Virus genome (UHGV): UHGV-1812412
Direction: 5' to 3' (one strand)
DNA length: 13,700 bases
From: a virus
Under the pieces are notes generated by a model, which made no database searches, was not told where the DNA came from, and saw nothing but the letters and a program-made list of their open reading frames with translations. How positions within the stretch are numbered: position 1 is the first letter of the stretch; each line of letters begins with the position of its first letter. Shown one piece after another: positions 1 through 13,700 of this stretch. The translations under genes were made by a program, and so were the position numbers.

Positions 1-660
1 AAGGCTAAAGAGTTCGGCATGACCGGATCAGAGGTTGGCGAGCTTATCGGGAAACTGGTAGTCGGCTTAGCTGGTCTGAAAGTTATTACTACACTGCTTT
101 CCCCTCTAACCGGATTTGTTTCACTTGTCACCCAACTGATTTCTCTGATAGGCAAGATTCCAGGTCTGGGCAATCTCGTTAAGGGTGCTGGCGGGGCAGT
201 CGCTGGAAGCCCAACAACAGCATTAGCCGCTGGCAGTGCCGCAGGTGTGGGTGTTGGTGTCGCTGGCGCACTGGGCGCTAAGACGGTAGGCGAGAAGTTC
301 AGAGGATGGATGCAAAGCAAGGCTGATCAGTTCGGGGAGTGGGCTAAATCTAAAGGCCTGCTTAGCGATGAACAGGACGCTATGACCAAACCGGGGGCCT
401 ATAACCATAGCTACATCAACAAGGGGGCTTCCTTTAATCCATATCCAACCATTAGCCCGTCACGTCCTACTCCTAGCACTGGTACGGCTATTCAGAATGG
501 TGGCTATCAACCTGCTCAGGTTAATGTGGTGCCTCAAGGTGAGATTTCCGGCAAATGGGAGATAACTATTGATGAGGGGGGAATTGCCAGGGTGATCCAG
601 AAGGAAGTCAGCGATCAGTTGGATTGGAAAGCCACACAGGAATCTAACCAGCTTTTCTAA
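1..660 (+). CDS. Partial CDS (5' end outside window): C-terminal part of a phage tail tape-measure-like protein
   Basis: Frame 1 is open from position 1 (AAG GCT AAA GAG TTC GGC precede the first ATG at 19), stop TAA at 658-660. Product has two hydrophobic helices followed by a Gly/Ala-rich segment (GAGGAVAGSPTTALAAGSAAGVGVGVAGALGA), a pattern typical of tape measure C-terminal regions. Assignment is by composition only. Confidence 0.45.
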   Translation, partial: KAKEFGMTGSEVGELIGKLVVGLAGLKVITTLLSPLTGFVSLVTQLISLIGKIPGLGNLVKGAGGAVAGSPTTALAAGSAAGVGVGVAGALGAKTVGEKFRGWMQSKADQFGEWAKSKGLLSDEQDAMTKPGAYNHSYINKGASFNPYPTISPSRPTPSTGTAIQNGGYQPAQVNVVPQGEISGKWEITIDEGGIARVIQKEVSDQLDWKATQESNQLF

Positions 661-768
661 TGTCCACTCTGTGGATTTGAGTTCTACTCAAACCTGCATA
701 GCAGGCACTAATATTGTGATCTAAATCAATAAGTTAGCCTGACCGGATAAACTCCAGGCAAGAAAAAA

Positions 769-793
769 GCCCCTAAGTGTTAACAAAGGGGCT
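769..793 (-). terminator. Hairpin terminator oriented for minus-strand transcripts
   Basis: GCCCC (769-773) pairs with GGGGC (788-792) around a 14-nt loop; an A-tract at 762-768 on the + strand gives a U-tract after the hairpin on the - strand. Lies about 435 nt downstream of the last minus-strand gene. Confidence 0.45.
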
Positions 794-824
794 CTTCTCC
801 GGTATCCTTTTGATGCGGGGCAAA

Positions 825-870
825 ACCTGCTAACAAAAATCAACCTCTCGCGAGACTAATGTTAGCAGGT
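825..870. repeat. Perfect 11-bp inverted repeat (ACCTGCTAACA / TGTTAGCAGGT) with a 24-nt spacer that contains the palindrome TCTCGCGAGA
   Basis: Read directly: 825-835 is the exact reverse complement of 860-870; nested palindrome at 845-854. Confidence 0.7.
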
Positions 871-1227
871 TGCCGGAAGGTAAGTCAACTCCGGCCTATA
901 AACCTTAAAGCGACTATAAAATCGCCCCGCCAATTGTGATGATCCGACCTTTGAGGCGGGTCCGGTGCCCAGGGGGTGCAGTGATGCACAAACCAGGCAA
1001 CGATAAACAGGCTAACAGTGATAGCGGCGCTCAATCAGCGCACTAAATCCTAACCAGTCCGGGAAAGAGGCTGGCTCTATCGACCGCTCATGCACGGGAC
1101 AATGCATACCTGATAAAGGATTCTCACAAGGGACCAATCGCGAGAAAAGAAGTGGAAAGGGGCTGATTTGTGGTGTATCACTACGGCCTCAAAAGAACAC
1201 TATTGTCTTTTTTAAGCCGGACCGTGA

Positions 1228-1686
1228 TTAGCCTCTCCCCACATTTGACCAATATTTGATTGCACCGATCAAATCATCATAGTGGCGCATGGCATCATTG
1301 AAGCCTTTATAGCTTGCCCATTGTGGGGAAACCTTGTTATTGCTGAATTGCCCACTAATCAGGATAGTCTCCAAAATGTCGGCGTATCGCTTGCCAATTC
1401 GCTTTCTGACGGCCTCAGAGCTCCCACCCTTTACGATTGCATTAATCAGGGCTTTTGTGTGTCTCAGGCTCTCATAGAGCATTGCAGCGTGGGCAGATTC
1501 CATAAAGGAGCGCTTAGGCAGATCACCCCACCCCTCAGAATGAATTGCTGCCAGTGTGGCGTAATTCAGGCCGCTATAGTGCTTTCCGTCATCCCAGCCA
1601 ACCGCTACACCTTCCATCTGTGAGAGCTCTTTATGCAGCTTATCCATCATGCGCTTGTCTATGGTGCAACGGACTTTCGGACTCAT
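1228..1686 (-). CDS. Hypothetical phage-associated protein, 152 aa
   Basis: Intact ORF; its ATG (1686..1684) overlaps the stop of the upstream gene in an ATGA arrangement (translational coupling); GGAGA 7 nt upstream. No family recognised. Confidence 0.55.
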   Translation of the reverse strand: MSPKVRCTIDKRMMDKLHKELSQMEGVAVGWDDGKHYSGLNYATLAAIHSEGWGDLPKRSFMESAHAAMLYESLRHTKALINAIVKGGSSEAVRKRIGKRYADILETILISGQFSNNKVSPQWASYKGFNDAMRHYDDLIGAIKYWSNVGRG

Positions 1687-2513
1687 TTGTTGATCTCCGT
1701 GATGTCATCGAGCAACATGTTGGCCTTATCAATCATCGTTTCGTGGAACTCATTCGACACAACAGACTTATCACCTGCGGCAATCTTTCCAGCAGCCTCT
1801 CCCTGTGCATATTCCCCGCGATGCTTAGCCCTGGTTGATTTCGTAGCAGCGTTGCCAGCGTTGCTACCCTCTTTAGCACTATTAACAGCACCCTTTTGCT
1901 GTGTTTTATTCACCTTCTTACTGTTAGTGAAAACTCCGGCATTTTCGACCATCTTCACCTTGAAGGTGCGGAATTCTTCAAAAGTGCAATCAATAGTGAT
2001 GCAGTCACCAGAGGAAGAGCTACGCTTAACTTCACATTTCGTCATGATGAAGTTCTCAAGGAGTCCGGCATCTTCACTTACCAGGCTAACAAGCTGGCGC
2101 TTGTCTCTCATTTCTATAAGTGCCTGAACAGCGGCGGCAGGGCGCATAGATTCACGGGGATTATCTGGATCAGTGTTCCGGTCGATGTAGTTCTCTTTCC
2201 GGATGATATGAGGGGAAGAGGTAATAATGCCCGTAAAGCTGACAGATTTATCTTTAATGACGGCATGGTCTGACATGGTGGTGCCATCCTCGACCGCATA
2301 GCTCGATTTCTCAACAGGGAACGAATAGCTGACATCAGAGATAGAGTCAAAGAAGATAGCCACATTATCGGTATAGTTGAAGCCATCCATTATATTTTTG
2401 TTTTGTGAATATCCCCCACACATAACAGTGAATGCAGGAGATCTCGACTCAGCTTGTTTTGCAGCTGTCAGAGCATCACTAGCCATAGTAAACATGCCTC
2501 CAAATTGGTCCAC
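1683..2513 (-). CDS. Hypothetical protein, 276 aa, with a Lys/Ala/Gly-rich low-complexity C-terminal region
   Basis: Intact ORF coupled to the downstream gene. The first ATG at 2513 has no usable Shine-Dalgarno; an in-frame ATG at 2486 has GGAGG 10 nt upstream and may be the true start. No family recognised. Confidence 0.55.
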   Translation of the reverse strand: MDQFGGMFTMASDALTAAKQAESRSPAFTVMCGGYSQNKNIMDGFNYTDNVAIFFDSISDVSYSFPVEKSSYAVEDGTTMSDHAVIKDKSVSFTGIITSSPHIIRKENYIDRNTDPDNPRESMRPAAAVQALIEMRDKRQLVSLVSEDAGLLENFIMTKCEVKRSSSSGDCITIDCTFEEFRTFKVKMVENAGVFTNSKKVNKTQQKGAVNSAKEGSNAGNAATKSTRAKHRGEYAQGEAAGKIAAGDKSVVSNEFHETMIDKANMLLDDITEINK

Positions 2514-2645
2514 TTCATGGATTTGGCTAAAGCCAAACCTGCAAAAGATGCAGGCAAAATAGAACTTATCGTTGCCCTGCTTAAAATCTGCAGAAAATAC
2601 AGGGCAGTTATTCGTTAGAATCGCTTATAGCTCTTCCCGAGAGCG

Positions 2646-2897
2646 TTATTTTGCAAAACGGTTATGGGCATTCAGGGCTTTTTTGCGGTCCTGGGCTTGT
2701 TTGCGTGCAATAAAATGTTCGAAAGTCTCGGCCCAGGTGCATTTATTATATTCACGGTACTTATGCATAGCCTGGCGGCTAACGTCATAGCAGGCGGCAA
2801 ATGTGGAGATACGCAGAAATTCCGGCAGATCCTCGTCATCGATATGGATAATATCAAAAGGCACGTCGTCACGGTCGCCGTATAAAACAATTTTCAT
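2646..2897 (-). CDS. Small protein, 83 aa, possible helix-turn-helix DNA-binding protein
   Basis: ORF track starts at a GTG at 2906; the in-frame ATG at 2897 has GAGGTG 6 nt upstream. Segment ISTFAACYDVSRQAMHKY resembles an HTH. Function not established. Confidence 0.5.
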   Translation of the reverse strand: MKIVLYGDRDDVPFDIIHIDDEDLPEFLRISTFAACYDVSRQAMHKYREYNKCTWAETFEHFIARKQAQDRKKALNAHNRFAK

Positions 2898-2931
2898 AAA
2901 AGACACCTCAAAAACTTAAGACGGGGATAAT

Positions 2932-2980
2932 AAAAAAGGGAAGAGGGAAAGACCTATCCCCGATCTCTCACCTCTTCCCT
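2932..2980 (-). terminator. Rho-independent terminator immediately downstream of the capsid-like gene
   Basis: 9-bp stem GGGAAGAGG (2938-2946) / CCTCTTCCC (2971-2979) with a 24-nt loop; A6 at 2932-2937 on + gives a U-tract after the hairpin on the - strand. T-rich on the + side too (2980-2994), so possibly bidirectional. Confidence 0.6.
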
Positions 2981-3010
2981 TTGCTTTTATTTGGCCTTCG
3001 AAGAAGGACC

Positions 3011-4054
3011 TTATTTAGCCTTGGCTTTTGCCAGAGCAGCGGCGGCGGAGTTACTAACACTCACTTTAACCACAACCTCAGGCATCATGTTCATGAAAGC
3101 ATAAGAGGATTCAATGAAGATTTCTCGTTTACCTCTGGACTCTTCCATATACATGAAAGCTTCACGTGCAGCGCCGTTTGCAAGCTTCAGGTTGCGAGCG
3201 CAAGGGCCGAAAAATTGAGTATAAACGCCCACCATATCGCCTAACGCATGTGGCTGGAATTGTGGGACCAGATAAGCAGTATTCTCTGGCAGACTATCCA
3301 TTTGCACCACACGCAGAGCTAAGCCCGGAATGCGGAAGGTCGGGAAGCCCGGCAGAATATCCTCAGGGAACATCAGACCTTTATCGGTAATATTCTGATT
3401 GCCGAACAACAGCACTTTACGGAGCAGTTCATCAGTCTGAATAGCGGCGAACACCTCAGCACGGCAGAACAGGGTGAAACCACGCAGAGCGCGAACGACA
3501 CCACGCTGTTTAACCTTGCTCAGTGCAACCAGGTCCTGCAGTTGTTTGAGAATATCTTGAGCTAGATCCATTTCAGAGGTGGACTGTTCCACGCCCAGCA
3601 GTTCGCACACATTCAGCTCTTTACCCTTGGTGAGGATAATTTTGTTCTCAAAGAGAGCAAGCTGGCGTGCTTCTTCGTGGGTCTGGCGTAAGCCTTCGCC
3701 CAGTTGAATAACACGACGAGCGGTTACAGACTCTAAATTCTCTTCGGAATCTTTGCCCGGAACACGGATACCTTGCCAGTCAGAAGGATAAATAGCACTT
3801 GATGCGGCAGTGAATGCCATATCACCCGTGCCCGTTTCACGCTCATCTGCGGTAATGGTCGCCATCTGTTCACCGTAGCGCGGATACTGACCGAAAGCGG
3901 TTTGTTTCACCTGGCGAACTTTGTCATATTCAAATTTAAAGGTATTGCACAGAGCAGTAGTGTTGAAGATATCCATTGCTGAAATAATCTGGTTATCCAG
4001 CGGGATGTCTTTAATCAAGCCACACAGATCGCGGACTTCGAATTCTTTTTTCAT
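3011..4054 (-). CDS. Putative phage major capsid protein (lambda gpE-like), 347 aa
   Basis: Long ORF; ATG at 4054 with GGAGG 6 nt upstream (ORF track begins at a TTG at 4060). N-terminal MDIFNTTALCNTFKFEYD and C-terminal IESSYAFMNMMPEVVVKVSV resemble lambda gpE (TTAQLL...KFKFD; MIQSAPLMLLADPDEFVSV) as recalled from memory, not search-verified. Followed by a strong terminator, as expected for a highly expressed capsid gene. Confidence 0.55.
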   Translation of the reverse strand: MKKEFEVRDLCGLIKDIPLDNQIISAMDIFNTTALCNTFKFEYDKVRQVKQTAFGQYPRYGEQMATITADERETGTGDMAFTAASSAIYPSDWQGIRVPGKDSEENLESVTARRVIQLGEGLRQTHEEARQLALFENKIILTKGKELNVCELLGVEQSTSEMDLAQDILKQLQDLVALSKVKQRGVVRALRGFTLFCRAEVFAAIQTDELLRKVLLFGNQNITDKGLMFPEDILPGFPTFRIPGLALRVVQMDSLPENTAYLVPQFQPHALGDMVGVYTQFFGPCARNLKLANGAAREAFMYMEESRGKREIFIESSYAFMNMMPEVVVKVSVSNSAAAALAKAKAK

Positions 4055-4065
4055 CTCCAACCTCC

Positions 4066-4401
4066 TTATTGTGCAACACGCAAATCGCCATTGCTGGCAG
4101 CGATAACAGCGGCTAAGCCTTCTTTATCCACGTAGGCCGGATTGATATAACAGCCCTTGTTGGCAACAACGATAAAAGCATCACCAACCTCAGCACGTTC
4201 TACAACCAGCAGCGGAGTTTTATCGGTGTGCGTTTCTTTAACGAAGGTCTCAACCTCGCCAGCCTCAGTCACCACAACAACAGTGCCAGCCGGAATCTCA
4301 GCTTTAACTTTGTTTTTAATTTCAACGTCGCGAATACTAAATTGCTCATCTGCGGCGTATGAAATGATGTGTCCGCGTGTGCGGATAGTCATATCTCTCA
4401 T
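4066..4401 (-). CDS. Putative head decoration / capsid accessory protein, 111 aa
   Basis: ORF ends 11 nt before the capsid start; AGGTGA 6 nt upstream of its ATG. Size and position directly upstream of the capsid gene fit a decoration or cement protein. Function is by context only. Confidence 0.45.
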   Translation of the reverse strand: MRDMTIRTRGHIISYAADEQFSIRDVEIKNKVKAEIPAGTVVVVTEAGEVETFVKETHTDKTPLLVVERAEVGDAFIVVANKGCYINPAYVDKEGLAAVIAASNGDLRVAQ

Positions 4402-5215
4402 TTGATCACCTGCGATTTAAATTAACTCCCCTCAAAGAGTTCCGGTATAACCTCTCAAACCACGACGCTCGGGCCGAAAAGTTATGCCGGAAATCTAAAG
4501 GGAAATTGATACAAGGAGAGGGAGATAGCCCCGCACCGTCCAAGCGGGGGCTATTCCATATGGGGAAAACCAACAACAGTTGGCTGATAGTTCACAGTAT
4601 GGGTTACTAGAGAGCACTATCACGAAAGACACTCCCCCGAATCAGTTCAGGCTGCGGTCACATCAGCGGGGAAATACCTTTCGGGATAGCTACCCACACA
4701 GAAAACCCGCAAAAGAAAACTGTGTGGATAACTAGCCCAATAGGAGAATTAATCGACCACTCAACGATGATCAGGGTAGTGTTATTTATAAGGCGGCACC
4801 GCTACCTGGTCGCCTTTACTTTGGAGGAAAATACGGCAAATCAAGATCTTCTCACAATGATATTGACGCCATACTGTATATTATATCAGTATTTACTCAC
4901 ATTGTCAACACCCTGATTATATAAATTCTAATAATTAGCGTAGTAACGGTATTTTCAGACCTCTATCAATCCCATCAATACGTCACCCCACCCTTTAGAT
5001 GCATACATCCGACCTACTTTGTAGGCTTGGCGTACTGCCAAGGTCGCAGCTATGCGACTCCTATCTATCACCACTTTATAAAGCTTGATAGATATCCGTT
5101 GATCAATATCAATGTTTTCCGGGGATTTACCCGGCTATAGTTCGAATCAAGGAAGGGGAGCATTGATAGCACCCAACCGAGCAAACAAATCAACTTCTCG
5201 CAAAAGGTTATAGAT

Positions 5216-5338
5216 ATGGGTATCAAGAACAGTGCCAGCGCATGGCAAAAGGCCAGGTTTCATCACCCACACATGGTTAAGGCAATTGAGGTGGTTGGAG
5301 TTTTAGCCCTGATGTTAGCTCTGTGTGTGGAGGTGTGA
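5216..5338 (+). CDS. Micro-ORF, 40 aa, hydrophobic C-terminus (MGIKNSASAWQKARFHHPHMVKAIEVVGVLALMLALCVEV)
   Basis: ATG preceded by AAAGG 8 nt upstream inside a 17-nt leader motif that is duplicated before the membrane protein gene; its stop is 1 nt before the next ATG. Confidence 0.25.
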   Translation: MGIKNSASAWQKARFHHPHMVKAIEVVGVLALMLALCVEV

Positions 5339-5339
5339 G

Positions 5340-5420
5340 ATGGGCAAAGGAGGCAAAGCATTTTTAATAGGTCTGGCAGTCTTAGATTTTGTATTAATCA
5401 TCATTGAGCGGAGTTTATGA
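5340..5420 (+). CDS. Micro-ORF, 26 aa, single hydrophobic helix (MGKGGKAFLIGLAVLDFVLIIIERSL)
   Basis: ATG at 5340 with GGAGG 6 nt upstream; its stop overlaps the ATG of the following HTH gene (ATGA at 5417-5420). Confidence 0.25.
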   Translation: MGKGGKAFLIGLAVLDFVLIIIERSL

Positions 5421-5677
5421 CGGGAACTAAAGATATTAAGAGACTGAGGGAAGAGCTGATAGCTGAAATTAAAGCGAAGGCAAAGCAAATGGAGATAGCC
5501 GCACAAATGGATGTAGCGGAACAGATGTACAAGATGGTTGAGGAGGGAACGCCACGACAGGTTATAGCAAAAACCTTCGGTGTGGGGATCGCCACCGTGC
5601 ACAGAAGGCTGAAAGCCTATGCCGACTACCACAATATCGAGAGAAAGGAGGATGGGAGATTTAAGAAGAATAAATAG
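5417..5677 (+). CDS. Small DNA-binding protein with resolvase/invertase-type helix-turn-helix, 86 aa
   Basis: Segment TPRQVIAKTFGVGIATVHRRLK matches the pattern of the Hin/Gin-type C-terminal HTH (PRQ-LA-FG-G-ST--R, recalled from memory); N-terminal half predicted coiled coil. No catalytic recombinase domain present. Confidence 0.65.
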   Translation: MTGTKDIKRLREELIAEIKAKAKQMEIAAQMDVAEQMYKMVEEGTPRQVIAKTFGVGIATVHRRLKAYADYHNIERKEDGRFKKNK

Positions 5678-5769
5678 TGTGAACAGTCCAATAGGTTAAG
5701 CTCTGGCTCATAGCCCTCGCCTCGAGGGTGTTATTAACTAAATTCAACTTCTCGCAAAGGGGTACCATT

Positions 5770-6291
5770 ATGTTATTTCAGAAAGATAAAGAATCAGAAA
5801 ACAAAAAGCTTTTTAAAGCAATAGTAAAAATGTTCTTTCAGTACACTGCAGCGTTTTTGATAGCCGGGCCTTGGTTAATGGCTATCTGTTTTTACCCTGC
5901 TACCTTGTTTATTGGCAGTAGCAAGTTCGGCGATGGCCCGTTTCATGTGGATATTGGTTTTATAGATTCTCTCCTGATCCGTCCTATAAATGCTGTTCTC
6001 AATGCTTTCTACTTCCCCACTAGTCTAGAGGGGTGGTCGGTAACCTGGGGTGTTTTAGGCTTAGCATATGTATATTGGTTGGTTGGCTTTTTGTGGGGTG
6101 CAATCTGTGCTCTCCTCGATATTGATACAGGATCAAGCCGTAGGAGTGGTGGTAATAATAGCGGAGCGGGTGTATATGCACACGTAGGTACCAGAGGGGT
6201 AAGTATCACCGCAGGTACCCGATTCGCTGGCGGCTGGCTGAGCATAGGCAAACGCGGCGTTAGTTGGAGAAAAAGCAAAAAACTGTTCTGA
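5770..6291 (+). CDS. Membrane protein, 173 aa from ATG 5770, with at least two hydrophobic helices and a Gly-rich basic tail containing a repeated G-x-R-G-V-S motif
   Basis: ORF track starts at a GTG at 5728; the ATG at 5770 has AAGGGG 7 nt upstream. Hydrophobic helices FFQYTAAFLIAGPWLMAICFYPATLFI and WGVLGLAYVYWLVGFLWGAICALL; tail has GTRGVS and GKRGVS. Terminator directly downstream. Confidence 0.6.
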   Translation: MLFQKDKESENKKLFKAIVKMFFQYTAAFLIAGPWLMAICFYPATLFIGSSKFGDGPFHVDIGFIDSLLIRPINAVLNAFYFPTSLEGWSVTWGVLGLAYVYWLVGFLWGAICALLDIDTGSSRRSGGNNSGAGVYAHVGTRGVSITAGTRFAGGWLSIGKRGVSWRKSKKLF

Positions 6292-6298
6292 CCTACCA

Positions 6299-6322
6299 GG
6301 GGGGCCATCACGGCCCCTTTTT
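6299..6322 (+). terminator. Rho-independent terminator after the membrane protein gene
   Basis: GGGGCC (6301-6306) / GGCCCC (6312-6317) stem with 5-nt loop, followed by TTTTT (6318-6322). Confidence 0.7.
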
Positions 6323-7636
6323 ATTTATCCCTCAATTAACCCCTATTTATCCCCTATTTAATGCCTATTTATTGATTTAATCCGTTTTATGCCACAACCG
6401 CCCGGTTGACAGAGTAAGAGAGAGGGTGTAACCCTTTTTCGTAATACCAATAAAATCAATAGCTTAGCTCAATTGGCCTTTTCTCTGTTTTTGTCAAATT
6501 TAACATACCCTCAAAAACTGCAAAATCTGGCTGCAAGATTATCTGCAGCTGGATTTCTTACACCTCAATTTGTGGTATCACCCTGACTAGTTTGTGCATA
6601 AAATGAACAGTTTTTAACATTTCCTCCTCACCTGGTAACCACACAAAAAGCTAAAAACGAGGCACAGATAATCTTAGAGGCCTGTTTTCTTGTTATCACT
6701 CTGGGAACGTCGTAGAAGTGATTTTGATGAAAGACGGCCTACCCTATTACACCCCCATTTTTTGTTATCACAATTGCATCCTGTGCGGTATATGACTATG
6801 TGCTGAAAGCGGTCTCAGGTGTTGGTGTCAGAAATATCCATTAGCGGTATTTGAGCTTATGGGTAACTCGTCTGAGGTGCCAGGCAGGCGCTCCCCTACC
6901 TCCCCTTTTTCTTCTAACAATTCTCAAATATCACACCACTGCCCACCACGTTGCTATTATGTTAATTCTTAAGCTTTGCTGTATGTTGTGCACATTATTT
7001 ATTCAGATGCATGTACGTAAATTCTGTGCCCACTGATCATGATTTTTAAATCAGATTTTGTAGTGCGCTTTATTAGTGTAGATAAGATCTATTATGTTAA
7101 ATGCAATTTTCCCAACCCTTCAAATCAATGACTTACATGTAAGCATGCACTAACACCCCACACAGCACATTAGACGTGTAGATGTCTATATCCCACATTT
7201 TTGATTGTTTTGTAGTCATTCCCCTGATCATTTAACCAGTATAGTTTGCTCTCTGCAGACCACAAAATCGGAATTTACATCTGATTAACATAATCTGTTA
7301 GCATGATCACCATTACCCACACAACAATAACCCCATGCAAGCCTCTTCAGGCAATTTATCGGCGTGTTGGTGTGAACAGTCTTTCATGTTCTTTATGTAT
7401 TCATGACTGCAAGGAATGTATTCATTGGCCTGTGTGGGGGAAGGATGGACTGCCTCAGGGGCCATACTTATGATGCCCGGTCAACATAGCTGTTGATAAA
7501 ATCAATGGGTGTTGATCTGCGTATTTCCCACACATGAGAGGAAATCAAAGCAAAGAGAGAGGAGAGAGGTTTGTTAGTCAAAATAGGTCAATTGACGGCT
7601 AATACAGAGTAAAAAATCAGATGCAATCACTCCCCC

Positions 7637-7819
7637 ACCTGTTGGGATTTCCCTCACCTGTATAAGAATACAGTCATACTTTCCCGTTATACGGTCATAC
7701 ACATGATGGAATAACCTGTTGGAATTTCCCACAGGTTCAACCATACATAAGCATTAACCTGTTGGAATTTCCTACTACTACCTGTCGGTATTTCCCACAG
7801 GTACCTGTTGGAATTTCCC
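7637..7819. repeat. Iteron array: five direct copies of a 17-mer ACCTGTYGGWATTTCCC
   Basis: Copies at 7637-7653, 7714-7730, 7757-7772, 7780-7796, 7803-7819; the last three are exactly 23 bp apart. Two copies are followed by the inverse ACAGGT. Partial copies of the ATTTCCCACA core at 7522-7534 and 8321-8333. Confidence 0.75.
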
Positions 7820-7911
7820 ACACTAATAGATAAAGAGAATAGATTAATAAAAAGATACCCCCCTAACCCCCCAGGGGGAATGGGGAGGGATCAGAGAGTG
7901 GGGAAGGTTTT

Positions 7912-8014
7912 CTAGATGTACGTAATTGGTACACTTAAAGGTGGATAATATGAGGCTAGATGTACGTAATTGGTACACTTAGAATATTCTAGATGTACGT
8001 AATTGGTACACTTA
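7912..8014. repeat. Three identical 26-bp direct repeats CTAGATGTACGTAATTGGTACACTTA, each with an internal dyad TGTAC-N7-GTACA
   Basis: Copies at 7912-7937, 7956-7981, 7989-8014; start-to-start spacing 44 and 33 bp (multiples of about 11, same helical face). A near DnaA box GGTGGATAA lies at 7940-7948. Confidence 0.8.
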
Positions 8015-8339
8015 AATCACATAAGTTATTGAGTTTATTAGAAAAAGTGATTCACCTATATATACTACTGATTCGCCTCCGCTCATCATTAGTATGGTGT
8101 AACTGATTCATGCTTCGCTTACGCTCACATTCATCTACTTACACCCCCTTATCTGAATTGAACATTCCCGTCCAATCCAGCTAAGAGAATTGATTGAACA
8201 TTACCTAACATCCGTTAGCTAACATTCTAATCAATTAACTACTTAATCACTTCCACACCTTCCGGTGGTGCCAAGTGTCCTGGCATGGTGGGAAAAGATT
8301 CTGCCGTTTTAGGTAGAATTGATTTCCCACAAATAGTAA

Positions 8340-8660
8340 GTGTCGGCCCTTCAATGTCACTCTCCTATGAGGGGGAGAGATGACGGGCCTCCTGTGTGGG
8401 TGAGTATCGGAGCAGTCTGTGAAGTATGAGCAGGCTGTGAGATACGCTACTGTATATCTGCGTAGAACAGCCTCCGCTGTTTACGCTCTTTGTGTGGGTC
8501 CGGCGAATGCGACAGCATGAGGCCCACATGTGGACCGCTGCCGAAAGCTTGCCAGCGCCGGAAGGAGGCGGCAAAGAGTCTCCCGCGCGGTTGTAGGTCC
8601 GCGCCGGACTTTAACTTACAGTTAAACCCTTCGGGCTTGTGCGGGTGCACGCACACATAT
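8340..8660. other. GC-rich, hairpin-dense non-coding island, candidate structured RNA or DNA processing site
   Basis: Sharp rise in GC relative to AT-rich flanks. Local stems include TCTCC/GGAGA (8361-8379), GCGCGG/CCGCGC (8585-8604), TTTAAC/GTTAAA (8609-8625) and GTGCG/CGCAC (8639-8654). The only ORFs are two overlapping Arg/Pro/Ser-rich minus-strand frames without RBS. Confidence 0.3.
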
Positions 8661-8843
8661 ATATAAAGGATACACTCATAAATCGAAAATAAGCGCGATT
8701 TTAGCGCCTACAGCGAGATAAACTATACTCCCTAGTGTAATTGCATTACCTGATGCTTAAATCGCGTTGTAGGGCCTCTCATGAGGTTTGAGTTTAACAC
8801 CCTCCAAAGTTTTAACAAAAAGTGCTCTCCCTCCATTGTGGGC

Positions 8844-9013
8844 CATTGACAATCTTATTGCATAAATGCTATAAGTTATTCTGATTTTGACACGGTAGGG
8901 GCCATTAATAATGCTTACCCCTTTGCTGTGGACTTGCTTGTGTCTGCTGTGCAGGCTATGGCACCTATAGCTCGCCTAAATGATAATGATTCCTATTGAC
9001 AATTGGTTGTCAA
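8844..9013 (+). promoter_or_regulatory. Operator-like 9-bp palindromes ATTGACAAT overlapping -35-like TTGACA hexamers; candidate tandem promoters
   Basis: ATTGACAAT at 8844-8852 and 8995-9003; the second is part of an 18-bp dyad TTGACAA-TTGG-TTGTCAA (8996-9013). Possible promoters: TTGACA 8846-8851 + 18 nt + TATAAG 8870-8875; TTGACA 8996-9001 + 17 nt + TAAGAT 9019-9024. Confidence 0.4.
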
Positions 9014-9059
9014 TATGATAAGATTATAGATAGTGGGAGAAACAGATCCGGAGGTCAAC

Positions 9060-9209
9060 GTGGAACTGAGCGACGCTATAGCGATCATCAACCTGGCTGT
9101 ACTGTGGTGCGGTGTTGCCTACATAGCCGGAGTAACTGCAATCGACAACCTTGAAGAAAAAATGATAGATAAATACAAAAAGATTGTTGACAATCTCGCA
9201 AATAGCTGA
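9060..9209 (+). CDS. Small hydrophobic protein, 49 aa, GTG start
   Basis: GGAGG at 9050-9054, 5 nt before the GTG at 9060; product MELSDAIAIINLAVLWCGVAYIAGVTAIDNLEEKMIDKYKKIVDNLANS has one predicted transmembrane helix. Not in the supplied ORF track (below the length cutoff). Confidence 0.35.
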   Translation: MELSDAIAIINLAVLWCGVAYIAGVTAIDNLEEKMIDKYKKIVDNLANS

Positions 9210-9215
9210 TAAAAT
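9182..9215 (+). promoter_or_regulatory. Sigma70-type promoter with an operator dyad over the -35
   Basis: -35 TTGACA (9187-9192), 17-nt spacer, -10 TAAAAT (9210-9215); dyad GATTGT-TG-ACAATC (9182-9195) overlaps the -35 and shares the TTGACAAT core with the upstream palindromes. Confidence 0.5.
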
Positions 9216-9263
9216 ATAAATCATAGGGTAATTCTCAGCATGTGAATTTTCCTTAAACAGACT

Positions 9264-9295
9264 AGCGGGGCTTGTCTTGAGTCCCGTTTCTTTTT
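9264..9295 (+). terminator. Promoter-proximal hairpin plus U-tract (attenuator or 3' end of a short RNA)
   Basis: CGGGGC (9266-9271) pairs with GTCCCG (9281-9286), with one G-U pair, around a 9-nt loop, followed by TTTCTTTTT (9287-9295). Sits about 50 nt after the predicted start site and 44 nt before the next ATG. Confidence 0.5.
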
Positions 9296-9338
9296 AAACC
9301 TACATCGCACAGGCGGTGAGCCAACAGGAGATTGAATC

Positions 9339-9548
9339 ATGGCTAAAACTGGACCGATCAGCCAGCTGGTAGACTGGACTACTGACGAAATCGTCGAGAA
9401 CGTGCTTAAAGGTAACTTTCGAAAAACTTCTGTTTATGCATTTATTCGAAAACACAAAGGAGAATATCCACACATTGAAGCGGCAATAGAAAAACTTAAC
9501 TTTATTAAACTTGAGCGCCAGCTGGAAAGATATAAACACCTACTTTGA
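9339..9548 (+). CDS. Small protein, 69 aa, possibly DNA-binding
   Basis: AGGAG at 9326-9330, 8 nt before the ATG; first gene after the promoter/attenuator. No family recognised. Confidence 0.6.
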   Translation: MAKTGPISQLVDWTTDEIVENVLKGNFRKTSVYAFIRKHKGEYPHIEAAIEKLNFIKLERQLERYKHLL

Positions 9549-9584
9549 TAAAAGGTAACCGTAACCCGGTAAGAGGTAAACATT

Positions 9585-10454
9585 ATGAATATTAAGTCTG
9601 TTTTTAATATAACTTTAAATGATGATCCTAGTATCCTTTTGCTGCCTATGCTCATAAACAAATCTGGACTATTAAAAAAAGGCGACGCAAGGGATATTTA
9701 TATTTATATGTGGAATATTTACTATCTCAACGCTAAAAAAGAGGCCGCCAAGGTGTTCAGTAAGAAGACTAAAGGAAGAAGCCTCAGTCAGGATATGAAA
9801 GATTCCATAAGAAAAGAATGTTTTGCAATTAATGATAAAGATTCCTGTGTGGAAATCTCTTATAAGGATATAGAGGAAAGAGTAGGAATATTACGACCAC
9901 ACGCAGTAAGGGCAATTAAAAAGCTGGAATCTGAAGGAATTATCACCTGCCTTAAAAAAGGCAATAAGCATAACCCTTATGCATCATGGCAAATTAATGT
10001 CGGAATCTTTGAAATGATGGAAAGAGTAGGGATTGAAAACCTCATTGGGTGGGATCTCTTAAAACCATATTGGAAGAAAGAACAGGAAGCAGCCGGAAGA
10101 GGGGAGGGGGATAAAGCCCCGCAAGAAGCCCCAAAACAGGCCGCACAGCAAGCTAAAAAGGCCGAGGTGGTGCAGTTCCCTTCTACGAAAGATAAGAGCG
10201 TCAGAATCGAGCGTAGCTCTCATCCTGAAAGTGTGACAACGTCACCTGTTAAGACAAACAATGAAGGGCCAGTGAAAGAGATACCCAAAATTATAGACAT
10301 TTCTTCTTTTATGGCAGATGAGGAAGATATGCAAGATGAGTGGTGGACACCTCCAGAAAATAATGATTATGGTTATGATCCTTATGGCTATGATGAAGAT
10401 GAATATAGCCCGTTTGAAGATGAATATATAAATGATTCCGCTATCCCTTATTAA
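9585..10454 (+). CDS. Winged-helix DNA-binding protein, 289 aa, with a Lys/Ala/Gln-rich linker and an acidic, aromatic C-terminal tail; candidate replication initiator or regulator
   Basis: AAGAGGT 7 nt before the ATG. Segment ISYKDIEERVGILRPHAVRAIKKLESEGIITC has the classic winged-helix pattern seen in replication initiators and MarR-like regulators; C-terminus DEEDMQDEWWTPPENNDYGYDPYGYDEDEYSPFEDEY. Function inferred. Confidence 0.75.
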   Translation: MNIKSVFNITLNDDPSILLLPMLINKSGLLKKGDARDIYIYMWNIYYLNAKKEAAKVFSKKTKGRSLSQDMKDSIRKECFAINDKDSCVEISYKDIEERVGILRPHAVRAIKKLESEGIITCLKKGNKHNPYASWQINVGIFEMMERVGIENLIGWDLLKPYWKKEQEAAGRGEGDKAPQEAPKQAAQQAKKAEVVQFPSTKDKSVRIERSSHPESVTTSPVKTNNEGPVKEIPKIIDISSFMADEEDMQDEWWTPPENNDYGYDPYGYDEDEYSPFEDEYINDSAIPY

Positions 10455-10542
10455 TACCCCCAAATAAACTAAATAAACTAAACATAGAATTACTAGAACT
10501 AGATTGATTGCCCTGATCTTTTAAACGTTCGGAGAATTAATC

Positions 10543-11028
10543 ATGTTCAAATCTGATCTTTCTGATTCCCAATTTGAAAAACTGGTAGCACTGCAGAAAT
10601 ATCTCCCCAGTGATGATCAACCAACACGACAGGCCAAACACTTATTAGTCGAGGGCTTTACCCCTGAATTCGTAGCGGAATATACAGGCGTTAAACTTGA
10701 GAAAGTCCAAAAACTATATAATGAGTCCTGGAATCCACGGTGTCGAGTTCCCCTCAGTGTCTATAACGAAATAGATAGAGATAAAAATGTCTTCGAAGAT
10801 CGCCGCCGCAAATCTCTTTTAATGTGGAATTGCGGGATGAATATTGAAGAGATAGCAAAAGAATTAAAAGTAACCTGCTTTCATATTTGGGGCTTGTTGA
10901 GTGAAATCCTGCCACGTAAGGAGCTTAATCAACGTTTGCCTAAGCCCGGTAGTCGTGCTTATCGCGAATTTATATTCATCTACCGCCGCCATAGCAATAA
11001 AGTCCGGAAAGCAATGCAGCGCAAATAG
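10543..11028 (+). CDS. Hypothetical protein, 161 aa, with two HTH-like segments and a basic C-terminus
   Basis: GGAGA 7 nt before the ATG; HTH-like segments FTPEFVAEYTGVKLEKVQKLY and MNIEEIAKELKVTCFHIWGLL. Could be a small terminase subunit-like or regulatory protein; not resolved. Confidence 0.7.
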   Translation: MFKSDLSDSQFEKLVALQKYLPSDDQPTRQAKHLLVEGFTPEFVAEYTGVKLEKVQKLYNESWNPRCRVPLSVYNEIDRDKNVFEDRRRKSLLMWNCGMNIEEIAKELKVTCFHIWGLLSEILPRKELNQRLPKPGSRAYREFIFIYRRHSNKVRKAMQRK

Positions 11029-11116
11029 CTTATAGCCTTCACATATGCCGCAAGTTATTGATTCTGCCGTCCGGTAAATATGCCGGATGGCTCATATAAA
11101 TTTTAAGGAATTCCAA

Positions 11117-11560
11117 ATGTCTCAAATCGCTAAATTACTATCCCAGGTTATCAAAGCTATCGACGCTGAAGATTCAAAAGTTCGCCAGGATCTTTTAGAT
11201 GGCAAGTTTACCAATACTCTGGCATTTACCCGTGACAAAGAGCACTTCTTAGAGCACAAACATCCCGCCTTTGTTGAATGCAAGTCCGCTAATGGTGATG
11301 TTTTCTATGTCGATTTGGTGGTTATGGCTATGCGCCTGTGGATGATTCAGGACCTTATGCGCCAACACGGTGATGATCCTCTTATCAGCATGTGGAACAG
11401 CGCCCAGGATGGCTTTGTGATTGCTGCCTTATCCAAATCCATGATTGAGGCAGAAGGCGCAAGCCTTCAAAACATGGCAGATCTCTTTGAAATAAGCGTA
11501 GGAATGATGCAGACCATGCTGCAGGCGGTGAAGCCTCTCAAGCTGGTTAACCTTGAATAA
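11117..11560 (+). CDS. Hypothetical protein, 147 aa
   Basis: ORF track begins at an ATG at 11087 with no RBS; the in-frame ATG at 11117 has AAGGAA 6 nt upstream. Followed by a terminator. Confidence 0.65.
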   Translation: MSQIAKLLSQVIKAIDAEDSKVRQDLLDGKFTNTLAFTRDKEHFLEHKHPAFVECKSANGDVFYVDLVVMAMRLWMIQDLMRQHGDDPLISMWNSAQDGFVIAALSKSMIEAEGASLQNMADLFEISVGMMQTMLQAVKPLKLVNLE

Positions 11561-11571
11561 TTGATTAATAA

Positions 11572-11606
11572 GCACCCTCAAAAAATGGGGGTGCCTTTAT
11601 TTATCT
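11572..11606 (+). terminator. Rho-independent terminator
   Basis: GCACCC (11572-11577) / GGGTGC (11589-11594) stem followed by the T-rich run CTTTATTTATCTT. Confidence 0.6.
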
Positions 11607-11638
11607 TACTTTTCACGTTTATCTAAAAGGATATGCCT

Positions 11639-12022
11639 ATGAATATTGAAGAAATGATAGTTGAATTCGATGATGGTGATTTCCTGGAAGATGGGGAGTT
11701 TAAATACTCCCGTTTTAAACAGGCGTTATTTAGCAGCGATGATAAACCCCACGTTAGTGATCTAAATGACGATGATTTATGTCGCTGGGTATGCACCCGC
11801 TTATATGAGGATGGAAAATATACAGGCCAAAACTTTCCAAATCTCTATTTCAAAGCACAAACATTTGAGGAAGGGCAAAGAGTGAAAAACCTGGTCGATA
11901 AAATGCTGTCAGCCGGATATTTGCATAAAGAATTATTAAATCCTAAAGCTGAAAGCAAGCGCCATTATATTTTTGTGTGGACTATTGGCGATAAGTGTCC
12001 ACTAAGACGCAAAGGCAAATGA
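11639..12022 (+). CDS. Acidic protein, 127 aa, in the position of a tail assembly chaperone
   Basis: ATG at 11639 has AAGGA 8 nt upstream (the ATG at 11633 is too close to it). Product is strongly acidic at the N-terminus; sits two genes upstream of the tape measure gene, as gpG-like chaperones do. Inferred from position and composition. Confidence 0.55.
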   Translation: MNIEEMIVEFDDGDFLEDGEFKYSRFKQALFSSDDKPHVSDLNDDDLCRWVCTRLYEDGKYTGQNFPNLYFKAQTFEEGQRVKNLVDKMLSAGYLHKELLNPKAESKRHYIFVWTIGDKCPLRRKGK

Positions 12023-12023
12023 T

Positions 12024-12209
12024 ATGAATACCTACGAAAAGATTTATCAAAAATTAAAAAGTGATAACAATGCTCCCGTCATCAAGGGCGGGGCTTCTTC
12101 CTCTGGTGACCTCTCAATCGAAGAGCTTGCGGAGAAATATAATATTGATAAAGAGGCCCTGAAAAGGGCTATTTCATTATCAAAATCTTTAAGACAGGGC
12201 GAGGTGTAA
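12024..12209 (+). CDS. Small protein, 61 aa, immediately upstream of the tape measure gene
   Basis: ATG 1 nt after the stop of the preceding gene (TGA-t-ATG); ends 3 nt before the tape measure ATG. Could be independent or the extension part of a frameshifted chaperone. Confidence 0.45.
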   Translation: MNTYEKIYQKLKSDNNAPVIKGGASSSGDLSIEELAEKYNIDKEALKRAISLSKSLRQGEV

Positions 12210-12212
12210 GAG

Positions 12213-13700
12213 ATGGCAATGAAGGAAGTCGCCAGACTAACAAACGTTATTTACTGGGATTCTGATAAATCCAGCTGGCGAAAAGAAGTTAAACGGCTTG
12301 AGGATTATAAAAAATCCTGGAAGAAAGCCACCGACGATATAGCTAAAGCTGATTTTAAATCTAATCAGGCTGTGCTCAGAACACAAAGAACACGCGCTAA
12401 GGTGGAAGAGCAGATTGCCAGAGCTCAGAGGAAACAACAGGAAGCACAGAAGAAACAACGTGCTCAGGCTGTCAGCCGTCTGACCGGGGGCAACAATGCC
12501 GAACTTAACTCTATGCGCAAGTTCTATCAGCAGCAAGCCAGAGAGGCCGCCAGACAACAAAAACTGTTAGATCGTAGTGTTGGAGATGTTCAGCACAGAA
12601 AAGCACGTGTAGGGGCCAACAGTGCACGAATTAGCGGCATGTTTGATGGCTCTATCGTCTCCCAGTTCCAGGGGCGCATTCAAAGAGTTAATGCTGATTA
12701 TGCTAAAGGGGCTATAAACCTGCAGACCTATAATCAGAGGATGGCTCGGCTCAGAGCTGAAATGAAGATGGCAACAGCAGAGGCCGGAAAATTTCAGAGC
12801 AGACTGGATAAACTGGCATCAGGTGCCAGCAAGGTGCATGACAACCTGGGCAAAATCAACTCCACACTAGGCAAGATAGCCATTGGCCTTACTGCCGCTG
12901 GCTGGGGTGTTCAGCGTGCTGTTAGTGGTGCTATGGGTAGCCTTGCAGATCGCAACAGTGCCTACTTCGGTTTAATGGCTCAGAACAAGGATGATAAAGC
13001 CAAGACTGATCAGCAGATGGCTTTTATCAAGAACACAGCCTACACCTATGGGATGGATGAGCGGGAGATGCAAGGGGGCTACATGCGCTTTGCTGCAGCT
13101 ACTCCCACCATGAAGGAATCTGATAAGCAGGCTCTTTTTGAGGCTATGGCTATTAAAGGTCGCTCAGTGGGTGCTACTGGCGAGCAACAGAACAGGGCGC
13201 TTGTTGCGGTCCAACAAATGGCTTCAAAGGGAAAAGTTATGGCAGAAGAGCTGCGGGGCCAACTGTCAGAAGCCTTTGCAGGCTCACAACAGGATTTTCA
13301 ACAGGCCGCTATTGATGCCGGAATCATCAAGAATGCCCAGGAATTCGATAAAGCCCTTAAAGATGGCAAAATCACCCTGGACAAACTTCTTCCTTCTCTG
13401 GTGAAAATCTGGGGTGCAGCAAAAGAAACTAAAGCTTTTGCTGAATCCATGAAACAACCGGAAGTAGCACTGCAGCGCATGAAAAACAGCTTTAACGAGC
13501 TGGCGATTCAGTTTATGGGTGTTGTGGATCCTGCGGATGGCGTTATTAGCTTATCTGAATCTCTGATCTCCATCTTCGAAGACCTCACCACTGATATGGA
13601 CGGCAGCGGGAGCGCGGCAAAACAGTTCGGTGAGGCAGTCGGGGCTGCCATGCGTGAGATCATGTATTGGGTAGGCTTCGCTAAGGGATATATTGAGGTC
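12213..13700 (+). CDS. Partial CDS (3' end outside window): N-terminal part of a phage tail tape measure protein
   Basis: ATG at 12213 with GAGGTG 7 nt upstream; frame stays open to the window edge (496 codons). Missing from the supplied ORF track because it has no stop in the window. Coiled-coil N-terminus, then NRALVAVQQMASKGKVMAEELRGQLSEAF, which matches the conserved tape-measure domain pattern. Confidence 0.8.
   Translation, partial: MAMKEVARLTNVIYWDSDKSSWRKEVKRLEDYKKSWKKATDDIAKADFKSNQAVLRTQRTRAKVEEQIARAQRKQQEAQKKQRAQAVSRLTGGNNAELNSMRKFYQQQAREAARQQKLLDRSVGDVQHRKARVGANSARISGMFDGSIVSQFQGRIQRVNADYAKGAINLQTYNQRMARLRAEMKMATAEAGKFQSRLDKLASGASKVHDNLGKINSTLGKIAIGLTAAGWGVQRAVSGAMGSLADRNSAYFGLMAQNKDDKAKTDQQMAFIKNTAYTYGMDEREMQGGYMRFAAATPTMKESDKQALFEAMAIKGRSVGATGEQQNRALVAVQQMASKGKVMAEELRGQLSEAFAGSQQDFQQAAIDAGIIKNAQEFDKALKDGKITLDKLLPSLVKIWGAAKETKAFAESMKQPEVALQRMKNSFNELAIQFMGVVDPADGVISLSESLISIFEDLTTDMDGSGSAAKQFGEAVGAAMREIMYWVGFAKGYIEV

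What the first reader, a model, noticed from the sequence alone, without database searches (positions are those of the whole stretch)
8340..8660. GC-rich hairpin-dense island, candidate structured RNA or DNA processing site
About 320 bp of markedly higher GC than its AT-rich flanks, with several independent stem-loops and no plausible coding frame. It could be a non-coding RNA, a packaging (cos or pac) site or a recombination site. No reverse transcriptase gene is nearby, so a retron is unlikely.
Basis: partly seen in the sequence, partly recalled or inferred. Interest (0 to 1): 0.6.

Follow-up and report, generated by a model that had tools for sequence, protein, structure and literature searches.

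The report
Helper-phage-like structured RNA array in satellite plasmid
The GC-rich island is a real, non-coding array of conserved hairpins, most likely folding as RNA, that sits beside the replication origin of a small E. coli plasmid parasitic on rV5-like phages, and its core is copied from the helper phage's own genome, so it is probably the handle through which the plasmid uses helper or host machinery.

Summary
Window 8340-8660 is GC-rich (0.50-0.58 against 0.34-0.44 in the flanks), hairpin-dense (fold z = -5.3) and non-coding. The window is a whole 13.7-kb circular "satellite plasmid" of E. coli. It encodes diverged copies of rV5-like (Vequintavirus) tail and capsid proteins but no detected terminase or portal. 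The island is a modular array of hairpin modules (H1, Mc, Md, Me) joined by the octamer TGTGTGGG. It lies just downstream of the origin-like repeats. Modules are swapped among more than 39 related elements, but Md is always present. H1 and Md are the only non-coding DNA shared with rV5-like phages. There they follow a small winged-helix gene, four dyad repeats and an AT-rich block. Compensatory changes support the helices: H1 4 of 16 pairs, Md P3 3 of 6, Ma 7 of 14. G·U-rich stems, UUCG and GNRA loops and folding energies point to the + strand, probably as RNA. No Rfam family, tRNA or retron matches. Function is inferred. The best guess (about 0.3) is an origin-coupled cis-acting RNA. Close rivals are an antitermination or leader RNA and a decoy RNA. 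A pac site is less likely.

The parts
7640..7825 (.). 23-nt dyad iterons (ACCTGTTGGAATTTCCCACAGGT type, at least 4 copies). Presumed binding sites of the element's O-like Rep protein. An AT-rich stretch follows at 7826-7857.
   Evidence: family D1. One search shows different iteron sequences in relatives at the same place. Rep assignment (PHROG replication initiation O-like).
7910..8016 (.). Three 30-nt repeats, each with a dyad (TGTAC-N7-GTACA). They look like operators or iterons. Three different specificities occur among relatives at this position.
   Evidence: D2.
8039..8066 (+). Promoter-like site (TAGAAA-16-TATACT) pointing into the island. The -10 hexamer is conserved in all long-type relatives, and the helper phage has TATACT hexamers at the matching place.
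   Evidence: sequences. This is a consensus match only; it is inferred.
8070..8250 (+). G-poor, C-rich stretch predicted to be unstructured (C 27.6%, G 11.6%), with rut-like composition. It is nearly invariant among long-type relatives.
8255..8335 (+). Stem domain: a small hairpin at 8269-8285 and a long hairpin at 8288-8330 that contains a G·U pair. Positions 8258-8275 are 83% complementary to the Md loop at 8548-8565.
   Evidence: (I6). There is no sequence variation, so no covariation test was possible. The long-range pairing is about what chance would give.
8340..8392 (+). Hairpin H1 (outer stem 8345-8349 with 8385-8389; inner bulged stem). It is homologous to the helper phage (about 85% identity).
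   Evidence: 16 pairs, 99% of cells paired, 4 pairs with changes on both sides, none with a change on one side only.
8393..8400 (+). Junction octamer TGTGTGGG, first copy in the island.
   Evidence: 9 copies in the window against 0.34 expected.
8401..8490 (+). Module Mc, a long irregular hairpin that ends in the boxA-like CGCTCTTT. It is optional in the family.
   Evidence: (-33 kcal/mol on the + strand against -24 on the - strand).
8491..8589 (+). Module Md, the universal core. The closing stem P1 pairs UGUGUGGG (8491-8498) with CCCGCGCG (8582-8589) and has 2-3 U·G pairs. P2 is a hairpin with a GACA loop. AUGUGGA (8528-8534) is single-stranded and conserved. P3 pairs 8537-8542 with 8567-8572 and encloses a 24-nt loop that is conserved with the phage.
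   Evidence: present in 39 of 39 relatives that cover the region; single copy in the window and in the phage.
8590..8637 (+). Module Me: three small hairpins, including a cUUCGg tetraloop at 8627-8635. It is optional (seen in the window and L004 only).
8638..8664 (+). Junction variant TGTGCGGG, a hairpin UGUGCG/CGCACA, and an alternating purine-pyrimidine tract. The tract is present in all satellites with different sequences.
   Evidence: Read directly from the sequences.
8689..8711 (-). Intrinsic terminator on the - strand, facing the island. It would stop leftward transcripts coming from the regulatory region at 8986-9013. Its stem differs between relatives but stays paired.
   Evidence: sequences.

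Best explanation
SHOWN. The island is a non-coding array of independently folding hairpin modules, most likely acting on the + strand. It sits in an insulated 2.4-kb non-coding domain of a 13.7-kb satellite plasmid of rV5-like phages, immediately downstream of the origin-like iterons and AT-rich DNA. Its core, H1 and Md, is homologous to the segment that follows the winged-helix gene, four dyad repeats and AT-rich block in the helper phage. INFERRED. It is transcribed rightward from a promoter in the AT-rich block (8039-8066) and acts in cis as an origin-coupled RNA. In this model the transcript made beside the melted origin folds into H1 and Md. It then supplies the primer, an R-loop or the loading signal for DNA synthesis. 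Because H1 and Md copy the helper's own origin-proximal RNA, the T7-like replisome of the helper (primase-helicase plus family-A polymerase) would accept the plasmid as a template during infection. In the absence of the phage, the plasmid's own Rep and iterons would run maintenance replication. The optional modules (Mc, Me, and Ma and Mb in relatives) would be exchangeable spacers, swapped by recombination at the TGTGTGGG junctions.
For: Real structure: fold z = -5.3. H1 has 4 of 16 pairs with changes on both sides and none broken, except in one recombinant. Md P3 has 3 of 6 pairs compensated between satellite and phage alleles. Ma has 7 of 14.

Strand and molecule: the P1 closing stem has 2-3 U·G pairs. 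It appears in the minimum-energy fold of 15 of 18 distinct Md sequences, across three alleles whose interiors differ. Duplex energy is -9.5 to -17.4 kcal/mol on the + strand against -2.4 to -11.9 on the - strand. Mc folds 10 kcal/mol better on the + strand. The loops are cUUCGg and GNRA types. In the phage the element points the same way as its neighbouring genes.

Link to the origin: in the phage and in both satellite architectures the array always lies directly after repeated dyad sites plus an AT-rich block, in the same orientation, although the downstream genes are unrelated. The phage gene upstream is a 116-aa winged-helix protein matching replication-initiator families (PHROG 12838; Pfam HTH_36, marginally, 25.1 bits against a cutoff of 25). 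A 51%-identical relative of the phage gene downstream sits between DNA ligase and an exonuclease in another phage.

Insulation: terminators at 6298-6320 (+) and 8711-8689 (-) bracket the domain. The downstream operon has its own sigma-70 promoters at 8996-9024 and 9187-9215 and, read by eye, about 8846, so it does not need the island as a leader.

Link to the helper: H1 and Md are the only non-coding homology between the element and a complete rV5-like genome, and they are single-copy in both. They are more conserved (76-87% nucleotide identity) than the best shared protein gene (62% nucleotide, 55% amino acid). H1 chimeras show ongoing recombination with the helper. All 39 relatives that cover the region keep Md. 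rV5 encodes a gp4-like primase-helicase and a PolA-type polymerase (PMC3606486).
Against: No transcript, primer or replication start has been mapped, so every functional step is inferred. The promoter-like site has a weak -35, and short-type relatives show no sigma-70-like promoter upstream of the array. The phage dyad repeats and winged-helix protein could equally be operators and an activator of a late promoter. The phage element lies upstream of the tRNA, lysis, terminase and structural block, which fits a leader or antiterminator just as well. The G-poor stretch at 8070-8250 looks like a Rho loading site, which is a gene-expression feature. Satellite allele B shares only the short motifs and the fold with the phage, and no allele-B phage is in the database. 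The dyad repeats in the satellites differ from the phage's, so no shared DNA-binding initiator is implied. P1 never varies in a fully compensatory way; the only changes are C-to-U wobble changes and one joint (TG)n/(CG)n expansion.
Confidence: 0.3

Rival explanations
1. A cis-acting leader RNA controls transcription elongation. It could be a put-like or nut-like processive antiterminator, or a Rho-dependent attenuator. In the phage it would sit behind an activator-controlled late promoter and make RNA polymerase read through the roughly 50-kb late operon. The satellite would have borrowed it to express its own + strand operon (Rep through tape measure).
For: The structure is conserved, on the + strand, and co-directional with the downstream genes. 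In the phage this is the only sizeable intergenic region upstream of the tRNA, spanin, TerL and structural block. A small DNA-binding protein gene plus four dyad sites upstream looks like an activator and its sites. The G-poor, C-rich 180-nt stretch before the hairpins resembles a rut site. Mc ends in the boxA-like CGCUCUUUG, followed by a GNRA-capped hairpin. An RNA that contacts the host polymerase would explain loops conserved between phage and satellite without any phage factor.
Against: The satellite operon has its own near-consensus promoters downstream of the island, with a palindromic operator (by eye). Short-type relatives have no recognisable promoter upstream of the array. The boxA-like motif is absent from the phage and from satellites without Mc. 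No terminator was identified that the element would override. No Rfam antiterminator family matched.
Confidence: 0.25
2. The array is a stand-alone or processed non-coding RNA acting in trans. The multicopy plasmid would express same-sense copies of the helper's H1 and Md as a decoy. The decoy would titrate the helper or host factor that binds them, causing interference or sensing infection. Alternatively, the hairpin modules are released at the UGUGUGGG junctions as small RNAs.
For: The element mimics the helper sequence and the loops are conserved. Accessory modules are gained and lost rapidly, as at an arms-race locus: 12 arrangements among 39 elements. The domain is insulated. There is a precedent for RNA mimicry in a phage compared with rV5 in PMC3475682 (the pseudo-ToxI RNA of PhiTE; seen in the abstract, not read in full). 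In short-type relatives the array is bounded on the left by hairpins that act as terminators only on the - strand, so discrete transcripts are conceivable.
Against: No + strand terminator ends the array. No processing enzyme or partner gene is evident. The modules are all different, not repeats of one unit, unlike ToxI or CRISPR arrays. The - strand terminators point to the strand that the wobble pairs and loops do not favour.
Confidence: 0.15
3. The hairpins act as single-stranded DNA signals. They would form on the + strand, which is the lagging-strand template of a fork leaving the origin rightward. There they would serve as primosome-assembly or primase-recognition sites, like G4-type ssi signals near plasmid origins.
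For: The position and orientation relative to the iterons and AT-rich block fit. The DNA-parameter fold is also significant (z = -4.6). Watson-Crick covariation in H1, P3 and Ma fits DNA hairpins equally well. The phage Md contains GCGAAGC, the sequence of a very stable DNA mini-hairpin known from phage origins (the significance is from my own knowledge).
Against: The P1 stem, with two or three T·G mismatches in 7-9 pairs, would be weak as DNA and does not form in the DNA fold. UUCG and GNRA loops are RNA-type stabilisers. No similarity to known ssi sequences was tested or seen.
Confidence: 0.1
4. The island is the packaging (pac) recognition site. The satellite has no detected terminase, so it would carry the helper's pac site, read as double-stranded DNA through the repeated TGTGG-type motifs.
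For: No terminase or portal was detected in the element (annotations). rV5 DNA is circularly permuted, which implies headful packaging (PMC3606486). H1 and Md are the only non-coding DNA shared with the helper. TGTG(T/G)GG-like motifs recur in direct orientation.
Against: A double-stranded protein site does not explain compensated hairpins or strand-specific wobble pairs. Allele B keeps the fold but not the sequence. In the phage the element lies 3.4 kb from TerL, next to genes that look replication-related. The gene downstream has a weak winged-helix-like model and no TerS signal (low confidence, inconclusive). Several proteins of the satellite are of unknown function, so it may have its own small terminase.
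Confidence: 0.1
5. The array is passive: recombination scars or small selfish hairpin elements (MITE- or REP-like) that accumulate at TGTGTGGG microhomologies and have no function of their own.
For: TGTGTGGG is about 26-fold over-represented, occurs in both orientations across the element's non-coding DNA, and flanks a roughly 100-nt segment as an inverted pair at 7431-7534. Each extra module comes with one extra junction copy.
Against: Md is retained in 39 of 39 elements and in all 119-120 rV5-like phages found, at 89-100% identity. The helices are maintained by compensatory change. The modules are not found elsewhere in the window or in the phage.
Confidence: 0.05

Closest known systems
Origin-coupled primer or R-loop RNAs: ColE1 RNA II, phage T4 oriE and oriF transcripts, the mitochondrial LSP/CSB primer
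   Same: A promoter next to an easily melted region, followed by a long, multi-hairpin, G-rich transcript whose fold matters. The element is single-copy and sits at the replicon's origin. T7-type replisomes (mitochondria, T7) use such transcripts as primers. This comparison rests on my own knowledge of those systems.
   Different: There is no sequence or Rfam similarity: RNAI and every other family were negative. No antisense partner was identified inside the island. The build is modular with 8-nt junctions. The element also has an iteron-binding Rep, which ColE1 lacks. No RNA-DNA junction is known.
HK022 put RNA and lambda nut sites (processive antitermination signals in phage leaders)
   Same: A cis-acting structured RNA just downstream of a phage promoter and upstream of a very long operon. 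Function depends on stems being kept by compensatory change. There is a boxA-like CGCUCUUU followed by a GNRA-capped hairpin in the Mc/Md junction.
   Different: It is far larger and multi-domain (100-nt Md plus H1, against two roughly 35-nt put stems). boxA is absent from the phage copy. No N-like protein was identified. It lies beside iterons. There is no sequence similarity.
P4 immunity leader (CI RNA with seqA/seqB/seqC) and the P1 c4 RNA
   Same: A satellite or plasmid-prophage leader region upstream of the replication operon that works through RNA structure. The window has an upstream 18-mer (8258-8275) complementary to the Md loop (8548-8565), reminiscent of seqA-seqB pairing.
   Different: The Rfam C4 family did not match. 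The complementarity is about what chance gives (83% over 18 nt) and has no covariation. P4 shares its cos site, not this kind of RNA, with its helper.
Satellite plasmids cf-PISP and PISP of Vibrio (PMC13230959)
   Same: A phage satellite kept as a plasmid, 11-16 kb, with its own capsid gene and no integrase.
   Different: This element is in E. coli and has tail genes (tape measure, Dit-like tube initiator, tail completion) related to a virulent 136-kb myovirus. It has no detected terminase, portal or partition genes. No structured RNA was described for the Vibrio elements.
Lambda-type origin (four dyad iterons bound by O, then an AT-rich region)
   Same: The phage locus has a winged-helix gene, four dyad repeats and an AT-rich block. 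The satellite has an O-like Rep, dyad iterons and an AT-rich stretch.
   Different: The structured GC-rich RNA-like array that follows has no counterpart in lambda ori. The phage protein is only 116 aa, a DNA-binding domain alone.

Membership tests
Any Rfam 15 RNA family | Covariance-model score at or above the family's gathering threshold | tested here: not met
   0 hits in the whole window; with E up to 10 on 7600-9100 there were only chance-level microRNA and snoRNA hits, none near threshold.
tRNA / tmRNA | Cloverleaf or tmRNA fold detectable by ARAGORN | tested here: not met
   0 genes.
Retron msr-msd | Adjacent reverse transcriptase gene | tested here: not met
   No RT domain in the window ORFs scanned. 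None is annotated in nine complete relatives.
Retron msr-msd | Flanking a1/a2 inverted repeats with a conserved branching G | not tested
   Not pursued once no RT was found.
ColE1-type RNA II / RNA I replication control | RNAI-like antisense RNA (Rfam RF00106), and RNA II ending at an RNase H-processed origin | tested here: not met
   No RNAI hit. RNase H processing is not testable with these tools.
Origin-coupled primer or R-loop RNA (functional class) | Promoter directed into or next to the unwinding region of an origin | tested here: inconclusive
   Promoter-like site at 8039-8066 scores 9 of 12. Long-type relatives and the phage keep a TATACT hexamer. None is seen in short-type relatives.
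Origin-coupled primer or R-loop RNA (functional class) | RNA-DNA junction or persistent hybrid at the site | not testable with these tools
   Needs primer mapping or DRIP.
Processive antitermination RNA (put) / nut site | boxA (CGCUCUUUA) plus boxB hairpin, or paired put stem-loops, just downstream of a promoter, in all members | tested here: not met
   The boxA-like CGCTCTTT is present only in module Mc. It is absent from the phage and from satellites without Mc.
Processive antitermination RNA (put) / nut site | Suppression of downstream terminators in cis | not testable with these tools
   Needs reporter assays.
P1 c4 / P4 CI antisense RNA | Match to Rfam C4, and loops complementary to target sites in the same leader | tested here: not met
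   No C4 hit. The one complementarity (8258-8275 with 8548-8565, 83%) is near chance and does not vary.
pac / cos packaging site | Sequence shared with the helper's packaging site | tested here: inconclusive
   H1 and Md are shared with the helper, but the helper's pac site is unknown. rV5 DNA is circularly permuted.
pac / cos packaging site | Location in or next to the small-terminase gene | tested here: inconclusive
   No TerS is annotated in the phage. The downstream 192-aa protein shows no TerS signal and gave a low-confidence model (pLDDT 55) with weak winged-helix-like matches. TerL lies 3.4 kb away.
CRISPR array / RNA anti-CRISPR mini-array | Direct repeats of at least about 23 nt separated by unique spacers | tested here: not met
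   The only repeated unit within the island is the 8-nt TGTGTGGG.
Type III toxin-antitoxin RNA (ToxI-like) | Tandem identical repeats of about 36 nt next to an endoribonuclease toxin gene | tested here: not met
   The modules are all different. No toxin gene is adjacent.
Phage satellite plasmid (context of the island) | Small circular replicon with its own replication genes, some virion genes related to a helper, and lacking essential phage functions | tested here: met
   There are 13.2-14.4-kb circular plasmids or contigs. The element has an O-like Rep. Capsid, Dit-like, tail-completion and tape-measure genes show 34-55% amino-acid identity to JohannBauhin. No terminase, portal or integrase was detected.
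Phage satellite plasmid (context of the island) | Helper-dependent induction and transfer | not testable with these tools
   Needs infection experiments.

The most novel reading that the evidence does not exclude
The array is a new kind of helper-satellite interface. It would be a cassette-like RNA, with hairpin modules exchanged at 8-nt UGUGUGGG junctions, whose universal core (Md, a roughly 100-nt multi-helix domain closed by a (UG)n/(CG)n wobble stem) is an undescribed RNA class. Virulent rV5-like phages would use this RNA at their origin or late-switch region. A previously undescribed family of E. coli satellite plasmids would mimic it, either to capture the helper's replication or expression machinery or to titrate it.
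Probability: 0.3. Interest if true: 0.85.

Novelty: new variant of a known kind. Interest (0 to 1): 0.68.

Why it matters
Phage satellites are known to exploit helpers through proteins and through shared cos or pac DNA. A structured RNA element shared between a virulent helper and its satellite would be a different kind of molecular mimicry. It would also give a handle on two open points: where and how rV5-like (Vequintavirus) phages, which are widely used in therapy cocktails, start replication or switch to late expression; and how a plasmid-borne satellite senses and exploits a lytic phage. The element is short, single-copy and comes in natural allelic and modular variants (A, B and phage alleles; 12 module arrangements). 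Swap and compensatory-mutation experiments are therefore straightforward. The host element itself also seems not to be described in the literature I could search. It is a 13.7-kb E. coli satellite plasmid carrying tail-length and capsid genes related to rV5.

Tried and rejected
**Known RNA classes**
- Rfam at gathering and permissive thresholds gave nothing.
- ARAGORN found no tRNA or tmRNA.
- Retron: rejected, because no RT was found.
- CRISPR-like or ToxI-like array: rejected, because there are no long repeats and the modules all differ.

**Coding**
- The overlapping 58-69-aa ORFs cross module boundaries that differ between relatives.
- A tiny ORF starting at the conserved AUGUGGA (MW..., 11-22 aa, with an SD-like GAGG or GGAG upstream) was considered. 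Its stop and length are not conserved, even among phages, so it is not adopted.

**Pairings and extra copies**
- The long-range pairing 8258-8275 with 8548-8565, which closes the minimum-energy fold, is about chance level, is absent from the phage and from short-type relatives, and never varies. It is not relied on.
- An apparent Md-like stretch in the capsid-operon leader (around 4650-4700, - strand) was not confirmed: the Md profile finds only one copy in the window and one in the phage.
- Modules Ma, Mb, Mc and Me were not found elsewhere in the phage or the window.

**Database searches that found little**
- Allele B gave no match in the phage database.
- 7900-8340 against phages gave nothing.
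- Megablast of 7600-9300 against phages gave nothing.
- A capsid search of IMG/VR gave nothing.
- An 18-mer scan of IMG/VR gave one real phage and one chance hit.
- A gapped Md pattern run on IMG/VR, GTDB genomes and JGI metagenomes gave 106 loci, of which only 5 are real: 2 satellites and 3 rV5-like phages.

**Test of the pac idea through the phage's downstream gene**
- There was no PDB sequence match.
- The AlphaFold model was poor (pLDDT 55) and gave only weak winged-helix-like fold matches. The result is inconclusive.
- A 51%-identical relative lies among DNA-metabolism genes with no non-coding region upstream.

**Literature**
- No paper in the searchable library describes this satellite or an rV5 non-coding RNA.
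Full report
**1. The observation**

The island is real. GC is 0.505-0.58 in 200-nt windows over 8301-8700. It is 0.34-0.42 on the left and 0.41-0.44 on the right. The stretch 8240-8670 folds far better than dinucleotide shuffles: -182.5 kcal/mol on the + strand (z = -5.3) and -158.9 on the - strand (z = -5.2). With DNA parameters z = -4.6. Rfam finds nothing at gathering or permissive thresholds, and ARAGORN finds nothing. The three overlapping 58-69-aa ORFs are mechanical. They cross boundaries that differ between relatives.

**2. What the window is**

The 13,700 bases correspond to a complete circular replicon. Nine E. coli "plasmids" of 13.2-13.7 kb match it end to end at 91-96% identity, and one 39.6-kb record is a trimer of the same unit. 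All are typed non-mobilizable. A search with the Rep protein found 50 clusters, all from E. coli and nearly all on 13.4-14.4-kb contigs.

The element encodes these proteins:
- a major capsid protein,
- a Dit-like tail protein,
- a tail-completion protein,
- a tape-measure protein,
- an O-like replication initiator,
- several small HTH proteins.

No terminase, portal, integrase or reverse transcriptase was detected.

Against the complete genome of the rV5-like phage JohannBauhin:
- the Dit-like protein is about 55% identical to the phage "tail tube initiator";
- the tail-completion protein is about 48% identical to a phage protein;
- the tape measure is about 34% identical to the phage tape measure.

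So this is a plasmid-borne satellite of Vequintavirus phages. Satellite plasmids were recently described in Vibrio (PMC13230959). I found no paper on this E. coli family.

**3. Anatomy of the island**

About 2.4 kb (6320-8690) is non-coding in every member. It is bracketed by a + strand terminator at 6298-6320 and a - strand terminator at 8711-8689. Inside it, from left to right:
- 23-nt dyad iterons at 7640-7825, whose sequence differs between relatives, followed by an AT-rich stretch;
- three 30-nt dyad repeats at 7910-8016, which come in three specificities across the family;
- a promoter-like site at 8039-8066;
- a G-poor stretch at 8070-8250, with C 27.6% and G 11.6%;
- the hairpin region at 8255-8664.

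Comparing 39 relatives shows that the hairpin region is an array of independent modules joined by the octamer TGTGTGGG. In the window the order is:
- a stem domain (8255-8335),
- H1 (8340-8392),
- TGTGTGGG,
- Mc (8401-8490),
- Md (8491-8589, beginning with the second TGTGTGGG),
- Me (8590-8637),
- TGTGCGGG,
- a terminal hairpin and an alternating purine-pyrimidine tract.

Relatives carry other modules (Ma, Mb) or lack Mc and Me. There are 12 arrangements in two architectures, "long" and "short". Md is present in all 39 elements that cover the region and is always last, except where Me follows it. It occurs as two alleles, A and B. TGTGTGGG occurs 9 times in the window against 0.34 expected, in both orientations, mostly in non-coding DNA.

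**4. Homology to the helper**

A sensitive search of the island against the phage collection hit 120 records. All but one weak hit (a Rhodococcus phage) are rV5-like, including 18 records labelled "Campylobacter phage". The match covers two pieces, H1 (about 85%) and the 3' half of Md (about 87%), in the same order and strand. They lie in a 660-bp intergenic region that is 89-100% conserved in 119 phages.

The phage region reads, in order:
- a 116-aa winged-helix protein (PHROG "replication initiation protein"; Pfam HTH_36, a marginal hit);
- four dyad repeats (ACTGTCCGTGATACGGACAC);
- about 130 bp of nearly invariant AT-rich DNA;
- H1;
- one phage-specific hairpin module;
- TGTGTGGG;
- an Md allele ("P");
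- a 192-aa ORFan, small genes, the tRNA cluster, the spanins, TerL and the structural genes.

Whole-genome comparison shows that H1 and Md are the only non-coding homology, and each is single-copy in both genomes. They are better conserved (76-87% nucleotide identity) than the best shared gene (62% nucleotide, 55% amino acid). Three satellites carry an H1 whose 5' half is satellite-type and whose 3' half is phage-type, so recombination with the helper is ongoing. Pattern scans of IMG/VR, GTDB genomes and JGI metagenomes added only two satellites and three rV5-like phages. The element is therefore narrowly distributed.

**5. Evidence for structure, strand and molecule**

- H1: seven sequence variants, 16 pairs, 99% of cells paired. 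Four pairs changed on both sides and none on one side only. The single unpaired cell is in the chimera. Zero of 500 shuffles reach the observed covariation score.
- Md P3: three of six pairs are compensated between alleles A and P, with G·U intermediates. Allele B replaces P3 with an unrelated perfect 8-bp stem at the same place.
- Ma: 7 of 14 pairs are compensated and none is broken.
- Md P1: Md is closed by 5'-(U)GUGUGGG(AG) pairing with (CU)CCCGCGC(G)-3', including two or three U·G pairs. This stem appears in the minimum-energy fold of 15 of 18 distinct Md sequences across all three alleles.
  - Its duplex energy is -9.5 to -17.4 kcal/mol on the + strand against -2.4 to -11.9 on the complement.
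  - Its few changes are C-to-U opposite G, plus one joint (TG)n/(CG)n expansion.
- Mc folds 10 kcal/mol better on the + strand.
- Loops include cUUCGg (Me, Ma) and GNRA (Md P2), which are RNA-type stabilisers only when read on the + strand.
- In the phage the element points the same way as all neighbouring genes.

I conclude, with roughly 0.8 confidence, that the functional form is the + strand. RNA is more likely than single-stranded DNA, because P1 would be weak as DNA and is not formed in the DNA fold.

One caution applies. In short-type relatives the first hairpin and the G/C block to its left look like intrinsic terminators on the - strand, and no sigma-70-like promoter is seen upstream of the array. 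Transcription there is unexplained.

**6. What it does (inferred)**

The constant feature across the phage and both satellite architectures is what lies upstream: dyad repeats plus AT-rich DNA, in the same orientation. The downstream genes are unrelated. Other points that bear on function:
- The satellite operon has its own near-consensus promoters after the island.
- The domain is insulated by terminators.
- The phage gene upstream resembles the DNA-binding domain of a replication initiator.
- A relative of the phage gene downstream sits among ligase and exonuclease genes in another phage.
- rV5 has a T7-like primase-helicase and a PolA-type polymerase (PMC3606486). From my own knowledge, replisomes of this type start from transcripts in T7 and in mitochondria.

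I therefore rank an origin-coupled cis-acting RNA first, at about 0.3. It would act as a primer, an R-loop or a loading signal, and the satellite would copy it so that the helper's replisome accepts it.

A leader or antitermination RNA is nearly as likely, at 0.25. The phage locus is the only large intergenic region ahead of the late block. The winged-helix protein and its dyad sites could be an activator system. The G-poor stretch looks like a Rho loading site. Mc carries a boxA-like motif.

The remaining rivals, and why they rank lower:
- trans-acting decoy or processed RNAs (0.15): no + strand terminator ends the array and no processing enzyme or partner gene is evident;
- single-stranded-DNA priming signals (0.1): the wobble-rich P1 stem would be weak as DNA;
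- a pac site (0.1): a double-stranded protein site does not explain the compensated hairpins and wobble pairs;
- passive hairpin elements (0.05): universal retention of Md argues against them.

**7. Comparison with what is known, and novelty**

The element works most like origin-coupled primer RNAs or phage leader antiterminators. It is not a member of any family I could test, and the membership table gives the details. The RNA itself has no described family. The modular build with 8-nt junctions, and the sharing of a structured RNA core between a virulent helper and a plasmid satellite, are new as far as I could find. I classify it as a new variant of a known kind (a cis-acting structured RNA at a replicon control region). 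I give about 0.3 probability that it is a new kind of helper-satellite interface.

**8. Limits**

- No expression data were available.
- Covariation rests on few independent lineages (three Md alleles, seven H1 variants).
- P1 lacks fully compensatory changes.
- Promoter and terminator calls are consensus matches at about background frequency.
- The helper relationship is inferred from homology.

Noticed in passing
window 1-13700 (whole window): The window is a complete circular 13.7-kb element, about one tenth of the helper genome (135-140 kb). It encodes capsid, Dit-like, tail-completion and tape-measure proteins related to rV5-like phages, plus an O-like Rep. No terminase, portal or integrase was detected. 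It appears to be an undescribed E. coli satellite-plasmid family: at least 50 Rep clusters, found in 7 of 5426 complete E. coli genomes.
   Followed up: partly
window 7640-7825 and 7910-8016: There are two separate sets of dyad repeats. The 23-nt iterons change sequence between relatives. The 30-nt repeats come in three specificities: TGTACGTAATTGGTACA, TATCAAnnTGATATA and TGTATCAATTAATACA. The proteins that bind them were not assigned.
   Followed up: partly
window 2415, 4693, 5266, 7157, 7316, 7431, 7527, 8393, 8491 (and variant 8638): The octamer TGTGTGGG occurs 9 times against 0.34 expected, in both orientations and mostly in non-coding DNA. In phage JohannBauhin it occurs 11 times on one strand against about 2 expected. 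An inverted pair (7431-7438 and 7527-7534) flanks a roughly 100-nt segment. The meaning is unknown.
   Followed up: partly
window 6320-7650: This is 1.3 kb of non-coding DNA conserved at 88-96% across the family, with no convincing ORF and no Rfam hit. It may hold further RNA or DNA signals.
   Followed up: no
window 4402-4905, - strand: There is a perfect consensus sigma-70 promoter (TTGACA-17-TATAAT, about 4905-4877). A roughly 470-nt structured leader follows, ahead of the capsid operon. The leader includes an 11-bp hairpin formed by CCACACAG and CUGUGUGG, and a perfect DnaA-box sequence (TTATCCACA) near 4740.
   Followed up: partly
window 8689-8711 (- strand) with 8986-9013: A - strand intrinsic terminator has a stem that differs between relatives but stays paired. 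Together with a - strand promoter-like site at 9013-8986, it would give a leftward RNA of about 290 nt. That RNA would be antisense to the region just upstream of the Rep operon and could be a copy-control counter-transcript.
   Followed up: no
window 8996-9024: The palindrome TTGACAATTGGTTGTCAA overlaps divergent promoter-like sites and is conserved in all relatives. It is probably the main operator of the + strand operon.
   Followed up: no
window 8641-8664 and the same place in relatives: Every satellite has a 16-25-nt tract of strictly alternating purines and pyrimidines directly after Md. The sequences differ and often contain short palindromes such as GTGCAC, CGTATACG and TGCATGCA. The property is conserved rather than the sequence.
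   Followed up: no
L026, L027, L028 (H1 region): The H1 hairpins are chimeric: the 5' half is satellite-type and the 3' half is identical to the phage, which leaves one mismatched pair. This is direct evidence of recombination between satellite and helper.
   Followed up: yes
L004 (NZ_CP043822.1, 39,610 bp): This "plasmid" is a head-to-tail trimer of the 13.5-kb unit, with one damaged copy. It is either a real multimer or an assembly artefact.
   Followed up: no
L158 41000-43521 (JohannBauhin 91,000-93,521): The helper phage has a second, 2.5-kb non-coding region where two transcription units converge. It carries repeated GGCAACTAT/ATAGTTGCC motifs, two TGTGTGGG copies and an Ma-like hairpin pair at its end. 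Several GenBank records of related phages appear to start near it, judging from match offsets (not checked directly). It is a candidate pac or origin region.
   Followed up: partly
Phage collection hits: Eighteen GenBank records named "Campylobacter phage" (MG0656xx) carry this Vequintavirus locus at 97-99% identity. They look like E. coli rV5-like phages and are probably mislabelled or contaminants.
   Followed up: no

Follow-up and report, generated by a model that had tools for sequence, protein, structure and literature searches.

Predicted tandem extended −10 promoters and a conserved terminator in the rightward control region of a 13.7-kb plasmid with phage structural genes

The stretch of DNA analysed here (the window) is 13,700 bp long and closes on itself, since an ORF for a 716-aa tape-measure protein starts at 12216, crosses the junction and ends at 660. 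Circular E. coli plasmids of 13.2–13.7 kb match the whole window at 91–95% identity. The rightward arm of this element carries a 49-aa gene, tm49 (9060–9209), followed by p69 (9339–9548), an O-like replication initiator (Rep, 9585–10454), four small proteins and the tape-measure protein (12216 to 660). The leftward arm encodes a 111-aa protein, the major capsid protein (4060–3011), an 86-aa protein, a Dit-like tail initiator (2513–1683) and a neck/tail-completion protein (1686–1228). Between the arms lie an 86-aa HTH_7 protein (5417–5677), a variable membrane protein (5728–6291) and ~2.5 kb of non-coding DNA with iterons, namely five copies of the 23-bp ACCTGTTGGAATTTCCCACAGGT at 7637–7825 and three 30-bp repeats at 7910–8016.

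Identity to the proteins of rV5, a virulent phage of the Vequintavirus group, is 24% for the capsid protein, 45% for the neck protein, 51% for the tail initiator and 27% for the tape-measure protein, and Rep matches PHROG 391/678. In eight relatives, PGAP annotated neither an integrase nor a terminase or portal protein, and none of these, nor a CI/Cro-like protein, was detected in the element itself. All relatives identified came from E. coli or metagenomes. The element is probably a plasmid-borne satellite of rV5-like phages. Literature searches for this plasmid family, or for a satellite of rV5, returned nothing relevant and no published description, and the host element is a more unusual and interesting object than the promoter layout discussed below. 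An initial annotation of the locus had suggested an immunity-type switch. The idea of temperate-phage immunity is inapplicable here, because the element combines the replication of an iteron plasmid with phage structural genes.

Our comparison set consists of eight complete relatives, further partial and metagenomic relatives, and one divergent contig, L016, whose capsid protein is 81% identical. A metagenome scan contributed five close relatives. A protein search for distant relatives found only relatives at least 81% identical, and relatives of the capsid protein were absent from the genome-contig and viral-contig collections. The relatives are mostly >90% identical, and this closeness limits the power of footprinting. 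Variability within the family is highest in the Rep gene, whose alleles share 29–74% identity, and in the iteron region, as would be predicted if each initiator is matched to its own origin. The allele of the p69 C-terminus seems to change along with that of Rep.

The region 8846–9296 would form the rightward transcription-control region of this 13.7-kb iteron-replicating element. TTGACA occurs at 8846, 8996 and 9187, and is followed by TATAAG after 18 bp, by TAAGAT after 17 bp and by TAAAAT after 17 bp, respectively; we refer to these sites as P1, P2 and P3. A fourth TTGACAAT, missed by the initial annotation, lies on the opposite strand at 4908–4901 and belongs to a predicted promoter, PL. 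A TGn motif directly precedes the −10 hexamer at all four sites. We defined the full architecture as a perfect TTGACA, a spacer of 16–18 bp, TGn, and a −10 with at least 4/6 matches including A2. Four instances were found in the window, where 0.05 would be expected, and 300 simulations never gave as many. Exact TTGACAAT likewise occurs four times against 0.76 expected (four or more in 3/200 shuffles), and the four architecture sites are exactly the four TTGACAAT sites, P1, P2, P3 and PL. A −10 with both A2 and T6 at a spacing of 17 ± 1 bp is present in P2 (TAAGAT), P3 (TAAAAT) and PL (TATAAT). The proposal of three tandem rightward promoters thus agrees well with the sequence, as the predicted sites are near-consensus, far beyond chance and followed by real genes.

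P1 (8846–8875, plus strand) consists of TTGACA (8846–8851), an 18-bp spacer, TGc (8867–8869) and TATAAG (8870–8875). Its −10 hexamer is present at the predicted distance but lacks the conserved final T, which is why a strict promoter scan omitted P1. The spacer contains a small inverted repeat, TTATtgcATAA (8856–8866). P1 is best regarded as an accessory promoter: it sits on a cassette of ~95–130 bp that is present in 11 of 16 relatives and absent in the other five, and it would therefore be an optional upstream promoter carried by an indel. Downstream of P1, reading the sequence gives a putative mini-ORF, MLTPLLWTCLCLLCRLWHL (8911–8970, plus strand), which would encode a hydrophobic peptide of 19 aa; in relatives with an in-frame 21-nt deletion the alignment leaves 12 aa. 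The left edge of the control region is marked by a terminator-like hairpin on the minus strand (8689–8711). The sequence of its stem differs among relatives while the pairing is kept, and the T-run is degenerate in some, so that its assignment as a terminator is tentative. Nearby, an inverted repeat GTAAT-tgc-ATTAC (8738–8750) is conserved in all the relatives despite mosaic flanks. Both of its arms are changed in L002, giving GCAAT-tgc-ATTGC, and imperfect variants occur in other relatives.

P2 (8996–9024, plus strand) is the predicted core promoter of tm49 and would serve it family-wide. It comprises TTGACA (8996–9001), a 17-bp spacer, TGa (9016–9018) and TAAGAT (9019–9024). All 15 elements that are readable there retain both hexamers and the extended −10. 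Together with P3, P2 forms an island of 90–95% conservation between variable modules, and both promoters are preserved wherever a relative has sequence for the region. The spacer of P2 holds a second box (9006–9014), 11 bp from the first, and the elements fall into three haplotypes here. Haplotype a (ATTGACAATTGGTTGTCAAT) occurs in the window, L001 and L018, and its second box reads GTTGTCAAT. Haplotype b (ATTGACAATTGGTTGACAAT) is that of the majority of elements, with GTTGACAAT as the second box. Haplotype c (ATTGACATTCTGTTGACAGT) is found in L009, L017, L020 and L022, i.e., in 4/15 elements, and has the boxes ATTGACATT and GTTGACAGT, which keep both hexamers but have both CAAT arms broken, the first A of the arm being lost in both copies. 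The inverted partner at 9005/9006 described by the initial annotation is thus a feature of the window haplotype, whereas in most relatives the repeat is direct rather than inverted. Similarly, the reported 18-bp dyad does exist as a dyad of 18–20 bp at 8995–9014 in haplotype a (3/15 of the elements readable at P2), but not elsewhere. Haplotypes b and c differ at 4/7 non-hexamer positions and at 0/12 hexamer positions (Fisher p ~0.009). The pattern suggests selection for the hexamers and the extended −10 rather than for the dyad.

The second P2 box supplies a −35 on the minus strand. A candidate leftward promoter crossing P2 (8986–9013, minus strand) would consist of TTGACA (9013–9008), a 16-bp spacer and AATCAT (8991–8986), with 10/12 matches. 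Its −35 reads TTGTCA or CTGTCA in the other haplotypes, so that the candidate is strongest in the window haplotype, and we regard it as tentative. The second box is retained in every haplotype although it is not a rightward −35, which hints at a role beyond P2 initiation, for instance as part of a leftward promoter or as a binding site. Leftward transcription from 9013–8986 to the hairpin at 8711–8689 could yield an RNA of ~290 nt, with a T-run that is poor in some relatives. A Fur box, AATGATAATGATT (8976–9000), in the AT-rich stretch upstream of and overlapping the P2 −35 was considered and rejected, because its 13–15 matches out of 19 were no better than those of shuffles.

The 49-aa protein encoded by tm49 (plus strand) has a GTG start, a GGAGG Shine-Dalgarno sequence at 9050–9054 and one predicted transmembrane helix. 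Family searches gave no match to tm49. Yet by the pattern of its variation tm49 is a real gene: among its 12 DNA alleles the variable sites are distributed 17:6:5 over codon positions 3:1:2, 11 of the variable codons differ by synonymous changes only, hardly any variation affects the predicted transmembrane core, and PGAP annotates the gene in relatives. P3 (9187–9215, plus strand) would be a promoter embedded in the last codons of this gene. It has TTGACA (9187–9192), a 17-bp spacer, TGa (9207–9209) and TAAAAT (9210–9215), or 11/12 matches plus the TG. Its −35 box coincides with the tm49 codons GTT GAC AAT (V-D-N), and TGA, the stop codon of tm49, doubles as the TGn of P3. The −35 and −10 of P3 are identical in all relatives. 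Since P3 lies in the last tm49 codons, this conservation is inseparable from coding constraint. In most relatives P3 displays the decamer GTTGACAATT, which is also how the −35 region of the trp/tac promoters reads.

The positions of the ATTGnCAAT palindromes on which the initial annotation was built, 8844, 8995, 9005 and 9186, were borne out within 1 bp. ATTGACAAT is exact at 8845–8853 and 8995–9003, and the versions at 9006–9014 (GTTGTCAAT) and 9186–9194 (GTTGACAAT) have one mismatch. Each copy had been said to overlap a TTGACA with a −10-like hexamer 17–18 bp downstream; this is true of P1, P2 and P3, but not of the copy at 9006, which has no usable rightward −10. Four palindrome copies within 370 bp were reached in ~2% of the Markov simulations. 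The degenerate palindrome with at most one mismatch was found nine times in the window against 10.1 expected, and is therefore not enriched. Likewise, ATTGCAT as a second operator motif was found six times against four expected. The strong signal is the promoter architecture, and the palindrome cluster follows from the promoters.

Much of the symmetry is a property of the −35 hexamer. TTGaCAa is self-complementary, and the palindrome is therefore largely built into the hexamer, to which the symmetry adds at most three bases. As a control, we inspected 24 near-consensus promoters of rV5: 14 of them read TTGACA-A, which means that a 7-bp symmetry is common at plain promoters, and four read TTGACA-AT. 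The latter low number also led us to reject mimicry of helper promoters as a source of the boxes. A palindrome that overlaps a −35 is not in itself evidence of an operator, because a consensus −35 plus A is already palindromic. What does recur is a 3′ AT, common to all four promoter boxes of the window and to PL in L016. Its recurrence, which tells against our preferred reading, has a probability of ~8 × 10−4 if the sites are independent, at the 17% rate from rV5, and could reflect shared ancestry of promoter cassettes, chance, or an unseen factor. The ATTGnCAAT elements would accordingly be the −35 hexamers themselves plus this recurrent AT, with no demonstrable operator family.

This bears directly on the central proposal of the initial annotation, that one dimeric repressor occludes all three promoters. 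In its fullest form, a single dimeric repressor encoded by the element would bind TTGNCAAT boxes and occlude the −35 of P1, P2, P3 and PL, and thereby silence the element until it is removed by a helper phage or a different signal. The excess of TTGACAAT noted above is in agreement with such a factor, as these sequences are always at promoters, also at PL in the divergent L016, and the two P2 boxes are 11 bp, or one helical turn, apart. Consensus promoters on plasmids are often or usually repressed, and unrepressed ones would be costly, so repression is plausibly needed. However, haplotype c breaks both CAAT arms at P2 while the HTH_7 helix and the p69 alleles remain the same as in haplotypes a and b, and hence there is no co-variation between the boxes and these proteins. 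Moreover, only two of the five boxes in the window are perfect 9-mer palindromes, and the outer 5′ base is not conserved, being A, A, G, G and G in the window and C in L009 (P1) and L016 (PL). In most elements a direct repeat replaces the dyad at 8995–9014, the degenerate palindrome shows no enrichment across the window, the symmetry of the boxes is indistinguishable from that of the hexamer itself, and the P3 box is also under codon constraint. With the CAAT arms of P2 broken in haplotype c and co-variation lacking, the proposal of one common repressor appears unsupported by the sequence, and we consider it unlikely.

If such a repressor existed, the HTH_7 protein would be the likeliest candidate, as the sole well-conserved recognisable DNA-binding protein of the element. 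It resembles the DNA-binding domain of Hin, is 94–100% conserved and has an invariant recognition helix, which is kept even in L016 at 62% overall identity. Its homologues, encoded on more than 100 contigs in public assemblies, occur only within the element family, with none in phages. Near its gene, a 23-nt element, CCTTTTGCGAGAAGTTGATTTGT (minus strand, 5210–5188; area 5187–5210), is exact in L016, and a related copy is found on the opposite side of the gene, at 5741–5764. In the window haplotype, but in no other, the P3 spacer again contains the 9-mer TCTCGCAAA (9194–9202). Possibly, the CCTTTTGCGAGAAGTTGATTTGT and TCTCGCAAA elements are a site for HTH_7.

Another candidate for a box-binding factor is Rep itself. 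Iteron plasmids commonly autoregulate rep through operators, as in RepA of pSC101 and RepE of F, and the promoters do lie upstream of rep, so the boxes could be half-iteron operators by which the O-like initiator represses its own promoters. Yet neither the 23-bp nor the 30-bp iterons share sequence with the boxes, the same box also heads the capsid operon, and Rep alleles and iterons vary among the relatives while the boxes remain constant. This lack of co-variation, together with the lack of similarity to the iterons, contradicts an origin of the boxes in Rep and its iterons and excludes Rep as their binder; we attach hardly any probability to autoregulation of this kind.

Directly downstream of P3, between this promoter and p69, lies a predicted intrinsic terminator or attenuator (9264–9296, plus strand), the second conserved feature that had been missed by the initial annotation. 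It has a GC-rich stem of ~10 bp (9264–9288) followed by TTTCTTTTT, and is located ~45–75 nt 3′ of the predicted P3 start and 55 nt after the tm49 stop codon. A terminator is kept here in all relatives; L009 has a different hairpin and T-run at the same place. Our scan listed no promoter-like sites between the terminator and p69 (9297–9338). Therefore, p69, rep and the tail genes can be expressed only by transcription past the terminator. Every rightward transcript would thus meet 9264–9296 before it reaches p69, the O-like Rep and the tail genes, and the output of the operon is probably set by read-through, i.e., by attenuation, and not by promoter firing alone. From these sequence features we infer, with moderate confidence, that 8846–9296 comprises tandem extended −10 sigma-70 promoters that are active, are gated by an attenuator and have no repressor in common.

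How transcripts would pass the terminator is a matter of two readings. The read-through may simply be a constitutive leak, and regulated antitermination is a possibility. Family searches among the proteins of the element found no Q- or N-like antitermination protein, and local alignment of the leaders of P1, P2, P3 and PL gave scores within the null range for a shared cis element. The first gene beyond the terminator, p69 (plus strand), yields an AlphaFold2 model of four helices with a pLDDT of 89.7. This confident model matches no fold, which led us to reject p69 as a recognisable Cro/HTH fold, and p69 has no match in Pfam, PHROG, NCBIfam or PADLOC and no phage homologues.

Alternatively, the region might consist of separate cassettes. 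P1, P2, tm49 and the terminator would then be a self-contained unit for a small membrane protein (toxin-, exclusion- or holin-like), P3 and the terminator would delimit a gene whose product is an abundant two-hairpin RNA of ~75 nt, and p69 and rep would be expressed by leak-through. This would be consistent with the conservation of tm49, which is transmembrane, has its own Shine-Dalgarno sequence and is followed after 55 nt by the terminator. It also fits P3, the best of the rightward promoters, whose predicted transcript would form two hairpins and then stop at a strong terminator, and a weak antisense promoter-like site is present at 9190–9162. However, a role for the short RNA is difficult to see. 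It matches no Rfam family, and it could not be a countertranscript, because it runs in the sense of the rep leader and shares its 5′ sequence. We also searched for a countertranscript or antisense partner of the P3 RNA, and complementarity to the rest of the element does not exceed 9–10 nt, which led us to reject the short RNA as a trans-acting or antisense regulator. Furthermore, p69 and rep would have no other promoter in the scan. In our view, separate cassettes are rather improbable, and we retain attenuated tandem promoters as the preferred reading.

The fourth predicted promoter, PL (4880–4908, minus strand), has TTGACA, a 17-bp spacer, TGa and TATAAT, and matches the consensus at 12/12 positions. 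An untranslated leader of 479 nt separates it from the capsid operon downstream. The PL leader (4395–4908, minus strand) folds far better than shuffles (z = −5.4) and is 91–99% conserved. PL of L016 keeps TTGACAAT and TGaTAAAAT with a diverged spacer, which is weak evidence, as it comes from two lineages only. The leader is partly conserved in L016, where a canonical terminator occurs just before the first capsid gene. PL has the same promoter design as P3 and, in addition, a long structured leader.

This shared design invites a broader, more speculative interpretation. The four TTGACAAT/TGn promoters, with the structured or terminator-bearing leaders of P3 and PL, might act as a helper-responsive switch of an rV5-like phage satellite, a scenario that we put forward with considerable doubt. 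The element would idle as an iteron plasmid that makes only short, terminated RNAs. Infection by a helper would then switch on the structural genes of the element (capsid, neck, tail initiator and tape measure), either by antitermination or by freeing the promoters from a factor bound to TTGACAAT. If the helper remodels region 4 of sigma-70, the extended −10 common to all four promoters might keep them active; rV5 carries a gene annotated as an anti-sigma factor.

Several elements of this layout are familiar from other systems. The predicted promoters are like known extended −10 sigma-70 promoters, and like the −35 of trp/tac, in their TTGACA, spacer of 17–18 bp, TGn and near-consensus −10. 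In contrast to typical extended −10 promoters, a single 13.7-kb replicon would carry four, and three of these form a tandem array spanning no more than 370 bp. The pR′–tR′ region of phage lambda, which produces 6S RNA and is controlled by Q antitermination, similarly has a strong promoter, an efficient terminator within ~75 nt and virion genes downstream, and the PL leader is comparably long. It differs from our element in that we detected no Q-like protein and no leader element shared by P3 and PL, and in that the replication genes come first here. The order pR–cro–(tR1)–O–P of lambda and lambda-dv resembles the rightward arm in its promoter or promoters, small protein, O-like initiator and leader terminator. 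Unlike lambda-dv, the element has no tripartite operator, p69 has no detectable Cro/HTH homology, and the iterons are located outside rep.

The satellite P4, with its PLL and PLE promoters and CI RNA, is another system for comparison. It is likewise plasmid-capable, has tandem promoters, and shares premature termination in the leader as the likely control. However, the element has no CI-like RNA, no complementarity of the seqA/seqB/seqC type and no P4 proteins. Moreover, the helper of P4 is P2, whereas the likely helper of our element is a virulent rV5-like myovirus. The attenuation of rep in pT181, pIP501 and pAMbeta1 is also similar, as a terminator in the rep leader sets the expression of the initiator. 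Yet those plasmids use an antisense countertranscript, and we found no convincing antisense promoter or complementary RNA in the element.

Tandem strong promoters followed by an attenuator are thus a familiar regulatory layout. Its practical value is that P1–P3, PL and the 9264–9296 terminator are the likely control points of a family of 13–14 kb E. coli plasmids, and they offer starting points for the study of plasmid quiescence and of the response to helper phages.

Other parts of the element also deserve attention. The non-coding segment 660–1228 separates the tape-measure and neck genes, which converge on it. Across nine genomes it is ~95–100% identical, which makes it more conserved than most of the coding sequence, and phage records contain nothing similar to it. 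It might serve as a packaging site or encode an RNA. The segment 6300–7650 is a ~1.3-kb stretch without a convincing ORF, 89–99% conserved in the relatives, with 11-bp repeats at 6322–6372, no Rfam match and no match to phage DNA. More generally, Rfam and tRNA scans of the whole window gave nothing above noise, and DNA similarity to phage records was absent for 8600–9600, 640–1240 and 6300–7650. The slot at 5728–6291, downstream of the HTH_7 gene, holds the 187-aa membrane protein in the window and unrelated genes instead in several relatives. It had no PADLOC match, and its varying content resembles that of an accessory or hotspot position. Finally, the plasmid record NZ_CP043822.1 (39,610 bp), which includes L006, contains three to four matches to the element and is about three times the unit length; it looks like a head-to-tail trimer of the element.

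What the first reader, a model, noticed from the sequence alone, without database searches (positions are those of the whole stretch)
9187..9295. Strong promoter followed about 50 nt later by an intrinsic terminator, upstream of the 69-aa gene
A near-consensus promoter (TTGACA-17-TAAAAT) would start transcription near 9222, and a hairpin plus U-tract ends at 9295, before the RBS of the first gene. This gives either an attenuator requiring antitermination to express the operon, or a discrete RNA of about 75 nt.
Basis: partly seen in the sequence, partly recalled or inferred. Interest (0 to 1): 0.5.

Follow-up and report, generated by a model that had tools for sequence, protein, structure and literature searches.

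The report
Small RNA gene in replication-operon leader
The promoter and terminator are real and conserved, and probably make a roughly 74-base RNA at the front of the replication genes of a small phage-like E. coli plasmid; in sister plasmids this RNA matches the start site of a gene just after rep, but in this plasmid that long match is missing.

Summary
P2 is TTGACA-17-TAAAAT with an extended -10 TG (9187-9215). A hairpin (9264-9288, about -13.7 kcal/mol) and a U-tract ending at 9295 follow it. The window is a complete 13.7-kb phage-like E. coli plasmid. P2 sits in the last codons of a 49-aa membrane-protein gene and is the last promoter before the o69-rep operon, so the terminator must act as an attenuator. 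All 43 relatives retrieved independently of the promoter sequence keep the unit. Two further plasmids carry an unrelated 96-nt leader that again ends in a terminator.

The predicted ~74-nt RNA has a 5' hairpin, a single-stranded linker and a terminator. In relatives, 12-20 nt of the linker region are complementary to the ribosome-binding site of a small acidic ORF just after rep. The two sites change together: 7 of 22 pairs show compensatory changes and cognate pairs score best. This holds although the genes between them are shuffled.

It therefore works like phage P1's c4 RNA, a same-operon antisense regulator, but it matches no Rfam family.

In this window the acidic ORF is absent as a separate gene, possibly fused to rep. 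Only 9-nt matches remain, at rep codons 4-6 and at one Shine-Dalgarno site. The RNA's target here is unresolved. No expression data were available.

The parts
8991..9024 (+). Upstream promoter P1 (TTGACA-17-TAAGAT, 8996-9024), overlapped by the palindrome TCCTATTGACAA/TTGTCAATATGA (8991-9018), a likely operator. Its transcripts run through orf49 and the leader to the same terminator.
   Evidence: inverted repeat I11. Invariant in the alignment.
9060..9209 (+). orf49: a GTG-initiated 49-aa gene (Shine-Dalgarno GGAGG at 9050-9054) coding for a small protein with one hydrophobic helix. P2's -35 lies in its codons Val-Asp-Asn, and its TGA stop supplies the extended -10 TG.
   Evidence: Annotated in RefSeq relatives. 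The substitutions among relatives are synonymous or conservative. No family hit.
9187..9215 (+). Promoter P2: -35 TTGACA (9187-9192), 17-nt spacer, TG (9207-9208), -10 TAAAAT (9210-9215).
   Evidence: The hexamers are invariant across relatives (TATAAT in L009/L010) while the spacer varies.
9222..9295 (+). Predicted leader RNA of about 74 nt. The start is inferred from the -10 position; the end is the U-tract.
   Evidence: fold, z = -3.2. (same architecture in every variant). No Rfam family.
9225..9253 (+). Hairpin 1, the 5' stem-loop of the RNA. Its 3' arm carries the anti-Shine-Dalgarno-like UUCCUU.
   Evidence: In L012/L021 the upper stem is replaced by CACUA/UAGUG and a hairpin is still formed.
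9249..9265 (+). Seed region: the 3' arm of hairpin 1 plus the single-stranded linker (UUCCUUAAACAGACUAG). This is the segment that co-varies with the downstream target in relatives.
   Evidence: Unpaired probabilities.
9264..9295 (+). Intrinsic terminator: stem-loop 9264-9288 and U-tract TTTCTTTTT (9287-9295). It would end the small RNA and the orf49 mRNA, and attenuate transcription into o69-rep.
   Evidence: Three homologous stem variants have nearly equal stability (-13.4 to -13.7 kcal/mol). An unrelated terminator occupies the same place in L022 and CP134895.
9339..9548 (+). o69: the first gene after the terminator, a 69-aa all-helical protein of unknown function.
   Evidence: family found only in E. 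coli/Shigella contigs of 13-14 kb. (pLDDT 89). (no informative structural match).
9585..10454 (+). rep: a 289-aa winged-helix replication initiator (lambda O-like) with an acidic C-terminal tail ending in NDSAIPY.
   Evidence: (phrog_391 and phrog_678). Tail.
9595..9603 (+). Candidate target in this window: AGTCTGTTT in rep codons 4-6, complementary to leader bases 9255-9263 (9 bp, about -10 to -11 kcal/mol). Weakly supported.
   Evidence: (14 of 2000 shuffles). (3.9% of background 50-nt windows hold a 9-mer). (this seed occurs only with this rep type)..
11102..11110 (+). Second 9-nt complement, TTTAAGGAA: the Shine-Dalgarno region in front of the ATG at 11117 (the 147-aa form of the next gene). 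Possibly just Shine-Dalgarno/anti-Shine-Dalgarno similarity.
   Evidence: (28 of 2000 shuffles).

Best explanation
P2 and the terminator together form the gene for a small RNA of about 74 nt. The gene is embedded in the leader of the replication operon of a 13.7-kb phage-like plasmid.

Shown from sequence:
- The promoter sits in the last codons of a 49-aa gene.
- The RNA would have a 5' hairpin, a single-stranded linker and an intrinsic terminator.
- There is no room or signal for another promoter before o69-rep, so rep can be transcribed only by read-through. The terminator is therefore also an attenuator.

Shown by comparison:
- In sister plasmids the 3' arm of hairpin 1 plus the linker is complementary, over 12-20 nt, to the Shine-Dalgarno region of a small acidic ORF immediately after rep, 1.2-1.8 kb downstream on the same strand.
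- The leader and that site change together across five or six types.
- One of those types has an unrelated leader, whose 9-nt match lies over the start codon instead.

Inferred:
- The abundant terminated RNA, made in proportion to plasmid copy number, pairs with that ribosome-binding site in trans, or in cis on read-through mRNA.
- Pairing blocks translation of a replication accessory protein.
- This would give negative feedback on copy number and type-specific incompatibility, in the way c4 RNA acts on icd/ant in phage P1.

In this window's lineage the acidic ORF is not a separate gene. Its tail motif is on Rep and the long complementarity is gone. The RNA may act on rep itself through 9 nt at codons 4-6, or on sibling plasmids, since it keeps 12 nt of complementarity to their site. 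It may also survive mainly as the attenuator and as the terminator of orf49.
For: - Promoter and terminator are present and conserved, and the hexamers are invariant while the spacer varies.
- Every leader variant folds as a 5' hairpin, linker and terminator. The terminator stems differ in sequence but not in stability.
- L022 and CP134895 have a non-homologous 96-nt leader that again ends in a terminator.
- No promoter-like site lies on the + strand between 9216 and 10232.
- Leader-target complementarity reaches 19 nt perfect (L008, L009, L018-20), 18 (L013/14), 16 (L021), 20 (L025) and 12 plus 5 of 7 (L002-7, L023/24). In L022 it is 9 nt over the AUG, 15 of 18 when extended.
- No shuffled leader out of 2000 reached the observed match for L009, L013 or L021. 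For L002 and L015, 4 and 6 of 2000 did.
- Cognate pairs beat non-cognate pairs in the cross-matrix.
- In the pair count, 93.4% of cells are paired and 7 of 22 pairs changed on both sides. No shuffle out of 500 reached this, and slid controls gave 36-64%.
- Compensatory single-base indels occur: L013 versus L021, and the UUU/UUUU leader with the AAA/AAAA target.
- An A-to-G change in the L040/43/45 target gives a G-U pair with the leader.
- Seed and target stay matched although the o69, rep and acidic-ORF alleles between them are reshuffled.
- In the positive control L018, the target is the top hit of a whole-element duplex scan.
Against: - There are no expression data. The transcription start site, termination efficiency and RNA stability are predictions.
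- In the window itself no target stands out. The 9-nt matches are near chance once multiple sites are allowed for: 3.9% of background windows hold one, and 2 of 16 translation-initiation regions do.
- The covariation rests on five or six types that are not phylogenetically independent, and on an alignment I anchored by hand.
- The L022 match alone is weak (66 of 2000 shuffles).
- The mismatches in the B1 and L015 duplexes are not G-U pairs, so a DNA-level inverted repeat is not formally excluded.
- The function of the acidic ORF is unknown, so the link to copy-number control is inferred.
Confidence: 0.6

Rival explanations
1. Plain attenuator or insulator. The terminator only throttles transcription from the strong P1 and P2 into o69-rep to keep Rep low. 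The short RNA is an inert by-product.
For: Read-through is required for rep expression. In this window no convincing target exists. Terminator stability is held nearly constant across variants.
Against: It does not explain why the linker co-varies with the ribosome-binding site of the acidic ORF across reshuffled modules. It also does not explain why an unrelated leader again matches that ORF's start codon.
Confidence: 0.2
2. The hairpin is simply the terminator of the 49-aa gene transcribed from P1. P2 is a promoter-like sequence created by coding constraints and is not used.
For: The -35 lies in conserved codons (Val-Asp-Asn) of orf49. The terminator lies 55 nt after its stop codon. The terminator is retained in the fold of the long P1 transcript.
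Against: The -10 and its TG lie at and after the stop codon, so no amino-acid sequence constrains them, yet they are invariant or become TATAAT. The spacer, which is coding, varies freely. Even if P2 were silent, the seed would still sit in the 3' UTR of the orf49 mRNA and could act after processing.
Confidence: 0.07
3. The leader-target complementarity is a DNA-level inverted repeat flanking the o69-rep module. It could be recombination or inversion sites, or two binding sites for one protein, rather than an RNA duplex.
For: Perfect 16-20-bp inverted repeats that stay identical could reflect recombination sites. The element encodes an 86-aa protein with a resolvase-type HTH_7 motif. Most mismatches are not G-U pairs.
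Against: No relative shows the module inverted: the operon had the same gene order and orientation in every locus where I inspected it. No recombinase catalytic domain was found. One arm always covers the Shine-Dalgarno site or AUG of the acidic ORF, and the other always lies in the unpaired part of a promoter-terminator RNA, even in the non-homologous L022 type. One variant has a G-U-compatible change.
Confidence: 0.05
4. A lambda PR'-tR'-style unit. A constitutive promoter makes a short terminated RNA until a Q-like or other processive antiterminator, from the element or a helper phage, lets RNA polymerase read into the operon, which ends in tail genes.
For: The layout (strong promoter, short transcript, terminator, long operon that includes a tape-measure gene) resembles late-operon control. 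The element lacks terminase and portal genes and may depend on a helper phage. The initially transcribed AUAGGG is conserved.
Against: No Q-, N- or other antiterminator-like protein was detected in the 18 ORFs I scanned with PHROGs, Pfam or NCBIfam. The first genes after the terminator are replication genes needed in the plasmid state. This model does not explain the seed-target covariation.
Confidence: 0.05
5. Type I toxin-antitoxin pair. The 49-aa hydrophobic protein is a toxin and the small RNA is its antitoxin.
For: A small single-helix membrane protein under a strong promoter lies next to a small-RNA gene.
Against: The RNA has at most 6 nt of complementarity to the orf49 translation-initiation region. 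It is on the same strand, downstream of the ORF.
Confidence: 0.03

Closest known systems
c4 antisense RNA of phages P1 and P7 (immI operon: c4-icd-ant)
   Same: Both are small RNAs encoded upstream of, and on the same strand as, their target in the same operon. Both pair with the ribosome-binding region of a small downstream ORF. In both, the RNA and its target differ together between related elements and so define specificity types. (P1 background from PMC8198154, which cites Citron and Schuster 1990. P1/P7 heteroimmunity is from my own knowledge.)
   Different: There is no sequence or structure homology: no Rfam hit, including the C4 family. Here the 3' end would be set by an intrinsic terminator and the 5' end by the RNA's own promoter, not by processing. 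The target lies behind a replication gene rather than in front of an antirepressor. In this window the target is missing.
CI RNA of satellite phage P4 and CA RNA of phage-plasmid N15
   Same: These are leader-derived small RNAs of a satellite and a phage-plasmid that control expression of the operon they head. The leader is coupled to premature termination. (PMC3632133, which cites Ravin et al. 1999.)
   Different: Those RNAs belong to the C4/IsrK structural family, act by promoting transcription termination, and are processed. None of this is shown here, and the family match was tested and not met.
Antisense copy-number control RNAs of plasmids (R1 CopA, ColE1 RNA I, pT181 RNA I/II, ctRNAs)
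   Same: These are constitutively made RNAs of about 70-100 nt with a stem-loop and a terminator. Their dose follows copy number, they inhibit expression of replication functions, and their sequence sets the incompatibility type (own knowledge).
   Different: Those RNAs are transcribed from the opposite strand of the target they overlap. Here the RNA is on the same strand, 1.2-1.8 kb from its target. No antisense promoter or terminator is present at the leader.
3'-UTR-derived small RNAs with their own promoter inside the upstream coding sequence (for example MicL, DapZ), and leader- or attenuator-derived trans-acting RNAs (for example Listeria SreA, Sinorhizobium rnTrpL)
   Same: The promoter lies inside the upstream coding sequence and the terminator is shared with that mRNA. 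A terminated leader doubles as a trans-acting regulator (own knowledge).
   Different: Those are chromosomal, Hfq-linked regulators of unlinked genes. Here the target is in the operon that the leader itself precedes, on a mobile element. Hfq dependence is untested.

Membership tests
C4 antisense RNA family (P1/P7 c4, P4 CI, N15 CA; Rfam) | Sequence and structure match to the family covariance model | tested here: not met
   cmscan of the whole window at E<=1 and of 9150-9350 at E<=10 gave no C4 hit. The best local hit was mmgR at 15 bits against a gathering score of 41.
C4 antisense RNA family (P1/P7 c4, P4 CI, N15 CA; Rfam) | Encoded upstream of its target, on the same strand and in the same operon, and complementary to the ribosome-binding region of a downstream ORF | tested here: inconclusive
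   Met in relatives: 12-20 nt over the Shine-Dalgarno site of the acidic ORF, or 9 nt over its AUG in L022, with covariation. In the window only 9-nt matches exist.
C4 antisense RNA family (P1/P7 c4, P4 CI, N15 CA; Rfam) | Mature RNA produced by processing of a longer leader transcript | not testable with these tools
   The sequence instead predicts a dedicated promoter and an intrinsic terminator as the two ends.
Regulated transcription attenuator (leader terminator with an antiterminator alternative) | Promoter, then an intrinsic terminator before the first gene, with no other promoter in between | tested here: met
   Only 43 nt separate the U-tract from the ATG at 9339.
Regulated transcription attenuator (leader terminator with an antiterminator alternative) | A mutually exclusive antiterminator structure, leader peptide, or ligand- or protein-binding element | tested here: not met
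   The minimum-free-energy and centroid folds of the 75-nt, 124-nt and 266-nt transcripts all keep the terminator. There is no conserved leader ORF and no riboswitch or leader family.
cis-encoded plasmid antisense RNA (ctRNA/CopA/RNA I type) | Transcribed from the strand opposite its target and overlapping it | tested here: not met
   No promoter-like site lies on the minus strand within 9222-9345. The reverse strand folds no better than shuffles (z = +0.6) and has no U-tract.
Type I 3'-UTR-derived small RNA | Own promoter inside the upstream coding sequence, and a terminator shared with that mRNA | tested here: met
   The -35 lies in orf49 codons and the stop codon provides the extended -10 TG. 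A single terminator follows both. All of this is at sequence level only.
Type I 3'-UTR-derived small RNA | Hfq-dependent action on trans-encoded mRNAs | not testable with these tools
   Only the generic features are visible: an AU-rich linker, a GC-rich hairpin and a U-tail.
Lambda-type late promoter with a Q antiterminator (PR'-tR') | A Q-like antiterminator gene in the element | tested here: not met
   No such family was found among the 18 ORFs of the window that I scanned with PHROGs, Pfam or NCBIfam. A helper-encoded factor cannot be excluded.
Type I toxin-antitoxin | Complementarity between the small RNA and the toxin mRNA | tested here: not met
   The longest complement to the orf49 translation-initiation region is 6 nt.

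The most novel reading that the evidence does not exclude
The leader RNAs form an undescribed family of specificity determinants (copy-number, incompatibility or immunity types) in a previously uncharacterised family of miniature phage-like plasmids of E. coli. Seed and target co-evolve as matched types. In this window's lineage the self-target was lost when the acidic module became part of Rep. The RNA would then either have been re-aimed at the rep start region (9 nt at codons 4-6), or persist as a weapon that silences the acidic ORF of competing sibling plasmids, to which it keeps a perfect 12-nt match that includes the Shine-Dalgarno site.
Probability: 0.3. Interest if true: 0.7.

Novelty: new variant of a known kind. 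Interest (0 to 1): 0.55.

Why it matters
If true, this is an unannotated regulatory RNA that controls the replication module of a widespread but undescribed family of 13-14-kb capsid- and tail-gene-bearing plasmids in E. coli and Shigella, which may be phage satellites.

It would be a second, independently evolved example of P1 c4-type logic: a sense-strand leader RNA that represses a gene further down its own operon. Unlike c4, it would be built from a dedicated promoter and an intrinsic terminator that also attenuates the operon.

The matched seed-target types give a ready-made natural experiment on how incompatibility or immunity specificities diversify under recombination. The system is small enough to test quickly with reporters and compensatory mutations.

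In practice, the RNA and the 49-aa gene are missing or inconsistently annotated in the public records of these plasmids.

Tried and rejected
- Rfam, whole window and local scan: no family at the site.
- tRNA/tmRNA search: none.
- Antisense RNA on the minus strand: no promoter, no terminator, and a fold no better than shuffles.
- Antiterminator alternative: not found in the 75-, 124- or 266-nt transcripts.
- Conserved leader peptide: the ATG-TGA at 9241-9246 is not conserved.
- The hairpin-1 loop as a second seed. An 11-12-nt complement lies in the tail-completion gene (window 1274-1284, minus strand) and recurs in relatives. The window's loop has changed while that site has not, so there is no covariation and I treat it as chance.
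- Whole-element RNAduplex scans in the window and the other type-A elements: no shared stand-out target.
- Relatives outside the family. The 69-aa protein and the capsid protein found nothing in GTDB species genomes or IMG/VR. The phage collection holds no DNA match. The leader occurs only in this plasmid family.
- o69 as an antiterminator or repressor: a confident helical model (pLDDT 89) but no significant PDB fold match and no family hits.
- RNAalifold on the leaders alone gave little covariation, only 2 pairs. The MAFFT alignment is disturbed by indels, so I relied on per-sequence folds.
- Literature searches did not find a description of this plasmid family.

Full report
**1. The observation**

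TTGACA lies at 9187-9192 and TAAAAT at 9210-9215, separated by 17 nt. TG at 9207-9208 gives an extended -10, so 11 of 12 consensus positions match. A stem-loop at 9264-9288 is followed by TTTCTTTTT ending at 9295. The stem is worth -13.7 kcal/mol. A transcript from about 9222 to 9295 is 74 nt and folds into two hairpins (-22.6 kcal/mol, z = -3.2).

The promoter match alone is not strong statistical evidence. A site scoring at least 11/12 turns up somewhere in 23% of shuffled windows, although two such sites, as seen here, occur in only 3%. Conservation makes the unit credible (section 3).

**2. Context**

The window is a complete circular element. The tape-measure ORF runs off the end at 13700 and continues at base 1. 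The window aligns end to end with circular E. coli plasmids of 13.2-13.7 kb. It is not in the phage collection.

Genes on the + strand, in order:
- P1 (8996-9024), overlapped by a palindrome
- orf49 (9060-9209), a one-helix membrane protein
- P2, the leader and the terminator
- o69 (9339-9548)
- a lambda-O-like winged-helix Rep (9585-10454)
- four small genes
- a tape-measure protein

The minus strand carries a capsid operon under a perfect consensus promoter. It includes a major head protein, a Dit-like protein and a tail-completion protein. A 2.7-kb gene-free stretch (6300-8990) holds iterons.

P2 therefore heads a replication operon, and its -35 lies inside the end of orf49. No other promoter-like site lies between the terminator and rep. 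Only 43 nt separate the U-tract from the o69 start codon. Expression of o69-rep must therefore come from read-through of this terminator by transcripts from P2, and from P1.

**3. Conservation**

I retrieved 43 related loci by DNA similarity or through the 69-aa protein, that is, independently of the promoter sequence. All of them carry the unit.
- Both hexamers are invariant, or improve to TATAAT in L009/L010. The coding spacer between them varies at many positions.
- The -10 lies after the orf49 stop codon, so protein coding does not explain its conservation.
- All homologous leaders are 72-76 nt and fold as a 5' hairpin, a linker and a terminator.
- The terminator stem exists in three sequence versions of almost identical stability, -13.4 to -13.7 kcal/mol.
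- In L012/L021 the upper stem of hairpin 1 is replaced by a different helix.
- In L022 and in E. coli plasmid CP134895 the whole leader after the promoter is replaced by an unrelated 96-nt sequence. That sequence again ends in a hairpin plus U-tract just before the o69 homologue. The architecture is what is conserved, not only the sequence.

**4. What the RNA pairs with**

I searched each element for complements of its own leader. This revealed long matches on the same strand, 1.2-1.8 kb downstream. In every case the match lies in the short spacer between rep and a small acidic ORF of 48-71 aa.
- In the homologous leader types it covers that ORF's Shine-Dalgarno sequence and ends a few bases before the AUG.
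- On the RNA side it involves the 3' arm of hairpin 1, which carries the anti-Shine-Dalgarno-like UUCCUU, together with the single-stranded linker.
- In L022 the match instead lies over the AUG, and on the RNA side it uses the linker before the terminator.

| Leader type | Loci | Complementarity |
|---|---|---|
| B2 | L008, L009, L018-20 | 19 nt perfect |
| C | L013/14 | 18 nt |
| C | L021 | 16 nt |
| C | L025 | 20 nt |
| C | L015 | 11 + 7 nt |
| B1 | L002-7, L023/24 | 12 nt + 5 of 7 |
| D (unrelated leader) | L022 | 9 nt perfect over the AUG, 15 of 18 extended |

Statistical checks:
- Shuffled leaders never reached the observed match in 2000 trials for L009, L013 or L021. They did so 4 and 6 times for L002 and L015, and 66 times for L022.
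- Cognate pairs give the longest match in the cross-matrix, apart from the L015 leader, which matches the L013 site by 12 nt against 11 for its own. They give the best duplex energy in most rows, and in L022 the margin is -24.9 against -8.9 to -17.1 kcal/mol.
- On a five-type alignment that I anchored by hand, 93.4% of cells are paired and 7 of 22 pairs changed on both sides. No shuffle out of 500 reached this, and slid registers gave 36-64%.
- Compensatory one-base indels occur, and one target change gives a G-U pair.
- The genes between leader and target are reshuffled among elements. The same o69, rep and acidic-ORF alleles occur with different seeds, yet seed and target always match. That pattern points to selection on the pairing rather than to shared descent alone.

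**5. Mechanism**

Shown: the unit has the anatomy of a self-contained small-RNA gene that is also the operon's only entry point, and in relatives its unpaired segment is antisense to a ribosome-binding site in the same operon.

Inferred: the terminated RNA, made from a constitutive-looking promoter in proportion to gene dosage, blocks translation of the acidic ORF. Alternatively it triggers cleavage of a duplex of up to 20 bp. Either effect would limit a replication function and define incompatibility types.

This is how phage P1's c4 RNA acts on icd/ant in its own operon (PMC8198154). It also resembles the leader RNAs of P4 and N15 (PMC3632133). Membership of that RNA family was tested and not met. 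The ends of the RNA would be set by a promoter and a terminator rather than by processing. It also differs from classical plasmid antisense RNAs, which are transcribed from the opposite strand. Here no antisense promoter or terminator exists.

I found no antiterminator structure and no antiterminator protein. I therefore regard read-through as constitutive leakage unless shown otherwise.

**6. The window's own variant**

The window belongs to leader type A, which has the seed AAACAGACUAG.
- In all 16 type-A loci the acidic ORF is absent as a separate gene.
- In those loci Rep is of a different type and ends in an acidic tail...EDEYINDSAIPY. This resembles the end of the separate acidic ORFs (...NDSDIPY...RDSAIPY). 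The similarity is short and weak.
- The long complementarity is therefore missing, and a duplex scan of the whole element shows no stand-out target.

What remains:
- 9 nt (9255-9263 against 9595-9603) lie in rep codons 4-6. Only 14 of 2000 shuffles reached this, the duplex is about -10 to -11 kcal/mol, and the seed is always linked to this rep type across two o69 alleles.
- 9 nt lie over the Shine-Dalgarno site in front of the ATG at 11117.
- A perfect 12-nt match exists to the B2-type target carried by sibling plasmids.

Against a background in which 3.9% of 50-nt windows contain a 9-mer match, the in-window matches are suggestive at best. In this plasmid the RNA may repress rep directly, act on competing relatives, or serve mainly as the attenuator and as the terminator of orf49.

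**7. Rivals**

| Rival | Main problem | Weight |
|---|---|---|
| Pure attenuator | Fits the window but not the covariation in relatives | 0.20 |
| Terminator of orf49 with an unused promoter | Contradicted by the conserved, non-coding -10 | 0.07 |
| DNA-level inverted repeat | No inverted arrangement seen in any relative; consistent placement on a ribosome-binding site and on an unpaired RNA segment | 0.05 |
| Q-type antitermination by a helper phage | No supporting gene; does not explain the covariation | 0.05 |
| Type I toxin-antitoxin | Only 6 nt of complementarity to orf49 | 0.03 |

**8. Verdict**

The feature is real and conserved. It is best read as a leader-encoded small RNA gene that also attenuates a plasmid replication operon. 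It is a new variant of a known kind of control.

The main limits are the lack of any expression data, the small number of independent seed types, and the missing target in the window itself.

Noticed in passing
window 1-13700 (whole): The window is a complete circular element of about 13.7 kb, found as 13.2-14.3-kb plasmids or contigs in E. coli and Shigella. It has a major head protein, a tail-completion/Neck1-like protein, a Dit-like protein and a tape-measure protein. I recognised no terminase, portal or tail-tube genes. It is absent from the phage collection, IMG/VR and GTDB species genomes, and MOB-suite gives it no replicon type. It may be an undescribed plasmid-borne phage satellite.
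   Followed up: partly
window 6300-8990, especially 7637-7825 and 7910-8016: A 2.7-kb stretch has no credible genes and is conserved in length among relatives. It contains five 23-nt repeats (ACCTGTTGGAATTTCCCACAGGT) and three 30-nt repeats (TTCTAGATGTACGTAATTGGTACACTTAAA). These are probably iterons, the origin, and partition or operator sites.
   Followed up: partly
window 4880-4908 (minus strand): A perfect consensus sigma-70 promoter (TTGACA-17-TATAAT with TG) points at the capsid operon. About 470 nt separate it from the first clear gene (4401). Diverging from it is an 86-aa HTH_7 protein gene (5417-5677). The arrangement looks like a switch region.
   Followed up: no
window 8991-9209: P1 is overlapped by a 12-nt-arm palindrome and drives a conserved 49-aa single-helix membrane protein that starts with GTG. 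P1 and P2 share similar -10 and initially transcribed sequences (TGATAAGATTATAGATAGTGGGAG against TGATAAAATATAAATCATAGGGTA). The replacement leader in L022 starts like the P1 5' UTR (AGTGGGAGAAA).
   Followed up: partly
window 10380-10454; L018:6196-6342; L022:6583-6771 (minus strand): Rep in this window, and the separate small acidic ORFs of relatives, end in D-S-(A/D)-I-P-Y after an acidic run. This is reminiscent of the DDDIPF tip of E. coli SSB (own knowledge). The acidic module is either a free-standing ORF or part of Rep.
   Followed up: partly
L022:7992-8100 (minus strand); L049:2660-2770: Two plasmids (a metagenome contig and E. coli pMB4926_4) keep P2 but have an unrelated three-hairpin leader of about 96 nt with its own terminator. 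The leader contains an internal TATAAT-like motif.
   Followed up: partly
window 11565-11680: A strong intrinsic terminator (11572-11594) lies in the middle of the + strand operon, between the 157-aa and 129-aa genes. Sub-threshold Rfam hits (S15 leader, rli40) overlap it. It may separate the replication part of the operon from the tail part.
   Followed up: no
NZ_CP043822.1 (39,610 bp): This record contains three tandem copies of the element. It is either a trimeric plasmid or an assembly concatemer.
   Followed up: no
window 1274-1284 (minus strand): CACTATGATGA in the tail-completion gene is complementary to the hairpin-1 loop of most relatives. It is unchanged in the window, whose loop differs, so I judge it coincidental.
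   Followed up: yes

Follow-up and report, generated by a model that had tools for sequence, protein, structure and literature searches.

A very likely gene for a predicted membrane micro-protein, overlapping the next promoter, in a family of satellite-like Escherichia coli plasmids

The locus studied here is an open reading frame (ORF) of 49 codons on the plus strand (9060-9209) of a 13,700-nt virus genome sequence (UHGV-1812412), the whole of which was analysed and is called the window below. The frame runs from a GTG start codon at 9060 to a TGA stop codon (9207-9209) and translates as VELSDAIAIINLAVLWCGVAYIAGVTAIDNLEEKMIDKYKKIVDNLANS. A Shine-Dalgarno sequence GGAGG (9050-9054, plus strand) precedes the start codon by 5 nt (TCAAC, 9055-9059), just as the preliminary description of this locus had it, and the ribosome-binding site (RBS), which that description called strong, is also kept in relatives, the sole exception seen being TGAGG in the allele L025. 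The start codon itself is GTG or ATG, depending on the allele. An extension to 58 aa from a GTG at 9033 was rejected, as this codon lacks an RBS, sits on the predicted transcription start of the promoter P2 (see below) and is out of frame in L007-type alleles. The ORF had been presented as unannotated, which is true of the ORF track available at that time but not of public records: in 8/8 related GenBank/RefSeq plasmids that were fetched, PGAP or the submitters call the 150-nt ORF a hypothetical protein, and the accessions of these annotated homologues include WP_159042952.1, WP_157909277.1 and WP_157794903.1.

The gene is embedded in a compact array of predicted transcription signals on the plus strand. 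Its own promoter, P2 (8996-9024), consists of TTGACA, a spacer of 17 nt and a TG-extended TAAGAT (10/12 match to the consensus), and hexamers and spacing are kept in 22/22 unique alleles. The predicted transcription start at about 9031 leaves a leader of 28 nt, and a second TTGACAAT/TTGTCAAT follows 3 nt downstream of the first. A palindrome at 8994-9013 was considered as a conserved operator and discarded, since it is specific to two alleles, while the others carry a direct repeat of TTGACAAT instead. Further upstream lies P1 (8846-8875; TTGACA, 18 nt, TGcTATAAG; TTGACAAT match), a promoter-like element that is optional in the family: it is present in six of the loci compared (L001-3, L005, L007, L011), is replaced in three others (L004, L006, L008), and was left unlisted by the promoter scan because its -10 element lacks the final T. 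The next promoter downstream of P2, P3 (9187-9215), combines TTGACA (9187-9192), a 17-nt spacer and a TG-extended TAAAAT (9210-9215) to an 11/12 match, and is retained in 22/22 unique alleles as well as in the recombinant phage L009 described below. The stop codon of the ORF falls within the spacer of P3 and its TG provides the TG of the extended -10 element, which bears out the earlier statement that the ORF ends inside the next promoter. An intrinsic terminator downstream of P3 (9264-9296), in which a U tract follows a 10-bp stem with a 5-nt loop, should end the transcripts from both P2 and P3 ahead of a downstream gene of 69 aa.

P2, RBS, ORF, P3 and terminator are kept together despite differing downstream genes: in some relatives unrelated genes of 75/95 aa stand in place of the 69/71-aa genes, and the length of the Rep-like protein ranges from 289 to 321 aa. 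On these grounds we lean towards the micro-protein gene forming a short transcription unit of its own. As consensus match and conservation suggest, the host RNA polymerase would start at P2 around position 9031, and the short, presumably unstructured leader would expose the GGAGG. The transcript would then cross P3 and mostly stop at 9264-9296; the resulting mRNA of about 265 nt would encode little besides the peptide, and P2-driven expression of the genes beyond the terminator would depend on read-through. The folding of the P2 mRNA shows no unusual stability (z=-0.9), and in the alignment fold we found neither compensatory changes in the ORF part (covariation term +0.73) nor a conserved structure masking the RBS; Rfam had no match in the window at gathering thresholds and none in 8700-9450 at E<=1. 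The stop codon lies 55 nt before the terminator stem and 130 nt before the next start codon, and ribosome-mediated attenuation or translational coupling is unlikely because of these distances. In L007/L013-type relatives a quite different hairpin followed by a T run occupies the position of the terminator, and L023 has an indel variant, likewise followed by a T run. That the hairpins differ by branch while position and T run are kept suggests regulated read-through, either by antitermination or by antisense-controlled attenuation. We also note that the terminator follows P3 within about 75 nt (9222-9296), an arrangement that would give rise to a short RNA or an attenuated leader before the operon of the 69-aa gene and Rep.

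For the comparison of alleles, 29 ORFs were taken from 31 loci by their RBS-start pattern, and a single shallow E. coli clade, with capsid proteins at least 81% identical, is the source of them all. The ORF measures 150 nt in all 29 and occurs as 15 DNA alleles, so that the conservation among homologues which the preliminary description had proposed to check is indeed there. Variable sites are distributed over codon positions 1/2/3 as 7/5/18, and the Nei-Gojobori pN/pS amounts to 0.21 in the frame of the ORF against 1.6-1.9 in the other forward frames and a range of 1.2-1.9 across the other readable frames. In the hydrophobic part of the protein, codons 6-27 show a pS of 0.106 versus a pN of 0.013 (pN/pS 0.13), and within codons 5-31 ten variable codons have synonymous changes only and four have conservative replacements (I/V, V/A, L/I and one W/C). 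Synonymous sites had been named beforehand as the place where a coding interpretation could fail, and it is at these sites that the variation is concentrated, in favour of coding. Two other frames were considered and rejected: an antisense ORF of 66 aa (9024-9224, minus strand) fails the coding test with a pN/pS of 1.17 in the six-frame rerun, and minus-strand frame 1, the other frame with a low ratio, contains a stop codon and has its wobble positions in common with the ORF. The bare ORF exceeds chance only weakly, because 5.6% of first-order Markov randomisations of the window give an RBS-led ORF of 30-80 aa with a TM-like segment; as judged from the aligned alleles, the comparative data are what makes the gene call decisive where the bare observation is suggestive. 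By the same substitution pattern, 9060-9209 is under purifying selection and very likely a real gene.

The 3' part of the gene follows a different rule. In codons 32-45 (9153-9194, plus strand), 41 of 42 columns are invariant in 22 unique alleles, synonymous sites included, so that 1/42 positions varies here versus 23/93 in 9060-9152. Two haplotypes that differ at 6/12 positions exist for the 12 nt after this block, where the P3 spacer coincides with the last four codons. The invariant block holds the -35 hexamer of P3 together with 34 A/T-rich nt upstream of it, and to judge from this position, the constraint on codons 32-45 appears to act on the DNA; the simplest explanation is that they form the upstream part of P3, with a UP element or a site for a regulator. 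In its last third, the gene would thus double as the upstream half of P3 and be frozen at the DNA level, and the conservation of these codons is uninformative on the peptide because such a constraint is inseparable from one on amino acids. Exact-pattern scans of the viral_contigs and genome_contigs collections with the 42-nt block gave no match, and a scan of metagenomes returned two further members of the same family only.

The predicted product is dominated by a single hydrophobic segment. Its best 19-residue Kyte-Doolittle mean reaches 2.18 (residues 7-25) within a hydrophobic stretch of approximately residues 6-28, and AlphaFold2, supplied with the family alignment, models residues 2-48 as one unbroken helix (pLDDT 82), in agreement with the single-helix hydrophobic peptide described earlier. 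The predicted transmembrane (TM) helix comprises residues 6-28 (AIAIINLAVLWCGVAYIAGVTAI; 9075-9143, plus strand). It is preceded by an acidic N-terminus, MELSD, that varies among alleles (ELS, EIT or AIS), and is followed by 21 C-terminal residues with four Lys and five Asp/Glu, in which L31, M35, I36, Y39, I42, V43 and L46 fall on one helix face by helical-wheel arithmetic. A lipoprotein or signal-peptide reading was dismissed by inspection, as VLWC is no lipobox and a basic n-region is absent. From these predictions the product is likely to be a membrane protein, and the positive-inside rule suggests an N-out, C-in topology. The micro-protein would accordingly be a bitopic inner-membrane protein with five acidic residues outside, the TM helix spanning residues 6-28 and an amphipathic, Lys-rich helix of 21 residues in the cytoplasm.

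No micro-protein family match was found in Pfam (also at E<=10), PHROGs, NCBIfam, PADLOC or PDB sequences; the one Pfam match listed at E<=10, DUF2680, is sub-threshold. Homologues outside the family were also absent from a profile search of 1.84 billion representatives, which returned the gene's own family, P0008 and three spurious long repetitive proteins (P0009-P0011). Inside the family the gene is widespread: the protein collection contains seven 49-aa clusters on well over 100 contig blocks, and a query with the capsid gene, made independently of the micro-protein ORF, detected the element in 7/5426 complete E. coli genomes, always on a plasmid and never in the chromosome, with the ORF present in 7/7. 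Within the genomes sampled, the micro-protein gene is a core gene of a narrow E. coli plasmid family. The search for more distant relatives of the element by its capsid protein returned none, all homologues being at least 81% identical, and for this reason the family is too narrow to test whether a small TM ORF is conserved in this position.

The preliminary description compared the ORF with peptides of phage early regions; it does stand in a phage-related element, yet this element is a satellite-like plasmid and, strictly speaking, no phage early region. The window represents the whole replicon of about 13.7 kb in circularly permuted form, with the ORF of the tape measure protein (TMP) spanning its ends. 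The family to which it belongs consists of circular E. coli plasmids of 13.2-13.7 kb, and the wider protein collection contains related contigs of up to about 14.3 kb. One plasmid record consists of three tandem copies of the element. Among its genes are those for an HK97-type capsid protein (3011-4060, minus strand; phrog_29), the 715-aa TMP (12213 across the end to 660; phrog_5255, Pfam TMP_3), a Dit-like protein (1683-2513, minus strand), a tail-completion protein (1228-1686, minus strand) and a lambda-O-like initiator, Rep (9585-10454; phrog_391, E=3e-5); five iterons of 23 nt (7637-7825) and three repeats of 30 nt (7910-8016) were also identified. None of its ORFs has the length needed for a large terminase or a typical portal protein, and the element cannot be an autonomous phage.

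Several further features of the element deserve mention. A perfect sigma-70 promoter (TTGACA, 17 nt, TG-extended TATAAT; 4908-4880, minus strand) points at the capsid operon and is followed by an untranslated leader of about 470 nt (4870-4401); a TTGACAAT...TGATAnnAT pattern is common to this promoter, P2 and P3. The Rep-like protein has an acidic C-terminus, ...EDEYINDSAIPY (10380-10454), and relatives carry a separate acidic ORF of 48 aa after Rep (e.g. L004 4695-4841; WP_001682500.1) that ends in ...ENDSDIPY. The C-terminal motif of E. coli SSB is DDDIPF, and by analogy the tips of the Rep tail and of the 48-aa ORF, which resemble it, may mimic the SSB tail and recruit host replication proteins. 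The 69-aa gene after the terminator (9339-9548) has no family match, and its DNA is about 97% identical between the satellite and the recombinant phage L009, while some satellites have an unrelated 75/95-aa gene in its place; we regard it as a candidate regulator of the helper-satellite switch.

Besides its gene content, the element shows several ties to rV5-like phages. The best of the tape-measure matches among phages is FV3/rV5-like, albeit distant (27% identity). A GC-rich non-coding block (8333-8589) is about 86% identical to 119 records of rV5-like (Vequintavirinae) phages, where its counterpart is an unannotated intergenic region (63913-64123 in rV5_ev147). It comprises two conserved sub-blocks, one with a long hairpin (RNA fold z=-3.0), and it has no Rfam match, a search of 8250-8750 at E<=5 giving chance eukaryotic matches only. 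A role as universal pac site is doubtful because only some satellites of the family carry the block; it could instead be a structured RNA common to satellite and phage, or a signal specific to the helper. A further link is provided by L009, a 38-kb Logan contig (ERR13318355) with an rV5-like backbone 97-99% identical to phage nom, in which about 1.4 kb of satellite DNA has been captured (10172-11590). The captured DNA starts within the micro-protein ORF at an 8-nt microhomology, so that the last 24 codons of the micro-protein are joined in frame to the phage gene nom_18, and continues in the order ORF end, P3, leader and terminator, 69-aa gene, 121-aa gene and a truncated Rep-like protein of 198 aa, which is 95% identical to the first 197 residues of a 306-aa satellite Rep. 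Homology of the micro-protein tail to nom_18 itself was not supported, as BLASTP gave no match and the junction is the 8-nt microhomology. Phage ICP1 reportedly uses a domain derived from RepA of the PLE against this satellite, and by analogy the truncated Rep captured in L009 may be an anti-satellite device. Taken from these sequence relationships, the element is probably a plasmid-borne satellite of rV5-like phages (Vequintavirus), of which a literature search returned no description.

That 9060-9209 contains no gene, its conservation being due to overlapping promoters and other DNA signals only, is extremely improbable: P2, P3 and the 42-nt block do explain part of the conservation, but they account neither for the 23 variable sites among the 93 positions of 9060-9152, a stretch outside these signals, with their third-position periodicity, nor for a pN/pS that is low only in this open frame, nor for the conserved RBS and start codon. 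We also consider it very unlikely that the ORF matters solely as a regulatory upstream ORF, whose transcription or translation would protect the P2 transcript from Rho or occlude P3, with an irrelevant peptide. The position between tandem promoters and an attenuator-like terminator before the Rep operon fits this idea, as does the DNA-level constraint on the 3' third; however, the amino acids stay conserved even where the DNA can vary freely, as in the TM codons, no allele deviates from the length of 49 codons, and the stop codon is too far from terminator stem and next start for attenuation or coupling. Among functions for the peptide itself, one in direct lysis, where it would act like a holin or otherwise form the membrane lesion by itself, is highly improbable. 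One TM helix with a charged C-terminal tail is a generic holin feature, yet there is no dual-start motif and no match to a holin family, the 15 proteins of the element include nothing recognisable as an endolysin, a spanin or the product of a second lysis gene, and the gene heads a replication-side operon behind sigma-70 promoters, outside the late genes.

A toxic membrane peptide, as proposed in the preliminary description, be it a type I toxin that stabilises the plasmid by post-segregational killing or a kil-like or abortive-infection effector that stays silent until helper infection, is a more serious alternative, but still an unlikely one. With its 49 aa, a single predicted TM helix (hydropathy maximum 2.18) and its location on plasmids, the micro-protein is similar to toxins of the Hok, Ldr and Fst type, no partition genes were recognised on the element, and a promoter-like site on the minus strand (TCAACA, 17 nt, TATCAT; 9190 to 9162) lies wholly within the invariant 42-nt block, from where an RNA would be antisense to the RBS and codons 1-32. 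This site, however, matches at 9/12 positions only, which is the level of shuffled background (10 such sites found, 10.5 expected), and is followed by no minus-strand terminator within 400 nt. In likeness to Hok/Gef, PndA, SrnB and Fst, the product is a plasmid-encoded hydrophobic peptide of about 50 aa with a single helix, but it differs from them in having no toxin-family match, even at E<=10, no supported antisense RNA and no conserved mRNA fold or covariation by which the RBS would be hidden. An exposed GGAGG behind a near-consensus promoter is the reverse of the usual design of type I toxin genes. With the 28-nt leader, this arrangement predicts unchecked expression, and without tight repression a true toxin expressed in this way would kill the cell; no conserved operator was found, the palindrome being specific to two alleles. 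Lambda Kil and P4 kil are likewise short first ORFs that an early promoter precedes in a phage-related element, but they show no similarity in sequence to the micro-protein, and lambda Kil is a soluble FtsZ inhibitor rather than a TM helix.

In comparison with the toxin, a non-lethal accessory role is more likely, and it is favoured because the alternatives can largely be eliminated and because two small membrane proteins, LidI and HK97 gp15, serve as precedents. LidI of the Vibrio cholerae PLE, a satellite of a large virulent myovirus, is a previously unannotated small TM protein of 66 or 121 aa that was detected only after phage infection and for which a collapse of lysis inhibition has been shown by experiment (Hays & Seed 2020, PMC7182436). 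Like LidI, the micro-protein is a small, predicted TM protein of a probable satellite that was missed by first-pass annotation, is restricted to its family and is conserved in all members; in contrast, there is no sequence similarity, and the PLE is an integrated island whereas the present element is a plasmid. The second precedent, gp15 of HK97 (YebO family), is a small inner-membrane superinfection exclusion protein that is encoded by a moron and acts on the incoming tail (PMC3594210). Here the likeness lies in the small size, the predicted inner-membrane location and the own promoter and terminator, and it extends to the moron definition, given that P2 and the terminator at 9264-9296 are both conserved. 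The terminator, however, is common to P3, a YebO match is absent, and the gene is no add-on, as it occurs in every family member found and has a GC content (0.40-0.42) like its surroundings. Universal presence and ordinary GC count against an accessory moron and fit a core life-cycle function better. Furthermore, gp15 acts against DNA entry that depends on the tape measure, and the present element encodes a tape measure protein of its own. Searches of Pfam, NCBIfam, PADLOC and PDB and the profile search returned no homologue among exclusion or defence families, LidI and gp15/YebO included.

The best explanation overall therefore combines a core gene, a membrane protein, a short transcription unit and a non-lethal accessory role, a tentative combination to which we would give slightly less than an even chance. 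The micro-protein would be made during residence of the satellite or early after helper infection and would act on membrane events of the phage infection, either by blocking DNA entry, as HK97 gp15 does, or by shifting the timing of lysis, as LidI of the PLE does. Such a role in exclusion or lysis timing, suggested by analogy, is possible but rather unlikely when taken by itself, and the most specific version, a membrane effector of an undescribed family of satellites of rV5-like phages that mediates superinfection exclusion or resets the lysis timing of the helper, is quite doubtful. More speculative is the notion that the cytoplasmic helix is a portable interaction module, which the satellite tethers to the membrane; it comes from the rV5-like phage that carries this helix fused in frame to nom_18.

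In this context, the main interest of our findings is the apparent pairing of a plasmid satellite with virulent rV5-like coliphages, while the peptide itself, whose gene is universal in the family and one of about 15 on the 13.7-kb plasmid, would add another orphan to the small membrane proteins of mobile elements. If the peptide indeed controls entry or lysis, it would offer a compact handle on the conflict between satellite and helper in E. coli, together with a clean case of a coding sequence overlapping the upstream region of a promoter.

Follow-up and report, generated by a model that had tools for sequence, protein, structure and literature searches.

The 289-residue protein encoded at 9585–10454 on the + strand of the 13 700-nt stretch of DNA that we analysed (the window) is, with a rough probability of 55%, a sequence-specific origin-binding protein; it would belong to one of a pair of replication modules that can replace each other in a 13.7-kb Escherichia coli plasmid family. 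We call it Type A. The element that carries it is a widespread 13.7-kb E. coli plasmid encoding capsid and tail proteins, and that of replication starter is the role that we infer as most likely for Type A. Its slot on the plasmid is shared with a second protein, Type B, and a set of palindromic DNA repeats (dyads) tracks its recognition helix; Type A and the dyads together therefore look like an alternative replication module. Among the proteins of the window Type A is the strongest candidate for an initiator of replication, as the initial annotation had also held; the grounds are weak but consistent matches to O-like initiators in PHROG, its exchange with Type B and the agreement between helix and dyads, evidence to which the initial annotation had no access. 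The features discussed below are listed in Table 1.

Table 1. Features of the window that bear on Type A and its putative sites (strand '.', no strand assigned).
Feature	Position	Strand	Details and basis
23-bp iterons, five copies	7637–7825	.	ACCTGTTGGAATTTCCCACAGGT, 'type I'; last three in tandem
A+T-rich stretch after the 23-bp iterons	7826–7857	.	84% A+T; directly follows the iterons; conserved in the family
Putative cognate dyad array	7910–8016	.	Three 30-bp repeats, 7910–7939, 7954–7983 and 7987–8016
A+T-rich stretch adjoining the dyads	8017–8075	.	73% A+T (window mean 55%); candidate unwinding element
Promoter and hairpin	9187–9288	+	Strong σ70-like promoter 9187–9215 (11/12 matches), then terminator-like hairpin 9264–9288
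69-aa gene	9339–9548	+	Upstream of the Type A gene and probably co-transcribed with it
Type A gene	9585–10454	+	wHTH N-domain, linker and acidic/aromatic tail; 289 aa
N-terminal DNA-binding domain	9585–10079	+	aa 1–165; alignment of family members
15-nt repeat, copy 1	9875–9889	+	ERVGI, aa 98–102; end of HTH helix 2 and turn
Predicted recognition helix	9891–9932	+	aa 103–116, LRPHAVRAIKKLES; MarR/CodY alignments, AF2 helix 104–116 (pLDDT ∼80) and class table
15-nt repeat, copy 2	10019–10033	+	ERVGI, aa 146–150
Low-complexity linker	10080–10292	+	aa 166–236
Acidic/aromatic tail	10293–10451	+	aa 237–289; net charge −18; IPY at 10443–10451

The reading frame is genuine and had been delimited correctly from the start; it opens with ATG, and a ribosome-binding site (AAGAGG) lies 9 nt 5′ of this codon. 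The winged-helix (wHTH) domain has a net charge of +9, and the N-domain also occurs alone, as a protein of 164–172 residues, in sister plasmids (P0045–P0050; L004, 10001–10501). Fifty close homologues of Type A were found, every one of them on an E. coli contig of 13–14 kb. An exhaustive HMMER search of 1.84 billion representative proteins and a word-indexed protein search both returned members of its own family only, a phage collection gave zero matches at the DNA or the protein level, PADLOC gave no match, and neither Type A nor the plasmid's capsid protein had a relative in IMG/VR. By these searches Type A is an orphan protein, and in the searches run both Type A and Type B are confined to this family of Escherichia/Shigella elements. 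MOB-suite classifies the plasmid as non-mobilizable and the record shows no replicon type; searching the literature by accession and keyword, we found no description of the family. In a recent review (PMC12282955), 'phage-plasmid satellites' figure as no more than one possible account of plasmids that are otherwise unexplained.

The winged helix proposed in the initial annotation is weakly supported: the Pfam MarR and HTH_CodY profiles match at E ≃ 1e-3, under their gathering scores (for MarR, PF01047, 17.5 bits against a cutoff of 24.6). A search of profiles against PDB sequences gave a MarR-family regulator as the best match (E = 0.05), with an alignment that spans the wing, and the PDB sequence profiles and NCBIfam returned generic winged-helix regulators alone. 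Structure prediction added little; AlphaFold models of the full-length protein (18 sequences; pLDDT 40) and of the N-domain (28 sequences; pLDDT 55) were both poor, and in the latter two helices, residues 93–100 and 104–116, reached a pLDDT of 77–83 while the remainder was poor. Foldseek found no match to the Type A model in the PDB at E < 1. Profile searches for initiators gave a divided answer. All three PHROG matches of Type A are replication initiators (phrog_391, phrog_678 and phrog_428), each matched by 13–14 of the 18 family members, with weak E values of 3e-5 and 4e-5 for the O-like phrog_391 and phrog_678; in Pfam there was no match to Phage_rep_O (PF04492) at E ≤ 0.01, to HTH_36 (PF13730) or to Rep_3 (PF01051), and a single HTH region was detected, with no second winged helix in tandem. 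Judged by these profiles, the homology of Type A to known initiators is remote.

The evidence for specific DNA binding comes from comparing plasmids. Each of the three 30-bp repeats about 1.6 kb (1.57 kb) upstream of the Type A gene contains a 17-bp dyad, TGTAC-N7-GTACA (TGTACGTAATTGGTACA), beginning at 7917, 7961 and 7994. The start-to-start spacings are 44 and 33 bp, and 44(43)/33 is kept in all classes, so that the sites would lie roughly on the same face of the helix. The recognition helix is the portion of Type A that varies between specificity classes, with the divergence of the gene concentrated at 9797–9996. The four helix classes agree with four dyad sequences in 12 out of 12 Type A plasmids: LRPHAVRAIKK pairs with TGTAC-N7-GTACA, LRPNAVRAIKK with TGTATCAATTWATACA, LQPNIARAIKK with ATATCA-N3-TGATAT and ARTDALKAIKK with TGTGC-N7-GCACA, so that TGTAC and TGTAT half-sites go with His and Asn, respectively, at one and the same helix position. 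For plasmids L025–L027 we first forecast the dyad class from the protein and read the DNA afterwards, and the forecast was correct for all three. In the 16 plasmids where the slot is taken by a full-length Type B, a dyad array is always missing. Simple linkage does not account for the match, since the backbone from array to gene is 88–100% identical between classes over long stretches, with the divergence falling in the dyads and the wHTH codons, and since two pairs of plasmids break it: L019 and L022 agree in Type A class and dyads and disagree in their 23-bp iterons, whereas the window and L022 agree in their 23-bp iterons and disagree in Type A class and dyads.

These comparisons also rejected the 23-bp iterons as sites for Type A, as the iterons differ within one Type A class (L019 versus L022) and are identical across Type A and Type B plasmids (the window, L001 and L006; L002 and L007). 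Of the upstream repeats, on which the initial annotation had drawn, the putative cognate elements are the 30-bp repeats with their 17-bp dyad core and not the 23-bp iterons. The latter match the N-domain of Type B, and they are orphans in the window because this plasmid has no Type B. A DnaA box between dyads 1 and 2 (7940–7948) is absent as a conserved feature from the other classes and was given no weight for that reason.

Type B (for example WP_159382609, encoded at 7261–8181 of L001) occupies the same slot as Type A, between the 69-aa and 161-aa genes, and its matches to initiators are stronger. Its Pfam HTH_36 score of 30.9 bits exceeds the gathering score (25), and it also matches phrog_270 ('replication initiation protein'; E = 7e-11) and phrog_186 ('DnaD-like helicase loader'; E = 5e-9). 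The allele of its N-domain agrees with the type of 23-bp iteron in 16 out of 16 plasmids (six types), while the C-domain is mosaic, and in a 19-kb relative six iterons at a spacing of 22 bp lie 57 nt downstream of the Type B homologue. The wHTH domains of Type A and Type B share 32% identity (pairwise E = 7e-13), their profiles align in hhalign with a probability of 72% (E = 3e-5 over 69 columns) and their linkers are nearly identical; the patch at 10118–10181 (PQEAPKQAAQQAKKAEVVQ) has 92% DNA identity to the linker of the Type B gene. Slot, wHTH, linker and a linked acidic peptide ending in IPY are thus common to the two. They differ in that Type B has a folded C-domain of 130 residues and a separate 48-aa acidic ORF, whereas Type A lacks the C-domain and has the acidic peptide fused to it; the N-terminal 80 residues also differ, and the sites are 23-bp iterons for Type B and, putatively, 30-bp dyads for Type A. 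Each of the 24 plasmids checked has one full-length protein of the pair, A or B, and no more, which fits an essential function. Of eight Type A plasmids counted, four have 23-bp arrays reduced to one or two copies; such decay is never seen in Type B plasmids.

The tail of Type A is rich in acidic and aromatic residues, as had been noticed at the outset: its 53 residues include 18 Asp/Glu, 11 aromatic residues and no Lys or Arg. The terminal sequence NDSAIPY-COOH is invariant in 44 out of 44 relatives. Related peptides also exist in free-standing form, in versions of 48 and 54 residues, and over 10418–10560 the DNA is 81.5% identical to a segment of Type B plasmids that comprises the 3′ end of their 48-aa ORF and the sequence beyond it. 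Three divergent versions end in IPY, namely the fused tail, the 48-aa ORF (…ENDSDIPY) and a variant in L013 (…ERDSCIPY); the tip is not universal, because the peptides of L004 and L009 end in DEDY. In the C-terminal motif of SSB, DDDIPF, the free C-terminus is formed by Ile/Leu-Pro-Phe, with acidic residues in front of it (PMC5872125); many proteins of replication and repair, DnaG included, dock on this tip (PMC5872125, PMC10164576). The likeness of the Type A tail to this motif, also proposed in the initial annotation, is borne out as a resemblance in sequence which rests on the three-residue tip and the acidity, the last residue being Tyr and not Phe. Like the SSB C-terminus, the tail is disordered and acidic, ends in Ile-Pro-aromatic-COOH and is most conserved at its extreme C-terminus. 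It differs in its motif (DSxIPY versus DDDIPF), in being unusually rich in Tyr and Trp and in its setting, as it sits on a winged helix that would bind double-stranded DNA while that of SSB sits on an OB fold.

A different use of the tail is possible, and we rate it as the less probable side of the question: it could be a DNA-mimicking or self-inhibiting segment folding back onto the basic winged helix, or a decoy that titrates the host clients of SSB. Its charge of −18, its many aromatics and its want of any basic residue suit this, as does the finding that in T7 gp2.5 and SSB the acidic tails control both the proteins' DNA binding and their contacts with partners (PMC10359462, PMC12339929); for gp2.5, references given within PMC12339929 describe the aromatic residue at the C-terminus as essential. 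The free-standing 48-aa and 54-aa peptides, moreover, could not tether anything unless they were bound to another protein, and this counts against recruitment by the peptide of Type B plasmids on its own. The strict IPY-COOH tip across divergent versions suggests instead a specific pocket and not bulk charge, and the DEDY ends of the L004 and L009 peptides also count against the mimic or decoy.

If Type A is an origin-binding protein, replication might start as follows. The comparative data argue strongly that the N-terminal wHTH binds three palindromes of 25–30 bp at 7910–8016, probably as dimers. The complex would form beside the 59-bp A+T-rich stretch and replication would start there, with Type A taking over the role that Type B and the 23-bp iterons have in sister plasmids. 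The flexible linker may then present the acidic tail, the DSAIPY-COOH tip of which would imitate the SSB tip and dock PriA, DnaG primase or the Pol III χ subunit at the origin. A recruiting tail is suggested because Type A has no enzymatic domain and, in profile searches, the plasmid has no recognizable helicase, primase or loader gene. A bolder version, which we hold to be doubtful, makes Type A a minimal initiator, devoid of a folded effector domain, whose SSB-tip mimic (DSxIPY-COOH) fires the dyad origin by hijacking SSB clients of the host (for example PriA-dependent helicase loading or primase), with the 48-aa microprotein of Type B plasmids acting as the same mimic by plugging into the Type B initiator; the modules would be swapped and the N-domain copies would be origin blockers in an arms race over replication among a widespread, undescribed family of plasmid-borne phage satellites.

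The points that weigh against an initiator are that both AlphaFold models are poor and the homology is remote, that the 3-kb non-coding region could house an RNA-primed origin independent of any Rep, and that intact 23-bp arrays persist without Type B in the other four Type A plasmids of the eight counted, the window among them. Palindromes followed by a promoter-like element would also fit an operator. Type A would then regulate transcription, as a repressor of the immunity type or as an activator, the dyads controlling a promoter at 8039–8066 that drives the conserved non-coding region 8076–8700, with replication being RNA-primed or left to the host alone. We consider this rather unlikely, although several observations agree with it. 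The relatives were named MarR or Lrp/AsnC regulators by PGAP, in line with the weak MarR/CodY matches, and one metagenome member of the family is labelled as a wHTH transcription repressor of Caudoviricetes; wHTH repressors that act as dimers typically bind palindromes, and the promoter-like site adjoins the dyad array. Phage immunity systems also give rise to hypervariable protein/site pairs, and many temperate phages have repressors and operators that vary in this way. The promoter-like site itself, which falls inside the A+T-rich stretch, is weak (nine of 12 matches), and such sites are not raised in number in the region (11 versus 8.5 in shuffles). The MarR-type matches all lie under curated thresholds, while the best PHROG matches are initiators. 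Autoregulation through dyads at the operon promoters was rejected: none was found at 8950–9300, the only sites in the window being those at 7917–8010, and with no cognate dyad near the operon promoters Type A is not a typical self-repressing MarR regulator. What Type A swaps with, finally, is a protein that tracks classical 22–23-bp iteron arrays. The HTH and wing topology and the palindromic targets are therefore shared with MarR/Lrp regulators, but the subthreshold scores, an own promoter without an operator, the long disordered acidic C-terminus and a role interchangeable with that of an iteron-binding protein are not.

Type A might also be a factor in plasmid competition or copy control that pairs or blocks origins (handcuffing, incompatibility or centromere-like clustering), with the origin fired in some other way, a reading that we regard as improbable. 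N-domain-only forms of 166 residues are found in L004 and L009, plasmids without cognate dyads, which suggests that these forms act on other plasmids in trans; many plasmids have isolated heterologous dyads and iterons scattered in them, and the Type B profile weakly matches the centromere binder TubR in the PDB (E = 0.058). Against this, profile searches of the plasmid gave neither a partition ATPase nor a partition GTPase, every plasmid checked keeps a single full-length A or B, and the 23-bp arrays decay without Type B. As to a rival Rep, the variable protein of 173/187 residues was considered and rejected, being a multi-pass membrane protein with no family match; no other Rep candidate was found in the plasmid, and Rfam gave no match over the whole window.

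As a putative initiator, Type A can be compared with λ O and the lambdoid O-type initiators. In both, a flexible linker joins an N-terminal wHTH domain that confers specificity to a C-terminal part that acts, or in Type A would act, as the effector; the sites, which for Type A follow from covariation, are singly palindromic, arrayed and beside an A+T-rich stretch, the specificity domain co-varies with them while the effector part recombines freely, and the weak PHROG matches of Type A point the same way. Unlike λ O-type initiators, Type A has no Pfam Phage_rep_O match, its sites are 1.6 kb upstream and not in the gene, the plasmid has no P-like loader and the effector would be a 53-residue acidic tail rather than a folded P-binding domain. 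With the Reps of iteron plasmids (RepA of pPS10 and pSC101, π of R6K and TrfA of RK2) the system shares matched protein/repeat pairs that define compatibility and, in the Type B module, classical 22–23-bp direct iterons; reliance on host DnaA, DnaB and primase would be another likeness. Type A differs from them in lacking a Rep_3 match and any sign of two tandem winged helices, and in having as sites three spaced palindromes and not tandem direct repeats. Short peptide motifs in iteron-plasmid Reps touch parts of the replisome (PMC4980987), which the Type A tail would do as well. A further comparison is with the Rep/ori modules of SaPIs and PICIs, which differ from the present case in that profile searches found no ATPase or primase domain here. 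The SaPI replicon belongs to a small phage-related element with its own matched initiator/repeat module in several specificities, and SaPI Rep is a helicase with a primase partner.

Were the proposed reading true, the Type A helix and the dyad half-sites would provide a natural specificity code, and the protein would be an initiator with no effector other than a short linear motif taken over from SSB, a simple capture of the host machinery by a 13.7-kb element without replication enzymes. It would also define the replicon of a common, untyped family of E. coli plasmids with capsid and tail genes; knowing the origin and the initiator is the first step towards handling and typing these elements experimentally.

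The gene also contains a 15-nt repeat, GGAAAGAGTAGG(A/G)AT, for which a role had been suggested in the initial annotation. The repeat exists, with exactly two copies in the window, but the positions given for it (9885–9899 and 10018–10032) were wrong by 10 and by 1. The copies agree at 14 of 15 positions, are 144 nt apart and both encode ERVGI in frame, as had been stated. That they mark a domain duplication, or in-gene iterons as in λ O, is a reading to which we give almost no credence. The protein similarity around the two copies stops at ERVGI, and the local alignment score of 27 is equalled by 49% of half-protein shuffles; codon shuffles of the ORF give a 15-nt pair with at most one mismatch in 6% of cases and an exact repeat of at least 12 nt in 8%. 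The pentapeptide is identical at both sites in just three of 44 full-length relatives, and in related genes the two DNA sites agree at only 8–12 of 15 positions. No copies occur elsewhere on the plasmid, and the motif is unrelated to the dyads and to the 23-bp iterons; the cognate repeats are placed only at 7910–8016. On these counts the repeat is a coincidence without a role, and weakly unusual. A second similar pair is found within the ORF, in the tail (10393/10414, encoding EDEY), and one pair of this kind would be expected among the roughly 15 ORFs of the window.

The slot that holds the gene under study, between the genes for a 69-residue and a 161-residue protein, is hypervariable among the 27 related plasmids compared, while the flanking genes are 70–100% identical. 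Its occupant is either type A, the 289-residue protein of the window, or type B, a second winged-helix protein of 288–306 residues, and exactly one full-length copy of one or the other was found in 24 of 24 plasmids checked. Type B lies above the Pfam HTH_36 threshold, and its matches to phage 'replication initiation protein' families, among them phrog_270 (7e-11) and phrog_186 'DnaD-like helicase loader' (5e-9), are much stronger than those of type A. The winged helices of the two types have 32% identity; the linker PQEAPKQAxQQ is almost identical in both, with 92% DNA identity over 64 nt.

The initial annotation had described the type A reading frame correctly. Its assignment as a winged-helix protein was recovered only through weak, sub-threshold MarR and CodY matches at residues 91–128 in family searches. 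The PHROG matches are weak, but every one is to a replication-initiator family: phrog_428 and, at ∼3e-5, the 'replication initiation O-like' families phrog_391 and phrog_678. The same matches recur in 13–14 of 18 family members. Two AlphaFold models were poor (pLDDT 40 and 55), with fair confidence limited to two helix–turn–helix (HTH) helices, residues 93–100 and 104–116, and Foldseek returned nothing significant for the type A model. An exhaustive HMMER search with the N-domain profile against 1.84 billion representative proteins found nothing beyond the type A family, homologues of which are confined to 13–14 kb E. coli contigs like that of the window.

Features of the window and related plasmids (window coordinates unless a plasmid or contig is named)
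Feature	Position	Strand	Remark
Tape measure protein	spans window ends
Dit-like baseplate protein	1683–2513	minus
Major capsid protein	3011–4060	minus	phrog_29
Direct repeat, ∼21 nt	5187–5207, 5741–5761		554 nt apart
Variable gene	5728–6291		alleles of 173, 195 and 236 residues
Tandem 11-nt unit	6322–6372		4.6 copies
Five 23-bp iterons	7637–7825		large non-coding region
Three 30-bp repeats	7910–8016		large non-coding region; start-to-start 44 + 33 bp
A+T-rich stretch	8017–8075		73% A+T
Weak promoter-like element	8039–8066
Hairpin cassettes	8320–8660; L001 5790–6010; L005 4790–5020		35–110 nt each
Two further promoter-like sites	about 8845, 8995
Promoter and terminator-like hairpin	9187–9297		before 69-residue gene
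69-residue gene	9339–9548
Type A gene	9585–10454	plus	residues 1–165, N-terminal domain with winged helix; 166–236, low-complexity linker; 237–289, acidic/aromatic tail
Winged-helix codons	9797–9996
15-nt repeat	9875–9889, 10019–10033		residues 98–102 and 146–150
161-residue gene	10543–11028
N-domain-only copies	L004 10001–10501; L009 1884–2384; L001 6882–7247; L010 6489–6854
Type B homologue and iterons	L028 9647–10800		six iterons, 22-bp spacing

Two repeat arrays lie in the large non-coding region. The 23-bp iterons fall into six sequence types, and the type matches the allele of the type B N-terminal domain in 16 of 16 type B plasmids; the type B C-domain is reshuffled independently of this iteron-matched domain. 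As sites for type A the 23-bp iterons were rejected: they are identical in the window and in two type B plasmids (L001 and L006), another sequence type occurs both in L002, a type A plasmid, and in L007, a type B plasmid; and the iterons differ between L019 and L022, whose type A proteins are of one class (recognition-helix variant with its dyad). The second array consists of 30-bp repeats, each holding a 17-bp dyad, TGTACGTAATTGGTACA, inside a 25-bp imperfect palindrome. It occurs only in type A plasmids, being absent from all 16 plasmids whose slot holds full-length type B, and its sequence tracks the type A recognition helix: LRPHAVRAIKK goes with TGTAC-N7-GTACA, LRPNAVRAIKK with TGTATCAATTWATACA, LQPNIARAIKK with ATATCA-N3-TGATAT and ARTDALKAIKK with TGTGC-N7-GCACA. 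This rule was drawn from nine plasmids; the arrays of three further protein variants were predicted before their contigs were fetched, and each prediction proved right. All classes keep the spacing of 44 (or 43) + 33 bp. The backbone from array to gene is 88–100% identical between classes over long stretches and divergence is concentrated in the dyads (32–59% identity) and the winged-helix codons; the match of helix to dyad is thus not explained by linkage of the whole block. The tail recombines separately, that of the window being 100% identical to those of the class-2 plasmids L020 and L021. From this covariation we strongly infer that type A would bind the dyad array specifically, which gives the gene a predictive protein–DNA specificity code.

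Type A is probably a replication initiator (probability about 0.55–0.6), a reading that draws on comparative sequence data. It takes the slot of type B, which behaves like a classical iteron Rep, has the same linker and has an array of its own with an adjoining A+T-rich stretch. In L028, a larger related element on a metagenome contig (19.3 kb), a type B homologue (38% identity) is followed directly on its 3′ side by iterons, starting 57 nt downstream. The 23-bp array is down to one or two copies in four of the eight type A plasmids counted (two in L020 and L021, one in L023 and L024) and has 3–5 copies in all type B plasmids. No other Rep-like protein was found among the proteins of the plasmid; the variable 173/187-residue protein was ruled out as a Rep since it is a membrane protein. 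The proposal in the initial annotation that this gene is the best candidate initiator is favoured by slot, linker, array, the single full-length A or B in each of the 24 plasmids checked and the lack of another Rep-like protein, and is weakened by the remoteness of the homology. The initiator reading also has against it that four type A plasmids keep intact, apparently orphan 23-bp iterons; the window is among them, with five intact 'type I' copies and no type B to bind them. The 3-kb non-coding region could instead hold an RNA-primed origin. That type A is a regulator seems less likely: an operator would also account for palindromes beside a weak promoter-like element, and hypervariable protein/site pairs are known from phage immunity regions too, but the operon promoters carry no dyad, unlike those of a self-repressing MarR regulator.

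Among known systems, λ O is the closest functional analogue. Each has a linker, an effector part that evolves separately, and an N-terminal domain for specificity whose matching palindromic repeats adjoin an A+T-rich stretch; unlike the O family, type A has no Pfam match, its sites lie outside the gene and it has no P-like partner. It does not belong to the Rep_3 plasmid initiators, nor to the MarR regulators, its match being below threshold and its own promoter lacking an operator. Type A is best described as a variant of origin-binding winged-helix initiator, of an orphan family and with a tail resembling the SSB tip, that is swapped in and out with a second initiator type. Some plasmids have copies of the N-terminal domain alone, short A (166 residues) or short B (121 residues), upstream of a full-length type B. 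No cognate dyads were found for short A on its own plasmid, and the recognition helix of short B is unlike those of full-length type B in any of the six iteron classes; a possible function of these copies is to block origins on rival plasmids.

The tail is as acidic and aromatic as had been noted (18 acidic, no basic and 11 aromatic residues), and NDSAIPY-COOH is the C-terminus of all 44 full-length relatives. An acidic/aromatic peptide is encoded just upstream of the 161-residue gene in every plasmid examined, in four forms: fused to type A; as a free-standing 48-residue ORF ending ENDSDIPY in most type B plasmids; with the end ERDSCIPY in L013; and as a 53–54-residue ORF ending DEDY in L004 and L009. 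The 3′ end of the 48-residue ORF has 81.5% identity to the final 37 nt of the type A gene together with what follows it. The comparison with SSB C-termini was apt by virtue of the conserved IPY-COOH tip: Ile-Pro-Tyr is kept at the free C-terminus of divergent plasmid peptides, fused and free alike, and many proteins, DnaG among them, dock on the SSB tip DDDIPF (PMC5872125, PMC10164576). The tail also recalls the acidic one of T7 gp2.5, in which, going by references in PMC12339929, the C-terminal aromatic residue is essential. By analogy, the tail may recruit host proteins; a self-inhibitory or decoy function is a live alternative. In a simple model, the free acidic peptide would dock on the type B C-domain, which type A would lack because the fused peptide makes it needless.

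The repeat that drew attention to the gene, GGAAAGAGTAGG(A/G)AT, is present twice, at slightly different positions from those first reported (9885–9899 and 10018–10032), and both copies encode ERVGI in frame. It is only mildly unusual, as an equally good pair arises in 6% of codon-shuffled versions of the ORF; the tail holds a second such pair. ERVGI occurs at both positions in just three of the 44 full-length relatives, so the repeat is not conserved; the two sites in related genes agree at 8–12 of 15 bases, and the protein segments flanking the copies have no similarity past the five residues. The first copy is at the end of HTH helix 2 and in the turn, a place where E-x-x-G-I is often seen; the second falls within a helix that follows the wing. 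Neither an internal duplication nor iteron-like sites within the gene, as initially suggested, fit these figures, and we conclude from them that the repeat is a coincidence of this lineage. This feature is ordinary, and the gene is more interesting than it suggested.

The window is a complete circular E. coli plasmid of 13.7 kb, matched by seven complete E. coli plasmids (13.3–13.7 kb) at 93–96% identity over 75–89% of its length; three copies lie in a single record of 39.6 kb. It encodes capsid and tail proteins and several small HTH proteins; no terminase, portal, helicase or primase was recognizable. The capsid protein is highly divergent (its nearest counterparts in phages are 22–25% identical), and no near match to the window was found among deposited phages. 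PLSDB lists the plasmid as non-mobilizable and gives no replicon type. The family is common, because the exact sequence of the conserved 161-residue protein is indexed in 187 public-assembly blocks, nearly all on contigs of 10–20 kb; no published description was found in the literature. The element is a candidate plasmid-borne phage satellite. Genes resembling those for Dit and tape measure, and a Lambda_Kil match, were also found on L028.

DnaA-box-like 9-mers (TTATCCACA, up to one mismatch) number 14 in the window against 3.7 expected (none of 200 shuffles reaches 14) and are scattered (e.g. 4723–4731, 7940–7948 and 7491–7499), without clustering at the repeat arrays. The hairpin-forming cassettes of the non-coding region are bounded by TGTGTGGG (CCCACA on the other strand), differ in order and content between plasmids and have no Rfam match. 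Just before the 69-residue gene, a terminator-like hairpin and T-run lie ∼50 nt past a promoter close to consensus (TTGACA-17-TAAAAT, with TG upstream), an arrangement that could give a short leader, attenuator or small RNA; ATTGACAAT is common to the two further promoter-like sites. The variable gene encodes several hydrophobic segments, has no family match and is preceded by a gene for an 86-residue resolvase-type HTH protein, which is flanked by the direct repeat (15-nt exact core TCAACTTCTCGCAAA). The tandem unit TATTTATCCCC lies directly past the terminator of the membrane-protein gene and is kept in relatives.

What the first reader, a model, noticed from the sequence alone, without database searches (positions are those of the whole stretch)
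11639..12212. Acidic 127-aa ORF and overlapping 61-aa ORF directly upstream of the tape measure gene: chaperone pair or frameshift?
Tail assembly chaperones are small acidic proteins encoded just before the tape measure gene, often with a frameshifted extension. Here the downstream frame is +1 relative to the upstream ORF and is open only from 12006, so a shift would have to occur within AGA CGC AAA GGC AAA TGA. No canonical slippery heptamer is seen, so simple translational coupling is equally likely.
Basis: inference. Interest (0 to 1): 0.4.

Follow-up and report, generated by a model that had tools for sequence, protein, structure and literature searches.

The report
Two coupled small genes, not frameshift
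The two small genes in front of the tape measure gene are separate, back-to-back genes for small helix-turn-helix-type proteins, not a frameshifted tail-chaperone pair, and they sit on a 13.7 kb E. coli plasmid that looks like a phage satellite.

Summary
A 127-aa ORF (11639-12022) is followed after one base by a 61-aa ORF (12024-12209). The tape measure gene starts at 12213.

The chaperone/frameshift reading is not supported:
- In 24 homologous loci, ORF2 always keeps its own ATG, an invariant N-terminus and an AAGG Shine-Dalgarno inside ORF1's last codons.
- The frame relation is not conserved: +1 in 22 loci, -1 in one, and in-frame behind a stop plus 9 nt in the most divergent relative.
- ORF1 has no slippery heptamer.
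- ORF2 looks like a helix plus a helix-turn-helix joined by a variable linker; this evidence is weak.
- rV5-like phages, whose tail proteins resemble this plasmid's (27-50% identity), do carry a true Phage_TAC_15 chaperone with a T TTT TTC -1 site.

Both ORFs are under purifying selection and occur only in this E. coli plasmid family. Most likely they are translationally coupled DNA-binding accessory proteins. A non-canonical chaperone role cannot be excluded. The plasmid itself, a likely satellite carrying capsid and tail-length genes, is the more interesting lead.

The parts
11572..11604 (+). Intrinsic terminator (9-bp stem with 6 GC pairs, then a T-rich tail) between the upstream 157-aa ORF and ORF1. 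It sets ORF1-ORF2-TMP apart as its own expression unit.
   Evidence: sequence
11625..11630 (+). Shine-Dalgarno-like AAGGA, 8 nt before the 11639 ATG of ORF1
   Evidence: read from the sequence; homologues start at MNIEEM
11639..12022 (+). ORF1, 127 aa. It has an acidic, poorly modelled N-terminal segment, a predicted winged helix-turn-helix core (about residues 40-120) and a basic RRKGK tail. It is an orphan family found only in this E. coli plasmid family.
12011..12015 (+). AAAGG Shine-Dalgarno for ORF2, embedded in the last Lys-Gly-Lys codons of ORF1, 8 nt before the ORF2 ATG. Conserved in the 23 E. coli-type loci sampled; the divergent L019 has GAGAG instead.
12020..12026 (+). Stop-start junction TGA T ATG (1-nt spacer). 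Homologous loci have a 1-nt (22 loci), 2-nt (1) or 9-nt (1) spacer.
12024..12209 (+). ORF2, 61 aa. It has an invariant N-terminal helix (MNTYEKIYQKL), an indel-rich disordered linker and an invariant C-terminal helix-turn-helix-like pair (LSIEELAEKYNIDKEALKRAISLSKSLRQGEV).
12201..12206 (+). GAGGTG Shine-Dalgarno for the tape measure gene, formed by the last Glu-Val codons of ORF2. In locus L014, whose ORF2 end differs, a separate GAGGTG follows the stop.
12213..13700 (+). Tape measure protein gene. It runs over the window end and continues at 1-660 if the plasmid is circularised (715 aa).

Best explanation
ORF1 and ORF2 are two independent genes at the head of a three-gene unit, ORF1-ORF2-tape measure. 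The unit follows a strong terminator on a ~13.7 kb circular E. coli plasmid.

Each downstream gene starts 1-13 nt after the previous stop. Each uses a Shine-Dalgarno (SD) sequence written into the last codons of the gene before it. The three proteins are therefore made by ordinary translational coupling, with no programmed frameshift and no fusion protein.

ORF1 is a small winged helix-turn-helix protein with an acidic N-terminal tail and a basic wing and C-terminus. ORF2 is a mini-protein with a conserved N-terminal helix and a conserved C-terminal helix-turn-helix-like pair, joined by a flexible linker of variable length. Neither is a homologue of the G/GT tail assembly chaperones.

Shown: gene structure, coupling signals, non-conserved frame relation, purifying selection, absence from TAC families, and a predicted winged-helix fold for ORF1.

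Inferred: they bind nucleic acid. They may act as regulators, or as factors that recognise the plasmid's DNA for packaging or replication, for example at the unassigned 23-nt and 30-nt repeat arrays. They would be made at the same time as the tape measure protein when a helper phage infects.
For: Junction:
- TGA-N-ATG with an AAAGG SD is conserved in 22 of 24 loci. One locus has a 2-nt spacer (-1 frame). The most divergent relative has stop + 9 nt with ORF2 in frame.
- ORF2's ATG and its MNTYEKIY N-terminus are invariant across 44-45 protein clusters.
- ORF2-to-TMP spacers are 1, 3, 5 or 13 nt, always with a GAGGT SD.
- No X XXY YYZ heptamer lies in the ORF1 frame.
- dN/dS is 0.14-0.34 for both ORFs.

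ORF1:
- No hit in Pfam, PHROGs or NCBIfam at E<=1 apart from one chance-level DUF.
- An exhaustive HMMER scan of 1.8 billion representatives found only the plasmid family.
- The AF2 model has pLDDT 72.7, with the core at 80-90.
- The few named BFVD hits are PadR/HTH/TrmB types, none a chaperone.

ORF2:
- Sub-threshold HTH hits: YlxM 8e-4, GntR, HTH_11.
- The AF2 model shows helix 3-13, disorder at 14-31, then helices 32-38 and 43-57.
- PGAP names the identical protein 'helix-turn-helix domain-containing' in one genome.

Context: a terminator lies upstream and repeat arrays elsewhere on the plasmid have no assigned binding protein.
Against: - The position directly in front of, and coupled to, a tape measure gene is where chaperones sit in phages, and no other chaperone candidate was found on the plasmid.
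- Winged-helix domains can also mediate protein-protein contacts.
- The ORF1 model rests on only 6 sequences and has moderate confidence.
- No DNA target was tied to either protein.
- The 2-nt spacer variant comes from a single short-read assembly.
Confidence: 0.55

Rival explanations
1. Separate genes, but functional analogues of G and T. ORF1 (acidic N-terminus) and ORF2 (two conserved ends on a flexible tether) would be a non-canonical, non-homologous pair of tape measure chaperones/adaptors. They would keep the plasmid's own tape measure protein soluble and hand it to the helper phage's tube protein.
For: - Synteny of ORF1-ORF2-TMP is conserved in all 24 loci, including the 46%-identical relative.
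- Tight coupling would give co-production with TMP.
- The plasmid carries rV5-like TMP, tube initiator and tail completion proteins but no recognisable TAC.
- In rV5-like phage FV3 the same position holds the TAC and its -1 extension.
- The N-terminal ~130 residues of TMP are very basic and nearly invariant.
- ORF2's architecture resembles a tether.
Against: - No sequence or profile similarity to any TAC family, although the neighbouring tail genes are still 27-50% identical to rV5-like phage genes.
- The helper's own TAC could serve.
Confidence: 0.3
2. Programmed +1 (or -2) ribosomal frameshift within AGA CGC AAA GGC AAA TGA produces a ~189-aa ORF1-ORF2 fusion, a G/GT-like arrangement.
For: - ORF2 is in the +1 frame in 22 of 24 loci.
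- An SD-like AAGG lies just upstream of the AAA-TGA stop, faintly reminiscent of the prfB site (own knowledge).
- The sizes resemble G and the T extension.
Against: - Frame relation is -1 in L015 and 0 in L019.
- The last sense codon varies AAA/AAG, the spacer base varies T/C, and the preceding codons vary.
- No slippery heptamer.
- The overlap window is only 18 nt.
- ORF2 keeps its own ATG and SD everywhere.
- The SD-like element is 1 nt from the putative shift codon, unlike prfB where the spacing is 3 nt (own knowledge).
- True TACs of related phages conserve T TTT TTC, seen as an invariant GCFF.
Confidence: 0.03
3. One or both ORFs are not real genes (chance ORFs in a leader region of the tape measure gene).
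For: No database family matches. ORF2 is very short.
Against: - Purifying selection, dN/dS 0.14-0.34, at up to 46% synonymous divergence and saturated in L019.
- Both are conserved as ORFs in every locus.
- The models are confident and structured.
Confidence: 0.01

Closest known systems
Lambda-type tail assembly chaperones gpG/gpGT (conserved -1 frameshift upstream of the tape measure gene; Xu, Hendrix and Duda 2004, from my own knowledge)
   Same: Two small ORFs immediately upstream of a tape measure gene, of roughly the size of G plus a T extension. The first ORF is partly acidic.
   Different: - No tube gene upstream.
- ORF2 has its own conserved ATG and SD.
- No slippery site.
- The frame relation varies among homologues.
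- No sequence or fold similarity.
- The predicted fold of ORF1 is a winged helix.
rV5-like (Vequintavirinae) TAC, Pfam Phage_TAC_15, e.g. FV3_00051 with its -1 extension FV3_00050
   Same: It occupies the same slot in front of a tape measure gene. The FV3 neighbours of that slot (tube initiator, tail completion protein) have 50% and 43% identical homologues on this plasmid.
   Different: FV3 has a bona fide TAC (1.1e-23) and an in-frame T TTT TTC heptamer giving a 244-aa GT product. ORF1 shows hhalign probability 0.25% to that family.
Small winged-helix DNA-binding proteins (MarR/PadR/ArsR-type regulators; TubR centromere-binding protein; N-terminal winged helix of lambda Nu1 small terminase, the last from my own knowledge)
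   Different: No sequence-level membership. It has an acidic N-terminal extension. No partner NTPase or terminase is on the plasmid. DNA binding is untested.
prfB-type +1 programmed frameshift at a stop codon (own knowledge)
   Same: The shift would have to happen at a sense codon followed by UGA, with an SD-like element upstream.
   Different: The shift codon AAA/AAG is not conserved and re-pairs poorly in +1. The SD spacing is wrong. The frame relation is not conserved.
Phage satellites that carry structural genes (cf-PICIs with capsid genes; EPIPs of Mycolicibacterium with a tape measure gene, PMC12822802)
   Same: A small (~13.7 kb) element with some but not all virion genes, including a tape measure gene as in EPIPs.
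   Different: The element is extrachromosomal and in E. coli. Its tail genes are related to virulent rV5-like myoviruses. No helper or transfer has been shown. The ORF1/ORF2 pair has no counterpart in any library searched here.

Membership tests
G/GT tail assembly chaperone pair with programmed frameshift | Located directly upstream of the tape measure gene | tested here: met
   ORF2 stop at 12209, TMP ATG at 12213. Synteny holds in all 24 loci.
G/GT tail assembly chaperone pair with programmed frameshift | Located downstream of the major tail/tube gene within a tail module | tested here: not met
   The upstream genes are a Rep-like wHTH protein, HTH proteins and unknowns, followed by a terminator. 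No tube or sheath gene was detected among the plasmid ORFs scanned.
G/GT tail assembly chaperone pair with programmed frameshift | Downstream ORF expressed only as a frameshifted extension (no conserved start of its own, substantial overlap) | tested here: not met
   ATG, SD and the MNTYEKIY N-terminus are invariant. The open overlap is only 18 nt.
G/GT tail assembly chaperone pair with programmed frameshift | Conserved slippery sequence in the upstream frame | tested here: not met
   No X XXY YYZ heptamer in ORF1. The candidate window varies among loci. The positive control FV3 has T TTT TTC.
G/GT tail assembly chaperone pair with programmed frameshift | Frame relation between the two ORFs conserved among homologues | tested here: not met
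   +1 in 22 loci, -1 in 1, in-frame in 1.
G/GT tail assembly chaperone pair with programmed frameshift | Sequence membership in a TAC family (Pfam Phage_TAC_*, PHROG TAC families) | tested here: not met
   No hit at E<=1. hhalign probability 0.25% against the rV5-type TAC.
G/GT tail assembly chaperone pair with programmed frameshift | Binds the tape measure protein and (T part) the tube protein | not testable with these tools
   Needs pull-downs or complex prediction.
Winged helix-turn-helix DNA-binding proteins | Winged-helix fold (helices, recognition helix, beta-hairpin wing) | tested here: met
Winged helix-turn-helix DNA-binding proteins | Sequence membership in a curated wHTH family (MarR, PadR, ArsR and others) | tested here: not met
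   No Pfam or NCBIfam hit.
Winged helix-turn-helix DNA-binding proteins | Sequence-specific DNA binding | not testable with these tools
   Candidate sites are the repeat arrays at 7637-7825 and 7910-8016. No link was established.
Small HTH proteins (YlxM/sigma region 4-like) for ORF2 | Score above the family threshold, or a significant fold match | tested here: inconclusive
Translationally coupled operon genes | Stop and next start within a few nucleotides, with the SD inside the upstream gene, conserved among homologues | tested here: met
   Spacers are 1/2/9 nt (ORF1 to ORF2) and 1/3/5/13 nt (ORF2 to TMP). AAAGG and GAGGT SDs are conserved.

The most novel reading that the evidence does not exclude
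The window is a plasmid-borne satellite of virulent rV5-like myoviruses. It brings its own capsid protein and its own tail-length set (tape measure, tube initiator, tail completion protein). It has replaced the canonical frameshifted G/GT chaperone with an unrelated winged-helix/HTH pair. That pair would act as a new kind of tape measure chaperone or adaptor, or as the factor that redirects helper packaging to the plasmid.
Probability: 0.2. Interest if true: 0.7.

Novelty: new member of a known kind. Interest (0 to 1): 0.3.

Why it matters
For annotation: position in front of a tape measure gene is not enough to call a tail assembly chaperone or a frameshift. Comparing the frame relation across homologues settles the question cheaply.

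For biology: the pair belongs to an undescribed-looking family of ~13-14 kb E. coli plasmids. These carry a capsid gene and three rV5-like tail genes but no terminase, portal, tube or sheath. If the plasmids are satellites, ORF1 and ORF2 are the obvious candidates for how the element's tape measure protein gets used, or how its DNA gets recognised. They are small enough to test directly.

Tried and rejected
- Megablast of 9000-13700 against the phage collection found nothing.
- tblastn of the capsid protein against phages found nothing.
- ORF2 and TMP profiles against GTDB species representatives, and the ORF2 profile against IMG/VR, found no relatives. A single-sequence TMP scan of IMG/VR found only distant (23-34%) phage TMPs, some with an rV5-like gene layout.
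- A profile search with the ORF2 alignment returned only the same E. coli plasmid family.
- Sequence and profile searches of PDB gave no credible hit.
- BLASTP of ORF1, ORF2 and the upstream 157-aa ORF against the FV3 TAC and its extension gave nothing.
- Rfam and tRNA scans of the window were empty.
- I looked for a motif shared between the ORF1 upstream region and other upstream regions, as a candidate late promoter or operator. No shared 8-mer was found.
- Readthrough from ORF2 into TMP was considered, because in this window they share a frame (TAA GAG ATG). It was rejected because the spacer is 1, 5 or 13 nt in other loci.
- Five literature searches found no description of this plasmid family.

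Full report
**1. What is in the sequence**

ORF1 can start at 11633 or 11639 and ends with TGA at 12020-12022. Homologues start at MNIEEM, and the AAGGA Shine-Dalgarno (SD) sequence is correctly spaced only for 11639.

ORF2 starts one base after that stop (TGA T ATG, 12024) and ends with TAA at 12207-12209. It lies in the +1 frame relative to ORF1.

The next gene starts at 12213 and is a tape measure protein (TMP):
- Pfam TMP_3 1.7e-13 and phrog_5255 1e-134.
- It stays open across the window end and closes at 660, giving 715 aa.

ORF1 is only mildly acidic overall (pI 5.6). Its N-terminal half has pI 4.2 and its C-terminal half pI 9.8. The ORFs do not overlap start to stop.

**2. Where the window comes from**

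The window is essentially a whole circular plasmid. It is 92-95% identical to 13.3-13.7 kb E. coli plasmids. These occur in 7 of 5,426 complete genomes, always on plasmids. Protein look-ups also show hundreds of 13-14 kb contigs in draft assemblies.

The plasmid encodes:
- a major capsid protein (phrog_29);
- a Dit-like tail tube initiator;
- a tail completion/Neck1-like protein;
- the TMP;
- a replication-initiator-like winged-helix protein;
- several HTH proteins.

None of the ORFs scanned matched a terminase, portal, tube or sheath family.

Three tail proteins have homologues in rV5-like myoviruses such as FV3:
- tube initiator, 50% identity;
- tail completion protein, 43%;
- TMP, 27%.

Upstream of ORF1 there is no tube gene. 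There is a strong intrinsic terminator at 11572-11604. The 'tail module' premise is therefore only partly true.

**3. Frameshift or coupling**

I collected 24 homologous loci: the window, seven RefSeq plasmids and 16 contigs from draft assemblies. I measured the junctions in each.

ORF1 to ORF2 junction:
- Twenty-two loci have the 1-nt spacer (+1 frame).
- L015 has TGA TT ATG, which puts ORF2 in the -1 frame.
- L019, the most divergent relative (ORF1 46% identical), has TGA + 9 nt + ATG, with ORF2 in the same frame as ORF1 behind the stop.

In all of them ORF2 keeps its ATG. Its N-terminus, MNTYEKIYQKL, is invariant or nearly so across 44-45 protein clusters. An AAAGG SD sits in the Lys-Gly-Lys codons that end ORF1; L019 has GAGAG instead.

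The putative shift window varies:
- The last sense codon is AAA or AAG.
- The spacer base is T or C.
- The preceding codons differ.
- There is no X XXY YYZ heptamer anywhere in the ORF1 frame.

The ORF2 to TMP junction behaves the same way. Spacers are 1, 3, 5 or 13 nt. A GAGGT SD is built from ORF2's last codons. In L014, whose ORF2 end differs, the SD is supplied separately.

Both ORFs are under purifying selection (dN/dS 0.14-0.34).

This is the signature of three translationally coupled genes. A conserved fusion protein is not compatible with a frame relation that changes among homologues.

**4. The positive control**

In phage FV3 the slot before the TMP holds a real chaperone, FV3_00051 (Pfam Phage_TAC_15, 1.1e-23). 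An in-frame T TTT TTC heptamer lies about 100 nt before its stop. The -1 frame is open from there through the annotated 82-aa ORF and gives a 244-aa GT product.

The residues encoded by the heptamer (GCFF) are invariant between TACs that are only 42% identical. A genuine G/GT arrangement in this lineage is therefore easy to recognise. The plasmid does not have it.

**5. What the two proteins are**

ORF1:
- It has no hit in Pfam, PHROGs or NCBIfam beyond a chance-level DUF.
- An exhaustive HMMER scan of 1.84 billion representatives found only the plasmid family and one low-complexity match.
- hhalign against the rV5-type TAC profile gives probability 0.25%.
- AlphaFold2 on a 6-sequence alignment gave pLDDT 72.7, with 80-90 over residues 40-120.
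- Foldseek against viral models gave nothing at E<=1e-3. The few named hits were PadR/HTH/TrmB-type proteins, none a tail chaperone.

ORF2:
- It has only sub-threshold HTH matches: YlxM/UPF0122 8e-4, GntR and HTH_11.
- Its model has a helix at 3-13, a disordered stretch at 14-31, then helices at 32-38 and 43-57.
- Family members range from 60 to 99 aa. Every length difference falls in the linker, while both ends are invariant.
- Some ORF1 variants carry insertions just before the conserved KRKGK end.

**6. Most likely mechanism**

Shown:
- These are separate, coupled genes.
- They are not members of the G/GT family.
- ORF1 has a predicted winged-helix fold.

Inferred:
- They are nucleic-acid-binding accessory proteins made together with the TMP.
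- Plausible roles are regulation, or recognition of the plasmid's own DNA.
- The plasmid has two repeat arrays with no assigned binding protein: five 23-nt units at 7637-7825 and three 30-nt units at 7910-8016.

The main rival is that they are non-homologous functional substitutes for the chaperone. The slot, the coupling, the lack of any other chaperone candidate and ORF2's tether-like build all favour this. The fold prediction argues against it. So does the fact that the neighbouring tail genes are still recognisably rV5-like while this pair is not.

My probabilities are about 0.55 for the DNA-binding reading, 0.30 for the chaperone-analogue reading and 0.03 for a frameshift.

**7. Novelty and verdict**

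As a frameshift candidate the finding is negative and ordinary: two coupled small genes. The proteins are orphans confined to one E. coli plasmid family.

The plasmid family itself looks like an undescribed satellite-type element related to virulent rV5-like phages. Five full-text searches found no description of it. The nearest literature item is a mycobacterial satellite class that also carries a tape measure gene. That context deserves follow-up more than the frameshift question does.

Noticed in passing
window 1-13700 (whole window): The window is a complete ~13.7 kb circular E. coli plasmid. It has a capsid gene (3011-4060, minus strand), a Dit-like tube initiator (1683-2513, minus), a tail completion/Neck1-like gene (1228-1686, minus) and a TMP (12213 to 660). 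No terminase, portal, tube or sheath gene was found. The three tail proteins are 27-50% identical to rV5-like (Vequintavirinae) phage proteins. It looks like an undescribed plasmid-borne phage satellite. It is present in 7 of 5,426 complete E. coli genomes and in hundreds of draft contigs of 13-14 kb.
   Followed up: partly
window 6300-9300: About 3 kb is almost free of ORFs and holds iteron-like arrays. There are five 23-nt partly palindromic units (ACCTGTTGGAATTTCCCACAGGT, 7637-7825), three 30-nt units (7910-8016) and two 22-nt units (6322-6365). They probably include the replication origin and perhaps a packaging or operator site. There are no Rfam or tRNA hits.
   Followed up: partly
window 11572-11604: A strong intrinsic terminator lies directly before ORF1, and no sigma-70-like promoter was found on the + strand between it and ORF1. 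The ORF1-ORF2-TMP unit may therefore need read-through or a helper-specific promoter.
   Followed up: no
window 12060-12115 (ORF2 linker); proteins P0013, P0020, P0027, P0045: The ORF2 linker is a hotspot of in-frame insertions and deletions (family members are 60-99 aa), while both ends are invariant. That is unusual for a compact HTH domain and suggests a two-ended tether.
   Followed up: partly
L002 (NZ_CP020521.1) ORF1 homologue 8973-9407; protein P0003 in L030: Some ORF1 variants (144-162 aa) carry one or two copies of an inserted basic segment (...TLAKAKP...) just before the conserved KRKGK end.
   Followed up: no
NZ_CP043822.1 (39,610 bp plasmid; L005 is one of the three places): This plasmid matches the query at three places and is about three times the unit length. 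It is either a multimer of the element or an assembly artefact.
   Followed up: no
L018 (phage FV3) 4569-4575: There is a canonical -1 slippery heptamer T TTT TTC in the Phage_TAC_15 gene. It gives a 244-aa GT product that the record annotates as a separate 82-aa hypothetical protein.
   Followed up: yes
window 12207-12215: In this window ORF2 and the TMP share a reading frame (TAA GAG ATG). A readthrough fusion would be possible here, but the spacer is 1, 5 or 13 nt in other loci, so this is not conserved.
   Followed up: yes
window 3011-4060 (minus strand): The capsid protein matches phrog_29 (1.8e-21) but has no tblastn hit at 1e-5 in 50,697 phage records. Its origin therefore differs from that of the rV5-like tail genes.
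   Followed up: partly
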